A stretch of DNA of 64,000 nt from Methanosarcinales archaeon Methan_01 (GTDB lineage: Archaea > Halobacteriota > Methanosarcinia > Methanotrichales > Methanotrichaceae). The stretch's first letter is position 1. Each line of letters begins with the position of its first letter. This document shows, one piece after another, positions 1 through 64,000 of this stretch. The notes beneath the pieces were generated by a model. That model did not search any database, was not told the origin of the DNA, and saw only the letters and a list, made by a program, of their open reading frames with translations. Position numbers and translations under genes: made by a program. Where the stretch lies: contig LUYE01000017.1 of NCBI GenBank assembly GCA_001602645.1, positions 32,714-96,713 of the forward strand. The letters are read 5' to 3'.

Positions 1-166
1 CGCCGGAGGCGAAGACGACGACGATCCCAGCAGAAAGCCCCGTCCTCTCGATGATGGCGGCGACCTTTCCGGTCAGTTCGGTCATCTCGCCGTTTCCTCG
101 GGTCTGAAAGTCGATATGCTCGGTAACGATCAAAGGATCTCCTCCGTTTTTTGATGGGATCTGCAT
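1..166 (-). CDS. UPF0047/YjbQ-family protein (secondary thiamine-phosphate synthase-like), N-terminal part; the 3' end lies outside the window
   Basis: Not in the ORF track (under 60 aa inside the window). Minus-strand ATG at 164-166 gives MQIPSKNGGDPLIVTEHIDFQTRGNGEMTELTGKVAAIIERTGLSAGIVVVFASG. This fits the N-terminal pattern I remember for YjbQ proteins. Recognition is from memory only. Confidence 0.45.
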   Translation of the reverse strand, partial: MQIPSKNGGDPLIVTEHIDFQTRGNGEMTELTGKVAAIIERTGLSAGIVVVFASG

Positions 167-436
167 GACAACCCAAACGCCCGTACGCCGCCATCTCCTT
201 GATCGATCCGATTCTGAAGGCTTTTATGGCCCGCCCCTCGCATCCGACGAAGCTGATGTATGGCGGTGCCGATATATGGCGGAACCGACGGAGGCTTTCC
301 AGAGTCGTTCCGGATCACCCCGGAACAATTTGGGTCTCTCACCCTTGATCAAACTTTGCAGAGGAGGGTCGGGGCCAGGGGGAGAAGTATAGGTCCGTAT
401 CCGAGAAAAAATTTTTGTACCATCGGGAAGATATAC

Positions 437-1267
437 ATGGCTGAGGTGTTCACTTTGAAACCCTTTGGCCTGAAAGCCCTTCTCCTCCTGACCCTCGCCC
501 TGGGAATGCCTATGGCGTCCTCCCTGGACTCCCCTTCAGATGCCGTCACATACAGCTCCGAGGACGCCTCTTCCTTCGCCGAGTTCTTCGCGATGGAGCC
601 TCCAGCAACCTCCGGCGGGGTGGAGAGGTACAGCACGCCCGGCCGGGAGCCCTCCTCCGTAACCTTCGGCGGCCGGTCCACGTCCTATTCTGCCTATCAG
701 TCCACCCGCGGAGGTACGAACGCCCTCTGGATCATGGGGACCTCGAGCTGGACCCAGCGAGTCGTCGCTCCCCTGGGTTCCTACCTCTCGCTCCTCGCCT
801 CCTCCTCTGGCGGCGGGAGGGCTGAATTCTACGAGATCCGACCCGACGGACGGCTCTTATCCAGCTCCTACACCCTCTATCCGGGGCACAATAGGCTCGT
901 CTTCCACGCCGACGTCGTAGGACGGCACGTCCTCCTCTTCGTCGCCGACGGCCAGCCGAGCAACGTAGTCATCGTCGACGTCGCCAGCGGAGGCTGGCCG
1001 CCTTCGCCGGGGCCGGCCCCCGGACCAGGCCCCTCCCCAGGATACGCCAGGGTGATCTTCAGCTCCACCTGGCTCAAGGGCTACAGCGTCTTCGTCGACG
1101 GCTCTTACGTCGGCGGTGACGGCCAGGGAGGAGACCCCTTAGACGGGACCTTCAGCCTGAACGTCCCCGGAGACCGTTACCAAGTCCTGCAGATATCCGG
1201 CGGAGGCCGGACATACTCGGAGCGGGGGACGTTCCTCTCGGGATACACCTACAAGCTCTCGATATAG
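437..1267 (+). CDS. Secreted modular protein, paralogue of 59804-60808: signal peptide, beta-domain, Pro/Gly linker, PEGA-like C-terminal module
   Basis: ORF 260-1267. The internal ATG at 437 gives MAEVFTLKPFGLKALLLLTLALGMPMASS, a signal-peptide-like N-terminus. The block NALWIMGTSSW...AEFYEIRPDGRL...LLFVADGQPSNVVIVDV aligns with NELWIEGSEAW...AEFYEVSPSGNV...LFFVSNGLASNVVIVDV of 59804-60808. PGPAPGPGPSP forms the linker. Confidence 0.6.
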   Translation: MAEVFTLKPFGLKALLLLTLALGMPMASSLDSPSDAVTYSSEDASSFAEFFAMEPPATSGGVERYSTPGREPSSVTFGGRSTSYSAYQSTRGGTNALWIMGTSSWTQRVVAPLGSYLSLLASSSGGGRAEFYEIRPDGRLLSSSYTLYPGHNRLVFHADVVGRHVLLFVADGQPSNVVIVDVASGGWPPSPGPAPGPGPSPGYARVIFSSTWLKGYSVFVDGSYVGGDGQGGDPLDGTFSLNVPGDRYQVLQISGGGRTYSERGTFLSGYTYKLSI

Positions 1268-1451
1268 TCTAATTTCTTGGGCGACCAAGCTTCGGCCGTC
1301 CAAAGCTATCCTTTTTGTCCTTGCTTTTTGTTCGATGGGTGTTTGATAGATTCTGTAAAAAAACAGGACTTGGTAGGGAGATCGCAGGGGTCCATCAGGT
1401 CTATCCCGAGAGCGCAATCTTATAACCGGCCGAGGGAGAAAGACGGCCTCC

Positions 1452-2438
1452 ATGGTCTCCGGCTTGAACCTGAAGGGGTGGGTCGAGGTGGGTGGGAGGC
1501 GGCTCTCAGAATCAGAGGTGGAAAAGACCCTCAACGAGAGCCCAGCCACTTTATCCGAGTTCGGGGGCGAGTTCTTCCTCCGCTGGGACGGCTGGGCTGC
1601 CCGAGACCACTTCGGGATCGTCCCCGGCGACTGCCCTGCAGGAGCCATCGTCTGCGACGGTCAGGTCGTCGGAGCCGTCGACCCCCAGCCGCCGGCCGCA
1701 GATCTGGCCCAGGCGATCGAGACCGCCGTCTTTCTCCGGAAGGACGAGGGGGTTGTCGCCCTCTCCGGCGGCGTCGACTCTGCCCTCGTCGCGGCCCTGG
1801 CCCGAAGAGAATGCGTCGTCGTGGGGGTCGAGGGGTCCGTTGACCTGAAGAGGGCGAGGGAGGTCGCCTACCTCCTCGATCTATCTCTGGAGACGGCGAC
1901 GATCGACCCCAGAAGGATCGAGGAGGCTCTGGCCGAGGTCCTGGCGGTCATCCCGCGGGTGACGCCGGTCGACGCTTCCATCGCCACCACCCTATACTTC
2001 GTGGCGGAATGGGCGAAGGACCACGGGCACCATGTGATCCTGGCGGGGCAGGGGGCTGACGAGCTCTTCGGCGGCTACTCCCGTTACCTAGAGACCAAGA
2101 CCCTCGCCGATGATCTGGAGCGGGACTTCTCCGGCCTTCCCGCCCAGGCGGCGAGGGACCAGGCGGTGGCCGCCCTCTTCGGAGTTCGGTTCTCCCTACC
2201 CTACCTGGACGTCCGGGTTGTCAGGGCCGCCATGGCGATCCCCCCCGAGGAGAAGGTCAAGGAAGGCGTCCGGAAACGGCCCCTGAGGGAGGTGGCGGCG
2301 ATGCATATGCCAAAAGAAGTCGCCTATCGGGAGAAGAAGGCGATGCAGTACGGCTCCGGGGTGATGCGGGAGATGAAGAGGCTTGCGAGGAGGAGGCGCC
2401 CCGGGAGGGTGGGGGATTATCTCGAGGGCCTGATGTGA
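1452..2438 (+). CDS. Asparagine-synthase-related PP-loop ATPase, without a recognisable N-terminal glutaminase domain
   Basis: 328-aa ORF. It has the PP-loop VALSGGVDSALVAAL, later ILAGQGADELFGGYSRY, and a C-terminal REKKAMQYGSG, all typical of the AsnB C-terminal domain family. Confidence 0.75.
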   Translation: MVSGLNLKGWVEVGGRRLSESEVEKTLNESPATLSEFGGEFFLRWDGWAARDHFGIVPGDCPAGAIVCDGQVVGAVDPQPPAADLAQAIETAVFLRKDEGVVALSGGVDSALVAALARRECVVVGVEGSVDLKRAREVAYLLDLSLETATIDPRRIEEALAEVLAVIPRVTPVDASIATTLYFVAEWAKDHGHHVILAGQGADELFGGYSRYLETKTLADDLERDFSGLPAQAARDQAVAALFGVRFSLPYLDVRVVRAAMAIPPEEKVKEGVRKRPLREVAAMHMPKEVAYREKKAMQYGSGVMREMKRLARRRRPGRVGDYLEGLM

Positions 2439-2486
2439 CCGGCCGCGCACCGCATCCTTTTTGAGGCGAGAGGCCCCCTGGGCTAG

Positions 2487-2936
2487 ATGGTGGCGTCGGT
2501 TTTGTCTTCATTCTTTCTGCTATCGCCGGGGAGGCACTTCCTCTGGAGCCCGGATCACGGCTCGGATATAGTCGCCTCCATATCTGCCCTGGCCGAGAGG
2601 CTGGAGGTGAGGTGCGGGACGGTCTCCGCCATCGGGGCGCTGATGTATGCGACCCTCGGCTTCTACGACCAGGGAGCCCACGAGTACAGGACGATCGAGA
2701 TCAACCGCCCCGTAGAGATCGCAAACCTCACCGGAAATGTCACCATCAGGGACGGCCGGCCCTTCCTTCACGCCCATGCGACCCTGGCAGACTCGAAAGG
2801 AGAGGTCATGGGTGGCCACCTCATCCGCGGTACGGTCTTCGCCGCCGAGGTCCACCTCCGGGAGCTTATTGGGGCGGCGCCGGTGAGGAGCCACGACCCC
2901 ACCACCGATCTATTCCTCTGGAGGGACGGCGATTGA
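2487..2936 (+). CDS. PPC/DUF296-domain protein
   Basis: 149-aa [31 protein letters not shown]...LTGNVT...[31 protein letters not shown] matches the PPC (DUF296) fold pattern. Confidence 0.6.
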
Positions 2937-5900
2937 ACTCCACCGAGTACTTCGAGGCTCTGGAGGCGGGGCTCGCCGGAGCGATGGAGATCGCCGGGAG
3001 GGCCCGAAGCCAAGGGAAGGACCCGAGCCGCTCGGTGGAGGTGCCGACGGCCGTCGACCTGGCGGAGAGGGTCGAGAAGCTGATAGGGATCGATGGGGTT
3101 GCAAGGCGGGTCCGGGAGCTAGAGGCGGAGGGGATGAGCCGGGAGGAGGCGGCCCTCGCCATAGGCTCCGACTTCGCCGCAGGAAGGATCGGGAGCTTCT
3201 CGTCGAAGATCGAGGCGATAGACGGAGCCATCCGGACCTCCGTCGCCCTCCTCACCGAGGGGGTCGTGGCCGCTCCGATGGAGGGGATAGCGAAGGTGGA
3301 TCTGGGGAAGAACGACGACGGCACCGAGTACCTCAAGGTCTACTACGCCGGGCCCATTCGGAGCGCCGGGGGGACGGCCCAGGCCCTCTCCGTCCTCGTC
3401 GCCGACTGCGTCCGGCGGGAGGTGGGGATCGACCGGTACAAGCCGAGGCCGGAGGAGGTGGAGAGGTACGTCGAGGAGATCGGCCTCTATCGCCGGGTCG
3501 CAGGCCTCCAGTATTCTCCGTCGGACGATGAGATTAGGATCCTGGTTAGAAACTGCCCGATCTGCATCGAGGGGGAGCCGACGGAGGAGGAGGAGGTCTC
3601 GGGGTTCCGGGACCTGGAGAGGATCGAGACGAACCGGATCCGGGGCGGCGTCGCCCTCGTCTCCGCCGAGGGGATCGCCCTCAAGAGGCCGAAGCTGAAG
3701 AAGCACGTGACAAAGCTATCAATCGAGGGATGGGACTGGCTCGACGAGCTCGCCAGCGGCGGAAAGAAGGACGGTGGGGGCTCCAGCGAGAAGTTCCTCC
3801 GAGACATCATCGCCGGAAGGCCGGTCTTCAGCCACCCCCACCGCCCTGGAGGGTTTCGGCTGAGGTACGGAAGGAGCCGGAATACAGGCCTTGCCGCCGC
3901 CGGCTTCAGCCCGGCGACGATGGTCCTCCTCCAGGAGTTCCTCGCCGCCGGGACCCAGGTGAAGGTGGAGCAGCCGGGTAAGGCGGCCGCGGTCTCCCCT
4001 GTCTCCAGCATCGAGGGTCCGACGGTGAGGCTCAAAAATGGCGACCTCGTCCGGGTCGACTCCGCCGAGGAGGCGGTCCTCCTCCGGGGCGATGTCGCTC
4101 AGATCGTCGACGTCGGCGAGGTTCTGATCAGCTTTGGCGACTTTCTCGAGAACAACAGGACCCTCGCCCCCGCATCCTACTGCTTCGAGTGGTGGGCGGC
4201 GGAGCTCGCCGAGGCCGGAGGCGACCCCGCGGGCCTGGAGGAGGTGTCCGGCGAAGAGGCGATAGAAATATCGAGGCAGTGGGGGGTCCCCCTCCACCCA
4301 GCCCACACCCACCTCTGGCACGACCTCTCCGTCGAGGGGTACCTCCAGCTGAGGGAGACCGCCTCCTCCGCCGGGGAGATGAGGGACGGCTCCCTCCTCC
4401 TGCCGCCTTCGGTGAAGGAGGAGCTGGAGACGCTTCTGGTGCTTCACAAATTGAGGGAAGGAAGGTTATTCGTCACCGACCCAGCCCCCCTCCTCCTCTG
4501 CCTCGGGATCGAAGCTGAGGGGCTGAGACTTCGGGAGCTTTCAGGTGGGCCGGGATCGGAGATCCAGGATCAAGGCGCAGATGGAGACGCCGCCGGGGAG
4601 GCGGGACCGGCGCCCAAAACCGCCCTCGACCTGGTGAACCAGGTCGCCGGGATCAAGGTGATGGCGCGGGCCCCCACCAGGATCGGGGCGAGGATGGGAA
4701 GGCCCGAGAAGTCCGACAAAAGGGAGATGAGGCCCCCGCCCCACGTCCTATTTCCCACCGGCGAAGCCGGCGGAAAGAGCCGATCGGTGGGAGACTGCGC
4801 CAAAAACCACGTCGGAAACGGCAAGGTCGGGATCATCGAGACCTCCATAGGAAAGAGGCGCTGTCCCCAATGCGGGGCCGAGACCCACGAGTTTTTGTGC
4901 GGATGCGGCGCCCACACCCTTCCGAAGAGGGGCTGCCCCGTCTGCCACCAGCCCGGAAAGGAGAAGTGCCCCAAGTGCGGGAGGCCGACGACGGCCGCCG
5001 AGAGCATGAAGCTCGACGTAAAGGAGCTATACCAACGAGCGCTAGCTCACCTTCACGAGAGGGAGCCGGAGCTGGTGAGGGGGGTTTTAGGCCTCACCAG
5101 CCGGGACAAGACCCCCGAGAGCCTGGAGAAGGGGGTCCTCCGGGCGAAGCACGGGGTCTACATCTTCAAGGACGGGACGGTCAGGTACGACCTCACCGAC
5201 CTCCCCCTCACCCACTTCCGCCCCCGGGAGGTCCACGCCTACGTCCCCCGCCTCCGGGAGCTCGGATACGCTGAAGACATCTATGGCGAGCCCCTGACGG
5301 ACGGAGAGCAGGTCCTGGAGCTCCTCGTCCAGGACGTCATCCTCTCCTTCGACGCCGGCGAGTACCTCCTGAAGGTGGCTGAGTTCGTCGACGAGGAGCT
5401 GGAGAAGTTCTACGGCCTTGAGCCCTTCTACAAAGCCAGGGCCCCCGACGACCTGATCGGATGCCTGCTGGTGGGGCTCGCCCCCCACACCTCCGCCGGG
5501 GTCTTATGCCGGCTCATCGGCTACACAACGGCCTCCGCCGGTTACGGCCACCCCTTCTTCCACGCCGCCAAGAGGAGGAACTGCGACGGGGACGAGGACT
5601 GCGTCATGCTCCTCATGGACGCCCTCCTCAACTTCTCGATGTCGTACCTTCCGGAGAAGAGGGGCGGCAAAATGGACGCGCCCCTCGTCATGACCACGCG
5701 CCTCGACCCCTCGGAGGTGGACGGGGAGGCCCACAACCTCGACCTCCCCTCCAAGTACCCCCTGGAGTTCTACCGGGCGACGTTGACGGGGGCGTCGCCG
5801 AAGGAGGTGGAGGGGCTCATCGACCTCGTCTCGAAGAGGCTCGGGACGGAGGCCCAGTATCGGGGATTCAAATTCACCCACGACACCGACGACATCGCCG

Positions 5901-6334
5901 CTGGGCCGAAGAACAGCGCCTACAAGACCCTGGAGACGATGATCGACAAGATGGACGCCCAGCTTGCCCTGGCGAGATCGATCCGGGCCGTCGACGAGAG
6001 GGACGTGGCGACGAGGGTGATCAACTCCCACTTCCTCCCGGACCTGATCGGAAACCTCCGGGCCTTCTCCCGCCAGAAGGTCCGGTGCGTCAAGTGCGGG
6101 GCGAAGTTCCGAAGGCCGCTCTTATCCGACGTCTGCCCCAAGTGCGGTGGGCGGGTGATCCTCACCGTCCACGAGGGGAGCGTCAGAAAGTACCTGGAGG
6201 TCTCGATGAAGGTCGCCGAGGAGTTCGGGGTCGACGAATACACCAAGCAGAGGCTCGAGCTGATCAAGATGGACATCGACTCCCTCTTCCAGAACGAGAA
6301 GTCGAAGCAGACGGGGCTTGCGGACTTCATGTGA
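2933..6334 (+). CDS. polC: DNA polymerase II (PolD) large subunit DP2
   Basis: ORF 2612-6334. The first ~107 codons overlap the DUF296 gene and are Arg/Pro-rich, so I treat them as a spurious extension. The family-typical N-terminus ([44 protein letters not shown]) starts at the in-frame TTG at 2933, which overlaps the upstream stop. An ATG at about 2984 is the alternative. Zn-finger clusters are present ([54 protein letters not shown]). Length is about 1133 aa and no intein-like insertion is seen. Confidence 0.93.
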
Positions 6335-6361
6335 GAGGGTTCGCATCTTGATCAATCGTCC

Positions 6362-6754
6362 TCATCGAGATCGTCTCAGGCCGCCTAGCCACCTCCGCGG
6401 ATCGAGCGCCCCCCGCCAGCGCCCGATAGCCTCCCGACCGAGGATGAAGCCCCCGATCCAGAAGGATGCCTCGCCGGTTACGACAAGAAGGGACGAGAGG
6501 GCGACCTTTCCCGCGGTGGATAGGGGCGCCATTGGGACCAGGAGGAGGCAGCCGTAGAGGAGGCAGGATAGGGCGATCAGTCCGAACCCGAGCCGCCGCC
6601 GCCAGCCGCCGCCCCTGAAAAAGCCGAAAAGGCCGTCCTCCGGCGGAGAAGGCGCCGCCAACGGGCCGCTGGACATTTTCCCCGTCGGAGGCGATCCCCT
6701 CGAAGCCATCTTCATAAGCTTTTCAACCTTCGAAGCCCTGCCGGGACCCGTCAC
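6362..6754 (-). CDS. Small membrane protein (2-3 predicted TM segments), last gene of the arg operon
   Basis: 130-aa ORF whose ATG overlaps the argH stop (6751-6754). Hydrophobic stretches are FGLIALSCLLYGCLLLV and VALSSLLVVTGEASFWIGGFIL. No family recognised. Confidence 0.45.
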   Translation of the reverse strand: MTGPGRASKVEKLMKMASRGSPPTGKMSSGPLAAPSPPEDGLFGFFRGGGWRRRLGFGLIALSCLLYGCLLLVPMAPLSTAGKVALSSLLVVTGEASFWIGGFILGREAIGRWRGALDPRRWLGGLRRSR

Positions 6755-8184
6755 CTCATCTCCCGGAGGGCCGCTAGGGCCCGGTCGACCCTTCCCTTCA
6801 TCTCCTCGATGAGGCAGCCGTTCTCCTCGATCCTCTTCCTACGATCGGCGACCATCCTCCCCGTCTCCTCCGGCGCAGGGCCCCCGATCCTCGACCGAAC
6901 CGCTACGTTCTCCTTCGGGTCGAGGGCAGCTTCCAGCTCTTTTTTGCCGAAGCCCCGCTCGCTCGGCCTGAACCCCGCGATCCTCTCCGCCACCTCGTCC
7001 AGGTCTCGGATAGTCGGGACTTCGCGTTTTGCGGCCAAGGCCCCCACGATCTGATGGGCATTCCGGAAGGGGATCCTTGTCCTCCGGACCAACGAGTCGG
7101 CGAGCTCCGTCGCCGTCGAGAAGCCCGCCCCGGAGGCGGCCTCCAGCCGCTCTTTATTGAACTTCGCCGACGAGACCGCCCCCGCCAGGATCCGCACGGC
7201 TCCCCTGGTCGTCGAGATCCCGCGCCAGAGGTTCGGGGTCGCCTCCTGCAGATCCCGGTTGTAGCTCATGGGCAGCGCCTTGACGATGGCGAGGGCGGCG
7301 ACGAGGGACCCAAAGACGGTGCCGGTCTTTCCCCGGACGAGCTCCGCGGTGTCGGGGTTCTTCTTCTGGGGCATGATGGAGCTCGTCGAGGTGAAGAGGT
7401 CGTCGAGCTCGAGGTAGCCGAACTCCGACGTCGACCACAGGATCAGCTCCTCGGCGAGGCGGCTAGCGTTCACCATCAGGATGGCGGAGGCGGATAAGGC
7501 CTCCAGGAGGAAGTCCCTCGTCGATACGGCGTCCATGCTGTTCTCGAGGAGCCCCTCGAAGCCGAGGAGCTCGGCGGTTCTCTTCCTGTCGATATCAAAG
7601 CCGGTGGAGGCGAAGGCGGCGGCGCCGAGGGGCGACCTGTTCACCCGGTGGTAAGAGTCCCGCAGCCGATCGAAGTCCCGCAAAAGAGCGTCGGCGTGGG
7701 CGAGGAGGTGGTGGGCGAGGGTCGTCGGCTGGGCGTGCTGGAGGTGGGTGAACCCGGGGATCACCGTCTCTTTATGCTCTCCGGCCCTCTCGATCAGGGC
7801 TTCTGCGAGGCCGTTCACCTCGGCCATGAGGCCGAGGAGCTCCTCCCGGAGGACGATCCGGATGCAGGTCGCAACCTCGTCATTTCGAGACCTCGCGGTG
7901 TGCATCCGGCCGCCGATGGCCCCGACCCTCGCGATCAGCTCCGCCTCGATCGCCTCGTGGACGTCCTCGCCCTCCCCGAGCCTCGCCAGCTCGATCCCGT
8001 CGAGGGCGGCGACGATCTCTGATAACTCCTCGGCGGCGATCAGGCCCCTCTCCTTCAGCATCACCAGGTGGGCCCTGTCCACCAGGAGGTCCGCCTCGAA
8101 GATATGCCGGTCCGCATCCCTGGAGGAGATGAACTCCAGGACGTCATCGGAGATCTCGCCGAGCCGCTCTCCTCTCAGAAGCAT
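6751..8184 (-). CDS. argH: Argininosuccinate lyase
   Basis: 477-aa ORF. It carries fumarate-lyase family signatures (TARSRNDEVAT, GFTHLQHAQPTT, SSIMPQKKNPD). Confidence 0.95.
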   Translation of the reverse strand: MLLRGERLGEISDDVLEFISSRDADRHIFEADLLVDRAHLVMLKERGLIAAEELSEIVAALDGIELARLGEGEDVHEAIEAELIARVGAIGGRMHTARSRNDEVATCIRIVLREELLGLMAEVNGLAEALIERAGEHKETVIPGFTHLQHAQPTTLAHHLLAHADALLRDFDRLRDSYHRVNRSPLGAAAFASTGFDIDRKRTAELLGFEGLLENSMDAVSTRDFLLEALSASAILMVNASRLAEELILWSTSEFGYLELDDLFTSTSSIMPQKKNPDTAELVRGKTGTVFGSLVAALAIVKALPMSYNRDLQEATPNLWRGISTTRGAVRILAGAVSSAKFNKERLEAASGAGFSTATELADSLVRRTRIPFRNAHQIVGALAAKREVPTIRDLDEVAERIAGFRPSERGFGKKELEAALDPKENVAVRSRIGGPAPEETGRMVADRRKRIEENGCLIEEMKGRVDRALAALREMR

Positions 8185-8200
8185 GATTCCATCCTCAAAC

Positions 8201-9376
8201 TCAGGTCGTATAATCCGCGTTGATCTTGACGTAGTCGTAAGAGAGATCGCAGCCGAAGGCTCGGGCGTTGCCGTCGCCTAGGCCGAGGTCGAGGACGATC
8301 TGAAGCTCCTCCGACCTCATCGCCTCCTCCGCCGCCGAAAGAACGCCGTCGACGATCCTCCCATCCTTGACCAGAAAGACCTCCTCGTCCCGGCCGAAGG
8401 ATGAGATCGAGAGGGTGATCCTCTCCGGATCGACCTCGGCGCCGGACCTGCCGGCGGCGGCTACGATCCTCCCCCAGTTGGGGTCGCTTCCGAAGATGGC
8501 GGTCTTGACGAGGCTGCTCCTCATGATAGTCTTCGCGGCAAGACGGGCGTCCTCCCGGCTCCTGGCTCCGGTGACGACCATCTCCACCAGCTTCGTCGCC
8601 CCCTCGCCGTCCTTTGCCATCATCTTCGCCAGCTCCACGCAGACGAAGCTGAGCGCCTCTCGGAAGTCGTTAATATCGGCTTCGACCATCCCTGTCGCCG
8701 TCAAAAGGACCAAGTCGTTGGTGCTGGTGTCTCCGTCGACGATCAGCATGTTGAAGCTCTCATCGACCGCCGCCATGAGGCACTCCCGGAGCGCCTCCTG
8801 TGAGATCTTAGCGTCGGTGTAGATGAAGGAGAGCATCGTCGCCATGTTGGGCTCGATCATCCCGGCGCCCTTGGTGATCCCCGCCACCCTGAACCCGCGA
8901 TGCTCGACGGCGATCTCTTTCACAACGGTATCCGTCGTCATGATCGCCCTCGCCGCCTCCTCGCTCGCCCCGAGGTCAGACCGAAGCCTCTCCTTCGCCT
9001 CGTCGAAGAGCGCCGCGATGACCTCTCGATCGAGGTACCGGCCTATAACCCCCGTGGAGGCGACGCCGATCCTATCGGTCCCGACCCCCAGGTGTCCCGC
9101 CAGGAGGCGTGCCATCCACCGGGCGTCCTCGACCCCCTGGGGACCAGTGTAGGCGTTGGCAGAGCCGCTGTTGGCGATCACCCCCTCGAGCCTCCCCCCG
9201 GAGGCTAGGAGGCTCTCGGCGGTGACGTCCAGGGGCGCCGCCCTGATCCTGTTCGTCGTGAAGACACCGGCGGCGGCGCCCCTCGCGGCGATCAGGGCTA
9301 CGCCGTACTTGCCCCGCTTGCCGCCCGATGCCCTCACCCCGCCGACGGCACATATGCCGCCCTCAATCCTCTTCAA
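8201..9376 (-). CDS. argJ: Bifunctional ornithine acetyltransferase / N-acetylglutamate synthase
   Basis: 391-aa ORF. It has the ArgJ autoprocessing region (GAGMIEPNMATMLSFIYTDA) and the C-terminal LSYDYVKINADYTT. Confidence 0.95.
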   Translation of the reverse strand: MKRIEGGICAVGGVRASGGKRGKYGVALIAARGAAAGVFTTNRIRAAPLDVTAESLLASGGRLEGVIANSGSANAYTGPQGVEDARWMARLLAGHLGVGTDRIGVASTGVIGRYLDREVIAALFDEAKERLRSDLGASEEAARAIMTTDTVVKEIAVEHRGFRVAGITKGAGMIEPNMATMLSFIYTDAKISQEALRECLMAAVDESFNMLIVDGDTSTNDLVLLTATGMVEADINDFREALSFVCVELAKMMAKDGEGATKLVEMVVTGARSREDARLAAKTIMRSSLVKTAIFGSDPNWGRIVAAAGRSGAEVDPERITLSISSFGRDEEVFLVKDGRIVDGVLSAAEEAMRSEELQIVLDLGLGDGNARAFGCDLSYDYVKINADYTT

Positions 9377-9848
9377 CTTCCTCCGCCCCCATCCCCAGAC
9401 CTGATATTATGTCTCCCCTGGTCAGTATTCCCACCAATTTTCCTTCCTCCAGGACCGGGAGCCGGTTGATCCGGTGGCGGACCATCATCGACGCCGCCTT
9501 ATCGACGGAGTCGTCGGGGCTGACGGTGAAGACCTTCTTGGTCATCACCTCGGATACCCGTTTCGTCCCCGCCTCCTCGGCTCCGGCCTGGAGCTTCTCC
9601 CATCGGATCAGGTCGCGGATCGGAACCTCCAGGATCTCAAGAGGGCTGGGGAGCCAGAGCCCTCCTTCTCTCTCGGCGGAGAGCATCCGGAGAAGATCCG
9701 ACTCGGAGACGACCCCCACCAACCGATCCCCCTCCAGAACCGGCATCCCACTGATATCATTAGCTCTGAGAAGCCTGACGGCATCGCTGACGGCTTCCGT
9801 CGCCTGAATGGCGACCGGCCCGGCGTTCATCACGTCCCTGACCAACAT
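9363..9848 (-). CDS. CBS-pair domain protein
   Basis: 161-aa ORF with two CBS motifs (VRDVMNAGPVAI...ISGMPVLEGDRLVGVVSESDLL and VSEVMTKKVFTVSPD...INRLPVLEEGKLVGILTRGDII). The stop region overlaps the argJ start by 14 nt. Confidence 0.85.
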   Translation of the reverse strand: MLVRDVMNAGPVAIQATEAVSDAVRLLRANDISGMPVLEGDRLVGVVSESDLLRMLSAEREGGLWLPSPLEILEVPIRDLIRWEKLQAGAEEAGTKRVSEVMTKKVFTVSPDDSVDKAASMMVRHRINRLPVLEEGKLVGILTRGDIISGLGMGAEEVEED

Positions 9849-9909
9849 GATCTATCTCCTCAGCTCTCTTTTTATTTACCCTTTCAGTTCCCTATACCGA
9901 TGAGGCCCT

Positions 9910-10935
9910 TCAGGGCGCTCCGCCCGGAAGCCAGAGCCCCTCCGTCTCCGCCATCCCCGTCATCAGGTTCATGTTCTGGATCGCCTGGCCGGAGGCCCCC
10001 TTCACCAGGTTATCTATCGCCGATACGACGACGATCCGGTCCCCAGAGCCGTCGACCTCGAATCCGATGTCGCAGAAGTTCGACCCCCGGACGGCGCCTA
10101 GGGAGGGGACGGCAGGGACGAGCCGGACGAAGGGCGAGTCCCGGTAGAAATCCTGGTAGATCTTCGATATCTCCCCCTTGTTTGGGATATCCCCGATGAA
10201 CTCCTCCTTCACCAGGAGGTGGGCCGTCGTCAGGATCCCCCGGATGGCGGGGACGACGTGGGGGGTGAAGCTGACCTTGATTCCGGGGGAGAGCCGGCCC
10301 AGCTCCTGATCTATCTCTGCCCGGTGCCGGTGGGTGGTGAGCTTGTAGGCGATGACGTTCTCGGCGAGGTTAGGGTAGTGGCTCGTCTCGGAGGGGCCGA
10401 TCCCCGCCCCGGAGATCCCGGACTTGGAGTCGAAGACGACCCTCTCGGCGAGGCCGGCTCTGACGAGGGGCGCCACCGAGAGGCTCGCCCCCGTCGGGTA
10501 GCATCCGGGGTTTGAGACGAACCCGGCGCCTCGGACCTCCGGGTGTAGCTCCGTCATCCCGAAGACCGCCTCGCGGAAGGCCCTATGCTTCATCCCGTAG
10601 GTCTTCTCGAAGACCTCCAGGGGGAGCCTGTAGTCGGCGGATAGGTCCACCACCTTCGCTCCCGCGTCGAGGAGCTCCGGGACCCAGTCCATCGCCGTCC
10701 CGTGGGGGACGGCGGTGAAGACGACGTCGCACCTCTCGGCGACCTCGGATGCCGAGGGCGATTCGAATTTGAGGGAGGATATCCCCCGCAGATGGGGGTG
10801 GACCTCCCCCACGGGCTTTCCCTCCAGCTTTCTGGAGGTGATGCAGACCGCCTCGGCCCCGGGGTGGAGGCTCAGGAGGCGGAGGAGCTCTCCGCCGGTG
10901 TAGCCGGACCCTCCGACTATTCCTACCGTGATCAT
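9910..10935 (-). CDS. argC: N-acetyl-gamma-glutamyl-phosphate reductase
   Basis: ORF 9910-10983. The family-typical start MITVGIVGGSGYTGGELLRLL is the ATG at 10935. The active-site region SNPGCYPTGASL is present. Confidence 0.93.
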   Translation of the reverse strand: MITVGIVGGSGYTGGELLRLLSLHPGAEAVCITSRKLEGKPVGEVHPHLRGISSLKFESPSASEVAERCDVVFTAVPHGTAMDWVPELLDAGAKVVDLSADYRLPLEVFEKTYGMKHRAFREAVFGMTELHPEVRGAGFVSNPGCYPTGASLSVAPLVRAGLAERVVFDSKSGISGAGIGPSETSHYPNLAENVIAYKLTTHRHRAEIDQELGRLSPGIKVSFTPHVVPAIRGILTTAHLLVKEEFIGDIPNKGEISKIYQDFYRDSPFVRLVPAVPSLGAVRGSNFCDIGFEVDGSGDRIVVVSAIDNLVKGASGQAIQNMNLMTGMAETEGLWLPGGAP

Positions 10936-11069
10936 GGGAGATGGCGAGTACGGTCTGGCATAAAAACGACACGCTGGCGTCAAGCAGGGGGCCAGCTCCC
11001 CGATGAGGAGATGATATTGGCAGCGGAATAACCGGGCCGTAGGAGGGGCGGCTCAAGAAGAGGGTCCCT

Positions 11070-12032
11070 TCATCGAAGGCCGGGGCAGATCCGGTCGGCG
11101 AGGATGGAGAGGTCCGCGGCCACGCCCTCGATCCTCTTCCGATCCTCGAGCCGGGAGAGCCATCTCGCCGGGATCCATTCCGACCCCCGGGCCGCCCCCG
11201 CCAGGGCCCCGGCGATGGAGGCGATGGTATCGGTGTCGCCACCGGCGGAGGCGGCGGCTATCAGCGCCTCCTCCGGCTCGAATCTGATGTAGCAGAAGAA
11301 GGCTGCGGGGACGGTCTCGCTTACCATCGGCGACGTCCCCATCTCCGCCAGCGCCTCCCCCGGATCGAGGTCCAGAAGCTCCTTCGCCAAGAGAAGCCTC
11401 CTGCCGAACTCCCGATCTACCCTCTCGGAGGCGGAGGCGGCCATCTCCAGGACCCTGATGGGGGCGAATCCCAGGAGGGAGAGGGCGACCCCCACGGCGA
11501 CGGCGACCGACCCCGCCCTCGCTGCGGCTGAACAGTGAGTCGGAAGGCTTTGGAGGTCGGCGTACCGGGCGACGAGGTCGAGGCTGCAGCGGTAGACTAG
11601 GCCTATAGGCGCCGCCCTCATCGCCGAGCCGCAGGTCGGGGTCGCCACCCCCGCCTCCCGCCAGGTTCGGCCTCCCAGGAGCTCCTCGATCGCCGTCTTG
11701 CTCGTCCACCCGACCCCACGGTTCATCCTCGGATCGGCGGTCCAGCACCGGCCCCAGAGGGCGAGCTTCGAGGCGAACCTCTCGACGTCGAAGGATCCGG
11801 CCTCGATGAGGGTCTCCGCCAGAATGAGGGTCTGCTCGGTGTCGTCGGTGTATTGCCCCGGAGAGAGGCCGGAGTGGAAGTGGTCGGCGGCGGGGGCGAT
11901 CATATCCCGCACCTCGCCGGTGCCAGCCCGGATCTCCTCCGCGGTCATCCCCTCGACGGGCATCCCCAGGGCGTCGCCGACGGCAAGGCCGAGCATGCAG
12001 CCGCAAAATCGGTCCAAGAGCTCTCCTGCCAT
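11070..12032 (-). CDS. ADP-ribosylglycohydrolase family protein
   Basis: 320-aa ORF. The N-terminal DRFCGCMLGLAVGDALGMPVEG, then YTDDTEQTL, and the C-terminal GGDTDTIASIAGALAGA are hallmark ARH motifs. Confidence 0.85.
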   Translation of the reverse strand: MAGELLDRFCGCMLGLAVGDALGMPVEGMTAEEIRAGTGEVRDMIAPAADHFHSGLSPGQYTDDTEQTLILAETLIEAGSFDVERFASKLALWGRCWTADPRMNRGVGWTSKTAIEELLGGRTWREAGVATPTCGSAMRAAPIGLVYRCSLDLVARYADLQSLPTHCSAAARAGSVAVAVGVALSLLGFAPIRVLEMAASASERVDREFGRRLLLAKELLDLDPGEALAEMGTSPMVSETVPAAFFCYIRFEPEEALIAAASAGGDTDTIASIAGALAGAARGSEWIPARWLSRLEDRKRIEGVAADLSILADRICPGLR

Positions 12033-12156
12033 ATCGATGAGAAGGGAGCCCCGGGACTAAATAGTCGTCGGGGATGGGCCTGCTTTCCGGAAGGGGATGG
12101 ATCGAGAATGATATATAAAAAGGACGGATATAAGGAGAGAGGAGATGGGCCGAAGG

Positions 12157-12795
12157 TCACTCCGGTATCGTCCGGTCGAGGCTCTGCCTGCTCCTTCTAT
12201 CCGCCGATGGGGTCGGATCTCTCCAATCCCCGCAGCTCTCGCGGTCGAGGATCAGGAGGATTCCGCATCCTACAAGGCACAAGAGACCGGTGAGGATGAA
12301 GGTGGCGGCGAAGCCCGCTATGCTCGCGATGGCGGCGCCGGCGGCTGCGGTGGCTGCGGTCCCCAGGCCCGTGGAGGTGGAATAGACCGACCACTCGAAG
12401 CTCTCCCTCCCGGGGTTCAGGTTCATGCTCCAGAGCCCAACCCACGTGGGGTAAGCGAGACCGCTTCCAATGCCGTAGAGGATCTCCGCCAGGTAAACCT
12501 GGTAGATGTTGTCTATAAATATGTACATCACCGGGACGGCGGCGATGAGGGCCGTTCCCATAATCAGCCATCTCGTCTTCCTCTCACTCCCGTCGATGTA
12601 CCTGGAGAAGGGGAGCTGGACGAGGGACTTGGTCACCAGGAAGAGGGTGCTCGCCACCCCCGCGGTGAAGATCGTCCCCCCGGCCACCCCCTCGTTTATG
12701 AAGATGGCCAGGATCGGCTGGATGAGGCCGAAGCCGGTGAGGACGAAGATGTCCGATATCATGAGGAGCTTTATGGTGCGATTCATATTTTTCAC
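12157..12795 (-). CDS. MFS-like transporter, six-TM half-size or truncated
   Basis: 212-aa ORF with six hydrophobic segments and an MFS motif-A-like loop (PFSRYIDGSERKTRWLIMG). It ends in a hydrophilic tail (DRESCGDWRDPTPSADRR...). Confidence 0.55.
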   Translation of the reverse strand: MKNMNRTIKLLMISDIFVLTGFGLIQPILAIFINEGVAGGTIFTAGVASTLFLVTKSLVQLPFSRYIDGSERKTRWLIMGTALIAAVPVMYIFIDNIYQVYLAEILYGIGSGLAYPTWVGLWSMNLNPGRESFEWSVYSTSTGLGTAATAAAGAAIASIAGFAATFILTGLLCLVGCGILLILDRESCGDWRDPTPSADRRSRQSLDRTIPE

Positions 12796-13552
12796 CTCCT
12801 ATTTTTTAATGCAAACTTTAAGTATAATCTACAGAAGACGGTGCCCCAGATCTCAAAGAGGACCTGATCGGAGAGAAGGCCATATCCAATGGAACGCCGG
12901 ACCAGACTTGGGTGGCGATGGGTTCTGAGATCGAGGAAGATATGAGCAGAGCTAAAAGAGCTCAAAAATGGCGCACTACAAGCCGGAGCGGAGGCTTATA
13001 CAGCGAAGGATCGCCTCGTCGAGCGTCATCATGAAGTTGGGACGAAGGGGTTGCATATATAGATTTCTCTCCATCGAAAAGGAATTATCGGCGGATATAT
13101 TCGGCTCCGGGATAGGTATATTCTCGTGAGATCTGCCCTTTTCAGCCCATCGCCGCCAATAATCCAGCAATATAAGGGATATCCGAGGATGGGTTCTCCC
13201 AAACTCCCTAAGAGCCCATGGCGAGGGCGCTTGCCGCCTCCGGAGGTCAGCCAACCTTGGCGATTCAAGCCCTTCGGCCCTGAGCTTAAAAATGCTGGGA
13301 CGGAGAGGGATGGAGCAATTTTATATTTGGAGGATGGTCTCCCATCCTGGAGGGTTCGGTTCTGGCAGATAAATCTCCCTCTCTGATGAAAGGAAGATCG
13401 GGATACATCAAGGTCGACTTACGAGCTGGAGGGGCGGGGCGAGGCCGACGCCTCCCCTGTAGAGGCCGAAGGCCTCCGGGAGGTGTAAAAAGCCAAGCAC
13501 CATAACATAAAAATTACATTAAACACCTGAAAGCGAGTTATTTTACATCGCA

Positions 13553-13565
13553 TTTAAAAGATATA
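13553..13565 (+). promoter_or_regulatory. Candidate archaeal TATA box upstream of cooS
   Basis: TTTAAAAGATATA lies in an AT-rich tract about 100 nt upstream of the cooS ATG (13666). No experimental support. Other AT-rich candidates exist nearby. Confidence 0.25.
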
Positions 13566-13665
13566 CACCTGATTAAACAACATAAATTCGGAAAAAGCTA
13601 AATAGTTGATAGTGATACCCTTTGTCATACCACTTCGAATCTCCAAGGTCGAGAGAGGTCACAAA

Positions 13666-15543
13666 ATGGCTAAAAACGTCAACGAAAGGAGCATAGATAC
13701 AGCCACCCGGACGATGCTCCTGGAGGCCGATCGGGCGGGGATCGAGACCGCCTGGGACCGTTTCGAAAAACAGCAGCCACAGTGCGGCTTCGGCCAGCTT
13801 GGGGTCTGCTGCAGAAACTGCAACATGGGGCCCTGTCGGATCGACCCCTTCGGCGAGGGGCCCGAGAGGGGCGTCTGTGGAGCCACCGCCGACATCATCG
13901 TCGCCCGAAACCTCCTCCGGATGATCGCCGCCGGGGCGGCGGCCCACTCCGACCATGCCAGGGACGCCGTCATGACCTTCAAGGAGATGGCCGAGGGCAA
14001 AGCAAAAAGCTACCAGATCAAGGACGGAGCGAAGCTAAAGGCCCTCGCCGACGAGTACCACATACCCACCGCAGGTCGGAGCCCCGGAGAAGTGGCGCTA
14101 GAGCTGGCTAACGTCCTCCTCTCGGAGTTCGGAAAGCAGACGGGACCGATCCAGTTCACCCTGCGGGCCCCCGCCAAGAGGCTGTTGGTCTGGGAGAAGG
14201 CCGGAATCGGCCCGAGGGGGATCGACCGGGAGATCGTCGAGTGCATGCACAGAACCCACATCGGTGTAGACAACGATCCGGTCCATCTCCTCCTCCACGG
14301 CCTCCGGACGAGCATCTCCGACGGCTGGGGCGGATCGATGATAGCAACGGACGTCCAAGACGTCCTCTTCGGAACGCCTAAGCCGATCGTATCGGAGTCG
14401 AACCTCGGGGTCTTGAAGGCCGACGAGGTGAACATCATAGTCCATGGCCACGAGCCGATCCTCTCGGAGATGATCGTCGCCGCTGCCGAGGACCCCGAGA
14501 TGATCAACCTCGCAATAGAGATGGGGGCGAAGGGGATCAGCGTAGCTGGAATGTGCTGCACAGGAAACGAAGTTCTGATGCGCCACGGGATCCCGACCGC
14601 CGGAAACTTCCTCCAGCAGGAGCTGGCCGTCATCACCGGTGCCGTCGAGGCGATGGTGGTGGACGTCCAGTGCATCATGCCGGCCCTCGGAAATCTCGCC
14701 GGCTGCTACCACACCAAGTTCATCTCCACATCGCCTAAGGCCGACTTCCCCGGAGCCCTCCGGATGGAGTACCACGAGGAGAAAGCCCTGGAGACGGCTA
14801 GGGAGATCGTCAGGGTCGCCGTCGAGAACTATCCGAACCGGGACCCCAGCAGGGTGAACATACCCAAAGAGAAGAGCGCTTGCATGGTCGGCTTCAGCGC
14901 CGAGGCTATCCTGGGAGCCCTCGGCGGAACGCCCCAGTCCCTCATCGACGCCATAATCTCCGGAGCCGTCAAGGGCGTCGGCGCCGTCGTCGGCTGCAAC
15001 AACGTAAAGATCCAGCACGACTTTGGCCACGTCAACCTCGTTCGGGAGCTGATCAAAAATGACGTCTTGGTCGTGACCACCGGGTGCAACGCCATCGCCT
15101 GCGCCAAGGCCGGACTCCTCAAGCCCGAGGCGGCGAAGGAGGCCGGTCCCGGCCTGCGGTCCGTCTGCGAGGCCCTCGGAGTCCCCCCAGTCCTCCACAT
15201 GGGCTCCTGCGTCGACATCAGCCGGATCCTCGTCCTGGCGGCGGCCCTGGCAAACCACCTCGGAGTCGACATCAGCGACTTGCCGGCTGCGGGGGCCGCC
15301 CCGGAGTGGATGAGCGAGAAGGCGGTCAGCATCGGGGCTTACGTCATAGCCTCCGGGGTCTATACCGTCCTCGGGACGGTCCCGCCGGTCCTCGGAAGCC
15401 CTGAGGTGACGAGCGTCCTGACGAAGGGAGTGGAGGGGGTCGTCGGCGCAGCCTTCGCCGTGGAGCCAGACCCCTTCAAGGCAGCGAAATTGATGATCGG
15501 CAAGATCGAGGAGAAGAGGAGGGGTCTGGGTCTCTCCGCCTAG
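13666..15543 (+). CDS. cooS: Anaerobic Ni,Fe carbon-monoxide dehydrogenase catalytic subunit
   Basis: ORF 13606-15543. The ATG at 13666 (MAKNVNERSID...) follows a purine-rich GAGAGAGG. The N-terminal cluster motifs CGFGQLGVCCRNCNMGPCRI and the later GMCCTGNE, GCNN and MGSCVD segments are typical of CooS. Confidence 0.95.
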   Translation: MAKNVNERSIDTATRTMLLEADRAGIETAWDRFEKQQPQCGFGQLGVCCRNCNMGPCRIDPFGEGPERGVCGATADIIVARNLLRMIAAGAAAHSDHARDAVMTFKEMAEGKAKSYQIKDGAKLKALADEYHIPTAGRSPGEVALELANVLLSEFGKQTGPIQFTLRAPAKRLLVWEKAGIGPRGIDREIVECMHRTHIGVDNDPVHLLLHGLRTSISDGWGGSMIATDVQDVLFGTPKPIVSESNLGVLKADEVNIIVHGHEPILSEMIVAAAEDPEMINLAIEMGAKGISVAGMCCTGNEVLMRHGIPTAGNFLQQELAVITGAVEAMVVDVQCIMPALGNLAGCYHTKFISTSPKADFPGALRMEYHEEKALETAREIVRVAVENYPNRDPSRVNIPKEKSACMVGFSAEAILGALGGTPQSLIDAIISGAVKGVGAVVGCNNVKIQHDFGHVNLVRELIKNDVLVVTTGCNAIACAKAGLLKPEAAKEAGPGLRSVCEALGVPPVLHMGSCVDISRILVLAAALANHLGVDISDLPAAGAAPEWMSEKAVSIGAYVIASGVYTVLGTVPPVLGSPEVTSVLTKGVEGVVGAAFAVEPDPFKAAKLMIGKIEEKRRGLGLSA

Positions 15544-15574
15544 CCCCGGATATCTTTCTAGGAGTTGAAGAAGG

Positions 15575-16090
15575 ATGAAAGAGATCTTGGTAAGGCCTGA
15601 AAGGTGCATGGGGTGTCGCTCCTGCGAGATCGCCTGCGCCGTCGAGCACTCCGGAACAAAGAGCCTCTTTTTGGCCGTTGCCGAGAAGCCTGCTCCGAGA
15701 AAGAGGGTCTACGTCGAATTCGCCCCGGAGCACGCGATCTCGGTTCCCATGGTCTGCCGCCACTGCGAGGACGCGCCTTGCGTCTCGGTCTGTCCTACAG
15801 GAGCCCTCCGCCAGGACGAGGTGACCAGGATCGTCACCCACAACCCCGAGGCCTGCATCGGATGCTGGACCTGTGCGTCGGTCTGCAGCTACGGGATGAT
15901 CGGGAGGAACCGGGAGGAACGGGTGGCGATCAAGTGCGACCGTTGCCCCGACCTGGAGGTCCCCGCCTGCGTCGCCGCCTGTCCGACGGGAGCCCTCGTC
16001 TTCAAAGAGGTGGAGGAGTTCTCCGGGTCGAAGAGGGTCGAGTCCGCCCTGAAGCTGGCGAGGGGGGTAGCCGCCGGCAGCGGCCGGTGA
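15575..16090 (+). CDS. cooF: CooF-type polyferredoxin (4 x [4Fe-4S] motifs)
   Basis: 171-aa ORF. Motifs are CMGCRSCEIAC, CRHCEDAPCVSVCPTGA, CIGCWTCASVC and CDRCPDLEVPACVAACPTGA. It lies 31 nt downstream of cooS. Confidence 0.85.
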   Translation: MKEILVRPERCMGCRSCEIACAVEHSGTKSLFLAVAEKPAPRKRVYVEFAPEHAISVPMVCRHCEDAPCVSVCPTGALRQDEVTRIVTHNPEACIGCWTCASVCSYGMIGRNREERVAIKCDRCPDLEVPACVAACPTGALVFKEVEEFSGSKRVESALKLARGVAAGSGR

Positions 16091-16140
16091 CGGATCGCCC
16101 CGAGACCTCTTTATTGGGATCGATATGAGGCGACGGCCAG

Positions 16141-16656
16141 GTGGTCGACGACGGGGATGCGGCCAGGGTGAGTTTAAGGGGGTTTGATGAATTGGAGATT
16201 TACGTTGATTTGTGGAGGTGCATCTTCTGCCACGCCTGCGAGGTGGCGTGCGAAAGGGTCCACGGAAGCTCTAGGATATCGGTGGAGGCGGTGAAGGACT
16301 GGGCCTCAGTCCCCGTCTCATGCCATCACTGCGAGGCCGCCCCCTGCGCCCTCGTCTGTCCATCCGGAGCCCTAACCCAGGAGGAGGCGGAGGTCGCCTT
16401 TGAGGCCGGAAAGTGCACAAGATGCGGCCTCTGCATAATCGCCTGCCCCTTTGGGGCCGTCGATCTGGACCCCGCCGCCATGGTCCAGAAGTGCGACCTA
16501 TGTCCCGAGAGGGAGGTCCCGCCGTGCATCCTCACCTGTCCTACTGAGGCCCTGGTCTTCGGAGACCGGTTTGAGGCGACGGAGGAGCTGAGGAAGAGGG
16601 CGGCCTCGAGGATAGCTCAATCCTATGCCGCCTCCGTCGGGAGGGAGAGGGCATGA
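16141..16656 (+). CDS. Second CooF-like polyferredoxin
   Basis: 171-aa ORF starting at GTG 16141, with an alternative GTG about 27 nt downstream. Motifs are CIFCHACEVAC, CHHCEAAPCALVCPSGA, CTRCGLCIIACPFGA and CDLCPEREVPPCILTCPTEA. Confidence 0.8.
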   Translation: MVDDGDAARVSLRGFDELEIYVDLWRCIFCHACEVACERVHGSSRISVEAVKDWASVPVSCHHCEAAPCALVCPSGALTQEEAEVAFEAGKCTRCGLCIIACPFGAVDLDPAAMVQKCDLCPEREVPPCILTCPTEALVFGDRFEATEELRKRAASRIAQSYAASVGRERA

Positions 16657-17129
16657 CCGGTACCGAAGAACGCCTCTTGAGGGTCCTCGTCGTCGATGAG
16701 GATGAATGCATCGGATGTCGGGCCTGCTCAAACCTTTGGCCGGAGATATCCGCAGCAGTCGGCCTCTCGGATCGAGGGGCGAAGCGGACGATCCGATTTC
16801 CGAGTTTCCTTGAGGAGTTCGAGGCGAGGATCGCCGAGGCGCTGGCGGAGGCATGCCCGACGGGGGCGATCACCTTCGGACTGGCCGACGAATTGCCCGG
16901 AGAGGATAGCCTCGCCCTCACCTTCGAGATGGTCCGGTGCCGCATCTGCGGAAGGCCCTTCGCCACCAAAAAGGAGATGGAGTACATCCGGGATCGCCTC
17001 CCCGAGCCGGTTCAAGCGAGGGGCTCTGCCGCTTCATGGATGGATCTGTGCACCGGCTGTCGCCAGGCCGTCGGGCGGAACGCTGCGGCGAGGGAGCTGA
17101 TCGTCGCCAGGAGCTGGGCGAGGAGGTGA
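16653..17129 (+). CDS. Single-cluster ferredoxin-like domain fused to a CxxC...CxxC zinc-ribbon-like tail
   Basis: 158-aa ORF whose ATG overlaps the upstream stop (ATGA at 16653-16656). The N-terminal CIGCRACSNLWP...EACPTGAI resembles a one-cluster ferredoxin. The C-terminal VRCRICGRPF...(35 aa)...LCTGCRQ resembles a Zn ribbon. Confidence 0.6.
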   Translation: MTGTEERLLRVLVVDEDECIGCRACSNLWPEISAAVGLSDRGAKRTIRFPSFLEEFEARIAEALAEACPTGAITFGLADELPGEDSLALTFEMVRCRICGRPFATKKEMEYIRDRLPEPVQARGSAASWMDLCTGCRQAVGRNAAARELIVARSWARR

Positions 17130-17230
17130 TTTCGTAAAGATGGCAGTGAGGGGACTTCCCCCACTCTGCCCTGAGGACCTGGCGGCTCATCTATCCAGGG
17201 TGAAGCTCCTCTTCGCCACCTGCCTCTCCT

Positions 17231-17398
17231 TCAATCTCCGACGCCCACCACCCTCAGCCCTTCCAGCCTATCCAGGGCCCGCTGGAGGTTATTGCCCCTC
17301 TCGGCGAAGATGGTGAAGAGGGGGTACCCCTCCTCGATGGCGTCCCCGATCTTCCTAGATGTATCACCACGAGGACCCTCCACTATAAAAAAACCGGA
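17231..17398 (-). pseudogene. Possible relic of the C-terminal domain of a pyrimidine-nucleoside/AMP phosphorylase (or other lipoyl-like hammerhead domain); no start codon
   Basis: A 55-codon open frame bounded by stops reads SGFFIVEGPRGDTSRKIGDAIEEGYPLFTIFAERGNNLQRALDRLEGLRVVGVGD*. The K.GD.V..G.PLFTI.AE pattern is the one I know from PYNP_C domains. There is no in-frame ATG/GTG/TTG and no N-terminal part upstream. Confidence 0.3.
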
Positions 17399-17579
17399 TC
17401 AGATATCGGCGAAGGCCGGGGGGATTCAGAGCTTTGCCTATCGCCGAGGCGCTCTCAAAACTCACAGCCATCGAATGTATTAAAAAGTGGAGAGGTTTTA
17501 CTTCATCCGCTACCAAAAAGTACGCTCAGTTAGGGTATCAGTAGCCCTCAGATCTACAGAAGCATAAAATATAATCGAT

Positions 17580-17939
17580 TTATTTTATGACATTAGCATG
17601 TACAACAAGAGTTGTATTGGATTTCTCACTCCAATTAACTTGGAGACGAAATAAATTTTTACGGCCAAAACGAACTTCCCCTTCAATCATTACCTTATCG
17701 CCGTATTTTGCTCTTCCGGTCCATATCTTATCCCCATCTCTAAATATGACAACATCCCAAGATCCTTGTTGTGGACTTACAATATTTGCTTCGACGATAT
17801 GTTTCCCTGCCGGAACTGTAGTGGGAGCTTTTCTTTCGATGGAGCCGGATCCATTTTGCACGGATATTTGAATGTCTGTAGAAATGCCAACAAGCCCTTC
17901 CCCTGCTCCCAATTCCTTCTCACTCGCCATAATTCCCAC
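17580..17939 (-). CDS. Hypothetical small protein (ORFan) in an AT-rich islet
   Basis: 119-aa ORF, MGIMASEKELGAGEGLVG...VHANVIK, apparently beta-rich, with no signal peptide or recognisable family. The local sequence is clearly AT-rich compared with the flanks. The TATA-like CTATATATATGAG lies about 45 nt upstream on the minus strand. Confidence 0.5.
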   Translation of the reverse strand: MGIMASEKELGAGEGLVGISTDIQISVQNGSGSIERKAPTTVPAGKHIVEANIVSPQQGSWDVVIFRDGDKIWTGRAKYGDKVMIEGEVRFGRKNLFRLQVNWSEKSNTTLVVHANVIK

Positions 17940-18187
17940 CTCAATTATGAGACACTTTAGTTAAGAACTTAATTTTACTCATATATATAGTTTCTGATTT
18001 AATGAACCGAATCCTGTTGAACCAAGCCAGATTTGGAAGTGGTTGATCGTCGTGAGAAGAAGAGACGTTTACCATGCAAAACCATAAGAACTCGATAACA
18101 ATAGCCGCTATCTTACATCCCTTGGCCTTATCTTATTTCGCACTTCATACCCATCCTTATTTACCCATAAAGACCAACTTACCTCCG

Positions 18188-18991
18188 ATGTTAGTCTACG
18201 CCGTCTTCGGAGACCCCGTGGAGCACAGCCTCTCCCCGGCGATGCAGAACGCCGCCTTCTCCGCCCTCGGCCTCTCGGCCCGCTACCTCGCCTTCCGGGT
18301 GAGGAGGGAGCGGCTCCGGGACGCCATTTTAGGGGCTGAAGCGATGGGCTTTGGTGGCCTCAACCTGACGATACCCCTGAAGGAGGAGGCGCTGAAGGTC
18401 GTCGAGCCGGACGAGAACGCCGCCGCCATGGGGGCGGTCAACACCGTCGCCTTCGGCGATGGGATCCGGGGGTACAACACCGATGGTCTGGGCGCCCTGC
18501 GCGCCCTGGAGGGGGCCGGGGTCCGGGTCGCCGGGATGCGGGTTCTCGTCATAGGCGCCGGCGGGGCGGCGAAGGCGATCGCCCGCCAGCTAGCTCTCTC
18601 GGGTGCCGAGGTCTCCATTGCCAACCGGGACCGGCAGCGTGCGTTGCACTTAGCGGCCGCCGTCGGGGGGAGGGGCTACGGCCTCTCCGACCTGGAGGGG
18701 CTCGTCCCCGGGGCGGAGGTGGTCGTCAACGCCACCTCCGTCGGCATGAGAGAGGGCGACCCCAGGCTCGTCGAAGGCCGCCTCTTCCGGGAAGGGCAGA
18801 TCGTCTTCGACATCGTCTACAACCGGGAGACGGAGCTTTTGCAGGATGCAGCCCGGGCGGGGGCGAGGGTTATGGACGGCGTCCCGATGCTCGTCCATCA
18901 GGGGGCGCTCTCTATCGAGATCTGGACCGATAGAAAAGCCCCTATAGACGTCATGGAAGAGGCCGTTCGGGAGGAGCTGAGGAACCGATGA
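18188..18991 (+). CDS. aroE: Shikimate dehydrogenase
   Basis: ORF 18074-18991. The conserved N-terminus MLVYAVFGDPVEHSLSPAMQNAAF begins at the ATG at 18188. Also present are LNLTIPLKE, NTDG and VIGAGGAAKAIA. Confidence 0.9.
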   Translation: MLVYAVFGDPVEHSLSPAMQNAAFSALGLSARYLAFRVRRERLRDAILGAEAMGFGGLNLTIPLKEEALKVVEPDENAAAMGAVNTVAFGDGIRGYNTDGLGALRALEGAGVRVAGMRVLVIGAGGAAKAIARQLALSGAEVSIANRDRQRALHLAAAVGGRGYGLSDLEGLVPGAEVVVNATSVGMREGDPRLVEGRLFREGQIVFDIVYNRETELLQDAARAGARVMDGVPMLVHQGALSIEIWTDRKAPIDVMEEAVREELRNR

Positions 18992-19908
18992 AGCCGATCG
19001 ATCGCAAAGCGAAGGAGACGGATAAGAAGATGCTGATCGTCGGCGGCACCGGCGGGACTGGAAGCTGGTTTGCCCGCTTCTTCAAGGGCCAAGGCTTTCT
19101 CGTCTCCGTCTGGGGGCCGAGCGGCAAAGTCGAGGTCGCCGAGAGGCTCGGGGTCAGGTTCGCCTCCGACCTTCTGGCGGAGGTGGTGGAGAGCGACGTC
19201 GTCCTCATCAGCGTCCCCATCCAGGAGACGGCGAAGGTCGTCGAGGATGTAGCTCCCAGGATGAAGCAGGGGAGCCTCCTGATGGACGTCACATCCCTCA
19301 AGAGTGGGCCGATGGAGGCGATGCTCCGGTGGGCCCCTCCAGGGGTGGAGGTCCTGGGGACCCACCCCATGTTCGGCCCCACCATACCGACCATCCGAGG
19401 GCAGACGGTGATCCTCGTCCCCGCAGCCGGAAGGTGCGACTCTTGGCTATTGCCGATGGAGGAGATCTTCCGGGAGGGGGGCGCCCGAGTGGAGATCCTC
19501 GAGGCCGACGAGCACGATCGGATCATGGCCGTCGTCCAGGCCCTCACCCACTTCGCCTACATCTCCATCGGCTCGACGCTGCGGTCCCTCGACTTCGACG
19601 TCGCTCGATCGAGGAGGTTCATGAGCCCCGTCTACGAGATCATGATCGACTTCGTAGGACGGATCCTCGACCAGAGCCCCGAGCTCTACGCCAGCATTCA
19701 GGAGAACCCCGAGGCTAAACGGGTGAGGGAGGCGTACATCCTGGAGTGCAAACGGCTCTCAAAGCTCGCCGACGACGGCGACCTCGCCGGCTTCATGGAG
19801 GCGATGAACTCCGCCGCCGACCACTTCTCCGGGACGAAGGAGGCCCTGGCGAGGTCGGACAGGCTGATCAGCCTCTGGATAGACCACCGGGAAGAGGGAC
19901 GAAGGTGA
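18988..19908 (+). CDS. tyrA: Prephenate dehydrogenase
   Basis: 306-aa ORF whose ATG overlaps the aroE stop. Motifs are MLIVGGTGGTGSWFARFF (Rossmann), LLMDVTSLK, GTHPMFGP and DRIMAVVQALTHF. An internal ATG 14 codons in is an alternative start. Confidence 0.85.
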   Translation: MKPIDRKAKETDKKMLIVGGTGGTGSWFARFFKGQGFLVSVWGPSGKVEVAERLGVRFASDLLAEVVESDVVLISVPIQETAKVVEDVAPRMKQGSLLMDVTSLKSGPMEAMLRWAPPGVEVLGTHPMFGPTIPTIRGQTVILVPAAGRCDSWLLPMEEIFREGGARVEILEADEHDRIMAVVQALTHFAYISIGSTLRSLDFDVARSRRFMSPVYEIMIDFVGRILDQSPELYASIQENPEAKRVREAYILECKRLSKLADDGDLAGFMEAMNSAADHFSGTKEALARSDRLISLWIDHREEGRR

Positions 19909-19977
19909 CCAAGGGGGGCGCCCCTCCCCGATAGGAGGACGGCGCCGGGAAGAGATATCTCCTCCCAGATCCATCCG

Positions 19978-20229
19978 ATGGATGGTGATAGAAGAATGGA
20001 TCCGGACGAACGAAACTCCGAGAAGAACGAACCCCAATCCGAGCCCCCAAGGCCCGCCTGCGCCTGCACCCTCGGCCCCCGCCGCTCCTGGACCGTGGCC
20101 CTTCTGGGGATCCTCCTGGTGATCCTCGCCTACTCCACAGGCCTCTCCCCGGGGGCGGTCCTGATCGTCGGCCTGATACCTCTGGCCATCCTCGTGGCCT
20201 CGGCTCTGGGCGGCCGCCGGCAGCCCTGA
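19978..20229 (+). CDS. Possible small membrane protein
   Basis: 83-aa ORF with a charged N-terminus and two hydrophobic stretches (WTVALLGILLVILAY, VLIVGLIPLAILVASAL). No homology recognised, so it could be spurious. Confidence 0.3.
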   Translation: MDGDRRMDPDERNSEKNEPQSEPPRPACACTLGPRRSWTVALLGILLVILAYSTGLSPGAVLIVGLIPLAILVASALGGRRQP

Positions 20230-20281
20230 AGGAGCGAGAGGGCGGCCTCGACGGCGCCGAACCTGCCGGATCATGGCGGCT

Positions 20282-20920
20282 TCAGGCTGCGGGCCAGTGG
20301 CGCCTCAGCCCCTGGAGGGCCTCCCTCTTCGCCTCCAAGAGGGGGCGGTCGTCGAAGCCGCAGAGGCCGGAGACCCTATCGATGGGGAGAGACCCCACGA
20401 GATCGGCCATGAACTCCGTCTTCAGGGCCATCAGCTCCTCCGACGACCGGGCCCTTCTGACCCTCCTCTGAAACCGGCCGGCGAGATCCGCGACCCGTTC
20501 CGCCTGATCTCCCAGGGCGGCCCGGACCTCGTCATTGGGGAACGAGGACCCAGAACGGAGCCGGAGGCGCTGGAGGCCTTCGACCGTCTCCACCAGCCTG
20601 TAATGGGCTCTTATGGCCAGATCGTAAGGGGTCCCCGCATCGGTGCAACGGCCGTACCTGGCGGCGTATCCGCACCCCTGGCAGTCGACGGCCCCGGGAC
20701 GGTAGAGGGTGCAGAAGGGGCAGTAGACCGGGCTCAGGGGAAGCCTCTCCAGCATCTCCAGGGCCGACCTCTCCGCCAGCTCTAAAACCGCCTCTCCGCC
20801 TTCCGCATCCTCTAGGTCGGCCCGGAGGTCGGATGCCAGGCCTGAGTACCCGTCCGCCACCTCCTCCAGGGCAGCCTTGACCCTCTCGGGCGGATCGGTC
20901 GAATTTTCATCGGGGATCAT
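20282..20920 (-). CDS. Hypothetical helical protein with a CxxC-x9-CxxC-x8-C cluster
   Basis: 212-aa ORF with protein-like composition. The Cys cluster is VYCPFCTLYRPGAVDCQGCGYAARYGRC. No family recognised. Confidence 0.5.
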   Translation of the reverse strand: MIPDENSTDPPERVKAALEEVADGYSGLASDLRADLEDAEGGEAVLELAERSALEMLERLPLSPVYCPFCTLYRPGAVDCQGCGYAARYGRCTDAGTPYDLAIRAHYRLVETVEGLQRLRLRSGSSFPNDEVRAALGDQAERVADLAGRFQRRVRRARSSEELMALKTEFMADLVGSLPIDRVSGLCGFDDRPLLEAKREALQGLRRHWPAA

Positions 20921-21037
20921 ATCGTCTCTCCTCCTCCGATATATTCTGCCCCGATCGGATTAAAGGGTTCGCACCCGCTGCCCGACCCCCGGAAACGGGC
21001 GATCACCAGGTTTTGGGGATGGCATATGGCGTTTCAA

Positions 21038-21460
21038 CTAAAGCCTGCACGCCTTCTCATCCTGCTGGCTCTTCTTCACCAGGTAGTAGCCGGCCGATAG
21101 GGAGACGACGATCGCCGCTATCCCCAAAAGGGTCATGCTCGGAAGGGCCACGACGTCAAGGATTATCACCTTCCTCGCCATGGCGATGATCGCCACCAGA
21201 AGGACTACCTGGACGTTGATGACGTTCTCCTCCAGGTATATCCTGAAGGTCTCGAGGAGCTCGATCCCGATCAGAACCAGGAGGAAGTAGCCGAAGATCT
21301 CCAGAAGCTCGTCGATCTTCAGCAGGATCAGAGGCGGTGCGAAGATCTCCTTTGCTATGATGTAGAAGAGCTCCGCTGTCGCGAGAAAGACCACCAGGGC
21401 CATCATCCAGGTGAGAGATATCAGAACGGCGGTCTGGAACTTCGTCAGCCTATCCATCAT
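21038..21460 (-). CDS. PsiE-like (phosphate-starvation-inducible E family) membrane protein
   Basis: 140-aa ORF with four TM segments. The ELLEIFGYFLLVLIGIELLETFRIYL...VVLLVAIIAMARKVIILD pattern matches PsiE family proteins. Confidence 0.65.
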   Translation of the reverse strand: MMDRLTKFQTAVLISLTWMMALVVFLATAELFYIIAKEIFAPPLILLKIDELLEIFGYFLLVLIGIELLETFRIYLEENVINVQVVLLVAIIAMARKVIILDVVALPSMTLLGIAAIVVSLSAGYYLVKKSQQDEKACRL

Positions 21461-21532
21461 GAGAATCCACCAGCCTCAAACCCATCTCCGTGAGACGCCC
21501 CACCACATAATCAGCCAGAAGTTTTCTCGTTC

Positions 21533-21802
21533 TTATCTGAAGTATCTTCTGGTGGTGTACCTGAAGTAGACGAGGAGGCAGAGGGCCAGGGTAGCGAGAG
21601 AGACGACGTTCGCCACAATCAGAGGAGAGTTATGCAGGTGCAGCCCGTAGGCCAGCCAGAGAGAGACCCCTGCCCCCATCTGGAGCATCATGAGGAGGCT
21701 TACGTCGTTCACCGACCTCGTCCTCACCATCTTCAAGAGCTGCGGCAGAAACCCTAACATCGTCAGAGCCGCCGCGGCGTAACCTACGATTTCCCAATCC
21801 AT
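21533..21802 (-). CDS. SemiSWEET / PQ-loop three-TM transporter
   Basis: ORF 21533-21832; probable start is the ATG at 21802 (MDWEIVGYAAAALTMLGFLPQLLKMVRTRS). It has three TM helices and the PQ motif. Confidence 0.7.
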   Translation of the reverse strand: MDWEIVGYAAAALTMLGFLPQLLKMVRTRSVNDVSLLMMLQMGAGVSLWLAYGLHLHNSPLIVANVVSLATLALCLLVYFRYTTRRYFR

Positions 21803-21969
21803 CGAGATCCTTCTCTTTTGAGTATAGCCCATGGGTGAGGCTTCCAGAGGTTACCCCTGGCCCATTAATCCGGCTTTCGGTCGCCGCAATAAATTACATA
21901 TTAACGACCGAAATTCTTATTAGTTAATAAAGATCACCGACATCTACATTTAAAAAGCTGAAAGGTGGC

Positions 21970-23031
21970 TTGATTTTGAAGAAGATACCCTTGATAATGC
22001 TTTTGACCCTGAGCGTCTGCCTGACCTTGGGGATGGCGATCGCCGTCGATTATCCCCTGACCGTCACCGACTCTGCTGGGAGAACTGTGAAGATCGAGGC
22101 CCCCGTCGAGAAGATCGTGGTCCTCAACTCCGATGCTGCCGATGCCGTGAGCATCCTCGGGGACGTCGAGAAGATCGTGGGGTCGGTGGACATCTCCTAT
22201 AAGGCCCACTACTTCACCGAGTTCTCTGGCGGCTGGGAGACGGTGGGTACCTGGAAGGAGTTCAACTACGAGAAGATAGCAGACCTCGCGAGGGAGGAGG
22301 ACGGCGAGATTGGGGCAGGAATGCTGGTGATCTGCTATGCCAGCAAGGCAGGAGAGGTCGATGAGAACCTCAAGCCCTTTGAAGAGATCGACGTCCTGGG
22401 CCTCGACCTCTACAACCCGGAGACCTTGGAGGAGGAGATGACCGTTCTCGGAACGATCCTGGACCGGGAGTCTGAGGCCAATGGCTACAACCGGTGGGTC
22501 GCCGAGAAGAAGGCCGCCGTAGCTGAGGCGGTCGAAGGGCTCGGAAGTCCCCTGGTATACGTCGAGGGCGGGTCGGCCTCGGACCTGGGAGCTCTCTGGA
22601 CCTACGGCCACGGATCCTCCCCGGACGATATGATCGGCCTTGCCGGGGGGGAGAACGTCATCGATGTGGACGAGTCAAACCCCAAGGTGGATTGGGAGAC
22701 GGTCCTAGCCGAGATGCCGGAGGTGATCATCAAGGTGCCGGCGGCGATAAACCAGCTCGGCTGGACCAACACCACCGCCATGGAGGCCTTCGTCGGTGAG
22801 ATAGAGAGCCGCCCAGGAGCTGACACCTTGCCCGCCGTCCAGAACGACAAGGTCTACGTAATCTTCAGGGACATAACCCTGGGAACGGCCTCCGTCGTCG
22901 GCCTCACCTACTGGGCCGAGATGATCCATCCTGAGGCGGAGCTCGATCCAGTGGGAGTCTACCGAGAGTACCTCGATATGAGGGGGCTGGAGTACCCCGA
23001 GGAGAATTTCTTCGTATACCCTGCGATCTGA
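21970..23031 (+). CDS. ABC transporter substrate-binding protein, FecB/BtuF-like (iron-chelate/cobalamin class)
   Basis: 353-aa ORF. It starts at a TTG preceded by AAAGGTGG and has a signal/anchor N-terminus (MILKKIPLIMLLTLSVCLTLG). VTDSAGRTVKIEAPVEKIVVLNSDAADAV is typical of class III periplasmic binding proteins. Confidence 0.8.
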   Translation: MILKKIPLIMLLTLSVCLTLGMAIAVDYPLTVTDSAGRTVKIEAPVEKIVVLNSDAADAVSILGDVEKIVGSVDISYKAHYFTEFSGGWETVGTWKEFNYEKIADLAREEDGEIGAGMLVICYASKAGEVDENLKPFEEIDVLGLDLYNPETLEEEMTVLGTILDRESEANGYNRWVAEKKAAVAEAVEGLGSPLVYVEGGSASDLGALWTYGHGSSPDDMIGLAGGENVIDVDESNPKVDWETVLAEMPEVIIKVPAAINQLGWTNTTAMEAFVGEIESRPGADTLPAVQNDKVYVIFRDITLGTASVVGLTYWAEMIHPEAELDPVGVYREYLDMRGLEYPEENFFVYPAI

Positions 23032-23086
23032 AGAAGAGGGCAGACCATCGGGAGAGAAGACCAAATTAAAATCCGCAAAACTGAAA

Positions 23087-23127
23087 TGCGCTGCCGGCCC
23101 TCTTCCGGCAGCGCACAAATTTTTTTG
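23087..23127 (+). terminator. Stem-loop plus T-tract terminator after the substrate-binding-protein gene
   Basis: TGCGCTGCCGG-CCCTCTT-CCGGCAGCGCA forms an 11-bp perfect stem at 23087-23115. It is followed by CAAATTTTTTT, with the T7 run at 23120-23126. Confidence 0.6.
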
Positions 23128-23525
23128 ATGCGAAAGAACCACCAGATAGACGGTAAGATCGCCAGCCCCTTCGACATCTTCTCCCGCCAGGCCTTCGCCT
23201 CGTAGGGAGGGAAGACGTAGACGGACCCGCCCTGGAAGCTCCCGCCGGTTTCGCCGAGCCTCTACTCAATCCACCCCTCCATTTCCTCGGTGTAGGCATC
23301 CCAGAGACCGCGCTGATTCGCCTCCATCCGATCACCCCCCATCGCCCGGGGGTTCATCTCCTAGAAGCATCATCGAATTTCATCTTATCTAACCAAAATA
23401 CTTATTAATTAGCCATTTAATCAATCTGAATTGTGTGATTGGTGTGAATTAATTATGATTTGTAATAAGCAACTCATGTTAACTAATTAGAAACTGTGCT
23501 ATAGCCCTACTTATGAGGTAGATAT

Positions 23526-23756
23526 ATGAGGAAAAAGACGACGAGGATCTTCGTCCTCTTCCTGTTATTTTTTGGGATTGGGGATGCAGCCGCCGAGGAT
23601 TTCCAGGTTCCCGGCGATCTGGATGGGGACCCCATCGTCAGCTCTGAGGAACTGGAGATAGCGGAGCAGGATCAGAAGAAGGGGAAGATCACCCCCGAGG
23701 ATCTGGAGAAGATCAGACACATATCCGGATATTCCGGCGTGATCAATAAAATTTGA
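23526..23756 (+). CDS. Small secreted protein with a dockerin/EF-hand-like DxDGD loop
   Basis: 76-aa ORF. It has a signal-like N-terminus (MRKKTTRIFVLFLLFFGIGDAAA) followed by PGDLDGDPIVSSEELE. The stop (23754-23756) overlaps a possible TTG start of the permease. Confidence 0.4.
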   Translation: MRKKTTRIFVLFLLFFGIGDAAAEDFQVPGDLDGDPIVSSEELEIAEQDQKKGKITPEDLEKIRHISGYSGVINKI

Positions 23757-23770
23757 ATTCGATCAAGTTT

Positions 23771-24862
23771 ATGAGCGAAGCTGAGACGATGTCTACCGAA
23801 GCTGCAATCGATAGCTCCAAGCTGAAGGAGGAGTACAGCCAGTTCGTGGGCCGAAAGGTCCTCCTGATCATCGCCACCCTGGCCGGGATCGTGGTTCTGG
23901 CCGGGGTCGCTGCGACCCTGGGCTCCGCGAACATCACGCCGATCGAGGTCTACACGGCGATCCTGGCCCGTTTCTTTCCAGGCACCTTCGAGACCACCGA
24001 CTTCATAAACACCATCGTCTGGCAGCTCCGGCTCCACCGGGTCCTGATGGCGATCTTCGCCGGGATGGGGCTAGCCGTCGCCGGGGCGGCGATGCAGGGG
24101 ATCCTCAAAAACCCTCTGGCGAGCCCCTTCACTTTGGGGATAGCTTCAGCCGCGAGCTTCGGGGCGTCCCTCGCCATCATCCTCGGGGCGGGCTTCGTCA
24201 GCGGCCAATGGCTGATCGTCGGAAACGCCTTCATATTCACGATGCTGGCATCGATGACCGTCTACGGCCTCGCCAGGTACAAGGGGATCACCCCGGAGAC
24301 GATGATCCTCGCGGGTATCGCCATCATGTACCTTTTCAGTGCCATGACGTCCTTTCTCCAGTACGTCGGCAAGTCGGAGCAGGTCCAGGAGGTCGTCTTC
24401 TGGATGATGGGGAGCCTAGGCAGGTCATCATGGGAGAAGGTGGGGATCGTAGCCCTGGTGACCGTCGTCTGCGCCCTCGCCCTCATGTACTTCTCCTGGG
24501 ACATCAACGCCCTGGGGGCGGGCGACGAGACGGCCAAGAGCCTGGGGGTGAACGTCGAGCTCGTCAGGGTATTGTGCATGATGATCGCTTCCCTCATCAC
24601 CGCTAGCGTGATATGCTTCACCGGAACGATCGGGTTCATAGGCCTTGTGGCGCCTCACATAACGAGGATGGTGGTGGGAGGCGACCACCGATTCCTGCTG
24701 CCGACTTCTGGTCTCGTCGGGGCCTTGATACTCCTGGGGGCAGACACCGTCGCCAGGACGATCCTGGCTCCGGTGATCCTGCCGGTGGGGATCATGACTT
24801 CGTTTCTCGGAGTACCGTTCTTCATCTACCTGTTCTTGAGAAGGAGGAAAGAGTATTGGTAA
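23771..24862 (+). CDS. FecCD/BtuC-family ABC transporter permease
   Basis: ORF 23753-24862, with the first ATG at 23771. It is multi-TM, and RVLMAIFAGMGLAVAGAAMQGILKNPLASPFTLGI and the later GADTVARTI are typical FecCD motifs. Confidence 0.9.
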   Translation: MSEAETMSTEAAIDSSKLKEEYSQFVGRKVLLIIATLAGIVVLAGVAATLGSANITPIEVYTAILARFFPGTFETTDFINTIVWQLRLHRVLMAIFAGMGLAVAGAAMQGILKNPLASPFTLGIASAASFGASLAIILGAGFVSGQWLIVGNAFIFTMLASMTVYGLARYKGITPETMILAGIAIMYLFSAMTSFLQYVGKSEQVQEVVFWMMGSLGRSSWEKVGIVALVTVVCALALMYFSWDINALGAGDETAKSLGVNVELVRVLCMMIASLITASVICFTGTIGFIGLVAPHITRMVVGGDHRFLLPTSGLVGALILLGADTVARTILAPVILPVGIMTSFLGVPFFIYLFLRRRKEYW

Positions 24863-25641
24863 AGATCACCATCAAAGATCTCAGCTTCAGCTACGGAAGC
24901 CGGGAGATCCTCGAGGATCTGAACGTCGTCGTCGGCGACTCGGAGGTCCTGAGCCTTGTCGGGCCCAACGGCTCCGGGAAGACGACCCTCATCAAATGCA
25001 TCGACCGGATCCTTAAACCAAAAGGGACGATCCTCCTCGACGGCGGCCGAGACCTCCAGACCATGAGCCGGCAGGAGGTGGCGAAGTACATCGGGTACGT
25101 CCCCCAGTCGACGACGAGCGCCCTCACCACCACCGTCTTCGATACCATCCTGATGGGGAGAAGGCCCCGCATGGGGTGGCGGGTCTCAGACGAGGACATC
25201 GACAAGGTCGTCGAGATGATGAAGCTCCTCCACGTCGAGGAGTTCGCCCTCAAGGACTTTTCCGAGCTATCCGGGGGCCAGAAGCAGCGTGTCCTGATCG
25301 CCCGGGCTCTCGCCCAGGAGCCCGAGGTCCTCCTTCTCGATGAGCCGACATCGAACCTGGACGTCAAGCACCAGCTAGAGGCCCTCGACACCGTCCGGTC
25401 GATCGTCAAGACGACGAAGATATCGGCGGTGATGGCGATCCACGACCTCAACCTCGCAGCAAGGTACTCCGACACCCTCGTGATGCTGAAGAATGGAATG
25501 GTCCACGCCGTCGGCGATCCGCTATCCCTCTTGACAAAGGAGAACATTAGGGCGATATTTGGCGTCGAGGCGGTGGTGATGAGGAACCTGGACAGGCCTT
25601 ACGTCGTCCCGATCCGATCGCTGAACGGCGAAGCTCCCTAG
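24856..25641 (+). CDS. ABC transporter ATP-binding protein (FepC/BtuD-like)
   Basis: ORF 24613-25641. The upstream part overlaps the permease. The in-frame TTG at 24856 lies 8 nt after AAGGAGGA. Walker A is GPNGSGKTT, the signature is LSGGQKQRV and Walker B is LLLDEPTS. Confidence 0.9.
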   Translation: MVKITIKDLSFSYGSREILEDLNVVVGDSEVLSLVGPNGSGKTTLIKCIDRILKPKGTILLDGGRDLQTMSRQEVAKYIGYVPQSTTSALTTTVFDTILMGRRPRMGWRVSDEDIDKVVEMMKLLHVEEFALKDFSELSGGQKQRVLIARALAQEPEVLLLDEPTSNLDVKHQLEALDTVRSIVKTTKISAVMAIHDLNLAARYSDTLVMLKNGMVHAVGDPLSLLTKENIRAIFGVEAVVMRNLDRPYVVPIRSLNGEAP

Positions 25642-25978
25642 AGGCAGAGGCCGGGCAGAAGAAAAGGGATGCCAGGGCCTCTGAGGATCGATCTCCTCTA
25701 TTTGAGGCTCCGGGCACCCTTGGGTCAGGAAGGCTTTTGTCGTCTTTGCCACCCTAGGCGGCGAGCGCGGTTCTCTGAAAGGTCACGAAATGGGCTTTGC
25801 GCACGCCAACCAGACTACATCTTATTTAGTAATAAACTTTTCGCTTCAATTGCTACATGATCTCGACGATGGCATAAACGGATCCGCCCTCAGCGAACGT
25901 CAGCCGATTCGCCCTTCGAGAGATATCGATGGTCAGATAGTTATCCCATGAGGGGAGTAGGGCGATGGAGGCGAGGCC

Positions 25979-26374
25979 ATGGGAAGGACGGGCGGAAGAA
26001 GGGTCGACTTTTCGATCTGGCTCTTTGAGCAGCGGAATAGGGACGACCGGATCGGAAGAGCGGCCTTCGACGCCTTTCAAGAGCATCAGAGGAGGGTGTG
26101 GCCCGAGGCTCGGACCCTCCAGGACCGGCTGGACCTGATGAGGGAGAGGGGGGTTCGGGGCGCTCCCCTGAGGGCCCTGGAAGAGGCCTGGTGGGAGTAC
26201 ATCGACGTCGTCACCAAAGATGTCGCCGAGCATCACCTCCTCCTGGAGGCGGGAGCGGTGATGGAGAGGGCCCTCTCCAAGGCCGAGGCGGTCGAGGACG
26301 GCGATCGATACATCATCGACGGGGCTTCCGCCCAGCGGCTCAAAAGGCTGCTCGCGAAGCTGAAGGAGATATGA
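25979..26374 (+). CDS. Hypothetical protein with an N-terminal YozE-like SAM-like domain
   Basis: 131-aa ORF. DFSIWLFEQRNRDDRIGRAAFDAFQEH...LEEAWWEY resembles the YozE family pattern. The competing minus-strand ORF 25853-26236 is Pro-rich and judged to be antisense noise. Confidence 0.45.
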   Translation: MGRTGGRRVDFSIWLFEQRNRDDRIGRAAFDAFQEHQRRVWPEARTLQDRLDLMRERGVRGAPLRALEEAWWEYIDVVTKDVAEHHLLLEAGAVMERALSKAEAVEDGDRYIIDGASAQRLKRLLAKLKEI

Positions 26375-26703
26375 GCTCGACCCGGTTTTCTCTCAGTTCA
26401 TGGACGAGGGATCTAAGAAGAAGGATTCAAAAAGTTGAGGGAGAATGACAAGGCTTCAGCGGGATCTTTAGGCTTCTGGAACAAGTTTCATATAATCTCA
26501 CGCCCCAAAAAGAGGGAGGATCGAGGGCGGATGGGACCTGGATGCGATCCCTCCCCGCGCTCCTGCTGGCGGCAGGCTGTGTCTGATCGAGGGACCGGCG
26601 GGGCGAGGATCAGGACGAAGAGGGGCTTATGATCCCTGAACTCCAGCCGAAGATCCACAAAAAGGCTTCAGCCTTCCAGCCCGATCGGTCGGAGGTGAAT
26701 TTT

Positions 26704-28071
26704 ATGCTCTTTGAAAGAGTCGAATCGGAGGGGCTCGCCCACTACTCCTACATAGTCGGCGACGGAAACGAGGCCGTGGTGATCGACCCCCGGAGGGACT
26801 GCGAGGTCTACCAGAGAATGGCGGAGAGGGAGGGGATGCGGATCGTCACCATCCTGGAGACCCACAGGAACGAGGACTACGTCATCGGCTCCGTGGAGCT
26901 CGCGGCCCGGTCCGGGGCCGAGGTCTTCCACGCCGACGGCCACCTCGACTACCGGTACGGCGATGCCGTAGAAGACGGGATGAGATGGAAGGTTGGAAGG
27001 CTCGAGATCGAGGCGATCTCCACCCCCGGCCACACCCTTGGCTCCATGAGCTACCTCCTCCAGGACGCTGGAGGCGAGCCCTGGATCGTCTTCACCGGGG
27101 ACGCCCTCTTCGCCGGAGACCTGGGGAGGGTCGACTTCATGGGGATGGACCGGGCCGAAGAGATGGCAGGCCTCCTGTACGAATCGATCTTCAACCGGCT
27201 CCTACCCCTGGGGGACGAGGTGATCGCCTGTCCGGCCCACGGGGCCGGGTCGGCCTGTGCCGCCTCCATAGCCGATAGGAAGTGGACGACCCTGGGGATC
27301 GAGCGGAAGAGAAACCCCAAGCTCCAGGTCGATGGTGCGGAGGAGTTCGTCGAGAAGATGGCGGTGGAGCTGGAGATGCCACCGTACTTCCGGGAGATGG
27401 AGCGGCTGAACCTGGTGGGAGCCCCCCTCCTCGCCACCCTCCCCGACCCCGCCATCATCTCGCCGGAGGAGTTCGAAGAATCGGCGGAGGAGGGGCTGGT
27501 CCTCGACACCCGGACGGAGCTCGCCTTCGGGGCGGCCCACGTCCCGGGAGCCCTCAGCATCTGGCTTGCGGGGGTTCCGAGCTTTGCCGGCTGGTTTTTG
27601 CCCTACGACAAGGATATCCTATTGGTCGACGAGACCGGCGACCTGAGCGTCGCGATCCGGCAGCTCCGGCGGATCGGATACGACCGCCTCGCCGGCCACC
27701 TCGCCGGAGGGATGGTCGCCTGGCACATGGCTGGAAAGAGGAGCGATTCGATCGCCACCGCCACCGTCCCCCACCTCTGCGCAAGGCTCGACCGCGAAGA
27801 GAAGGAGAACGCCTGGATCCTGGACGTCCGGGGCGACGACGAGTTGAAGAAGTCGGGCAGGATCACCGGCGCCCACCAGATCCACATCACAGAGCTCCCG
27901 GAGCGGATCGGGGAGTTGCCGAGGGACCGGCCGATCTACATCTTCTGCGGGAGCGGCCTGCGGTCGATGGTGGCGGCCTCGATCCTCCGGCGGGAGGGGA
28001 TGGAGGAGATGACGGTGATCCTGGGGGGGCTTGCCGCCTGGTCTTCGGCAAAGTGTCCGGTGGTGAGGTAG
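26704..28071 (+). CDS. Metallo-beta-lactamase-fold protein fused to two rhodanese domains (persulfide-dioxygenase-like architecture)
   Basis: ORF 26629-28071. The ATG at 26704 follows GGAGGTGA. MBL motifs are ILETHRNEDY, STPGHTLGS, FTGDALFAGDLGR and CPAHGAGS. The C-terminal rhodanese has the catalytic loop CGSGLRS. The middle rhodanese-like domain has no active-site Cys. Confidence 0.85.
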   Translation: MLFERVESEGLAHYSYIVGDGNEAVVIDPRRDCEVYQRMAEREGMRIVTILETHRNEDYVIGSVELAARSGAEVFHADGHLDYRYGDAVEDGMRWKVGRLEIEAISTPGHTLGSMSYLLQDAGGEPWIVFTGDALFAGDLGRVDFMGMDRAEEMAGLLYESIFNRLLPLGDEVIACPAHGAGSACAASIADRKWTTLGIERKRNPKLQVDGAEEFVEKMAVELEMPPYFREMERLNLVGAPLLATLPDPAIISPEEFEESAEEGLVLDTRTELAFGAAHVPGALSIWLAGVPSFAGWFLPYDKDILLVDETGDLSVAIRQLRRIGYDRLAGHLAGGMVAWHMAGKRSDSIATATVPHLCARLDREEKENAWILDVRGDDELKKSGRITGAHQIHITELPERIGELPRDRPIYIFCGSGLRSMVAASILRREGMEEMTVILGGLAAWSSAKCPVVR

Positions 28072-28083
28072 GTGGAAGGAACA

Positions 28084-28091
28084 TTTTTTTT
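28084..28091 (+). terminator. Oligo-T tract (archaeal-type terminator) after the MBL-rhodanese gene
   Basis: A T8 run begins 13 nt after the stop codon (28069-28071). It is followed by further T-rich sequence. Confidence 0.4.
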
Positions 28092-28282
28092 AAATTTTAT
28101 TATAATATCATCATTTTTACCTCCCCCCCTAAGTCGTTCGCCTCCTTAGACCCTCGAAAACTATTTGGAGCCCTGAGGAGCATATTATCCCACAAAGTTC
28201 TGGACTATCCCCGAGCCGATCGACCCGGAGCATGATCGGAGGCCGAAAGGTCGGAGGGTATGGATAAATCAGGAGAGATGGC

Positions 28283-29056
28283 ATGAGATGTAAGTTCCTT
28301 CTAGCCGCCTTATCGCTTTTAGTTTTCGCCGGCACGGCATGGGGCGAAGAGGTCTCCGTGGATTTCTGCATCGACGGTGACATGGATCAACTCTGCGACG
28401 AGGAGTTCACCGCCTATGTGGAGCTTGATGGGCTGACGGACAAAAATTTATTGGAGGTTGCCTTCGAGGATGAGCTCTTCATCGATAACTGGGACGATTA
28501 CCTCTGGGCCGTCACCATCGAGGGATACGGTTACGACCTTCTTCCCCAATTCGATGGGCCGGAAGACGTATACCTAGCTGAGGGCGATGAGGTTTACATC
28601 TGGTATACCGGATGGATGTGGTATTCATCCTGCGAGGAGGGCTCCCAATCTCAGGATTCGACGGAATCGGATGGCTCTCAGGGCTCTGACCCTGGCTGGA
28701 GTTCCGATTCCGGCACTGGCTCTGGGTCCGGCACCGGCACGGGGCCAGGCTGGAACCCTGGATCCGGTTCCAGCGGCGGGACGGGAACGATCCCTGCCGG
28801 CAGCGCTGAGGTGAAGGCCGTCTCCAGCTGGCTATCGGGCTACACCGTCGAGGTCGACGGGGTTCCGATAGGGATCGATGGGACCGGCTCAGACGTTCTA
28901 GACGGCGTCTACACCTTCTACGTCGCTGGAAACCAGCAGCATAAGATAAAGGTGGACCACCCGGAGTTCTGGAAGAGCTGGGAGGAGTTCTTCATCTCCG
29001 GCAGGCGGTATACGGCCGATATCGACGTACCTGGAAGGATCGTCCCGTCCGGTTGA
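28283..29056 (+). CDS. Secreted protein with a Ser/Gly linker and the PEGA-like C-terminal module shared with 437-1267 and 59804-60808
   Basis: 257-aa ORF with a signal peptide MRCKFLLAALSLLVFAGTAWG. The C-terminal SGYTVEVDGVPIGIDGTGSDVLDGVYTFYVAG aligns with KGYSVFVDGSYVGGDGQGGDPLDGTFSLNVPG and RGYDVYVDEQYVGTDGKGGDALDGIYKVNVVG. Confidence 0.6.
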   Translation: MRCKFLLAALSLLVFAGTAWGEEVSVDFCIDGDMDQLCDEEFTAYVELDGLTDKNLLEVAFEDELFIDNWDDYLWAVTIEGYGYDLLPQFDGPEDVYLAEGDEVYIWYTGWMWYSSCEEGSQSQDSTESDGSQGSDPGWSSDSGTGSGSGTGTGPGWNPGSGSSGGTGTIPAGSAEVKAVSSWLSGYTVEVDGVPIGIDGTGSDVLDGVYTFYVAGNQQHKIKVDHPEFWKSWEEFFISGRRYTADIDVPGRIVPSG

Positions 29057-29208
29057 GACGGCCCTTTCCCATAAATTTTGAAGGCGCTCCTTCATCCTCA
29101 GCCGATATGCCATCTTGCGCCTCGCACCTATGCCTCCGCCATCCTCGGGCCATCCCTATATATCTGATCCGAGAGATATCCTGGGAAGACCTCCGGAGCC
29201 GATCCTCT

Positions 29209-30342
29209 ATGAAGAAGACCGACCTTCTGCCTGCCGCCCACCTTGGACTAATCCTTCTTCTGGCGGCCTCGCCATACTCGTCCGCTCTTCCGACCCTTCC
29301 CAGCGGGAAGGAGAACCCCCTCCCCCTCCTCTACCCCGAGCTCGAATCCCTCCCCGCCCCGCCCTGGGTCGTCGAGGGGCTGAGGGCGACCTACTATGCC
29401 ACCGTCGACGGCGGGACGACCGCCGGGAAGAGCTCGGCGGGGGAGGCCCTCATCCAGATCGACCTCGTGGCCCTGGAGGGCAGATCCGCCGCCACCTCCA
29501 CCTCCGTATACCTCCGGGGCCCCCTGGGGAGCCTCCGCCCCCTGACGGGGGCTGGGCATGGGGCGATCGTCCCGGCGGGGCTGGGCGACTTCTGGGCGAG
29601 CCCCGAGGTCCTGGCGGAGGCGACGGAAGGGGCCGATGACCGGGTTACGATAATTCGCGGCCCTGTAGAGGTGGCGGGAAAGAATTACCAGGGGATCAGG
29701 TTCGAGGTGACCCACCAGGGGCTCCGGTACTCCATGACCTACGACGAGGAGACCGGCCTACTCCTCCACCACCGCTACGACATCCTCTCGGCGGACGGCT
29801 CGGCCGTCGAGACGGGGATAATCGACTTCAGAAAGCTGCGGCAGCTGGTGATCCCGTGGGCCGGCGGATCTTCTCCAGGCTGGCTACGACCCGGCCTGAC
29901 CATGACATATCGAGGGCAGACCGTCTTCGAGATCCCCGGGACTGCGCCGTCGCCCTTCGCCTTGACCCTCACAGCTGAGGTCGTCTCCAAAGGTGCAAAA
30001 TCCTCCATCGTCAGATGGTCGGATGCAGGCGATAGCGGACTGCTGATCCCCGCCCGCTCCGCCGCCGGCGTATATCAGCTGATGGGATTCTGGCTCCCCG
30101 ACGCCGCCCTAGCCATCGACGATGGAGGTAACGTGGATTCAGATCCGGATACGGGCATGATGATAACCGTCATCCAGAACGATCAGAACGGCGTCGTCTT
30201 CGAGGAGACGAACGGCCAGGATTATCGGAGGCTTCTGACCTACGACAAGGCGACGGGAAAGCTCGTGACCAGCTACGAAGAGCAGCTGACAGAAGCGATG
30301 ACCGGCACGGTCCAGAAGACCTGGCTTGAGCTGGCCATATAG
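29209..30342 (+). CDS. Secreted hypothetical protein
   Basis: ORF 29053-30342. The internal ATG at 29209 gives MKKTDLLPAAHLGLILLLAASPYSSA, which is signal-peptide-like. No family recognised. Confidence 0.5.
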   Translation: MKKTDLLPAAHLGLILLLAASPYSSALPTLPSGKENPLPLLYPELESLPAPPWVVEGLRATYYATVDGGTTAGKSSAGEALIQIDLVALEGRSAATSTSVYLRGPLGSLRPLTGAGHGAIVPAGLGDFWASPEVLAEATEGADDRVTIIRGPVEVAGKNYQGIRFEVTHQGLRYSMTYDEETGLLLHHRYDILSADGSAVETGIIDFRKLRQLVIPWAGGSSPGWLRPGLTMTYRGQTVFEIPGTAPSPFALTLTAEVVSKGAKSSIVRWSDAGDSGLLIPARSAAGVYQLMGFWLPDAALAIDDGGNVDSDPDTGMMITVIQNDQNGVVFEETNGQDYRRLLTYDKATGKLVTSYEEQLTEAMTGTVQKTWLELAI

Positions 30343-30398
30343 TCGGAGATCTATTCTCTTGGTGGTGATACAAATTGGAAGAAAGGTATCAGAATGAG

Positions 30399-30887
30399 AT
30401 GGAAGGGCATGAGTTGAAGAAGGCCACCTTCGCTGCCGGCTGCTTCTGGGGGGTGGAGGCAGCCTTCCGGGATGTGGAGGGCGTCGTCTCGACGGCCGTC
30501 GGCTACACCGGCGGATCTTCGACGAACCCGACCTACGAGGAGGTCTGCACCGACAGGACCGGCCACGCCGAGGCGGTGGAGGTGGTCTACGACCCCGAGG
30601 TCGTCTCCTTCGAGGAGCTCCTCGACCTATTCTGGTCGATCCACGACCCCACCACCAAGAACAGGCAGGGGCCCGACGTGGGGAGCCAGTACCGCTCGGC
30701 GATCTTCTTTTACGACCCCGAGCAGGAGGCGACGGCCCGGGCGAAGATGGAGAGGCTCCAGGGGTCCGGCCTTTATAGGAGGGAGATCGTCACCGAGATC
30801 GTCCCGGCCCCGGAGTTTTATCGGGCCGAGGAGTACCACCAGCGGTACTTCGAGAAGGGCAGCCGGAGGGGCTGCAGGATCTGGTGA
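30399..30887 (+). CDS. msrA: Peptide methionine-S-sulfoxide reductase
   Basis: ORF 30375-30887, with the ATG at 30399. It has the catalytic motif [12 protein letters not shown], then GYTGG and [11 protein letters not shown]. Confidence 0.9.
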
Positions 30888-30948
30888 CGTGCCCCGACGG
30901 GCTCTTATGGGGAGAGCCAGGGGACCAAGTTTCAGTCTGGCGAATAAT

Positions 30949-31677
30949 ATGGGGTTTGATTATAGGATGAGAGAAGAAGTCATCTCCGATGTGAGGCGCG
31001 AGCTTATAGAGAGCGCAGATGAGAAGACGAGGGAGAGCGGCCAGCGGTTCTTCAAAGAGGAGGCGAAGTTTCACGGGGTGAAGGCCGCCGCTGTGAGGGA
31101 GATAGCCAAGAGGCGGTATCGAGATGTCAAGGACCTGGATAAAAAAGAGCTATTCGCCCTATGCGAGGAGCTCTTGAGGTCCGACTACGGCGAGGAGGCG
31201 TTCATAGCCTTCGAGTGGGCCTACTCGATGAGGAAGAAGTACGAGCCCGCCGACTTCGCCGTCTTCGAGAGTTGGCTCTCCCAATACGTCAACAACTGGG
31301 CGAAGTGCGACACCCTCTGCAACCACACCTTGGGGACCTTCGTCGAGATGTACCCCGAGCACGTGGCTAACCTGAAGGGCTGGACAGCATCGGATAACAG
31401 GTGGCTTCGGCGGGCCGCCGCCGTGACCCTCATCCTCCCGGCCCGGAAGGGCGATTTTCTCGACGACGTCTTCGAGATATCCGACCTCCTCCTCCTGGAC
31501 GGAGACGACCTCGTCCAGAAGGGGTACGGCTGGCTGCTGAAGGAGGCGAGCAAAAGCCACCAGCAGGAGGTCTTCGAGTACGTGATGAGGAAGAAGGCCG
31601 TGATGCCCCGGACCGCCCTCCGGTACGCCATCGAGAAGATGCCCCAGGAGCTCCGGCGAAGGGCGATGGAGAGGTGA
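30949..31677 (+). CDS. DNA alkylation repair protein (AlkD-like HEAT-repeat family)
   Basis: ORF 30472-31677. The upstream part overlaps msrA in another frame and is Arg/Pro-rich. From the ATG at 30949 it reads MGFDYRMREEV...RESGQRFFKEE.KFHGVK...NNWAKCDTLC...RWLRRAAAV...VQKGYGWLLKE, which matches the AlkD/DNA_alkylation family. Confidence 0.8.
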   Translation: MGFDYRMREEVISDVRRELIESADEKTRESGQRFFKEEAKFHGVKAAAVREIAKRRYRDVKDLDKKELFALCEELLRSDYGEEAFIAFEWAYSMRKKYEPADFAVFESWLSQYVNNWAKCDTLCNHTLGTFVEMYPEHVANLKGWTASDNRWLRRAAAVTLILPARKGDFLDDVFEISDLLLLDGDDLVQKGYGWLLKEASKSHQQEVFEYVMRKKAVMPRTALRYAIEKMPQELRRRAMER

Positions 31678-31746
31678 GGGGTGGTCCAAGCCTTCGGGCC
31701 CGGTCATCCGATGGGATCATATCCATCGAGGGCATATCCTAAGGGC

Positions 31747-32037
31747 CTACCACCTCCGATAGGAGTCCCGAAACCTCTTCTTGAACTCGTAGACCTCCCG
31801 CTCCGAGGCGTTCATCCGCCAGCCCAGGTCGTAGAAATCCTTCTCCCGCTCCGTCCCCGTCAGAATCGGCCTGAGAAAGCACTCGCACCGCCTCGCGTCG
31901 AGGCCTCTTTCGGTGCACCTCCAGCCGTCCCCGTCCTTGAGGTGGTTAGCGAGGAGGTGGCCGCAGACGCAGCACGTCCCGCTTCGATAGTCGGGGCGGA
32001 GCGCCTCATGCCGCCCCTTCGGAGTTGATGGGTCCAT
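31747..32037 (-). CDS. Small Cys/His-rich protein (putative metal-binding), downstream of the U32 gene
   Basis: ORF 31747-32226. The first 63 codons overlap the U32 3' end, so I use the internal ATG at 32037. MDPSTPKGRHEALRPDYRSGTCCVCGHLLANHLKDGDGWRCTERGLDARRCECFL has 7 Cys. No family recognised. Confidence 0.45.
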   Translation of the reverse strand: MDPSTPKGRHEALRPDYRSGTCCVCGHLLANHLKDGDGWRCTERGLDARRCECFLRPILTGTEREKDFYDLGWRMNASEREVYEFKKRFRDSYRRW

Positions 32038-32134
32038 CGTCGTATCACATTCGGCTTCGTCTCTTAAAGCCCTTTTCCCGCCACCCCATACCGCAGGAGA
32101 GAGACGTTTTGGGGATGGAGGCGGCCATCCGCCC

Positions 32135-34684
32135 TCACTCCCTCCTTCCCCGGAGGAATGCCCCGCCGGTGGTCCCCCCGAGGGAGATCTCCCTCGCCTC
32201 CCTCCTGAGCCGGTCGGGGTCGCCACCCTTCAGGGCCTCGTCGTAGATCTCGACGATCCGGCGGGCGTACTCCGCCGTCCTGCCCCGGGCGTCGATGGCG
32301 ATGGAGGAGACGCCTAATCCGGCGAGCTTCGGCAGCTGGTCCAGGAGGGAGAGCTCCACGGCGTTCTGGATGTGAGTTCTGCATTCCCCGTCTGCGCGGA
32401 CGGGAAAGACCCTCCCGGTCTCGTCCTCGATCCCCCAGAAGGGGTCACCAGAGGTGGCTGCCTCGTGGCACCCCAGGGCGGAAGAGAGGAGGCAGCTCTC
32501 GGCGACCATCGCCTCGACGTTCCCCTGGACGAGGACCTCCAGATCGGGAGGTTCAGGGATCGATCCGGCCACGGCTGATAGCTCCTCCACCTCCCGGGCC
32601 GAGAGCTCCGGCGAGAGGGTCAGCCTGGAGAACTCCGGAGCCAGGACCTCGACGGCGAGGCTGTTCCAGACGTTGAGGCCGATGGAGCCTGAGACCTTCA
32701 TCTCCGGCCTTGCGCCCTTCACCGCCCTTGCGAGCCCCACCCCCTCTACCATCACCTCCGCCACCTCCACCCCCTTCAGGAGGGGTATGGCGAAGTCGAG
32801 GAACCTGCGCCTTGCGATCCTCGGCCACTTCCAGACGAGATCGGCCCCGGGGTCAGAAGTGACCTCCCCCGCCTGCTCCAGGATCTCCAGGGCCTCAGCG
32901 GCGCCTGTATCTATTGGGCTACACCACCTCTTTGGACCGATCCCGACCGGCAGCTCGAAGTATATTCGGCGGGATCCTCCTTCCGCCGCCCCGGCGACGA
33001 CGGCGAGGGTGTCGGCGTAGACGGAGATCGATAGCCCATTCTTGGACGGGGAAGGCCTCCTCGGCGCGGCCCTTCGCCCTCCAGCAAACCGAGAAAGCCT
33101 CGCCCCGGCCATCACCGCCGACCCCTCGGCAGGCCTGAAGGAGGCTATCACCTCTCGCTCGGCCAGCTCCAGAAACTCCCGCCGGAGCCGGTTTATCTCC
33201 CCCAGGGGGGCGAAGAGGCCGCTGGGATAATCCATCTCCACAGTCCCGATGGCGAAGGGGGTCCCTCCGCTCTTCCGGAGCTGGACCTCGATCTCCTCGG
33301 CCGAGAGGGGCCTCCCTCTCGCCGGCTCCATCGCGAAGTCGGCCTCAAGATGGGCGGCGACCACCTTCCCTTCCGGGAGATGGGCCCTCCCATCCAGGAC
33401 CGGCCTTCTCCCCTCCCATCGGACCGAGAGGTCGATGGGTATCTCCCTCCTGGCCCGAGGTCCCGGCCGTCTTCCGAGAGAGGACCTCCGGGTGAGGAAG
33501 ACCTCTGCGCCCCTATCGACCCGTTCCCCGACGGCGAGGCTGAGGGTGCCCCCCCGAGATCGGGTGAGGGATCTGACCACCAGCCCCACCTCTCTTCCGC
33601 CGGATAGGATGACGAGGCCGTCCCCCACCTCCGGGAGGACTGCCCCCTCGACCCTCACCGACGCCCCGCCCCGCCGGTCCCAGGAGACGACCTTCCCGAT
33701 CAGGAGCCCCCGGTGGTCAGGCCGGTCGGCAGAGACGAGGTCGCCCCGAACAGCTCCGCCTATGCATCCAGGAGTAAAGGTCCGGTTGAAGGCGAGGGCA
33801 AGGTCCCTCTCGTCCTCCTCAGAAGGGGCCCATCCGCCCTCCGATATGCCGTCCAGGGCCCGCCGGTAGATGGAGACGACGGTCCTGACGTATTCGGGCG
33901 ACCTCATCCTCCCCTCGATCTTCAGAGCAGCGATGGGGGCCTTGGCAAGATCGTCGAGATGGGGGTAGACGGAGAGGTCTCTCGTGGAGAGGAGGTACCT
34001 ACCTTCCAGGGGGATCTCCTCCAGCTGGAGGGGCCTCCCGTAAGGGTCCCGCCTCCGGCTCCTCAGGAGACGATAGGGCTTTCGGCAGGGCTGGGCGCAG
34101 GAGCCGCGGTTTCCGCTTCTTCCGCCGATCACCGAGGAGAGGAGGCACTGGCCGGAGTAGGAGTAGCAGAGGGCGCCGTGGACGAATACCTCGATTTCCA
34201 GGGGGGACGCCCTGGCGATCTCCTCCACCTCGGCGAGGCTGAGCTCCCGGGCGAGGACGGCCCGCTTCAGCCCCGCATCGGCGGCCCACCTCGCCCCTTC
34301 GATGGAAGATATCGTCATCTGGGTCGAGGCGTGGAGCTCCAGGTCCGGGACGAGCTCCCTCGCGATGCTGACGACGCCGAGGTCCTGGACGAGGACGGCG
34401 TCGGCCCCGGCCTCATAGAGGGTGAGAAGGTGGGCGGCCACCGCCTCGAGCTCCGCCTCGGGGATGAGGGTGTTGACGGCGACGTAAACCCTGACCGAGG
34501 AGAGGTGGGCGAGGTCGATCGCCCTCGCCAGATCGGAATCGGCGAAGTTCTCCGCCCCCCTCCTCGCCCCAAACCTCCTCCCGGCGAGGTAGACGGCGTC
34601 GGCCCCCGAATCCACCGCCGCCTCCAGAGCCTCCCAGGAACCAGCGGGGGCGAGGAGCTCCGGCACCCGGCTCTTCCGTCTCAC
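32135..34684 (-). CDS. Peptidase-U32-family protein with two tandem U32-like domains
   Basis: 849-aa ORF. The N-terminal half has PELLAPAGSWEALEAAV and CYSYSGQC-x15-CAQPC (CX6CX15CX3C). The C-terminal half repeats the barrel pattern (GLNVWNSLAVEVL...SPELSAREVEEL...LVQGNVEAMVAESCLLSSALGC...DGEC). Confidence 0.85.
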   Translation of the reverse strand: MRRKSRVPELLAPAGSWEALEAAVDSGADAVYLAGRRFGARRGAENFADSDLARAIDLAHLSSVRVYVAVNTLIPEAELEAVAAHLLTLYEAGADAVLVQDLGVVSIARELVPDLELHASTQMTISSIEGARWAADAGLKRAVLARELSLAEVEEIARASPLEIEVFVHGALCYSYSGQCLLSSVIGGRSGNRGSCAQPCRKPYRLLRSRRRDPYGRPLQLEEIPLEGRYLLSTRDLSVYPHLDDLAKAPIAALKIEGRMRSPEYVRTVVSIYRRALDGISEGGWAPSEEDERDLALAFNRTFTPGCIGGAVRGDLVSADRPDHRGLLIGKVVSWDRRGGASVRVEGAVLPEVGDGLVILSGGREVGLVVRSLTRSRGGTLSLAVGERVDRGAEVFLTRRSSLGRRPGPRARREIPIDLSVRWEGRRPVLDGRAHLPEGKVVAAHLEADFAMEPARGRPLSAEEIEVQLRKSGGTPFAIGTVEMDYPSGLFAPLGEINRLRREFLELAEREVIASFRPAEGSAVMAGARLSRFAGGRRAAPRRPSPSKNGLSISVYADTLAVVAGAAEGGSRRIYFELPVGIGPKRWCSPIDTGAAEALEILEQAGEVTSDPGADLVWKWPRIARRRFLDFAIPLLKGVEVAEVMVEGVGLARAVKGARPEMKVSGSIGLNVWNSLAVEVLAPEFSRLTLSPELSAREVEELSAVAGSIPEPPDLEVLVQGNVEAMVAESCLLSSALGCHEAATSGDPFWGIEDETGRVFPVRADGECRTHIQNAVELSLLDQLPKLAGLGVSSIAIDARGRTAEYARRIVEIYDEALKGGDPDRLRREAREISLGGTTGGAFLRGRRE

Positions 34685-34742
34685 GGAGGGATACCTGGGA
34701 GGGCGGGATATATCTTTATCCCATTACGTCATCCGTCGAAGG

Positions 34743-35582
34743 GTGGAGCTGATATTCGCCTTCGGCCTGGTGATCGCCGGAGTCGCCGCAGGCTTCGCCT
34801 CCGGGATGCTGGGGGTCGGAGGCTGCTTCATCATGGTCCCGGTCCAGCTCTGGGTTCTCACCGCTTCGGGAGTCGAGCCGACGATGGCGACCCGGATCGC
34901 CTTTGGGACCGCCCTGGCCGTCGCCCTCCCCACCGCCATCAACGCCGCCCTCGGCCATCATCGGAGAAGGGCGGTCGTACCTCGGGCAGCCCTCCTCCTC
35001 GGCCTCTCTGGCCTCGTCGGCGCCTTCATCGGGGGGGCGGTGACGGCAAAGGCTCCGGGAAACCTCCTAAGAATCGCCTTCGGTCTCGTGGTGATCGCAG
35101 CAGCCCTGCGGATGGCGACTGCCTCAGACCTCACGGCCGAAGGAGGCAAGGTCGACGGCAGCGTCCCGAGGAGCGACGGATGTTACCTCCTTTTGGGCCT
35201 CCCCCTCGGCTTCATATCCGGCCTCGTCGGGATCGGCGGCGGGGTGATGATGGTCCCGGTCCTCTCGACGGCGATGGGCCTCGGGATCCACAGGGCGGTG
35301 GGAACCTCCTCCGCCGCGATCATCCTCACCTCCTCGGGGGGAGTCCTCTCCTACGTCTACCACGGCCTCGGCGTTTCAGGCCTCCCCCCCTTCAGCCTGG
35401 GGTACATCAACCTCCTCCAGGTGGCGCTCCTCGCCGGAGCCAGCATCCCGACGGCCCGGGTCGGCGTCAGAGCCGCCCATCGGATCCCAGCCGACCGGCT
35501 GAGGAAGGTCTTCACCCTCCTGATGGTCTATATAGGCCTCGAGATGATGGGGGCCTTCGAGGTGCTAAATCTTCCGATGTGA
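34743..35582 (+). CDS. TauE/SafE-family anion (sulfite/sulfonate) exporter
   Basis: 279-aa ORF with a GTG start. It is multi-TM, with duplicated GMLGVGGCFIMVP and GLVGIGGGVMMVP motifs typical of TauE. Confidence 0.85.
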   Translation: MELIFAFGLVIAGVAAGFASGMLGVGGCFIMVPVQLWVLTASGVEPTMATRIAFGTALAVALPTAINAALGHHRRRAVVPRAALLLGLSGLVGAFIGGAVTAKAPGNLLRIAFGLVVIAAALRMATASDLTAEGGKVDGSVPRSDGCYLLLGLPLGFISGLVGIGGGVMMVPVLSTAMGLGIHRAVGTSSAAIILTSSGGVLSYVYHGLGVSGLPPFSLGYINLLQVALLAGASIPTARVGVRAAHRIPADRLRKVFTLLMVYIGLEMMGAFEVLNLPM

Positions 35583-35801
35583 CCTTGCGGATCTGCCGGA
35601 GATCTCGTCGATTATGACCAGATTTATAAATCAGGCCATCCCCTAAATCAAGGGGATGATCTCCTGGTGAGGGAGCTTTTCGGTCTTTTCCGAAGGTTCA
35701 AAGGCGAGTATTCAAAGAAGTTCGATCTGAAGAAGACGTGGCCGAGCTGCCTATTGGATTTGATCTATCGGATTTCGAGATAAAGAGGGTGGTGGGGTAA
35801 T

Positions 35802-37175
35802 ATGGCCATCGAGATGAGCAGCCCCTGGATGGTGGGGCCGGTTTTCGCGGTCGCCGGCGCGGCCCTGGCGTGGATCGCGACCGAGTACAGGACGAGGAAG
35901 ACTTACAGGGGCATTCTCTTGCTGCTGGCGAAGTGCGCCGACGACTTTGCCGGCGTGGGGCAGGTGGAGAAGGCCCTATCCATCTACGACCAGATCCTCA
36001 AGGGCGTCCCGAGGCTTGAGCCCGCCGTAAGAGGGGAGATCCGGTTCAGGGAGGGGCTCTCCCGCTACGCCTCCTCCTTCGAGGGGGCGAGGGAGGAGAA
36101 CCTGGCCCTGGCGGTGGAGGCCTTCGAGGAGGCGATCCGCCTCTTCAAGGTTGAAGCCGACCCGATCGAGCACGCCCAGGCTCAGAACGGCCTCGGGATC
36201 TCCCTGGTCCGGCTATCAGAGATCGAGGGGGATGGGGTCCCCGATCCCTCGGGGCGGAAAGGAGGGGCGGAGGAGATGGCCAAAAACCTCAATCGAGCCA
36301 TCCTCGCCTTCGAGGCTGCCCTGAAGATCTACGCCGCCGAGGGGAGGGGGCAGGAGGAGGCCCAGACGGAGAACAACATCGGCGACGCATACCTCCTCCT
36401 CTCCCAGATAGGAGGGCCCAAGGCCGCCGAAGCCCTCGATAAGGCGATCGAGGCCTACGAGGCGGCCCTAAAGTTCAGGACGGCAGAGGCGCATCCCGAG
36501 GACCGCGCCGAGACCCAGACCAGCCTGGGACGCGCCTGGATGGCCCTCGCCCAGCTCGCAGAGGGGGATCTCCGGGAGGGCCACCTCGATAGGGCGATAT
36601 CCTCCTTCAAGGCGGCCCTGGAGATCAGGACGAAGGAGGACCACCCCCAGGAGCGGGCCGAGACCCAGACCCTCTTCGGGATGGCCCTGGTCCTGGAGGC
36701 GGAGCCCCAGGCCGCCGAGGGCGAGATCCGGTGGTCGGACCGGGAGGGGCTGAAGAAGGCGATCGAGGCGTACGAGGACGCCCTGGCCGTCCGGACCCAA
36801 GAGGCCCGCCCCCTGGAGTTCGCCGAGACGAAGAACCTTCTCGGCGAGGCCCTGGTCATCCTCGCTGGCGCCGCCAACGGCCCCGCCGACGGGGCGAACC
36901 TGAAGCGGGCGATCCGTGCCTTCGAGGAGGCCCTGGAGGTCCGGACCCAGGATTTCGACCCCGAGGGATACGCCGAGATCCAGAACAACCTCGGGGTCGC
37001 CTACCGGAAGCTCTCAAAGCTGGAGGACCGGGAGGGGAACCTGGAGCGGTCGATCCTCGCCTACGAGGCGGCGCTCCGGGCGCGGGCCGCCGGGGCGAGG
37101 AGGTGGGGGGAGAAAGGTGGAGGAGGGGAGGATTCCGGGGCGGAGAAGTCAGGGGATGAAGCTCTCCCCTCTTAG
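35802..37175 (+). CDS. Membrane-anchored TPR-repeat protein
   Basis: 457-aa ORF with an N-terminal TM segment (WMVGPVFAVAGAALAWIA). It has about seven units of roughly 45 aa of the form AIEAYEAALK.RT.E..P...A.TQ..LG.A. Confidence 0.75.
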   Translation: MAIEMSSPWMVGPVFAVAGAALAWIATEYRTRKTYRGILLLLAKCADDFAGVGQVEKALSIYDQILKGVPRLEPAVRGEIRFREGLSRYASSFEGAREENLALAVEAFEEAIRLFKVEADPIEHAQAQNGLGISLVRLSEIEGDGVPDPSGRKGGAEEMAKNLNRAILAFEAALKIYAAEGRGQEEAQTENNIGDAYLLLSQIGGPKAAEALDKAIEAYEAALKFRTAEAHPEDRAETQTSLGRAWMALAQLAEGDLREGHLDRAISSFKAALEIRTKEDHPQERAETQTLFGMALVLEAEPQAAEGEIRWSDREGLKKAIEAYEDALAVRTQEARPLEFAETKNLLGEALVILAGAANGPADGANLKRAIRAFEEALEVRTQDFDPEGYAEIQNNLGVAYRKLSKLEDREGNLERSILAYEAALRARAAGARRWGEKGGGGEDSGAEKSGDEALPS

Positions 37176-38152
37176 CACACCCTTTCTATCGCCTTCACCA
37201 TCCCCCACAGCACCTCATTCCCCGGCGCCTCCATCTCATGCTCTCTCGCGCGATCGAGGACGAAGCCGTTTATCGCGTCGATCTCCGTTCTCCTCCCGCG
37301 GAGGACGTCCTGGAGCATGCTGGAGGTGTTGCCGGCCGTGCTCTCGGCGACTTTCCGGACGAACTCCAGGACGGAAAGCTCATCGAAGCTCTGCCCCTCC
37401 TTTTCAGCGACGGCGACGCACTCCCCGACGATCCTCTCGACGATCGGTGCGAGATGGGGCGAGAGGACAATCCCGTTCTTCCCCCGGGTGAGGGCGGTGA
37501 TGGGGTTTATGACGGCGTTCGCGAAGAGCTTCATCCACTGCTGGCGCCGGAACTCCAGCGCGAACTCGGCAGAAAAGCCCTTCTCAGCAAGCCGGGACCC
37601 GATGAACAGCTCCAGATCCTCGCCGATCCCGGCCTCAAAGACCGTCTTTCCCCGCCCTTTGAGCTCGATCCTCCCGTCACCGGAGAAGACGACGCCCATG
37701 GACGTGGTACCTTCATAGACCCTGGCTCCGGGCAGGTCGAACCGCTCCGGGTTTCCCATCCCGTTCATCAGGAGGATGAACCGGGCGTCCGAGAGCTTCC
37801 CCGCCAGAAGCCTCGACTCCTTCAGCTCCTTCGCGACCGCCGGCAGGGCGTGAGTCTTGACGGTGACGACGACGACCTCCGGGGCGAACTCCGACTCCGC
37901 GAATTCGCCGAGGCCGGTGAAGGCGTGGCTGAAGCGGATTGAGAGGGGCTTATCGCCCGGGGCAAAAAAGACCTCCAGGCCCTGGGCCCTGATCCTCTCG
38001 ACGTGGCCGGGCCTCCCCAGGAGGGCGACCTCCTCGACGACGGGGCGAGCGCCCCCCTCCGTCCCGCCCCCATCTTCCGATTCCCGCTCCGAGAGGAGGT
38101 AGCCGAAGAAGGAGCCGATCGCCCCCGCCCCGTAGATCAGGACCTTCGTCAT
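37172..38152 (-). CDS. panE: 2-dehydropantoate 2-reductase (ketopantoate reductase, ApbA/PanE family)
   Basis: 326-aa ORF. Motifs are VLIYGAGAIGSFFGYLL (Rossmann), LLMNGMGN, QWMKLFANAVINP and NTSSMLQD. There is an acidic/Gly insertion after the Rossmann motif. Confidence 0.75.
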   Translation of the reverse strand: MTKVLIYGAGAIGSFFGYLLSERESEDGGGTEGGARPVVEEVALLGRPGHVERIRAQGLEVFFAPGDKPLSIRFSHAFTGLGEFAESEFAPEVVVVTVKTHALPAVAKELKESRLLAGKLSDARFILLMNGMGNPERFDLPGARVYEGTTSMGVVFSGDGRIELKGRGKTVFEAGIGEDLELFIGSRLAEKGFSAEFALEFRRQQWMKLFANAVINPITALTRGKNGIVLSPHLAPIVERIVGECVAVAEKEGQSFDELSVLEFVRKVAESTAGNTSSMLQDVLRGRRTEIDAINGFVLDRAREHEMEAPGNEVLWGMVKAIERVC

Positions 38153-38223
38153 GGGTCCTTTGTGCCCTTCTTTCTGCCCCTTTTGGACCGGAGGGACGTC
38201 TCCCGATCTCCCATCTTTCCCCC

Positions 38224-39414
38224 TTAAGCGATCCCCAGCTCCCGGTGCCTCTTCAGGATCTCGTCGGCAAGCCGGTCGAGGGCCTTATAATCCTCCTCGG
38301 TCGGGAGACCCTTCGCGAGGACCGGCTCGACCACCTCCACCTTCAGGAGGGGGATCGCCTCCTGGATCGCCTTCACCGTCTTGCCGCCCCAGCCGTAGGA
38401 GCCGATGATCGTCGCGAACTTCGTCTTCGGCCGCAGGGCGTTCGCGAGGAAGGCGACGTGAGCGGCGTTTGGGTGGGGCCCCGCCAGGACGGTGCAGGTC
38501 CCCAGGACGAGGGTCGCGGCGTCGACGAGGGCCTCGGCGATCTTCCCGACGTCCGATACGGCGAGGTCGAACCTCCTCACCCCGATTCCCCGAGCGATGA
38601 GGGCGTCGACGAGGTGGTCGACCATCAGCCTCGTGCTCCCGTGCATCGAGACGAAGGGGATCACCACCTCGTTCTTGACCTCGTCGCTGGACCAGTCTCG
38701 ATAGGCATCGACGATGAAGGTGGGGTCGGGGTGAAGGGGGCCGTGGCTTGGGGCTATCATCTTTATCTCCAAGGAGTCGACGATCTCCAGGTTCTTCCTT
38801 ATGATCGCCCGGAAGGGCATCATGATCTCGGCGTAGTACCTCTTGGCGGGCTCATAGATGATCTTCGGGTCGGCGAAGAGGTCGCTCGTCGCGTAATGGG
38901 AGCCGAAGAAGTCGCAAGGAAAGAGGATCTGCTCCTCCCGGAGGTAGGTGACCATCGTCTCCGGCCAGTGGACCCAGGGGGTGTATAGGAACTCCAGGGT
39001 TTTGCCGCCGAGGGACAAGGTCGATCGGTCCTCGACGGTCAGGAACTTCTCGGCCGGGATCTGGAGGTGATCGGCGAGGAGCTCTTTACACCGGGGGGTG
39101 CAGACCACCAAGGCCGTCGTAAACCGCTCGAGGACGGCCGGAATAGCCCCCGAGTGGTCCTGCTCGGCGTGGTTTGCCACCACGTAGTCGATCCGGTTGA
39201 GGCCGAGGGTTTCCAGGTTATCCAGCAGCGCCTCCGCGAAAGGCGGGTCGGCGGCGTCGATGAGGGCCGTCTTCTCGTCGCCGATGACGACGTAGGCGTT
39301 GTAGCTGGTCCCATCTGGCAAAGGTATAAGCTCGTCGAAGAGCCTCCGATCCCAGTCGATGACCCCGACGGAGCAGACCCCGGGGCTGATCTCTCTATAT
39401 ACGCCCATCTTCAT
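38224..39414 (-). CDS. fprA: Flavodiiron protein (F420H2 oxidase FprA type)
   Basis: 396-aa ORF. The N-terminal MBL-like domain has the diiron motif NHAEQDHSG. A C-terminal flavodoxin-like domain follows (LVLGTCTVLAGPHP...GSYGWGG). Confidence 0.9.
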   Translation of the reverse strand: MKMGVYREISPGVCSVGVIDWDRRLFDELIPLPDGTSYNAYVVIGDEKTALIDAADPPFAEALLDNLETLGLNRIDYVVANHAEQDHSGAIPAVLERFTTALVVCTPRCKELLADHLQIPAEKFLTVEDRSTLSLGGKTLEFLYTPWVHWPETMVTYLREEQILFPCDFFGSHYATSDLFADPKIIYEPAKRYYAEIMMPFRAIIRKNLEIVDSLEIKMIAPSHGPLHPDPTFIVDAYRDWSSDEVKNEVVIPFVSMHGSTRLMVDHLVDALIARGIGVRRFDLAVSDVGKIAEALVDAATLVLGTCTVLAGPHPNAAHVAFLANALRPKTKFATIIGSYGWGGKTVKAIQEAIPLLKVEVVEPVLAKGLPTEEDYKALDRLADEILKRHRELGIA

Positions 39415-40003
39415 CCCTCCCCCCGGACGAGCTCAACGGAGAGACCCTCGGCGAACCTCTCCGGCCCGGTCCGGCATCCGACCAAATCCTCGTCGGCGGT
39501 CTCGAGCTCAAAGCCCTCGCCCCAGGATACCGCCTCTGGGGATCCCTCGATGGACCAGGAACCCACGTAGTCATATTACATCATCTCCGGGACTTTATAT
39601 CTCCCCGTTCATACTTAAGCATTTATGAGGACGATTCCGAAAGGCCCCCTCCTCGAAGAAGAAAGCGGCGGCAGCCGGAGATTCCGGTATACCCTCATCT
39701 CTCCCGACCCCAACGGAGCTTCCCTGAGGTCTTATCGATCGCGATCCTCCCGCCCTGATCCTATGAGGTCGGTCCGGAGCCGCCATGTGGCATTATGGCT
39801 CCCTATCCAATCCCTCCTGGGCCGCCCATCGCCTCGATCTCCAGGTCCGTATCCCCAAACCTCCTCGCCGACGGGGAGGAAGAGCGATCCTGGGGGTCAG
39901 GCCCCGAACCGGTCCTGGCTTCATCGGATTTGAGTCGAAAATTATTAAATAGATAAGAACGCAATTAGTACCGATTTCAAATGAAGGGAGTTGGAGGGGT
40001 AGC

Positions 40004-41368
40004 ATGAGATGGTTACTTTGTCTCACGATCGCGCTTATGGCGCTGGCGCCGACAGCCCTCGGCGCGGTAGGGTTGGTTGAACAAACCGGGGAGTCTGCCT
40101 CCACCGGCCTCATGGGGTCGTACCAGGCAGAGGCCCCGAGCCTTAAAGGGCCTTACGATGAGGGGTATTCTCCGACGGACCTGAAGTTTCCCACCCCCGA
40201 GATGTACAGCTTCGCGCCCGAGGGGGGGCTGAGCTTCTCATCGGCGACCCCCCCGGACACCGTCCGGGCAGGGATGGAGGGATCCTCAGCAGCAACCTCT
40301 GTCTCCTGGTACTGGCCGGGGTCGGTGGAGTCCCAGAACAAGCTCTACGTCCAGACCCCCAATGGGGTGACGACGGTGGCGGGCTGCAGCAACGGCGGGT
40401 ATCTTCCCCTCTGGGCGAAGGTCGCCTACACCGGGAACTTCTTCGTCTACGAGTGGTATCCCAACAAGCTCACCCCCACGGTCAGCTGGCATTTCTGGAC
40501 GTGGCCCGACTACCTCAGGGGTTGGTTCCGAGGTGACGATCCCGGCTGGCATGTGGTATGCTTCCACTGCGACAAGGCCAGCAACTACGTCTACATATAC
40601 GTCTGGCCGGATTCCGGAGGCCATTCGATAGGCAAGTCCGGATCGTACTCTGGCGGGATGACCTATGCGGAGGGTACGATCTATGAGGAAGAGATGAAGA
40701 CGAGCTACTCGAAGATAGAGGCACCCCAGACGATGCCGTCGTCGACGTCTTTGGGCAGCGGAAGCCTCTCGACGGGGCTCGGGATGACAACCCCCACGCC
40801 GCCTGACCCCGTCTCCGAAGGGCTGATGCCCACAGATCTGCGGCTTCCAGCCCCAGAGTGCTCCACTTCCGCCGGTGGTTCTGGATTCTCCGGCGGGACG
40901 CCGGGAAGCACCGTCCCGTCGACCGGGACCGCTGCCTGCGGCGTTACCGCGACGGGCTACAGCTGCGGGACGATGGGCGCCATCTCGCCTCCCGGCTACA
41001 GCGCAGAAACCACCAGTACGGTTTCTGACTTCGGCCTCGTCTACACCCCGATGGCGGCTTCAAAGTACAACGAGTACTACGTCCAGACCTGGCCCAACAG
41101 GCTGACGACGGTGGCCAGCACCCAGAAGGGCGAGTGGCTCCCGCTCTGGTCCAAGATCACGCGACCGGGGATGTACTGGTCCTTCGAGTGGCCGCCGTGC
41201 AAGTCGGGGTACTACTGCAAGCCCGAGGTGAAGAGCCTAGGCTACAAGAAAGAGGGGTGGTATCCTACCTGGTTCAAGAGCAGCACCCCCGGATGGCACC
41301 TCCTGGTGTACCAGTGCAACGACTGGTCCAACTACGTCTACGTCTACGTCTGGCCCTTCGACTGCTGA
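40004..41368 (+). CDS. Secreted protein made of two copies of a module of about 170-195 aa related to the beta-domain of the 437/59804 family
   Basis: 454-aa ORF with a signal peptide MRWLLCLTIALMALAPTALGA. It has an internal duplication: YVQTPNGVTTVAGCSNGGYLPLWAKV...PGWHVVCFHCDKASNYVYIYVWP versus YVQTWPNRLTTVASTQKGEWLPLWSKI...PGWHLLVYQCNDWSNYVYVYVWP. Confidence 0.65.
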   Translation: MRWLLCLTIALMALAPTALGAVGLVEQTGESASTGLMGSYQAEAPSLKGPYDEGYSPTDLKFPTPEMYSFAPEGGLSFSSATPPDTVRAGMEGSSAATSVSWYWPGSVESQNKLYVQTPNGVTTVAGCSNGGYLPLWAKVAYTGNFFVYEWYPNKLTPTVSWHFWTWPDYLRGWFRGDDPGWHVVCFHCDKASNYVYIYVWPDSGGHSIGKSGSYSGGMTYAEGTIYEEEMKTSYSKIEAPQTMPSSTSLGSGSLSTGLGMTTPTPPDPVSEGLMPTDLRLPAPECSTSAGGSGFSGGTPGSTVPSTGTAACGVTATGYSCGTMGAISPPGYSAETTSTVSDFGLVYTPMAASKYNEYYVQTWPNRLTTVASTQKGEWLPLWSKITRPGMYWSFEWPPCKSGYYCKPEVKSLGYKKEGWYPTWFKSSTPGWHLLVYQCNDWSNYVYVYVWPFDC

Positions 41369-41397
41369 CCAGCCTCAGCCTCCTCCCCTCATCTCGA

Positions 41398-41408
41398 GGG
41401 GGGGGGGG
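41398..41408. repeat. G11 homopolymer immediately upstream of a TATA-like element
   Basis: Read directly from the sequence: ...CTCGAGGGGGGGGGGGCGATCTCTTTATATAC... Confidence 0.9.
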
Positions 41409-41415
41409 CGATCTC

Positions 41416-41423
41416 TTTATATA
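41416..41423 (+). promoter_or_regulatory. Candidate TATA box of the rps3ae-cooC transcription unit
   Basis: TTTATATA lies about 60 nt upstream of the proposed rps3ae start (41485). Confidence 0.35.
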
Positions 41424-41484
41424 CAGCGAGCTTGGGTCTACTCTGAAGCAATCTGATGCAATTACCCTTACTGGAGGATGTTTA

Positions 41485-42081
41485 TTGGCGAGAAGGTCAC
41501 AGAGGAAGTCTGACAGCAGGAAGGTCAAGACGAAGCAGTGGTACAAGGTCGTTGGACCCGAGATGTTCGGAAAGTCTTCCGTCGGGGAGACCCTGGCGAG
41601 CGACCCGAGCAACCTGATGGGGAGGATCATCGAGACGACCCTCGGGGAGCTGACGAACAACTTCTCTAAGCAGAACACAAAGCTGAAGTTCAAGGTGGAC
41701 CAGGTGGCTGGCGACTCCGCCTACACCAGCTTCGTCGGCCACGAGCTGACGAGCGACTACGTCCGGTCTCTGGTGAAGAGGAGAACCTCCCGGATCGACT
41801 CGATCATCGACGTCACCACCAGCGACGGCTACCGGGTCCGGGTTAAGCCGAGCTGCTTCACCGTCAAGAGGGCGAGGACCACCCAGGTCAAGACCATCAG
41901 AAACATAGCCTCGAATATAATTCAGGAGAAGGCGGGGACTCTGGACTTGAACCAGTTCATCCAGGAGGTCGTCCTCGGCAGGCTCTCCCTCGACATATAC
42001 AAAGACGCAAAAGATATCTACCCCCTGAGGCGGGTGGAGATCAGAAAGACCGAGATCCTGGCAGGGCCGGTTGCCTCATGA
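41485..42081 (+). CDS. rps3ae: 30S ribosomal protein S3Ae
   Basis: ORF 41134-42081. The upstream part overlaps the secreted-protein gene. From the in-frame TTG at 41485 it reads (M)ARRSQRKSDSRKVKTKQWYKVVGPEMFG...GRIIETTLGEL...LKFKV, the typical S3Ae N-terminus. No in-frame ATG is available. Confidence 0.88.
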   Translation: MARRSQRKSDSRKVKTKQWYKVVGPEMFGKSSVGETLASDPSNLMGRIIETTLGELTNNFSKQNTKLKFKVDQVAGDSAYTSFVGHELTSDYVRSLVKRRTSRIDSIIDVTTSDGYRVRVKPSCFTVKRARTTQVKTIRNIASNIIQEKAGTLDLNQFIQEVVLGRLSLDIYKDAKDIYPLRRVEIRKTEILAGPVAS

Positions 42082-42842
42082 AGATCCTGGGGTTCTTTGG
42101 AAAAGGCGGGACCGGCAAGACCACCCTCACCGCCCTGATCCTCCGGGAGCTGGTGAGGCGGAAAGAGGGGAGCATCCTCGCCGTCGACGCCGACGCCAAC
42201 GAGTGTCTCGCGAGCCTTCTGGGTGCAGATGGGACGCCGACCCTCTCGGATATGCTCCATAAGTACAAGCGGCAGAGGGAGGAGAGCCCCGAGCTGACGG
42301 GGATCGACATATTCCAGAACCTCTTCGACGCCCTCCTGATGGAGGGGGAACAGGACGGCTACGAGATGCTGATCATGGGGAGGGGCGAGGGGTCCGGCTG
42401 CTTCTGCGCAGTCAATGACCTCCTCCAGGCGGTCTTCGAGAAGACCGTCGATGGCGGAACCTACAGCTACCTCCTGATGGACTGCGAGGCTGGGGTGGAG
42501 CACATCGCGAGGAAGACGTCGGGGAAGATCCACGACGCCATCATCGTCACCGATGCGTCGAAGGTGAGCCTCGACACCCTGAAGCGGATTAAGGATGTGG
42601 CCTCGGAGGTGGGGGCGACGATCGAGCGCTACTACGTCGTCGCCAACAAGACCAAGCCCGAGATGCTGGAGAAGGTCAAAGAGGCAGCAGAGAGCCTGGG
42701 TTTCAAGTACCTGGGTGCCATCCCCGAGGACCCCAACTTCACGGAGGTTGCTTACCAGGGGAAGACCGTCTTCGACCTCCCCGACGACTCCCCGGCGGTC
42801 CTGGCCGCGAGGAAGATCGCAGACCAGATCCTCGAAGCCTGA
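42078..42842 (+). CDS. cooC: CooC-type P-loop ATPase (Ni-insertion accessory protein family)
   Basis: 254-aa ORF whose ATG overlaps the rps3ae stop (ATGA). It has a deviant Walker A GKGGTGKTT and the CXC metal motif GSGCFCAVN. Confidence 0.8.
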   Translation: MKILGFFGKGGTGKTTLTALILRELVRRKEGSILAVDADANECLASLLGADGTPTLSDMLHKYKRQREESPELTGIDIFQNLFDALLMEGEQDGYEMLIMGRGEGSGCFCAVNDLLQAVFEKTVDGGTYSYLLMDCEAGVEHIARKTSGKIHDAIIVTDASKVSLDTLKRIKDVASEVGATIERYYVVANKTKPEMLEKVKEAAESLGFKYLGAIPEDPNFTEVAYQGKTVFDLPDDSPAVLAARKIADQILEA

Positions 42843-42863
42843 GCGTGACCAAGAACTAAAACC

Positions 42864-43232
42864 ATGGAAGGAAGATCGATCTCAATTCTCATCTGCCTTG
42901 TCGCCTGCCTCGTCGCTGGCTGCTCAGATAAGGCTGGGGAGGGGACCAGCCCCGAGGGGCCGGCCTCCGGCCTCACCGTGGAGATAACCTCCCCCGCCAC
43001 CGGCTCGGTCCTCTCCGGGGATGAGCCGATCAGGTTCCAGGGGGAGGCGACGGGCGGGAAGAGGCCCTACACTTACCGGTGGTCGTCGTCGCTGGACGGT
43101 ACCCTCTCCACCGAGAGGTCCTTCGAAAGGCCGCCAGCGGAGATGAGCCGGGGTCGGTACATCGTCATCCTGAAGGCTTCGGACGCCTCGGGGGCGAAGG
43201 GCGAGGCGAGCATCGCCGTGACGGTCCTCTAG
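42864..43232 (+). CDS. Small lipoprotein-like protein with an Ig/PKD-like domain
   Basis: 122-aa ORF with a lipobox-like LVAGCS after a hydrophobic N-terminus. A beta-sandwich-like segment follows (VEITSPATGSVLSGDEPIRFQGEATGGKRPYTYRWSSSLDG). Confidence 0.55.
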   Translation: MEGRSISILICLVACLVAGCSDKAGEGTSPEGPASGLTVEITSPATGSVLSGDEPIRFQGEATGGKRPYTYRWSSSLDGTLSTERSFERPPAEMSRGRYIVILKASDASGAKGEASIAVTVL

Positions 43233-43302
43233 GGAGGACCTCGATATATCCGGCCCGTGGTCGGCGGCTCCGTCCCCCAGCCGATCTCAGCCGGTGCCAT
43301 AA

Positions 43303-44112
43303 ATGACCAATTCTGATTTGCCAGGGAGGGCTGGCTCGATGCCTTATACCCAGGACGATAGCACCGATAGCTGGAACCGGAATGCAGATGCCTGGCACCG
43401 GAACTTCGCCAGGAACGACCCCAACCGCCGAGATCTCCTGGACCCCATAATCCTCGAGGCCCTGGGAGACGTCGGGGGTAAACGGATCCTCGATGCCGGC
43501 TGTGGCGATGGCTACCTCAGCCGGAAGTTGGCCGAGCTTGGCGCCGTCGTCACAGGGGTGGAGTCATCTCATAGGATGCTGGCTTTTGCTCTGGCAGAAG
43601 AGGAAGCAGAGCCCCTGTCCATCACATATCATAAAGGAAATATAGCTCATCTCCCCTTTTTGGCAGACAGTTCCTTTGACGCCATAATCACCAATAACGT
43701 CATCCAGGACGCCGCAGATTTCGAGGGGGCTATCAGGGAGTTCAGCCGTACTCTCCAACCAGGAGGCATCTACCTCCACATCGTAAACCATCCGTGTTTC
43801 TCCGCCCCCGTCTTCGGCTGGGTGAAGGACGGCGAAGGAAGAAAGCTGTATAGGAAGGTCGACCGCTACTTCGATCGGGGACCGTTCCTCGTCCCCTGGG
43901 GCCCCAGGTCCGGGATGGAGCCGACGGTGGCCTGGCATCGGACCCTCGGGGATACGGTGAACTCCCTGATCTCTTCTGGATTTCGCCTCTTGCGGCTCCT
44001 GGAACCCGAACCTCCCGAATCCTGGGCAACCCTCCATCCGGAGCGGCTTGACGGCGCCCGGGTCCCCGATTTTCTCGTCCTCGTCTGCAAAAAGGAGGAG
44101 GCAGATCGCTAA
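43303..44112 (+). CDS. Class I SAM-dependent methyltransferase
   Basis: 269-aa ORF with motif I ILDAGCGDGYLSRKL and the post-I VTGVESS. An alternative start is the ATG at 43339. Confidence 0.8.
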   Translation: MTNSDLPGRAGSMPYTQDDSTDSWNRNADAWHRNFARNDPNRRDLLDPIILEALGDVGGKRILDAGCGDGYLSRKLAELGAVVTGVESSHRMLAFALAEEEAEPLSITYHKGNIAHLPFLADSSFDAIITNNVIQDAADFEGAIREFSRTLQPGGIYLHIVNHPCFSAPVFGWVKDGEGRKLYRKVDRYFDRGPFLVPWGPRSGMEPTVAWHRTLGDTVNSLISSGFRLLRLLEPEPPESWATLHPERLDGARVPDFLVLVCKKEEADR

Positions 44113-44119
44113 AGGAGGG

Positions 44120-44872
44120 TCATAGCCTCGCCTCGGCGAGGGCCCGGCCGCAGGAGCAGCCCCTCTCCTCGGGGATCATCGAGATGGCGGCCTCTATGAC
44201 CTCCCTCAGAAGCCGGGCGGATCTTTCCATCTCCCTCGTGATCTCTGCCGCTGCCATCGAATCAATCCTCATCCCGGCGGCGGGGTTTGTGACGATGCAG
44301 ATCGAGGCGTAACAGAGCTCCAGCTCCCGGGCGAGGACGACCTCAGGGTAGCCTGTCATGCCGACGACGTCGCCAAACCGCCGAAGCATCCTGATCTGAG
44401 CGGGGCTCTCCAGGTGGGGCCCCTCGGTGCAGACGTAGGTGCCGTCGGAGACGAGAGCGCCGGCGGCCTCCGCTCCTGCCGTCAGGGCCCGCCTCACCTC
44501 GGAGCAGTAGGGCGTCGTCAGATCGACGTGGACCGTCTCTTCCTCGAAAAAGGTAGCGGGCCTTGATCTGGTGAACTCGACGAAGTCGATGGGGATGACG
44601 AAGCTTCCAACGGGGTGCCAGGACATAGTCCCCACGGTGTTGGTGGAGATGACCCGGACCGCTCCTGCTGCCTTCGCCACCCAGAGGATGGCCCTGTAGT
44701 TCACCCGGTGGGGTGGGAGGTGAACCTCGCCGTGGCGCGGGATGAAGAGGACCTCTCGGCCGCCAAGCTCGATCGCCTCCGCCCTCACCTGGCCATAGGG
44801 GGTATCGATGAAGGACGCCTCGCCCTCCATCCCAAACCCGGTTCCTCCGATCACCGCGATCTTCTTATTCAT
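44120..44872 (-). CDS. S-methyl-5'-thioadenosine / purine nucleoside phosphorylase (MTAP family)
   Basis: 250-aa ORF with KIAVIGGTG, FIPRHG..H..PPHRVNYRA, CTEGPHLESPAQ and GMTGYPE motifs. Confidence 0.85.
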   Translation of the reverse strand: MNKKIAVIGGTGFGMEGEASFIDTPYGQVRAEAIELGGREVLFIPRHGEVHLPPHRVNYRAILWVAKAAGAVRVISTNTVGTMSWHPVGSFVIPIDFVEFTRSRPATFFEEETVHVDLTTPYCSEVRRALTAGAEAAGALVSDGTYVCTEGPHLESPAQIRMLRRFGDVVGMTGYPEVVLARELELCYASICIVTNPAAGMRIDSMAAAEITREMERSARLLREVIEAAISMIPEERGCSCGRALAEARL

Positions 44873-45106
44873 ATTCGATAGGAGATCGTCTGAAGTTATA
44901 GGACTTCTCCCCGAAATGCGATTTTCTTCGGCGGCAGCCTCGATTCAATCCGGGACCGTCTTGAGGTCGACGGCGCCTATTCGGCGTCGGTTATGGCGAA
45001 ACCTACATAAGCCCCGTCCACATCTTGCCTCTGAAATGACCGTCCACCAACGACAGACGGGTTATATCATCCCTTCCGATAGCGGGCCCTTTTGAGGAGA
45101 TGCCAG

Positions 45107-46348
45107 ATGGAGTTTACCGCCCAAGAGAAGTACGAATTCAAACGGCTCCTCGAAGACCTGAGGAGCAAGAGCGGCAGGGGCACAGAGCTGATCTCGCTCT
45201 ACATCCCCCCCGACAAGCAGATATCCGACGTCACAGCTCAGCTCCGGGACGAGCACGGCCAGGCGTCCAACATCAAGTCCAAGCTCACCCGGACGAACGT
45301 CCAGAGCGCCCTCGAGTCGGTGATGGCGAGGCTCCGGTTGATCCCAAAGGCACCGCCAAACGGCGTCGCCATCTTCGTCGGGGCCGTCGACATCGGCGGG
45401 AACAAGACCGACATGTACAGCCGGGTTCTGGAGCCGCCGGAACCGATCGTCACCTACCGGTACCACTGCGACTCCTCGTTCCTCCTCACCCCCTTGGAGG
45501 ATATGCTCGCCGATAAGAAGACCTTCGGCCTGATCGTCCTCGACCGGAGGGAGGCGACGATCGGGACCCTCCGGGGAAAGCAGGTCGACGCCCTAAAGCA
45601 CCTCACCTCGTCGGTCCCTGGAAAGCAGAGGAAGGGGGGGCAGAGCAGCCACAGGTTCCAGCAGCTGAGGCTTATCGCAATCCACGAATTCTACAAGAGG
45701 ATCGGGGACAGCGCGTCTGAAGCGTTCCTCTCGATCGACAGAAAAGACCTGGAGGGGATCCTGATCGGAGGCCCCTCCCCGACGAAGGAGGAGTTCGTTG
45801 ATGGCGCCTTCCTCCACCACGAGCTCCAGCAGAAGATCCTCGAAGCCCTGGACGTCACCTACACCGACGAGTCGGGGCTCTACGAGCTGGTGGAGGCTGC
45901 CCAGGAGAGGCTGATCGACCTGGAGCTGACCCAGGAGAAGCTGGTCATGAGGAGGTTCATGAAGGAGCTGGTGAGCGATAAGGGCCTCGCCTCTTACGGG
46001 GAGAAGGAGGTCCGGGGGAACCTGACGATGGGGGCCGTCGACACCCTCCTCCTCTCCGAGGACCTCCGGAAGACGAGAGCTCGGATCGTCTGCACCAACG
46101 CCAGCTGCGACTTCTCCGAGGAGGCCACCCGGTCGCTGAACAGCCCGCCGCCGGGGACCTGTCTGCGGTGCGGGTCTCAGCTCTCCGTCGCCGACGAGGT
46201 GGACATCATATCCGACCTCTCCAGGATGGCGGAGGAGAGCGGAAGCTCCGTCAGGATCATATCCACCGACTTCGAGGAGGGGGCCCAGCTCTTCCGGGCC
46301 TTCGGCGGCATCGCAGCGATCTTGCGGTTCAGGACGAGCAGCCGCTGA
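45107..46348 (+). CDS. prf1: Peptide chain release factor aRF1
   Basis: ORF 45092-46348; the ATG at 45107 follows GAGGAG. It has the NIKS motif (GQASNIKSK) and the GGQS motif (KGGQSSHRF). Confidence 0.95.
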   Translation: MEFTAQEKYEFKRLLEDLRSKSGRGTELISLYIPPDKQISDVTAQLRDEHGQASNIKSKLTRTNVQSALESVMARLRLIPKAPPNGVAIFVGAVDIGGNKTDMYSRVLEPPEPIVTYRYHCDSSFLLTPLEDMLADKKTFGLIVLDRREATIGTLRGKQVDALKHLTSSVPGKQRKGGQSSHRFQQLRLIAIHEFYKRIGDSASEAFLSIDRKDLEGILIGGPSPTKEEFVDGAFLHHELQQKILEALDVTYTDESGLYELVEAAQERLIDLELTQEKLVMRRFMKELVSDKGLASYGEKEVRGNLTMGAVDTLLLSEDLRKTRARIVCTNASCDFSEEATRSLNSPPPGTCLRCGSQLSVADEVDIISDLSRMAEESGSSVRIISTDFEEGAQLFRAFGGIAAILRFRTSSR

Positions 46349-46407
46349 CCCCCGACTCCCACCTGGCTCCCGAAATCTAAAATACCAGGACGAAAGACCC
46401 CATAAAG

Positions 46408-46824
46408 ATGATCGAGGTGTCGCTGAGGGCGGCCGTCAGGCCCACCGAGAGCCCCGAGAAGGTGGCCGGGGCCCTGGTGACTCTATTTCCGGGGATCGAG
46501 GTCGATGCCGAAGGGGGCTGGATCTGCGGGCGGGGGGGCGCTGCCAGCCTTGTGACCTTCCACCGCCTCCTGAGGGAGCAGAGGATCCTGGATACGGCGC
46601 GGTCGGTGATGCTCCAGGGTCTGGTCGGAGACGCCGTCCAGTTCAGGCTGAATAAGCAGGCTGCCACCGTAGGGAGGATAAATTTTCCGCCGGAGGAGGA
46701 GCCCCTCGGATCGATCCACGTCGAGATCAGGGGGGCGGCCTCCCTCATAGACTGGCTCGCCCCCCGGACCGTCGACGGGAAGCCCCTCGAGGAGATCGAG
46801 CTGGAGGATGACGATCATGTTTAG
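46408..46824 (+). CDS. UPF0201-family (COG1931-like) putative RNA-binding protein
   Basis: 138-aa ORF. MIEVSLRAAVRPTESPEKV..AL..LFPG...FHRLLREQRILDTARS matches my memory of the archaeal UPF0201 family. Confidence 0.55.
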   Translation: MIEVSLRAAVRPTESPEKVAGALVTLFPGIEVDAEGGWICGRGGAASLVTFHRLLREQRILDTARSVMLQGLVGDAVQFRLNKQAATVGRINFPPEEEPLGSIHVEIRGAASLIDWLAPRTVDGKPLEEIELEDDDHV

Positions 46825-47590
46825 CTTCTCGTCCAGCGCCCTCGTCGATCAGCCCTTCGACTGGGCGTATCAGCTGGAGGATCTCGGCTACTCCGGCTGG
46901 GAGATCGTCGACGAGGGAAGGCAGAGGCTGACGGCCGAGACGCTGCCCCTAGCCCAGGAGATCGTCGAGACGACAGACCTCGTCATCACCATCCACCTCC
47001 CCTACTCCGACCTCAACCTAGCCAGCATGAACCAGCCGATCTGGGAGGAGACCCTCCGGCAGATGAAGGAGTGCATCAGCCTCGCCTCCGAGTTCTGCGG
47101 CCTCGCCGTCGTCCATCCCGGCTACCTCTCGCCCCTGGGAAAGCAGATGCCAGACCGGGCGTGGGAGCAGAACATTCTGGGCCTGCAGGAGATCTGCGAC
47201 CATGCCGAGGAGTTCGGGATGAGGATCGCCGTCGAGAATATGCTGAACATCGAGTCGATGCTGGGGAGGACCCCCGAGGAGATCCTGGGGATGCTGGAGA
47301 ACGTCCGGCGGGAGAACCTGGGGTTCGTCTTCGACGTAGGCCACGCCAACACCAACGGGAACGTCGACTCGTTTCTTGCCCTGAAGGAGAAGATCGTCCA
47401 CGTCCACGTCCACGACAACAAGGGGGCGAGGGACGAGCACCTGCCGGTCAAGAGCGGCAACGTCAACTGGCGTAGGGTGGCGAAGGCCCTCAACGGATAC
47501 GGGGGTCGGTTTGTGACGGAGGCCCGGACCCTCGTCCAGGGGGCCCAGTCCATGAGAAACCTGAAGGGCTTTCTGGAGGGCCCCGCATGA
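46808..47590 (+). CDS. Sugar-phosphate isomerase/epimerase (xylose-isomerase-like TIM barrel, AP_endonuc_2 family)
   Basis: 260-aa ORF overlapping the upstream gene by 17 nt. Motifs are VVHPG, IAVENM, FDVGHAN and VHVHDN. Confidence 0.8.
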   Translation: MTIMFSFSSSALVDQPFDWAYQLEDLGYSGWEIVDEGRQRLTAETLPLAQEIVETTDLVITIHLPYSDLNLASMNQPIWEETLRQMKECISLASEFCGLAVVHPGYLSPLGKQMPDRAWEQNILGLQEICDHAEEFGMRIAVENMLNIESMLGRTPEEILGMLENVRRENLGFVFDVGHANTNGNVDSFLALKEKIVHVHVHDNKGARDEHLPVKSGNVNWRRVAKALNGYGGRFVTEARTLVQGAQSMRNLKGFLEGPA

Positions 47591-48234
47591 CGCCTTCGGC
47601 GGATGAGCTGGCCGAGGAGATATCCCGCCACCTAGAGGAGAAGGACCGGGCCCGGGAGGAGGCGCTGGCCCTGACGAGGGTCGTCGTCCGACGGTCCGGC
47701 GCCGCCATCAGGTCTGTCCACCGGGGGGAGCTCGACCGGGCCCTCGACCTCGCCGGCCGGGCGGGGGAGGACCTCGCCGCGATCCTGAACCTCCTGAAAG
47801 AGCACCCCGACGTCCGCTACTCCGGCCTCGTCGACGGAGCGGAGCAGGAGTACGCCGAGGCTAGGATCGTCTATGCCCTCATCACCGAGGAGAGGATCCC
47901 TCATCCCCAGGAGGTGGGGGTCGAGATGACGAGCTACTTGGCGGGGCTCGGCGACGCCGTCGGGGAGCTGAGGAGGCACATCCTCGACCTGATCCGGCTG
48001 GGGAGGCCGGAGGAGGGGGAGGTCCACCTCGCGGCGATGGAGGAGATATACCATCTCTTGATGTCTTTAGACTATCCGGACGCCGTCACCAAGGGGATGC
48101 GGCGGAAGGGGGACGTCGCCCGCTCCCTCCTGGATCGGACCCGGGGCGACCTCACCAATGCCATCGGCCAGCGGAGGCTGGAGGCGGAGCTGAAAGAGGT
48201 GGAGGAGCGGCTCAACCTGAAAGATACCCCATAG
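47587..48234 (+). CDS. Translin-family protein
   Basis: 215-aa all-helical ORF whose ATG overlaps the upstream stop. QEYAEA, YLAGLGDAVGELRR and the C-terminal RGDLT pattern are as in archaeal translin-like proteins (COG2178). Confidence 0.65.
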   Translation: MTPSADELAEEISRHLEEKDRAREEALALTRVVVRRSGAAIRSVHRGELDRALDLAGRAGEDLAAILNLLKEHPDVRYSGLVDGAEQEYAEARIVYALITEERIPHPQEVGVEMTSYLAGLGDAVGELRRHILDLIRLGRPEEGEVHLAAMEEIYHLLMSLDYPDAVTKGMRRKGDVARSLLDRTRGDLTNAIGQRRLEAELKEVEERLNLKDTP

Positions 48235-48259
48235 AAAAAACCGATCCATTTGTGGGATT

Positions 48260-49477
48260 CTATCCCCTCTTCGCCAGCGTCAGATCCCCGAAGGGCATGA
48301 CGATCGTCCTCGCATCCCGCCCCTGCCTCTCCCGGGCCATGGCGAGGGCCTCTGCGAGGCTTTTGGCAGGCCTGAAGAAGCACATCTCCGCGAGGGCGGG
48401 CGCCAGGGAGGAGACGAGGATCAGGTCCATCTCCAGGGAGTCCCTCGCGATGAGGGCGGCCTTGTGGCCGCCGAACTCGTACTCCCGGCCGAACCTCTCG
48501 ACGCAGTCCTCGGCGCACTTTGCCTCCATCGCCCACCGCTCGAAGACGGGGTGGCCGAGGCCTTCAGCGCACTCGGCTACGAGGATGAGGGAGCCTCCGG
48601 GGAGGACCGCCTCCCTCGCGTTCTCCATCGCCTTCTGGGCCTGGAAGAGGTTGATGTCCTTGGGGCGGCCGCCGGCGCAGGCGACGACGATCTCGGCGGG
48701 TTTGACGGCCCTCTGGTACATCTCGTCGACTACTCTCGCGCCGGCGCGGTGGGCTTTCACGAAGTCGCCGGCGACGGCCCGGACGATCTCCTTATTGCTA
48801 TTCAGAACGACGTTGAGGGTGAAGTCGAGGCCTGCAATTTTTGCCGCCTCCTCCATGTCCAGCCGGACGGGGCCGTCTAGGCGGCCGGACTTCGCCCTGG
48901 GGTCGGACATCATGGCGTGGTTCTTGTTGATCGACCTCTCGGAGCTGACGCCGGGGAGGAGGGCCTTCGCGCCGCCGCTGTAGCCGGCGTAGTAGTGGTA
49001 CTCGATATTCCCCGTCCCGATCTTGATGTCGGATGCCGCCACCTCCTCCAGGATCTCGACCGGAGTACCCCGGCTCGTCTCGCCAAGGTGGACGCATCGA
49101 TCCTTGTCGTGCTGGATGGAGGGGAGGCTGGCGGAGCCCTCCAGGAGGAGGGCCATCTCCTGGGCGGTCATCCTCCGATGGGTCCCCAGGCCGAAGACGA
49201 CCAGGATCTCGGATACCCCGACCTCTTCAAGCCTTCGGACGAGGGGCGGCAGGATCTTTGAGGTCGGCGCGGGGCGCGTTATATCGCTCACCATGATGGC
49301 GGCGGCCTTGAGTCCGGCGAAATCCCGGATGGTCGGGCCGAAGGGCTCGTCGAGGGCCCTCTCGATCTCCGCCGTCTCGTCGGGGGCTCCGGGCCTCTCC
49401 TCCGGGAGGACGACCTCAAAACCCTCGCATCCGTCCACCGGGAGGCGGATCCGGCCGGCGCCGTACCCGAGGTCCAT
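48260..49477 (-). CDS. LarA-family (nickel-pincer-nucleotide-dependent lactate racemase-like, DUF2088) protein
   Basis: 405-aa ORF with the motifs VSDITRPAP, GLGTHRRM, HYYAGYSGGAKALLPG and NKNHAMM. The ATG directly abuts the DUF58 stop codon. Confidence 0.8.
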   Translation of the reverse strand: MDLGYGAGRIRLPVDGCEGFEVVLPEERPGAPDETAEIERALDEPFGPTIRDFAGLKAAAIMVSDITRPAPTSKILPPLVRRLEEVGVSEILVVFGLGTHRRMTAQEMALLLEGSASLPSIQHDKDRCVHLGETSRGTPVEILEEVAASDIKIGTGNIEYHYYAGYSGGAKALLPGVSSERSINKNHAMMSDPRAKSGRLDGPVRLDMEEAAKIAGLDFTLNVVLNSNKEIVRAVAGDFVKAHRAGARVVDEMYQRAVKPAEIVVACAGGRPKDINLFQAQKAMENAREAVLPGGSLILVAECAEGLGHPVFERWAMEAKCAEDCVERFGREYEFGGHKAALIARDSLEMDLILVSSLAPALAEMCFFRPAKSLAEALAMARERQGRDARTIVMPFGDLTLAKRG

Positions 49478-50335
49478 TCAGGCCCTCCAGACCTTGGCCC
49501 GGCTGTTGACGTCGGAGAAGGCCTCGAATATGGGCCTATCGGTGGTGTAGCTGAAGAAGTCGGCCCCGACGGCGTCGCAGGCCTCCCGGATCCGGGCTTC
49601 GTGGGCCGCCATCCTCGCCGCGTACTCCTCTCTGACCTTGGGCGTCACCCTCGTCATCACCGCCTCCTTCGACTCCATATCGACGAACCGGAGGTCCCCC
49701 TCGAAGTCGAGGGCCGCCTCCGCCGGGTCGAGGACCTGGATCAGGATCAGGTCGTGGGCCGAGAGCTTATAGATCCCGGCGACGAGGCTCTCGATCTCGT
49801 CGAGGAGGTCGGAGACCACCACCACCAGGCTCGTCGACCTGATGGTTAGGTCGAACTGCTCCGCCATCCTCCGAAAGTCCGTCCCCCCCGAGGGGGCGGT
49901 CCGATCGAGCTCCTCCATGGCGAAAAAGAGGTTCCTCCGCCCCCCCTTCGTCTCCCCCGGCTCCAGCATCTCCCCGAACTTCGAGATCGAGAACTTCTCG
50001 TTCTCTTTTATCGCCATGTAAGCGAACCCCACCGCCACCTTTGATGCGAAGGCGAACTTCTCGCCGTAGTTCATGCTGGAACTCGCGTCGAGGAGGACGT
50101 GAACGGAGAGGCTCCTCTCCTCCTCGTGCTCCCGGACGTAGAGCTTCTCGGTCCTGGCGTAGACCTTCCAGTCGACGAACTTGAAGTCGTCCCCCTTCCG
50201 ATACTCCCGATATCCGACGGGGCTGATCCCCCGGCCCACCTTCACCGACCTCCGGGCCCCGGTGTAGGCGGTAGATACCCTCTTTCGCACGAGGAGGGTG
50301 AACCGGTCCAGCTCGGCGAGAAACTCCGTGTCCAT
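49478..50335 (-). CDS. DUF58-family protein (vWA-like partner of MoxR ATPases)
   Basis: 285-aa ORF. GYREYRKGDDFKFVDWKVYARTEKLYVREHEEERSLSVHVLLDASSSM is the canonical DUF58 core. Confidence 0.8.
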   Translation of the reverse strand: MDTEFLAELDRFTLLVRKRVSTAYTGARRSVKVGRGISPVGYREYRKGDDFKFVDWKVYARTEKLYVREHEEERSLSVHVLLDASSSMNYGEKFAFASKVAVGFAYMAIKENEKFSISKFGEMLEPGETKGGRRNLFFAMEELDRTAPSGGTDFRRMAEQFDLTIRSTSLVVVVSDLLDEIESLVAGIYKLSAHDLILIQVLDPAEAALDFEGDLRFVDMESKEAVMTRVTPKVREEYAARMAAHEARIREACDAVGADFFSYTTDRPIFEAFSDVNSRAKVWRA

Positions 50336-50344
50336 CGGCGGCCC

Positions 50345-51295
50345 TCAGATCGACTTCATGATCTCCGAGATCACCTGGTCGGTCGTGATGCCCCTCCTCT
50401 CGGAGTCGAAGGTGAGGATGATCCTGTGCCGGAGGATGGGGCGGGCCATCACCTCCAGGTCGGCACGATCGACGTAGTCCCTCCCGGAGAGGAGGGCCCG
50501 GGCCTTGGAGGCGAGGATGAGGCCGATGGAGGCCCGAGGGCTTGCGCCGTACTCAACCCCCTCCCAGCTCCGAGAGGAGACGACGGCCTTAATCGCCGCC
50601 CTCTTCAGGTCGTCGGAGATGGGGACGTCCCTCACAAGCTGCTGGAGGGATAGAAGCTCCCTTCGAGTGATCACCCTCTCCACCTTCGGCTCGGCGTGGC
50701 CGGTGTACCTCTCCATGATCTGATACTCCTCCTCGGGGCTTGGATAGTCTATGAAGACCTTCAAGAGGAACCGGTCGAGCTGGGCCTCCGGAAGAGGGAA
50801 AGTCCCCTCCATCTCGATGGGGTTTTGGGTCGCGAGGACGAAGAAGGGCTCCTCAAGCCGGTAGGTGTTCTTTCCTACGGTCACCTGCTTCTCCTGCATC
50901 GCCTCCAGCATGGCGCTCTGGGTTCGAGGCGAGGCTCGGTTGATCTCGTCGGCGAGGACGATGTTGGCGAAGATCGGCCCCTCCTCGAACCTGAAGTGCT
51001 TGCTCCCTTCCACCTCCTCGATCAAGGTGGTGCCGGTGATGTCTGCGGGCATCAGGTCCGGGGTGCACTGAATCCTGCTGAAGTTGAGGCCGGTGGTGCT
51101 GGCTATCGTCTTGACGAGGAGGGTCTTTCCTAGGCCGGGGTTACTCTCCAGGAGGATGTGCCCCCCCGCCAGGATGCCCACCAGAATCTGCTCCACCACC
51201 GACTTCTGGCCGACGACAACCTTCCCAATCTCGGCTTTGATCGTCTCGAAGATGGCCGGAGCATCCTTATAAACGTTGATCAGATCGTCTCTCAT
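50345..51295 (-). CDS. MoxR-family AAA+ ATPase
   Basis: 316-aa ORF. It has VVGQKSVVEQILVGILAGGHILLESNPGLGKTLL (Walker A), LADEINRASPRTQSAMLEAMQE (Walker B/sensor) and FFVLATQNP. Confidence 0.9.
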   Translation of the reverse strand: MRDDLINVYKDAPAIFETIKAEIGKVVVGQKSVVEQILVGILAGGHILLESNPGLGKTLLVKTIASTTGLNFSRIQCTPDLMPADITGTTLIEEVEGSKHFRFEEGPIFANIVLADEINRASPRTQSAMLEAMQEKQVTVGKNTYRLEEPFFVLATQNPIEMEGTFPLPEAQLDRFLLKVFIDYPSPEEEYQIMERYTGHAEPKVERVITRRELLSLQQLVRDVPISDDLKRAAIKAVVSSRSWEGVEYGASPRASIGLILASKARALLSGRDYVDRADLEVMARPILRHRIILTFDSERRGITTDQVISEIMKSI

Positions 51296-51341
51296 CTGTC
51301 CGCCCTCGGTGAGATCTACAGCTCTTTTTTTGTGTATTTCC

Positions 51342-52406
51342 TTATATTATTTCTTCATTTTGCCGAGGAGCCTCTCGAGAGAGGGCTGCCATCTTCTCGA
51401 AGTACCTCTTGATCACCTCGCGGTGCTGGGGGGGTAGGCTCTCGATGTATAAGTCCGTAGGGACCGCCACCCCCTCCCCCGGCTCCGAGGTGGCAAACAA
51501 CCGATCCATGGGCTCGGTCTCCCTCGAGCGGATCCCCGCCGCGGACCCCGGATAGAGGACCAGCTCCAGGTTCACCTCCTCCAGGACGGCCAGGGACGGC
51601 TTCCCGTAGATCTCCCCCGAGATCCCGGTGCTGGAGCCGTCCTCCTCGGAGGGCTCCTCATCCCCCAGAAGAGAGATAGCCCTCTCCCGGAGGTCGGAGA
51701 GGGACGAGAAGGGCTGGGGGGGGGCATCGTCTCCCGGGCTCTGACCGAAGATGGCCAGCGACGCGAGAAGGAAGACGAGGGCTCCAGCCTTGGCCTGGAC
51801 GGTGGGGACACTTTTATTGCCGAAACGGAGACGGCGCCTCTTCAAAAGGTCTGCGGCCCCCACCTTGGATAGGCACCTCTTGACGTCCTCGGCGAGGCTC
51901 TGCATCACCACCGAGTCGGATCTGCGGTTGTCGTAGGCGGCCTTCGTCTTCTCCGAGATCTCCTCGTCGAGGTGGGCGAAGAGGTCGTACCCCGACCTCT
52001 GACACAGGAATCTTCCTCCAAGAGCCCCCAGGAGGAGGGATGTGAGGGCAGGAGCCGCGGCTAGGAGGGAGCCGTGCCAGTAGAACCTGAAGAAGGCGGG
52101 AATCCCGAGGTACAGGGCGACGATGTAGATCAGGGTTGCGATTATGCCGGCGTTGAGGAGATACAGCCCCTGCTCAAGCCGCCTGTAGACCGCCGATAGC
52201 CTTCTCAGATCCGCCAGAAACTCGTACGAACCTTCCACGGACTCCCAAACGAGCCCATGGTAATAAGTAGTTTCCGAATTGAGATAAGCATCTGAAGGAG
52301 GGATTATTGCGTCCGATCCGGTGGCAAGGCGACGACGAAATCCCGCCTCAGATCTCGGAAGAGATATTATAGATCCTCGTATCCAATATGGATCGAAGAT
52401 TAACAC
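51342..52406 (-). CDS. Uncharacterised membrane protein, first gene of the MoxR cluster
   Basis: 354-aa ORF with TM stretches (LYLLNAGIIATLIYIVALYLGIPAFF, SLLAAAPALTSLLLGALGG, ALVFLLASLAIFG) and an acidic linker. The C-terminal motif is LPPQHREVIKRYFEKM. No family recognised with confidence. Confidence 0.55.
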   Translation of the reverse strand: MLIFDPYWIRGSIISLPRSEAGFRRRLATGSDAIIPPSDAYLNSETTYYHGLVWESVEGSYEFLADLRRLSAVYRRLEQGLYLLNAGIIATLIYIVALYLGIPAFFRFYWHGSLLAAAPALTSLLLGALGGRFLCQRSGYDLFAHLDEEISEKTKAAYDNRRSDSVVMQSLAEDVKRCLSKVGAADLLKRRRLRFGNKSVPTVQAKAGALVFLLASLAIFGQSPGDDAPPQPFSSLSDLRERAISLLGDEEPSEEDGSSTGISGEIYGKPSLAVLEEVNLELVLYPGSAAGIRSRETEPMDRLFATSEPGEGVAVPTDLYIESLPPQHREVIKRYFEKMAALSREAPRQNEEII

Positions 52407-52546
52407 CAGCCGAAATTAGGTTTATAGCCTTTGAAGAAGAACACCCCCTCGGCAGCCTCCTTCGAGAGGCAGAGTGGGGAAAAATCGACGATCGACTCTG
52501 GGCGCGGTTCTAGTCGGACCCGACCCCTTCAGGATATCCAAGAGAA

Positions 52547-54535
52547 ATGGCCGAGATTTCTGGGAAAAAAAGGCTGTGCTTATGGCTTTTGCCCCTGATC
52601 CTCGTAGCCCTGGCGCCGACCGCCTGCGGCGCGGCCGCCGAAGGAGCTGGAGGAAACGACGACAACGAAAGCTCCGCTGCGAAGGGCCCGGCAGAGGTGG
52701 TAGCAGCCGGGATCTGGATCGCGCCGGGAGGCGGTTGGGATAACGTCACCGGGGAGATGGAAGAGACCCTTCGCTCCCTCTCCGGCCCCTCCAGGGTCCT
52801 GAGGATCATGGTCCAGGAGGAGGAGGTGATCGAGCTCGGCTACATAGGGACCTCTGACGGGATCCTCGTCCTCTGGCCCGACGTCACCGAGACCCTCCAG
52901 ATGATCGCCCCCTTCGACTACCGGGAACGGCCCTGGTACCTGGAGGCGGCGAGGGAGGGAGAGACGGTCTGGACGAAGCCCTACCAGAGCCAGACGACCG
53001 GCAACATCTCCATCACCTGCGCGACCCCCATTCTGATCGAGGGGAACCTGAGCGGAGTGGTGGGGATGGACGTCTCCCTCGCAGAGATAGAGGTGGACCT
53101 CGCCAACATCTCCTCCGGCTACCCCTTCCTCCTCGACGGCCAGGGAGCGGTAGTTATGAAGTCGCCCCTTCCGGAGGGGTTCCTCTGGGATGAGATCCTG
53201 GCGCCGGGAAGCCTCCTCGACTCCAAAAACCTGGAGCTGGCGGAGCTGGCCGAGGAGATGGTCCGGGGAGAAGAGGGGATGGACTTGGTCCGTCTCGAGA
53301 AAGGGAGCACAAGGATCGTTTACTCTCCCCTGCCGTCCGTCGGCTGGAGCCTGGGGGTCGCCTCCGGAGACGGGGAGCTGACGGCCGCCAAGGCCGCCGC
53401 GTACGACCAGCTCTTCCACTGCATCTCGGGCCATACGGAGATCATGGCCCTGGAGACCGGCGAGGCGCTGAAAGGGAGGGGGTCGGTGACGGGGATCGCC
53501 CTTCCAGGGCTGGGGGACGGCGATGGCGACGGTGCAGGCCCCTCCTGGCCGATGGCTATCGCGGCGGCGGCTATCTTCGCCCTGATGGGGGGGCTAGTCG
53601 GATATTGGTCCGGCCGGAACGCCTTCGGCCCGATCTTCGAGGCGATCGCGAAGGGGCTTGAGGAGATCGGGAGGGGCGACCTAAACGCAAAGATCGAGGG
53701 GGACGGCCCGAGGGTGGTGAGGAGGCTGGGAGAGGCCTTCGATAAGATGGCCATCGACCTCAAAGATAGGATCTCCCTCTTCGAGGAGAGGTCCCTGGAG
53801 GCGGGAAGGTCTGAGAAGGCAGAAGAGGTGATGGAGGAGCTCCAGCGTTTCCTCCTCCCGGAGAGGGTCCCTCAGATCGAGGGGTTCCAGGTGGCGATCC
53901 TCGCCCTGGCCGAAGAGAGGGAATGCTGCCATTTCTACGACGCCTTCGAGATGGAGGGGGGAAAGGCGATGGTGGTTCTGGCCGAGGTCTCGGGGAAGGG
54001 GCTCTCCGCCGCCATGGTGGCTGCCGTCACCAGAAGCCACATAAGGGCGGCATCCCGCAAGCTAGGCGATCCTGCAAAGGCCCTCCGAGAGACGAACCAG
54101 AACCTCGTCGGGAACGTCCGGAACGGGATGGTAGTCTCCTGCTTCTGCGGGATGCTCGACCTCTCCAGCCATGCCATGAGCTACGCCAACGCAGGCCACA
54201 TCCCTCCCTTCATCGTCAGCTCCGACGGCTTCGTAGACACCCTCGTCGGCGGCGCCATAGCCATGGGCGCCCTCGACCACATCGATCTGGAGATGGAGGG
54301 GTGGATGATAGATCCGGGGGACGTCCTCGTCATCTACAACGACGGCCTCATCGAGGTGGAAAACGACGGAGGGGAGAGGTTCGGGACCGAGAGCCTGATA
54401 ACCCTGGTGAAGGATAACAGGGAGAGGTCGGCTCAGGATATAGTGAAGGAGCTGGAGAGGGCGATCAGGGACCATATGGGTGGCGATGGGGGGAGGCCCG
54501 ATGCCGCCGCCATGATAGTGAAGAGGGCCGGATAA
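52547..54535 (+). CDS. Cache-HAMP-PP2C (SpoIIE-type) sensor phosphatase
   Basis: 662-aa ORF. It has a signal/TM segment and an extracytoplasmic Cache-like domain (YRERPWYLEAAREGETVWTKPY...GVVGMDVSL). A second TM, a HAMP domain (IAKGLEEIGRGDLNAKIE...AFDKMAIDLKDR) and a C-terminal SpoIIE/PP2C domain (FYDAFE...LAEVSGKGLSAAM...NAGH...YNDGLIE) follow. Confidence 0.8.
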   Translation: MAEISGKKRLCLWLLPLILVALAPTACGAAAEGAGGNDDNESSAAKGPAEVVAAGIWIAPGGGWDNVTGEMEETLRSLSGPSRVLRIMVQEEEVIELGYIGTSDGILVLWPDVTETLQMIAPFDYRERPWYLEAAREGETVWTKPYQSQTTGNISITCATPILIEGNLSGVVGMDVSLAEIEVDLANISSGYPFLLDGQGAVVMKSPLPEGFLWDEILAPGSLLDSKNLELAELAEEMVRGEEGMDLVRLEKGSTRIVYSPLPSVGWSLGVASGDGELTAAKAAAYDQLFHCISGHTEIMALETGEALKGRGSVTGIALPGLGDGDGDGAGPSWPMAIAAAAIFALMGGLVGYWSGRNAFGPIFEAIAKGLEEIGRGDLNAKIEGDGPRVVRRLGEAFDKMAIDLKDRISLFEERSLEAGRSEKAEEVMEELQRFLLPERVPQIEGFQVAILALAEERECCHFYDAFEMEGGKAMVVLAEVSGKGLSAAMVAAVTRSHIRAASRKLGDPAKALRETNQNLVGNVRNGMVVSCFCGMLDLSSHAMSYANAGHIPPFIVSSDGFVDTLVGGAIAMGALDHIDLEMEGWMIDPGDVLVIYNDGLIEVENDGGERFGTESLITLVKDNRERSAQDIVKELERAIRDHMGGDGGRPDAAAMIVKRAG

Positions 54536-54733
54536 GGCCCGCCGAAGGCAGAAACCTCGCCGTCCGGCAAGAAAGCTCCGACGAAACCCAGGCGGGACTT
54601 CCGACCCTCGGCGGCCCGAGATATCCATAACCTCTGCCCCAGCTCCTGCAGATCACAAGCGGGGTCTAGGCCACCTCGAAGAATCGAGAGCCTTCGTCGG
54701 TTTTGAACTCCTGGTCAGTGGGAGACCGATAGG

Positions 54734-55828
54734 TCAGTGGCGGCGGACGGACCTGAGATCCTCCCCCGCCGCCTTTTCCACAAGACCGAAAAGATCCTCT
54801 ATCGCCAGCCCCTCCATCGAGATCCGATCTCCTCCACCGAAGATCTCCTCCCTCACCCGTCGGCCTATCACGTCGTCGGAGCCGGGTCGGACCTCGAGGA
54901 CGAAGCTTCCCGCCGGCACCGCCGTCCTGCGGCAGAGCCGATCGAGGTCGCCGTCGACGATCCCCACCAGGGGGGTTCCAAGCCGGGCGAGGATCTCCCC
55001 AGCGATGGCGGTGGTGTCGTCGCCGACGGTCACCGCCACCTCCGCCCCTCGGGCCATCTCGAAGGTCCCCTCCGCGGCGTGATCGATGAGGACGGCCCCC
55101 CTGCCGGATCCCGAGGCCGGCCTCGCGGCGGCCTCCGTCCTCCTCACCTCCCCAGTCCTGAGGATGGCGGCCCCCAGGTCGACCCGAGGGAGCTTCTCCA
55201 GGCCGTGGTTCTTAACCAGGGCGCCGCAGACCTCTCCGATCTTGCCGTCGGTCGCCGATATCGTCACCGTCTCCACTTCTGCCCTACCGATGACGATCCC
55301 GTTGACAGAGACGTTCTCGCCCGGTACGGCGCCGAAGATCGTCCTCCTGACGGTCCCCCCCGAGGACTCCGTCCTCATCGGAAATCTCAAAGGCGTCACC
55401 AGCTCCAGCCCCAGGGCGCCGGCGATCCTCTCGGCGATCCCCCCCGCCCCGCCCGCCAGGATCGAGGCGAAGGGCCCGCTGTACTCGGCGAGGAGGAGGG
55501 GCTTCTTGGGCTCTGCCCTCTCGGCCACCATCGCCCCGAAGGCGTGGCCCGTATCCCCAGTCTTGGCAGAGTTCAGGACGACGACGACGTCGACGGAGGG
55601 CATAAGCCGCCGGACCGACTGGCTTGGGGCCTCCCGCCTCGATATATCGATCCGATCCTCCAGGGCGGCGTCGATGACCGCGACCCGCCCCATCGTCCCG
55701 CCGAGGACGGCGGTGACCGAACCGATCTTCTCGAGCCGGTCCAAAGCCTCCTCGGCGCGGCCGGAGTCGACGACCTCGGGGCCGTGGACGACTACCCCGA
55801 TCTCATCCGCCGCTCTCGACGCTCTCAT
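54734..55828 (-). CDS. Conserved-looking hypothetical protein (Gly-rich, apparently two domains)
   Basis: 364-aa ORF with protein-like composition (GVVVHGPEVVDSGRAEEALDRLEKIGSVTAVLGGTMG...; C-terminal VTVGDDTTAIAGEILARLGTPLVGIVDGDLD). It is the last gene of a four-gene minus-strand cluster. I cannot name the family. Confidence 0.6.
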   Translation of the reverse strand: MRASRAADEIGVVVHGPEVVDSGRAEEALDRLEKIGSVTAVLGGTMGRVAVIDAALEDRIDISRREAPSQSVRRLMPSVDVVVVLNSAKTGDTGHAFGAMVAERAEPKKPLLLAEYSGPFASILAGGAGGIAERIAGALGLELVTPLRFPMRTESSGGTVRRTIFGAVPGENVSVNGIVIGRAEVETVTISATDGKIGEVCGALVKNHGLEKLPRVDLGAAILRTGEVRRTEAAARPASGSGRGAVLIDHAAEGTFEMARGAEVAVTVGDDTTAIAGEILARLGTPLVGIVDGDLDRLCRRTAVPAGSFVLEVRPGSDDVIGRRVREEIFGGGDRISMEGLAIEDLFGLVEKAAGEDLRSVRRH

Positions 55829-56033
55829 CCTCCATCTTCACCGACCTCATCCTCTCCTCTTCAGCCCTCATCCTCTCCTCCATCTCCTCCATCGTCCGGC
55901 CGCCGATCCCCCTCCTCTCGGGCATCTTATCGATCGGCTGCAATGTGCTCAAGTGGTAGTAGAGCCCCGTCGAATCGAGGAGGGCCCACCTTTCGCCGTC
56001 GTCTTCGGTCTTGAGGACCTTGACGACCCCCAC
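55803..56033 (-). CDS. Small protein with an SH3-like beta core and a Met/Glu/Arg-rich tail; the true start is uncertain
   Basis: The track ORF starts at a GTG. The same frame stays open to 56096 and encodes ...SEEISEGSIVRYSGTGTVGVVKVLKTEDDGERWALLDSTGLYYHLSTLQPIDK. This looks like one folded unit, but there is no ATG/GTG/TTG upstream of the GTG. Confidence 0.45.
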   Translation of the reverse strand: MGVVKVLKTEDDGERWALLDSTGLYYHLSTLQPIDKMPERRGIGGRTMEEMEERMRAEEERMRSVKMEDESVESGG

Positions 56034-56101
56034 AGTACCGGTCCCGGAGTATCTGACGATGCTCCCCTCACTGATCTCCTCTGACGTGATACCACATCAC
56101 C

Positions 56102-56557
56102 TCACAACAGCTTCTCCTTCACCACATGGCCCGCGAAGTTCTTAACCTCTGCCCCTCCGGGGACCGAGAGGACCTCGACCCCGTGGAGCTCGCCGGTCCC
56201 GCAGAGGACGTCCTGCTCGGGGTGGGTCCCGGCCTGGATGTCGCACCTTATCCTCGTCCTCTCCCCCACCGAGACTACGGTCTTCAGCCTCGGGGAGGCG
56301 GGATGGCCCTTGGGGAGGACGATCAGAGGGGAGTTCATCTCCCGGATCAGAAAGAGGGTGCACCAGAGCCCCTTCATCGCCAGGTCTCCTACCTCGGAGG
56401 TCGAGGCGACGATGAGGTCGTCATCCTCGGTGAAGATCACGATCTCGTCTGCATCGGAATCGATATAAAAAAAGTGGCCGAGGGTCCTGGCGATGGCCAG
56501 GGTCCCGGTCCGCCCGCAGAGGTAGGCGATCTCGTCGTCTTCCAGGGGGATCTTCAT
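56102..56557 (-). CDS. Hypothetical protein
   Basis: 151-aa ORF (MKIPLEDDEIAYLCGRTGTLAIARTLGHFFYIDSDADEIVIFTEDDD...) with good coding-like composition. It starts 4 nt downstream of the Zn-ribbon ORF stop. No family recognised. Confidence 0.6.
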   Translation of the reverse strand: MKIPLEDDEIAYLCGRTGTLAIARTLGHFFYIDSDADEIVIFTEDDDLIVASTSEVGDLAMKGLWCTLFLIREMNSPLIVLPKGHPASPRLKTVVSVGERTRIRCDIQAGTHPEQDVLCGTGELHGVEVLSVPGGAEVKNFAGHVVKEKLL

Positions 56558-56561
56558 TCGA

Positions 56562-56717
56562 TCACTCAGCAGGCTTCACGTTCCTCGACTGGCACGAGGG
56601 GCATCGGACCCTCCTGCCCATGCCCTTGAACTTGTTTCCGCAGTCCTGGCATACGTAGCCCTTCGACGCTATCGACTCGACGTCGCCTATCTCTGGTCCG
56701 CCTCCAACGGTACACAT
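56562..56717 (-). CDS. Zinc-ribbon protein (51 aa)
   Basis: ORF 56562-56756. The internal ATG at 56717 lies 6 nt after GGAGGTGA. It has a CxxC-x13-CxxC motif (CQDCGNKFKGMGRRVRCPSC). Confidence 0.55.
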   Translation of the reverse strand: MCTVGGGPEIGDVESIASKGYVCQDCGNKFKGMGRRVRCPSCQSRNVKPAE

Positions 56718-56970
56718 GGGGCTTTCACCTCCGTAGGTTCTATTTCCAGCGTCCATTATTTAAATGAGGTGGATGCGCCGTCCAAATTCATCACCCTGTC
56801 CTCCTAGGGTGCGACGATCCGGGTCTTTCATAGCGAGGATCGGGAGATAAGGGCCGTCGGGACGGCTCGGCGTCGCTTGGAGGGGTCCGACCTTTGGGGC
56901 TTCGTCTCCGCCATCTTCATAAATATTCTGATCGCAATCTTGAGGGATCATCTTCGGCTGGGGGATAGGC

Positions 56971-58317
56971 ATGAACCTGGATAGAGCACGGATTTTGAAG
57001 GATGGTGGGGACGGGAGGGGCCCAGTCGTATACTGGATGAGCAGAGACCAGAGGGTCGAGGATAACTGGGCTCTAGCCTCCGCCTCGGAGCTGGCATTGG
57101 AGAGGAGGGCGCCTCTCGCCGTCGTCTTCGCCCTGGAGGAGGAGTTCCTGGGAGCCACCATCAGGCAGTACGGTTTTATGCTCCGGGGGCTCGAGATGGT
57201 GGAGTCGGCCCTAGCCAGGAAGGGCATCCCCTTCGTCCTCCTCCGGGGCGATCCCGGGGACGCGATCTCAAGGTTCGCAGAGGAGGAGGGGGTCGGGACC
57301 GTAGTCACCGACTTCTCCCCCCTGGCGACCAAGCGATCCTGGACTGAGGAGGCGACGAAGAGGCTCGACTGCGCCATCTACGAGGTGGACGCCCACAACA
57401 TGGTCCCCTGCTGGGCGGCGTCTCCAAAACAGGAGTACGCTGCCAGGACCTTCAGGCCGAAGGTCTGGAGGATCCTTTCGACCTTCTGCGAGGAGGTACC
57501 GGCCCTCCGGGCTCATCCCCACCCCTGGGACCTGGAGGGCGGCCCAGACTGGGAGCGGCTCAGGAGAGAAATCTCCGTCGACCGGTCGATCCCGGAGGTC
57601 GGATGGATCGAGCCGGGGGAGGGGGCGGCCCGGAGGGCCCTCGAGACCTTTCTGAGGAAGGGGCTCTCGGCATACCAAAGGGATCGGAACGACCCATCCC
57701 TCCAGGGGCAGTCGAACCTCTCCCCCTACCTCCACTTCGGCCAGATATCGGCATCGAGGGTCGCCCTGGAGGTGACCCGATCCGGGGCCGACGGGGCCTC
57801 CAAGGCCGCCTTTATGGAGGAGCTGGTGGTGAGGAGGGAGCTCTCGGATAACTTCTGCTTCTACAACCGTCGATACGACTCCTTCGAGGGCTTCCCCGCC
57901 TGGTCGAGAGGGACCCTGAACGACCATCGAGACGACCCCCGGGAGCACCTCTACGACCTCCCAGAGCTGGAGGGGGCGAAGACCCACGACCGCCTCTGGA
58001 ACGCCGCCCAGAGGGAGATGGTCTGCAGGGGGAAGATGCACGGCTACATGAGGATGTACTGGGCGAAGAAGATCCTAGAGTGGACCGAGTCCCCGGAGGA
58101 GGCGATGAGGATCGCCATCCATCTCAACGACCGCTACGAGCTGGACGGGAGAGATCCAAACGGCTACGTCGGGGTGGCCTGGTCGATCGGGGGGGTCCAC
58201 GACCGGGCCTGGGGAGAGAGGGAGGTCTTCGGGAAGGTGAGGTACATGAGCCTCCGAGGGGCGATGTCGAAGTTCGACGTCGGGTCTTACGTCGAATGGG
58301 CGGGGTCCCTGGAATGA
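56971..58317 (+). CDS. phr: Class II CPD deoxyribodipyrimidine photolyase
   Basis: 448-aa ORF. VVYWMSRDQRVEDNWAL, FMLRGL, SPYLHFGQIS, and the C-terminal MHGYMRMYWAKKILEW and GVAWSIGGVHDRAW are class II photolyase signatures. Confidence 0.9.
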   Translation: MNLDRARILKDGGDGRGPVVYWMSRDQRVEDNWALASASELALERRAPLAVVFALEEEFLGATIRQYGFMLRGLEMVESALARKGIPFVLLRGDPGDAISRFAEEEGVGTVVTDFSPLATKRSWTEEATKRLDCAIYEVDAHNMVPCWAASPKQEYAARTFRPKVWRILSTFCEEVPALRAHPHPWDLEGGPDWERLRREISVDRSIPEVGWIEPGEGAARRALETFLRKGLSAYQRDRNDPSLQGQSNLSPYLHFGQISASRVALEVTRSGADGASKAAFMEELVVRRELSDNFCFYNRRYDSFEGFPAWSRGTLNDHRDDPREHLYDLPELEGAKTHDRLWNAAQREMVCRGKMHGYMRMYWAKKILEWTESPEEAMRIAIHLNDRYELDGRDPNGYVGVAWSIGGVHDRAWGEREVFGKVRYMSLRGAMSKFDVGSYVEWAGSLE

Positions 58318-58346
58318 AAAGAGGAGGGGCGACGGAGCAGGGGCCT

Positions 58347-59519
58347 TCAGCAGGGCAGAAGGATGACCTCCCTCGTCCTCCCCACCAACTCCCCCTCGGA
58401 GTTTATCCCCGCCGCCGATACGACGTTCTTCAGGGGGCCAGGGAGGTCCGCCTCCCGGACCGTCCGGTTCGTCGTCAGGTTGAGCCCCTCCCCGGGCATG
58501 AGGGTGAGGTTGACGGCGATGGGGCTGGAGCTGATCGAGTCGGTCAGGTTGATATCGAAGATCGGAAGGTCCCCGGAGTTCTCGACGGCGTATACGTAGG
58601 TGACGATCTCGCCGGGACGGACGCAGGCCTCGCAGGCCTTCACCGTCAGGTTCAGACCCCGGGCCGGGATCAGGTTCACGGTGGCGGTGGCGGTGGCCTC
58701 GGCGACGTTGCCCTGGAAGTCGACGGCGGTCACCACGACCGAGTCCCTCTGGGGGCCGGGGAGGGCCTCCTCGCCGAGGGGGAAGCTCGAGGACCCCGAG
58801 GCGACCTCCCCGGGGCTCAGCTCCGTCCTGCTGAGGAGGACGGGTCCGAACCTCGAATCGACGAGGTCGAGCCCCCGGACCGGGACGGTCCCGGTGTTGG
58901 CGACGGCGTAGTTTCTGGTCACCAGGGCCCCCGCCTCGGCGAAGCACTCCTGGGGTAGGATGGTGACGGCGAGGGCGGGCCTCCGGTCGGCGAGGCTCCC
59001 GAACTGGATCATATTATTGATCTCGAAGGTTCCGGTGTACCTCTGATGGGAGCTGATATCCCGGACGAAGGCCTGGTGGCTGTTGGAGCTGGTGACGTAG
59101 GTCCCGTTGAAGGCCAGCTTCGTATCGGTGGCCACGACTGAAGAGCCCATCCGGGTCATCTCCTCCCTCTCCATCTCCGTGGCGCTGAAGGCCTCCTGGA
59201 AGGTGGTCTTCGTTCCGCGGAAGGGAGAGCCGGTCTCGGTCCGCTTCACCCCCACCAGGGGGACGTCCCCGGAGTAGGAGAGGCTCAAGCCCCCGGAGAA
59301 GATGCCCTTTTCGAGATTTTTCGACCCCTTCGCGATATGCCCCATCTGGAGGCTTCCGTCTCCCGCCATGGTGCTGTAGTACTCGTAATCGTCGATCCGA
59401 TTGACGACCGATCTGCTGATGTCGACCTCTCCCGTCCCGCTCACCCAACCACCGGCGATGCCGGAGGCGACGATGAAGCTCACTCCCAACAATAAGAAGA
59501 TTAGACCCCATCCCTTCAT
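58347..59519 (-). CDS. Secreted protein with DUF11/CARDB-like repeat domains
   Basis: 390-aa ORF with an N-terminal signal/anchor MKGWGLIFLLLGVSFIVASG. It has two Ig-like repeats of the type VTRNYAVANTGTVPVRGLDLVDS and VTYVYAVENSGDLPIFDINLTDS. Confidence 0.65.
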   Translation of the reverse strand: MKGWGLIFLLLGVSFIVASGIAGGWVSGTGEVDISRSVVNRIDDYEYYSTMAGDGSLQMGHIAKGSKNLEKGIFSGGLSLSYSGDVPLVGVKRTETGSPFRGTKTTFQEAFSATEMEREEMTRMGSSVVATDTKLAFNGTYVTSSNSHQAFVRDISSHQRYTGTFEINNMIQFGSLADRRPALAVTILPQECFAEAGALVTRNYAVANTGTVPVRGLDLVDSRFGPVLLSRTELSPGEVASGSSSFPLGEEALPGPQRDSVVVTAVDFQGNVAEATATATVNLIPARGLNLTVKACEACVRPGEIVTYVYAVENSGDLPIFDINLTDSISSSPIAVNLTLMPGEGLNLTTNRTVREADLPGPLKNVVSAAGINSEGELVGRTREVILLPC

Positions 59520-59728
59520 GCTCTATCTTTCGTCTCCGATCCCTTAAGATGATGACGGTGAGGAGAGATTGGGAGGCCCAGGATCGGCGCCCCGAAGGGA
59601 AAGAAGATGACGAAGAGAAAGCAGAAGTGGAAAGAGTTAAGGGATGATGCTGGGAGATCTGCGGGACGGTTGAAGTCGCTGGCGGAGGAGACGTCAGTGG
59701 TGTAGACGTCAGTGGTGTAGATCCCCAT
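59516..59728 (-). CDS. Possible small membrane protein, coupled (ATGA overlap) to the DUF11-repeat gene
   Basis: 70-aa ORF with C-ending codon bias and one hydrophobic stretch (FHFCFLFVIFFPFGAPILGL). It contains a 15-bp direct duplication encoding YTTDVYTTDV. No homology recognised. Confidence 0.3.
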   Translation of the reverse strand: MGIYTTDVYTTDVSSASDFNRPADLPASSLNSFHFCFLFVIFFPFGAPILGLPISPHRHHLKGSETKDRA

Positions 59729-59780
59729 GGTGAGGTATGGAAGGGATGAACGCCGACGGATAAAATAGAAATAATTAATT

Positions 59781-59804
59781 GCCGGATCTCGGATCCGATC
59801 CGGC
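59781..59804 (-). terminator. Hairpin at the stop codon of 59804-60808, followed on the minus strand by a T-rich tract
   Basis: GCCGGATC-TCGGATCC-GATCCGGC forms an 8-bp stem. The minus-strand downstream sequence is AATTAATTATTTCTATTTTA. Confidence 0.4.
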
Positions 59805-60808
59805 TACCACATGCCGCCGTAGACGTAGACGGTGGTGGCGGGCTCAAACTTCAGGACGACGGGCGTATTCCGCTGGTAGAACCTAGGCTTTCCGTAGAAC
59901 CACTCCCCGTCCCAGACCTTGATGGTGTGCCACATCCCTCCGACGACGTTCACCTTGTAGATCCCGTCGAGGGCGTCGCCCCCCTTCCCGTCGGTCCCGA
60001 CGTACTGCTCGTCGACGTAGACGTCGTAGCCCCTCATCCTCTGGGATTCGAGGGTGACCCTGACGTCCCCAGAGGTGGTGACGGGAGCGGGGCCTGGGGC
60101 TGGCGCCGGGGCGGAGGGGAAGGCCGCCGGCGTGGGGGCGGAGGTGGTGGCGGAGGAGCCGCCGATCATGTCCGGGGTCAATTCCGCGCCGACGTCGACG
60201 ATGACGACGTTGCTCGCAAGGCCGTTGGAGACGAAGAAGAGGGCGTACCTACCCTGCTCACCGGCATAGAAGCTCATCCTGTCGTAGGTGCCGAGGGTGT
60301 ACGGGACGATACCGACGTTCCCGGAGGGGGATACCTCGTAGAACTCGGCCGACCCCCCCGAGGGGGTGGTGGTGATCAGCTGGAGCCAGGTTCCCACGGG
60401 ACAGGCGGCGTATCTGGTCCAGGCCTCCGACCCCTCGATCCAGAGCTCGTTGGACCCGCCGTACATCTCCGAGGACGCGTACGTGGAATATGGAACCGTC
60501 TGCCATCCGAAGTAGAGGAAGGAGGGCTCATTTCCCGTTATCGTGAAGCCGACAGGACGATGATCGGTGGAGAATACCTCATCCTCCGAGAAGAAGTACT
60601 GGAAGTACTGGGAGTAGCTGAAGCTAGAGCTGTAGCCCTCGGAGGAGCCCGAAGCTCCGTGGAGCTGCCCGGCGTAGTTGAGATAGTCCTCGCCGAGGTT
60701 CCCGAAAAAATCGTCGTCGTTTTCGCCGTAGGCCTGGGCCAAGCCCAGGCATAATAGCATTATGGCAATTGACAAGATTGCCCCACTCCATAGTTTCATC
60801 AATAACAC
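59804..60808 (-). CDS. Secreted modular protein, paralogue of 437-1267
   Basis: 334-aa ORF with a signal peptide MLLMKLWSGAILSIAIMLLCLGLAQA. It has the same beta-domain, Pro-rich linker (APAPAPGPAP) and PEGA-like C-terminal module as 437-1267. Confidence 0.65.
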   Translation of the reverse strand: MLLMKLWSGAILSIAIMLLCLGLAQAYGENDDDFFGNLGEDYLNYAGQLHGASGSSEGYSSSFSYSQYFQYFFSEDEVFSTDHRPVGFTITGNEPSFLYFGWQTVPYSTYASSEMYGGSNELWIEGSEAWTRYAACPVGTWLQLITTTPSGGSAEFYEVSPSGNVGIVPYTLGTYDRMSFYAGEQGRYALFFVSNGLASNVVIVDVGAELTPDMIGGSSATTSAPTPAAFPSAPAPAPGPAPVTTSGDVRVTLESQRMRGYDVYVDEQYVGTDGKGGDALDGIYKVNVVGGMWHTIKVWDGEWFYGKPRFYQRNTPVVLKFEPATTVYVYGGMW

Positions 60809-60843
60809 CTGGGGACGGGAAGACCTGAAGGATAGTAAAGATT

Positions 60844-61593
60844 TTGGTGGTGGAGCGCCGTCCCCATCTCATGCTGGAAGCCCCAACAGCCGGAGACGGC
60901 GAGAGGAGATGCCGACGGGAGGAGCTCCTCGCCTGGTGCCGGGAGTATCGAGATAAGGGGAAGATCTGGCGAGGGTCGCCGCCGAGGCTTCCCCCCCTGC
61001 CTGACGGCGCCCTGGTCCTGGAGCTCGGCTGCGGCAACGGCAAGACCCTAGCTGCGATGCTGGGCCGAACCTGGAGGGTGGCGGCCGTGGACGTATCGCC
61101 CCGGGCTCTGAGGCTCGGAAGGGATCTCGCGGTGGGGATCTCCTGCCAGGGTCCTCCCGTCCGGAGCGGAGCCTCACCCAGGCGGGACCCTCCAGCCCTT
61201 CGGCCTGAATTCGTCGCAGCGGACGCCGTCCAGCTCCCCTTCAAGGCCTCGTCCTTCGATGCGGTCTTCGCCTTCCACGTCCTCGGCCACCTCCGCGACG
61301 GCGACCGCCGAGAAGCGGCCCGGGAGGCGGCCCGGGTCCTGAAGGCCGGCGGCAGGCTCTTCTTCCTCGAGTTCGGGGTCGAGGATATGAGGGCGGGGCT
61401 GGGCGAAGAGGTGGAGGCCTTGACCTTCAGGCGGGGCGAAGGGATCATCACCCACTACTTCTCCGAGGGGGAGGTCCTGGTTCTCTTCGATCTCCTCATG
61501 CCGACGTCGATCAGGACGGAGAGGTGGCCGGCCGGGATCCGAGGGAGAGATCTCCTCCGGTCGGAGGTCGGGGCGGAGTTCATAAAGGTGTAA
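60844..61593 (+). CDS. Class I SAM-dependent methyltransferase
   Basis: 249-aa ORF. The start is uncertain (TTG 60844, GTG 60847/60850 or ATG 60871). It has motif I VLELGCGNGKT and the later FDAVFAFHVLGHL and LKAGGRLFF. Confidence 0.7.
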   Translation: MVVERRPHLMLEAPTAGDGERRCRREELLAWCREYRDKGKIWRGSPPRLPPLPDGALVLELGCGNGKTLAAMLGRTWRVAAVDVSPRALRLGRDLAVGISCQGPPVRSGASPRRDPPALRPEFVAADAVQLPFKASSFDAVFAFHVLGHLRDGDRREAAREAARVLKAGGRLFFLEFGVEDMRAGLGEEVEALTFRRGEGIITHYFSEGEVLVLFDLLMPTSIRTERWPAGIRGRDLLRSEVGAEFIKV

Positions 61594-61608
61594 AAATAAG
61601 GCTCTGCC

Positions 61609-62877
61609 ATGGCTCGTTCCTTCTCCGAGATAGGCGCGAAGGTGGCGAGGGGCGACGCGATCGTCCTCACCGCCCAGGAGGTGGGGGAGGCCCTGGCCGA
61701 TGGCGGAAGGCTCGCCCCGGAGGAGGTAGACGTCGTCACCTGTGCCACCCGGGCGGTGATGAGCGGGACCTACGCCGTCCTCTCCTTCCCGGCGGCGTCG
61801 CCCGGATCCTTCGTCCGGGCGAAGGGGGCCCGGCTCAATGGCGTCCCCGCTTTGGTGGGCCCCTGCCCCAACGAGAGGCTCGGCCACCTGGACCTGATCG
61901 TCTTCGGGACGGCAGAGAGCCGGGAGGATTCAAGATACGGGGGAGGCCACCTATTCCGGGACCTCGTCGAGGGGGAGGATGTGCGGGTCGAGGTGGATGT
62001 TGAGGGCGGGGGCTTCGAGGTCGATCTCAGCCTCGCCGATATGTCGACGGCTAGGCTCTTTGGTACCCGCCACTGCTTCAAGAACTACTCGGCCTTTGTG
62101 AACCCTGGGGAGGAGAGGGTCTCCACCATCTTCCATGCCTCCACCTTCGATCCCTGCTGGACGGGGGCCTCCGTCTCGGGGTGCGGCCGTCTGAACCCCC
62201 TCGAGAACGACCCCCTCCTCGAGACGATCGGGGTCGGGACGAGGGTCCTGATGAACGGAGCCGAGGGGTTCGTCCTGGGGAAGGGGACTCGGTCCTCTCC
62301 CGATAGGCCGAACCTCTCGGGATATGCGGAGATGCACGAGATGGACCCGGAGTACATGGGCGGGTTTGCCACCTCCGCCGGCCCAGAGTGCATATCATCG
62401 TGGGCCGTCCCGATCCCGGTCTTGAGGGAGGGGATCCTGGAGAGGATGGCCGCCCCCGAGGGGGCGATACCCCTCCCGGTTCTGGACGTCACGACCAGGA
62501 AGGAGCTTGGCCGTGCGACTTACGCCGACGTCTGGGAGGGGGTCGACCTGATGGTCAAGTTCGACCCCGAGGCCTGCAAGAGGTGCACCGCCTGCCGGGC
62601 CGAGGCGATCTGCCCGACGGGGGCTATAGCCTTTCGGGACTTTCTGCCCACCCTCGACAGGAAAAGGTGCTTTAACTGCGGCCTATGCGCCACCTCCTGC
62701 GCCGGGGACGTCTTCAGAGCCCACCTGGGGTCCCTCCGCTTCGCCGGGCGAGAGGTTCCGATCGTCGTCAGGCAGTCCGACCGCCTCAGGGCCGAGAGGC
62801 TGGCAGAAGAGCTGAAGAGGAGGATCCTCGATGGGAGGTTCAGGATGACGGAGATGGCGGAGCGGATATCGCCATGA
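61609..62877 (+). CDS. DUF39 (COG1900) homocysteine-biosynthesis-type protein fused to a 2 x [4Fe-4S] ferredoxin domain
   Basis: 422-aa ORF. The N-terminal SFSEIGAKVARGDAIVLTAQEV...DVVTCATRAVMSGT is typical of DUF39. The C-terminal CKRCTACRAEAICPTGA and CFNCGLCATSCAGD are ferredoxin motifs. Confidence 0.8.
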   Translation: MARSFSEIGAKVARGDAIVLTAQEVGEALADGGRLAPEEVDVVTCATRAVMSGTYAVLSFPAASPGSFVRAKGARLNGVPALVGPCPNERLGHLDLIVFGTAESREDSRYGGGHLFRDLVEGEDVRVEVDVEGGGFEVDLSLADMSTARLFGTRHCFKNYSAFVNPGEERVSTIFHASTFDPCWTGASVSGCGRLNPLENDPLLETIGVGTRVLMNGAEGFVLGKGTRSSPDRPNLSGYAEMHEMDPEYMGGFATSAGPECISSWAVPIPVLREGILERMAAPEGAIPLPVLDVTTRKELGRATYADVWEGVDLMVKFDPEACKRCTACRAEAICPTGAIAFRDFLPTLDRKRCFNCGLCATSCAGDVFRAHLGSLRFAGREVPIVVRQSDRLRAERLAEELKRRILDGRFRMTEMAERISP

Positions 62878-63403
62878 ACCTCCGAAGGATCTCCTCCGGG
62901 GATAGAGGGATCACCGGGACCTCGGCATTTCCTGCCTCGACCTTCACGACCAGGACGCCCCTACCGGCGAGGCCAGCTCGGAGCTCTTCGGGGGTCGCGG
63001 CGACGCGGACCTCGGAGACTCCGGCCCCCTCGGCGATCCGGGCCAGGTCAGCCCTCCGGTCGGTGCAGGTCGGCTGGCATCCCGTCGACCCGTAGCATCC
63101 GTTGTCTAAGATGACGAGGAGAAAGTTATTGGGGCTCTGATCGGCGATGGTGGCGAGGCTCCCCAGATTCATCAGGATGGAGCCGTCTCCATCGATGGCG
63201 ACGACCCTTCGGTCCGGCCTGGCGAGACCGAGGCCGAGGCCTATGGAGGAGGCGAGGCCCATGGACCCGAGCATGTAGAAGTTGGATCGACGGTCTCCGA
63301 CAGCCCAAAGCTCCCTCGAGGGATACCCGATGTTTCCCACCAGAAGGGCGCCCTGGGACTCGCCCTCCTGGGCGATGATGGAGATCGCATCGATCCGTCT
63401 CAA
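62840..63403 (-). CDS. comE: Sulfopyruvate decarboxylase beta subunit (ThDP-binding) or close relative
   Basis: 187-aa ORF. Its pattern is GNIGYPSRELW...NFYMLGSMGLASSIGLGLGLA...VVAIDGDGSILMNLGSLATIA...LLVILDNGCYGSTG. The 3' end overlaps the convergent DUF39 gene by 38 nt. Confidence 0.75.
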   Translation of the reverse strand: MRRIDAISIIAQEGESQGALLVGNIGYPSRELWAVGDRRSNFYMLGSMGLASSIGLGLGLARPDRRVVAIDGDGSILMNLGSLATIADQSPNNFLLVILDNGCYGSTGCQPTCTDRRADLARIAEGAGVSEVRVAATPEELRAGLAGRGVLVVKVEAGNAEVPVIPLSPEEILRRFMAISAPPSPSS

Positions 63404-63466
63404 ATTGATCGACTCCAGATATCTAAAAATGATTTTAAAATATAGACATTATCCAAAGGCGAGGTT

Positions 63467-63994
63467 TCAGATCATCCCCCGCTCTTTCATGGCTGCCTTC
63501 AGCTCCGCGAGGTCGGTCTCGATCCGCTCGAACCTTTGGTTCATGTAGCTCTTAATATCATACCTGAGACCTCGGATCTCGCCTAGGGTTGAATCCTGCT
63601 TCTCCAGCATCGAGTCCTGCTTCTCTAGCATCGCATCTTGCTTCTCCAGCATCGAGTCCTGCTTCTCCAGCATCGCATCTTGCTTCTCCAGCATCGAGTC
63701 CTGCTTCTCCAGCATCGAGTCCTGCTTCTCCAGCATCGAGTCCTGCTTCTCCAGCATCGAGTCCTGCTTCTCCAGCATCGAGTCCTGCTTCTCCAGCAGA
63801 GTGTCCATCTTGCCGCCGAGATCGCTGAAGCCCTCTCTGACAGATACCAAGATCTCCTTCAGGATCTCCACCCCCTCATCCAGACGGTCTCCCATCTCTT
63901 CGGCGTCCACCACTTTCCTGAATCCGAAGAGAGATCCAGTGGCTTCAGAGTAGGCAGCCTCCACTTCGTACACCTGGATCAGGGCGTTCTCCAT
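63467..63994 (-). CDS. Coiled-coil-like protein containing ten tandem MLEKQD(S/A) heptads
   Basis: 175-aa ORF. The N-terminal ~65 aa and C-terminal ~40 aa (LGEIRGLRYDIKSYMNQRFERIETDLAELKAAMKERGMI) flank (MLEKQDS)x10. Confidence 0.65.
   Translation of the reverse strand: MENALIQVYEVEAAYSEATGSLFGFRKVVDAEEMGDRLDEGVEILKEILVSVREGFSDLGGKMDTLLEKQDSMLEKQDSMLEKQDSMLEKQDSMLEKQDSMLEKQDAMLEKQDSMLEKQDAMLEKQDSMLEKQDSTLGEIRGLRYDIKSYMNQRFERIETDLAELKAAMKERGMI
63591..63800. repeat. Ten tandem copies of a 21-bp unit (plus-strand consensus GAGTCCTGCTTCTCCAGCATC)
   Basis: Counted directly. Units start at 63591, 63612, 63633, ... 63780. Units 6-9 are identical. The variants GCATCTTGC (units 3 and 5) encode Ala instead of Ser. 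Confidence 0.95.
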
Positions 63995-64000
63995 CTTCAG

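Follow-up and report, generated by a model that had tools for sequence, protein, structure and literature searches.

MoxR-class AAA+ ATPases and their vWA partners mature or reactivate metalloenzymes, as is the case for NorQ/NorD, CbbQ/CbbO and CoxD/CoxE. In these pairs, as in BchI/BchD, an AAA+ ring and a MIDAS-bearing vWA partner are encoded beside the gene of a metal-cofactor enzyme. The Bacteroides aerotolerance (Bat) operon and the operons of the MRP ('MoxR proper') subfamily start with a MoxR gene of the AAA_3 type followed directly by a DUF58 gene, in a membrane-associated context (PMC11834572), and the bacterial Bat operons (MoxR, DUF58, vWA, TPR) have been tied to oxidative and heat stress (PMC11834572). 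That a MoxR ATPase can bind a soluble enzyme of metabolism whose gene lies nearby is known from the RavA-ViaA/LdcI system of E. coli (PMC6987120), although RavA belongs to a different MoxR subfamily and has an LdcI-binding 'LARA' domain of its own. The names of this domain and of the LarA racemase are unrelated, which accounts for their co-occurrence in the literature. Characterised LarA enzymes acquire the nickel-pincer nucleotide (NPN) without an AAA+ helper (PMC7583248). This loading is not always autonomous, since LarAH6/Mar2 produced in L. lactis together with the genes for NPN synthesis was not loaded with NPN (PMC7583248).

The locus described here, part of a 64-kb window (the whole stretch of DNA analysed), carries four genes running head to tail on the minus strand, in the order DUF7502 membrane protein, MoxR, DUF58 and LarA. 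The genes, and the signals as read from the sequence, are the following:

52363..52428, minus strand: two TATA-like elements, candidate promoters, upstream of the DUF7502 gene
51342..52238, minus strand: divergent DUF7502 membrane protein, 298 aa; GTG start at 52238, ORF open to 52406
51352-51340, minus strand: third AT-rich element, candidate promoter, in front of MoxR
50345..51295, minus strand: MoxR-type AAA+ ATPase, AAA_3 core and AAA_lid_2, 316 aa (Pfam)
50336..50346, minus strand: MoxR-DUF58 junction, 9-nt spacer; GAGG overlaps the MoxR stop codon
49478..50335, minus strand: DUF58 protein, 285 aa, vWA-like fold (PF01882, 1.8e-40)
49484..49488, minus strand: perfect Shine-Dalgarno GGAGG within the DUF58 3' end, 6 nt ahead of the start codon of LarA
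48260..49477, minus strand: LarA homologue of the LarAH6/Mar2 (malate racemase) group, 405 aa (Pfam, NCBIfam, PDB); last gene of the cluster
48235..48240, minus strand: T6 tract, candidate archaeal oligo-T terminator, 19 nt past the LarA stop codon

All four ORFs were found on the minus strand where the sequence-only reading had placed them, and its gaps of 46, 9 and 0 nt, counted from the membrane gene to LarA, were reproduced. The gene identities and the tight DUF58-LarA coupling that it proposed were borne out by Pfam matches and by the TGAATG junction, in which the DUF58 stop codon abuts the LarA ATG. The membrane gene 51342-52406 stands as an ORF, but not with a start at 52406 (354 aa); the most likely start is GTG 52238, since gene callers on identical contigs give 298 aa and most of the homologues listed have 273-300 aa. 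The genes of the cluster are tightly coupled and probably form one co-transcribed operon, and translational coupling would set the stoichiometry of its proteins. The candidate promoters ahead of the DUF7502 gene are the TATA-like elements GCTATAAACC at 52428-52419 and TCTATAATATC at 52373-52363, and the T6 tract is located in the 25-nt spacer between LarA and a convergent translin-like gene. The promoter candidates were read off the sequence, the scan tool being one for sigma-70 promoters only.

The LarA homologue matches the Pfam families Lar_N (6e-52) and LarA_C (1e-17) and scores 512.5 bits against the NCBIfam equivalog model of the LarAH6 malate racemase (NF052593, cut-off 500). Over residues 3-401, essentially its full length, it matches Mar2 of Thermoanaerobacterium thermosaccharolyticum (PDB 6D6Z, E=8e-105; PMC7583248). 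Its translation contains SDITRP (D65, R68), GTHR (H100), EYHYYAGYSGGAK (H161, K171), NKNH (H187) and QAQK (Q279, K282); the four motifs named from the letters alone (SDITRP, GLGTHR, YAGYSGGAK and NKNH) are all present and align to Mar2. With all catalytic and NPN-binding residues in place, the protein is predicted to be a canonical LarAH6/Mar2-type enzyme, and the orthologue of M. concilii, MCON_0092, has been catalogued as Group 06 'MAR' (Desguin 2020, Dataset S1; PMC7583248). As had been stated, LarB, LarC and LarE were not seen in the window: none of their expected Pfam families was matched among the ORFs scanned across the 64 kb, the genes at 41.4-43.2 kb being covered only via precomputed Pfam matches on an identical contig.

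The MoxR protein matches AAA_3 (PF07726, 3.9e-63) and AAA_lid_2 (PF17863, 5.7e-19) and has the Walker B motif VLADEINR and the P-loop ESNPGLGKT. The analogy drawn earlier with CoxD/E, NorQ/D, CbbQ/O and BchI/D therefore holds as one of function but not of subfamily, since this MoxR scores 211.6 bits with AAA_3 against 49 bits with AAA_5 and stays below the cut-off for Mg_chelatase; VWA_CoxE is matched faintly, in some homologues only. The DUF58 protein has an intact MIDAS motif (D83-A-S85-S-S87, then S175-D176), and 30 of the 31 copies in Methanotrichaceae keep DxSxS, the one that does not being truncated. In its AF2 model (pLDDT 81.4, pTM 0.76) the predicted fold is closest in the PDB to Bacteroides BatB (3IBS, E=2.6e-8), other top matches being the B. 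fragilis aerotolerance protein (4JDU) and the MIDAS domains of CMG2 and MDN1. This gene order, the predicted fold and the membrane-associated context agree with the Bat operons; unlike these, the archaeal cluster starts with a DUF7502 membrane protein and has a soluble NPN enzyme after DUF58, with no BatA, BatB, vWA-membrane or TPR gene.

The nearest outside relatives of the DUF58 protein (38-50% identity) belong to Methanosarcinales and DPANN, where their genes are grouped with those for DUF7502, MoxR, BatA/DUF7408 and a large vWA protein; such sets (DUF7502-MoxR-DUF58-BatA/DUF7407-7408-7406-vWA) occur in Methanolapillus, Methanoperedens, ANME-2 and Woesearchaeota/Nanoarchaeota. Four of the five example sets have a DUF7502 gene upstream, and the gene immediately behind DUF58 is BatA in Methanolapillus, Methanoperedens and ANME-2. 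Since this is the arrangement in Methanosarcinales, LarA holds the BatA/vWA position of the archaeal Bat-like operon. The BatA-linked MoxR proteins of Methanolapillus and Methanoperedens are 64-65% identical to that of the window and have its P-loop variant, ESNPGL[G/A]KT across the archaeal sets. The MoxR-DUF58 pair of the window is orthologous to the BatA-linked pairs. The membrane protein matches Pfam DUF7502 only at E=0.003, below the cut-off; many of its homologues have a precomputed PF24334 match, and the Methanoperedens and Methanolapillus DUF7502 proteins match the equivalent gene in six Methanotrichaceae loci (L009, L013, L014, L023, L025 and L032). The Methanotrichaceae cluster differs from these sets in having LarA in place of the ~630-aa BatA-like and ~800-890-aa vWA genes; no BatA or large vWA gene was found within 10 kb of 33 Methanotrichaceae loci, beside detached DUF7502 genes or in the window. 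The second idea of the sequence-only reading, that a Bat-like, membrane-associated MoxR system has recruited a LarA-like protein, agrees with these relationships, and the comparative evidence favours recruitment as the history of the locus.

Within Methanotrichaceae, a family of methanogens that live on acetate, MoxR, DUF58 and LarA are directly adjacent and in the same order in 31 of 33 species-representative loci (identities: LarA 61-85%, MoxR 67-95%, DUF58 48-92%), and the trio was also found in a further metagenome contig (L093). Of ten flanking window genes, not one is present within 10 kb of the trio in the majority of soehngenii-like loci, and the genes downstream are retained in the nearest relatives only; in L016 and L021 the trio adjoins an rRNA operon. 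Chance juxtaposition is accordingly not enough to account for the arrangement, since the trio persists while its flanks are reshuffled. The trio has no internal stops and retains the MIDAS, Walker B and LarA catalytic motifs, and all three proteins are still under constraint. In most species 0-25 nt separate DUF58 from LarA, once the N-terminal extension that LarA has in the soehngenii-like clade is allowed for. The TGGAGG...stop...ATG layout of the window recurs in L007-L012 with gaps of 1-5 nt, ATGA overlaps occur in L023 and L031, and abutment or overlap of stop and start is kept in both major clades; in several loci the spacer is 40-120 nt long and could carry its own promoter. The DUF7502 gene is outside the conserved core: in the soehngenii-like clade it is not found near MoxR, and in L092 and L094, where the cluster was split between DUF7502 and MoxR, it stands alone or with a divergent SpoIIE neighbour and LarA has stayed with MoxR-DUF58.

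Outside Methanotrichaceae, no MoxR or DUF58 gene was found in the fetched DNA around any of 47 LarAH6 loci (42 of them with at least 1.2 kb of upstream DNA) from Methanosarcina, Methanoperedens, Methanocellales, Hydrothermarchaeota and Clostridia, which speaks against a general adjacency. In Methanoperedens a LarAH6 gene and the orthologous MoxR-DUF58 operon are both present, unlinked. In the published table of gene contexts for 354 LarA homologues no MoxR or DUF58 COG is listed, and our literature search found no described link between LarA and MoxR-DUF58. The LarA of the window differs in its MoxR-DUF58 context from the rest of the LarAH6/Mar2 group, for which malic-enzyme, oxidoreductase and lar genes are the recorded neighbours; the surroundings that we saw in the outside loci are metabolic and include a GlcD-like oxidase together with a CCG Fe-S protein, a Na+/solute symporter and paralogues of LarA in tandem. 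The association arose once and is restricted to one family, in which the link is real, conserved and apparently undescribed.

The explanation that we tentatively prefer is a recruited-LarA operon in which LarA is a client of MoxR-DUF58. The cluster would descend from the widespread archaeal Bat-like set described above; in the Methanotrichaceae ancestor a canonical NPN-dependent LarA of the LarAH6/Mar2 group would have moved in immediately behind DUF58, and the cluster would have lost its BatA and large vWA genes. A MoxR hexamer, with DUF58 as its MIDAS-bearing vWA adaptor, might then act on the two-domain LarA, opening or remodelling it to let NPN be loaded, exchanged or repaired. By analogy with the metalloenzyme systems such a chaperone-client relation is plausible, and both the physical contact and its direction are what we infer. 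The dedicated maturation or activase module proposed earlier is in keeping with a linkage that is tight and rearrangement-resistant in this family; it does not extend to LarA at large, of which a client relation would not be a general feature.

Possible too, if somewhat more doubtful, is that LarA joined an existing MoxR-DUF58 transcription unit by insertion at its 3' end and has simply been inherited there. MoxR-DUF58 would keep their ancestral Bat-type job on partners encoded elsewhere, and LarA, dependent on LarB, LarC and LarE alone, would be an ordinary malate/2-hydroxyacid racemase. The single origin in one family, the Methanotrichaceae loci L029 and L030, where LarA (64-65% identity) is retained without MoxR-DUF58 nearby, and the metabolic contexts of LarAH6 elsewhere are all consistent with this. 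MoxR and DUF58, moreover, give no sign of altered function relative to their BatA-linked orthologues, DUF58 retaining 47 of 47 positions whose conservation among these outside relatives is 90% or more. Methanotrichaceae also still have DUF7502, which canonically belongs to the Bat-like cluster, and this suggests that the old system still works. Against such passive inheritance, however, the adjacency outlasted repeated rearrangement of both flanks and the split from DUF7502, the stop/start contact was maintained in both major clades, and the BatA and large vWA partners are missing from all the places named above.

To our knowledge, no metabolite links malate racemisation to any Bat function. 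It is unlikely that LarA and MoxR-DUF58(-DUF7502) are merely co-expressed for one physiological response, such as stress or envelope, with LarA supplying or removing a D/L-2-hydroxyacid and not serving as ATPase substrate: the conserved operon structure, the stress association of bacterial Bat operons and the divergent dCache-HAMP-PP2C sensor phosphatase adjoining the cluster in its ancestral arrangement would fit, but that phosphatase goes with DUF7502 and not with the trio upon the split, and the reading is purely inferential.

As for the DUF7502 protein itself, a PDB fold search with its AF2 model (pLDDT 72, residues 194-259 disordered) returned no match; hydropathy indicates two to three hydrophobic helices, accompanied by a disordered acidic stretch.

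Four open reading frames run head to tail on the minus strand, and the positions assigned to them by the sequence-only reading were all exact on checking.

51342-52406, minus strand: hydrophobic membrane ORF with only a sub-threshold DUF7502 match
50345-51295, minus strand: MoxR-type AAA_3 ATPase with AAA_lid_2 (Pfam PF07726, PF17863)
49478-50335, minus strand: DUF58 protein (Pfam PF01882)
48260-49477, minus strand: LarA homologue of 405 aa, with Lar_N and LarA_C domains

The gaps of 46, 9 and 0 nt reported between successive genes were likewise confirmed. For the membrane gene the ORF is present as described, but its start is probably the GTG at 52238, which makes a protein of 298 aa, since gene callers give this length on identical contigs and the homologues listed mostly measure 273–300 aa. 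DUF58 starts 9 nt past the MoxR stop, so that a DUF58/vWA partner lies immediately downstream of MoxR. In the window sequence a GAGG lies over the MoxR stop codon, 7 nt ahead of the DUF58 ATG; the DUF58 stop runs straight into the LarA start as TGAATG, preceded at 6 nt by a perfect GGAGG, and a T6 tract follows 19 nt past the LarA stop codon. MoxR, DUF58 and LarA also share one continuous reading frame (48260-51295, minus strand), interrupted only by two stops and the 9-nt spacer.

The LarA homologue carries Lar_N (PF09861, E = 6.3e-52, residues 5-197) and LarA_C (PF21113, E = 1e-17, residues 259-397). In NCBIfam it scored 512.5 bits with the LarAH6-family malate racemase equivalog (NF052593), whose cut-off is 500, and stayed under the cut-offs of the remaining LarA models; it also aligned over its full length with Mar2, a malate racemase of solved structure (PDB 6D6Z, E = 8e-105). 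Residues Asp65, Arg68, His100, His161, Lys171, His187, Gln279 and Lys282 are all present and invariant across 17 relatives, which bears out the earlier claim that the functional motifs are kept. From L. plantarum LarA we take these to comprise the catalytic histidine pair, the lysine tethering the nickel-pincer nucleotide (NPN) and the nickel-ligand histidine, with the Asp/Arg and Gln/Lys residues presumably contacting substrate and cofactor. The motifs are retained in the Methanotrichaceae loci, except for QAQK variants in three of them. An identical protein is encoded on long contigs of Methanothrix MAGs and metagenomes, and among named relatives the nearest share 84% (Ca. Methanocrinis alkalitolerans) and 81% (M. 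harundinacea) identity with it, which assigns the window to a Methanotrichaceae archaeon in the harundinacea/Methanocrinis group. In their 2020 dataset, Desguin et al. (PMC7583248) place the M. concilii orthologue MCON_0092 in Group 06 ('MAR'), of which no archaeal member is among those assayed in that paper. The window protein thus belongs, by its sequence, to the LarAH6/Mar2 group and is a predicted NPN-dependent malate racemase; it is a typical representative of an already known group, and the enzyme itself is not new. The absence of LarB, LarC and LarE noted earlier also stood, as no ORF scanned across the 64-kb window matched an expected Pfam family, the genes at 41.4–43.2 kb being checked solely through precomputed Pfam results on an identical contig.

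The MoxR protein matches AAA_3 (PF07726, E = 3.9e-63) and AAA_lid_2 (PF17863, E = 5.7e-19), and has LADEINR as Walker B and SNPGLGKT as Walker A, in which serine takes the place of the first glycine. Its AAA_3 score of 211.6 bits stands against 49 bits for AAA_5, 48 bits for bpMoxR, well under AAA_3, and 17 bits for Mg_chelatase, under the cut-off; the BchD and cobaltochelatase models were far under their cut-offs. MoxR with DUF58 is therefore of the MRP/Bat class, and not of the CbbQ/NorQ, CoxD or chelatase class. In the MRP/Bat class, MoxR is followed by DUF58, vWA and TPR genes (PMC11834572). The analogy with metal-cofactor chaperones drawn by the sequence-only reading (CbbQ/NorQ, CoxD/CoxE, BchI/BchD) accordingly survives as a likeness in logic, but not as family membership, the window ATPase being of another class.

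The DUF58 protein (E = 1.8e-40) has an intact MIDAS motif, Asp83-x-Ser85-x-Ser87. Its AF2 model (pLDDT 81.4) is predicted to adopt a vWA fold, its best PDB matches being Bacteroides BatB (3IBS), a B. fragilis aerotolerance protein (4JDU) and MIDAS domains; against the vWA domains of BatB and CMG2 the fold-match probability was 1.00. When 30 LarA-linked copies were compared with 35 relatives of BatA type from outside the family, all 47 positions at least 90% conserved in the outside proteins were also conserved in the LarA-linked ones and none was lost, so that the conserved positions give no evidence of a changed function. The membrane protein matches Pfam DUF7502 at E = 0.003 (17.4 bits, cut-off 27); many of its homologues carry PF24334, and the Methanoperedens DUF7502 protein matches the equivalent Methanotrichaceae genes at 1e-15. 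On these matches it is assigned to the DUF7502 family. Its AF2 model is predicted to be helical with a long disordered stretch, and a fold search with it gave no PDB match at E ≤ 0.001.

Conservation of the arrangement was followed through a LarAH6 scan of one genome per GTDB species, which gave 80 loci, and tblastn of the window proteins against them. MoxR, DUF58 and LarA, in this order and directly adjacent, were found in 31 of the 33 Methanotrichaceae loci, the exceptions being L029 and L030, where LarA has no such pair nearby. Outside the family, at loci including those of Methanosarcina, Methanoperedens, Methanocellales, Hydrothermarchaeota and Clostridia, neither MoxR nor DUF58 was present in the fetched flanks of any of 47 LarAH6 loci, 42 of which extended at least 1.2 kb upstream. 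The proposed survey, carried out for LarAH6 neighbourhoods, upheld the adjacency within Methanotrichaceae but not at these other loci, and the chance juxtaposition that its absence from relatives would have meant is not what was found. As a flank control, the downstream translin-like, AP_endonuc_2 and aRF1 genes are common to the closest relatives only, the upstream DUF7502, SpoIIE and DUF2117 genes to part of the family, and most of the soehngenii-like clade has nothing but the trio in common with the window. Spacing between DUF58 and LarA, corrected for an N-terminal LarA extension in the soehngenii-like clade, is 0–25 nt in most species, with ATGA overlaps at L023 and L031 and 40–120 nt in a minority. 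Throughout Methanotrichaceae the members of the trio are intact and keep their key motifs. It is clear that MoxR-DUF58-LarA is a conserved unit specific to this family, and from spacing alone the genes are very probably co-transcribed.

Two loci of this survey lie beside rRNA genes: at L016 (2660-7586), from a soehngenii-like genome, the trio begins some 430 nt past the end of a full 16S-tRNA-23S-5S rRNA operon, and at L021 (11463-12040) LarA is closely followed by an rRNA fragment on the other strand. Methanosarcina-type genomes have LarAH6 paralogues in twos or threes, arranged in tandem or close to one another, with 46–51% identity to the window LarA (L045-L047, L051, L053, L054, L057, L062, L065-L067, L073, L074, L078 and L082), which at L053 adjoin a Na+/solute symporter. 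At L044 (7441-9953), from a Hydrothermarchaeota MAG, a GlcD-like FAD oxidase and a CCG/4Fe-4S protein are encoded directly ahead of LarAH6, a typical 2-hydroxyacid oxidation context unlike the MoxR one.

A literature search found no paper tying LarA-family racemases to MoxR or DUF58; co-occurrences of 'LarA' and 'MoxR' mainly concerned the LARA domain of RavA, not the racemase. Lactate racemase went unmentioned in the Methanothrix/Methanosaeta papers listed, MCON_0090 to MCON_0092 gave no match, a recent preprint on Methanothrix comparative genomics is silent on all of these genes, and neither COG0714, COG1721 nor MoxR occurs in the supplementary material to the 2020 paper on the LarA superfamily. 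The linkage is real and unreported, and limited to one lineage.

The origin of the unit was traced through DUF58, by searching cluster representatives at 50% identity exhaustively and then running a profile search. A second DUF58 paralogue of Methanotrichaceae was looked for among the ten closest representatives: four carry organism names in their clusters (Nanoarchaeota, Altiarchaeales, Woesearchaeota and Natronomonas), and none is named Methanothrix. The nearest relatives from outside the family belong to Methanolapillus, Methanimicrococcus, Methanohalobium, Methanoperedens, ANME-2 and DPANN archaea, and BatA was present in all five of the contexts looked up. In Methanolapillus and Methanoperedens the order is DUF7502, MoxR, DUF58, BatA/DUF7408/DUF7406 (about 630 aa) and then a protein of 840–890 aa, which has vWA-domain matches in Methanoperedens and only a faint GATase1_like match in Methanolapillus. 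On the ANME-2 contig L089 (4695-7401) DUF58 is followed by a BatA-like gene, with no MoxR ahead and the upstream gene on the other strand, and two DPANN-type contigs (a Nanoarchaeota MAG and a metagenome) have the same gene set in another order. The window MoxR is 64–65% identical to the Methanolapillus and Methanoperedens ATPases, all sharing the unusual P-loop ESNPGL[G/A]KT, and BatA-linked MoxR orthologues have the same Walker A variant. The DUF7502 gene upstream of MoxR is a further feature of the Bat-like cluster. By tblastn with Methanoperedens, Methanolapillus and ANME-2 proteins, neither the window nor any of the Methanotrichaceae loci yielded a BatA-like or large vWA gene. Because of the BatA-type contexts of DUF58, the MoxR identity, the presence of DUF7502 and the lack of BatA/vWA, the cluster is taken as an archaeal Bat-like operon with LarA in the BatA/vWA position, and the conserved trio as derived from such an operon. 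Methanoperedens has both LarAH6 and a MoxR-DUF58 operon, unlinked.

This archaeal MoxR subfamily (window 50345-51295, L015-L024 and L088) has a non-canonical P-loop, ESNPGLGKT, and in many members, from the soehngenii-like clade and Methanoperedens, the glycine before the lysine is replaced by alanine (GLAKT).

Distant DUF7502 homologues were then traced within Methanotrichaceae. Locus L093 holds the complete four-gene operon, with a 4-nt overlap of DUF58 and LarA. At L092 and L094 DUF7502 is detached, with no MoxR, DUF58, LarA, BatA or vWA gene within 10 kb and no BatA/vWA adjacent; at L094 it still adjoins the divergent dCache-SpoIIE gene. The break in the ancestral cluster therefore fell between DUF7502 and MoxR, and LarA remained with MoxR-DUF58, its linkage to the pair being tighter than that of the ancestral member DUF7502. 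The dCache-HAMP-PP2C (SpoIIE) sensor phosphatase gene, at 52547-54535 (plus strand) in the window, is divergent to the DUF7502 gene in much of Methanotrichaceae. It is also found at L093 (1427-3499) and at L094 (424-2472), there with DUF7502 after the trio had moved away; Bat-like clusters from other archaea (L087-L091) lack it.

For the meaning of the linkage we tentatively favour a chaperone-client relation between MoxR-DUF58 and LarA, at somewhat less than an even chance. MoxR and its MIDAS adaptor, DUF58, would remodel LarA for NPN loading, exchange or repair. MoxR/vWA pairs mature metalloenzymes, which is one reason for favouring such a relation; others are that the linkage withstands rearrangement and that LarA sits where partner genes sit in Methanosarcinales relatives. 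A further reason is that Mar2 co-expressed with the lar biosynthesis genes was not loaded with NPN (PMC7583248). Against it weigh the single origin of the association, its absence from all other LarAH6 loci examined and from published context tables, the unchanged state of MoxR and DUF58, and the two loci with LarA alone; nearly as likely is hitch-hiking, in which LarA and MoxR-DUF58 would travel together without interacting. Indirect co-regulation of LarA and MoxR-DUF58, a third option, is improbable. An anti-phage MoxR-vWA ternary defence system was rejected, PADLOC giving no match for three of the proteins and no more than a marginal IetA match (E = 4e-4) for MoxR.

That the Methanotrichaceae MoxR-DUF58 is an ATP-driven LarA activase, which would load, exchange or repair the fragile NPN of the LarAH6 racemase, we consider rather unlikely. 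Bacteria and archaea widely carry MRP-type MoxR-DUF58-vWA (Bat) operons, for which we know of no molecular client defined so far; LarA-family enzymes, to our knowledge, are currently held to require only LarB, LarC and LarE. An activase would be the first NPN-enzyme accessory factor beyond these three, and LarA would give the large and functionally obscure MRP/DUF58 class of MoxR systems its first defined soluble client. If the link is functional in any form, LarA becomes a candidate soluble client whose nickel content and racemase activity can readily be measured, the MoxR-DUF58 mechanism becomes testable in a heterologous host, and nickel-pincer enzymology gains a maturation or repair step, in a group that ranks among the most abundant of the methane-producing archaea. 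If there is only hitch-hiking, the locus would still be a clean case of a gene replacing others inside an operon.

No known Rfam family was found in the window. Several sizeable ORFs with coding-like GC3 had no Pfam match, at E up to 0.01 for 28283-30342 (plus), 40004-41368 (plus), 59804-60808 (minus) and 20282-20920 (minus), and tested to 1e-4 for 260-1267 (plus), 25979-26374 (plus) and 24891-25547 (minus), the last with atypical codon-position GC. Among other genes of the window are the following.

2612-6334: large subunit DP2 of PolD
6751-10983: arginine-biosynthesis genes

At 13606-17129 (plus strand), three genes for ferredoxin-type 4Fe-4S proteins come after one of the Prismane/CO-dehydrogenase family.
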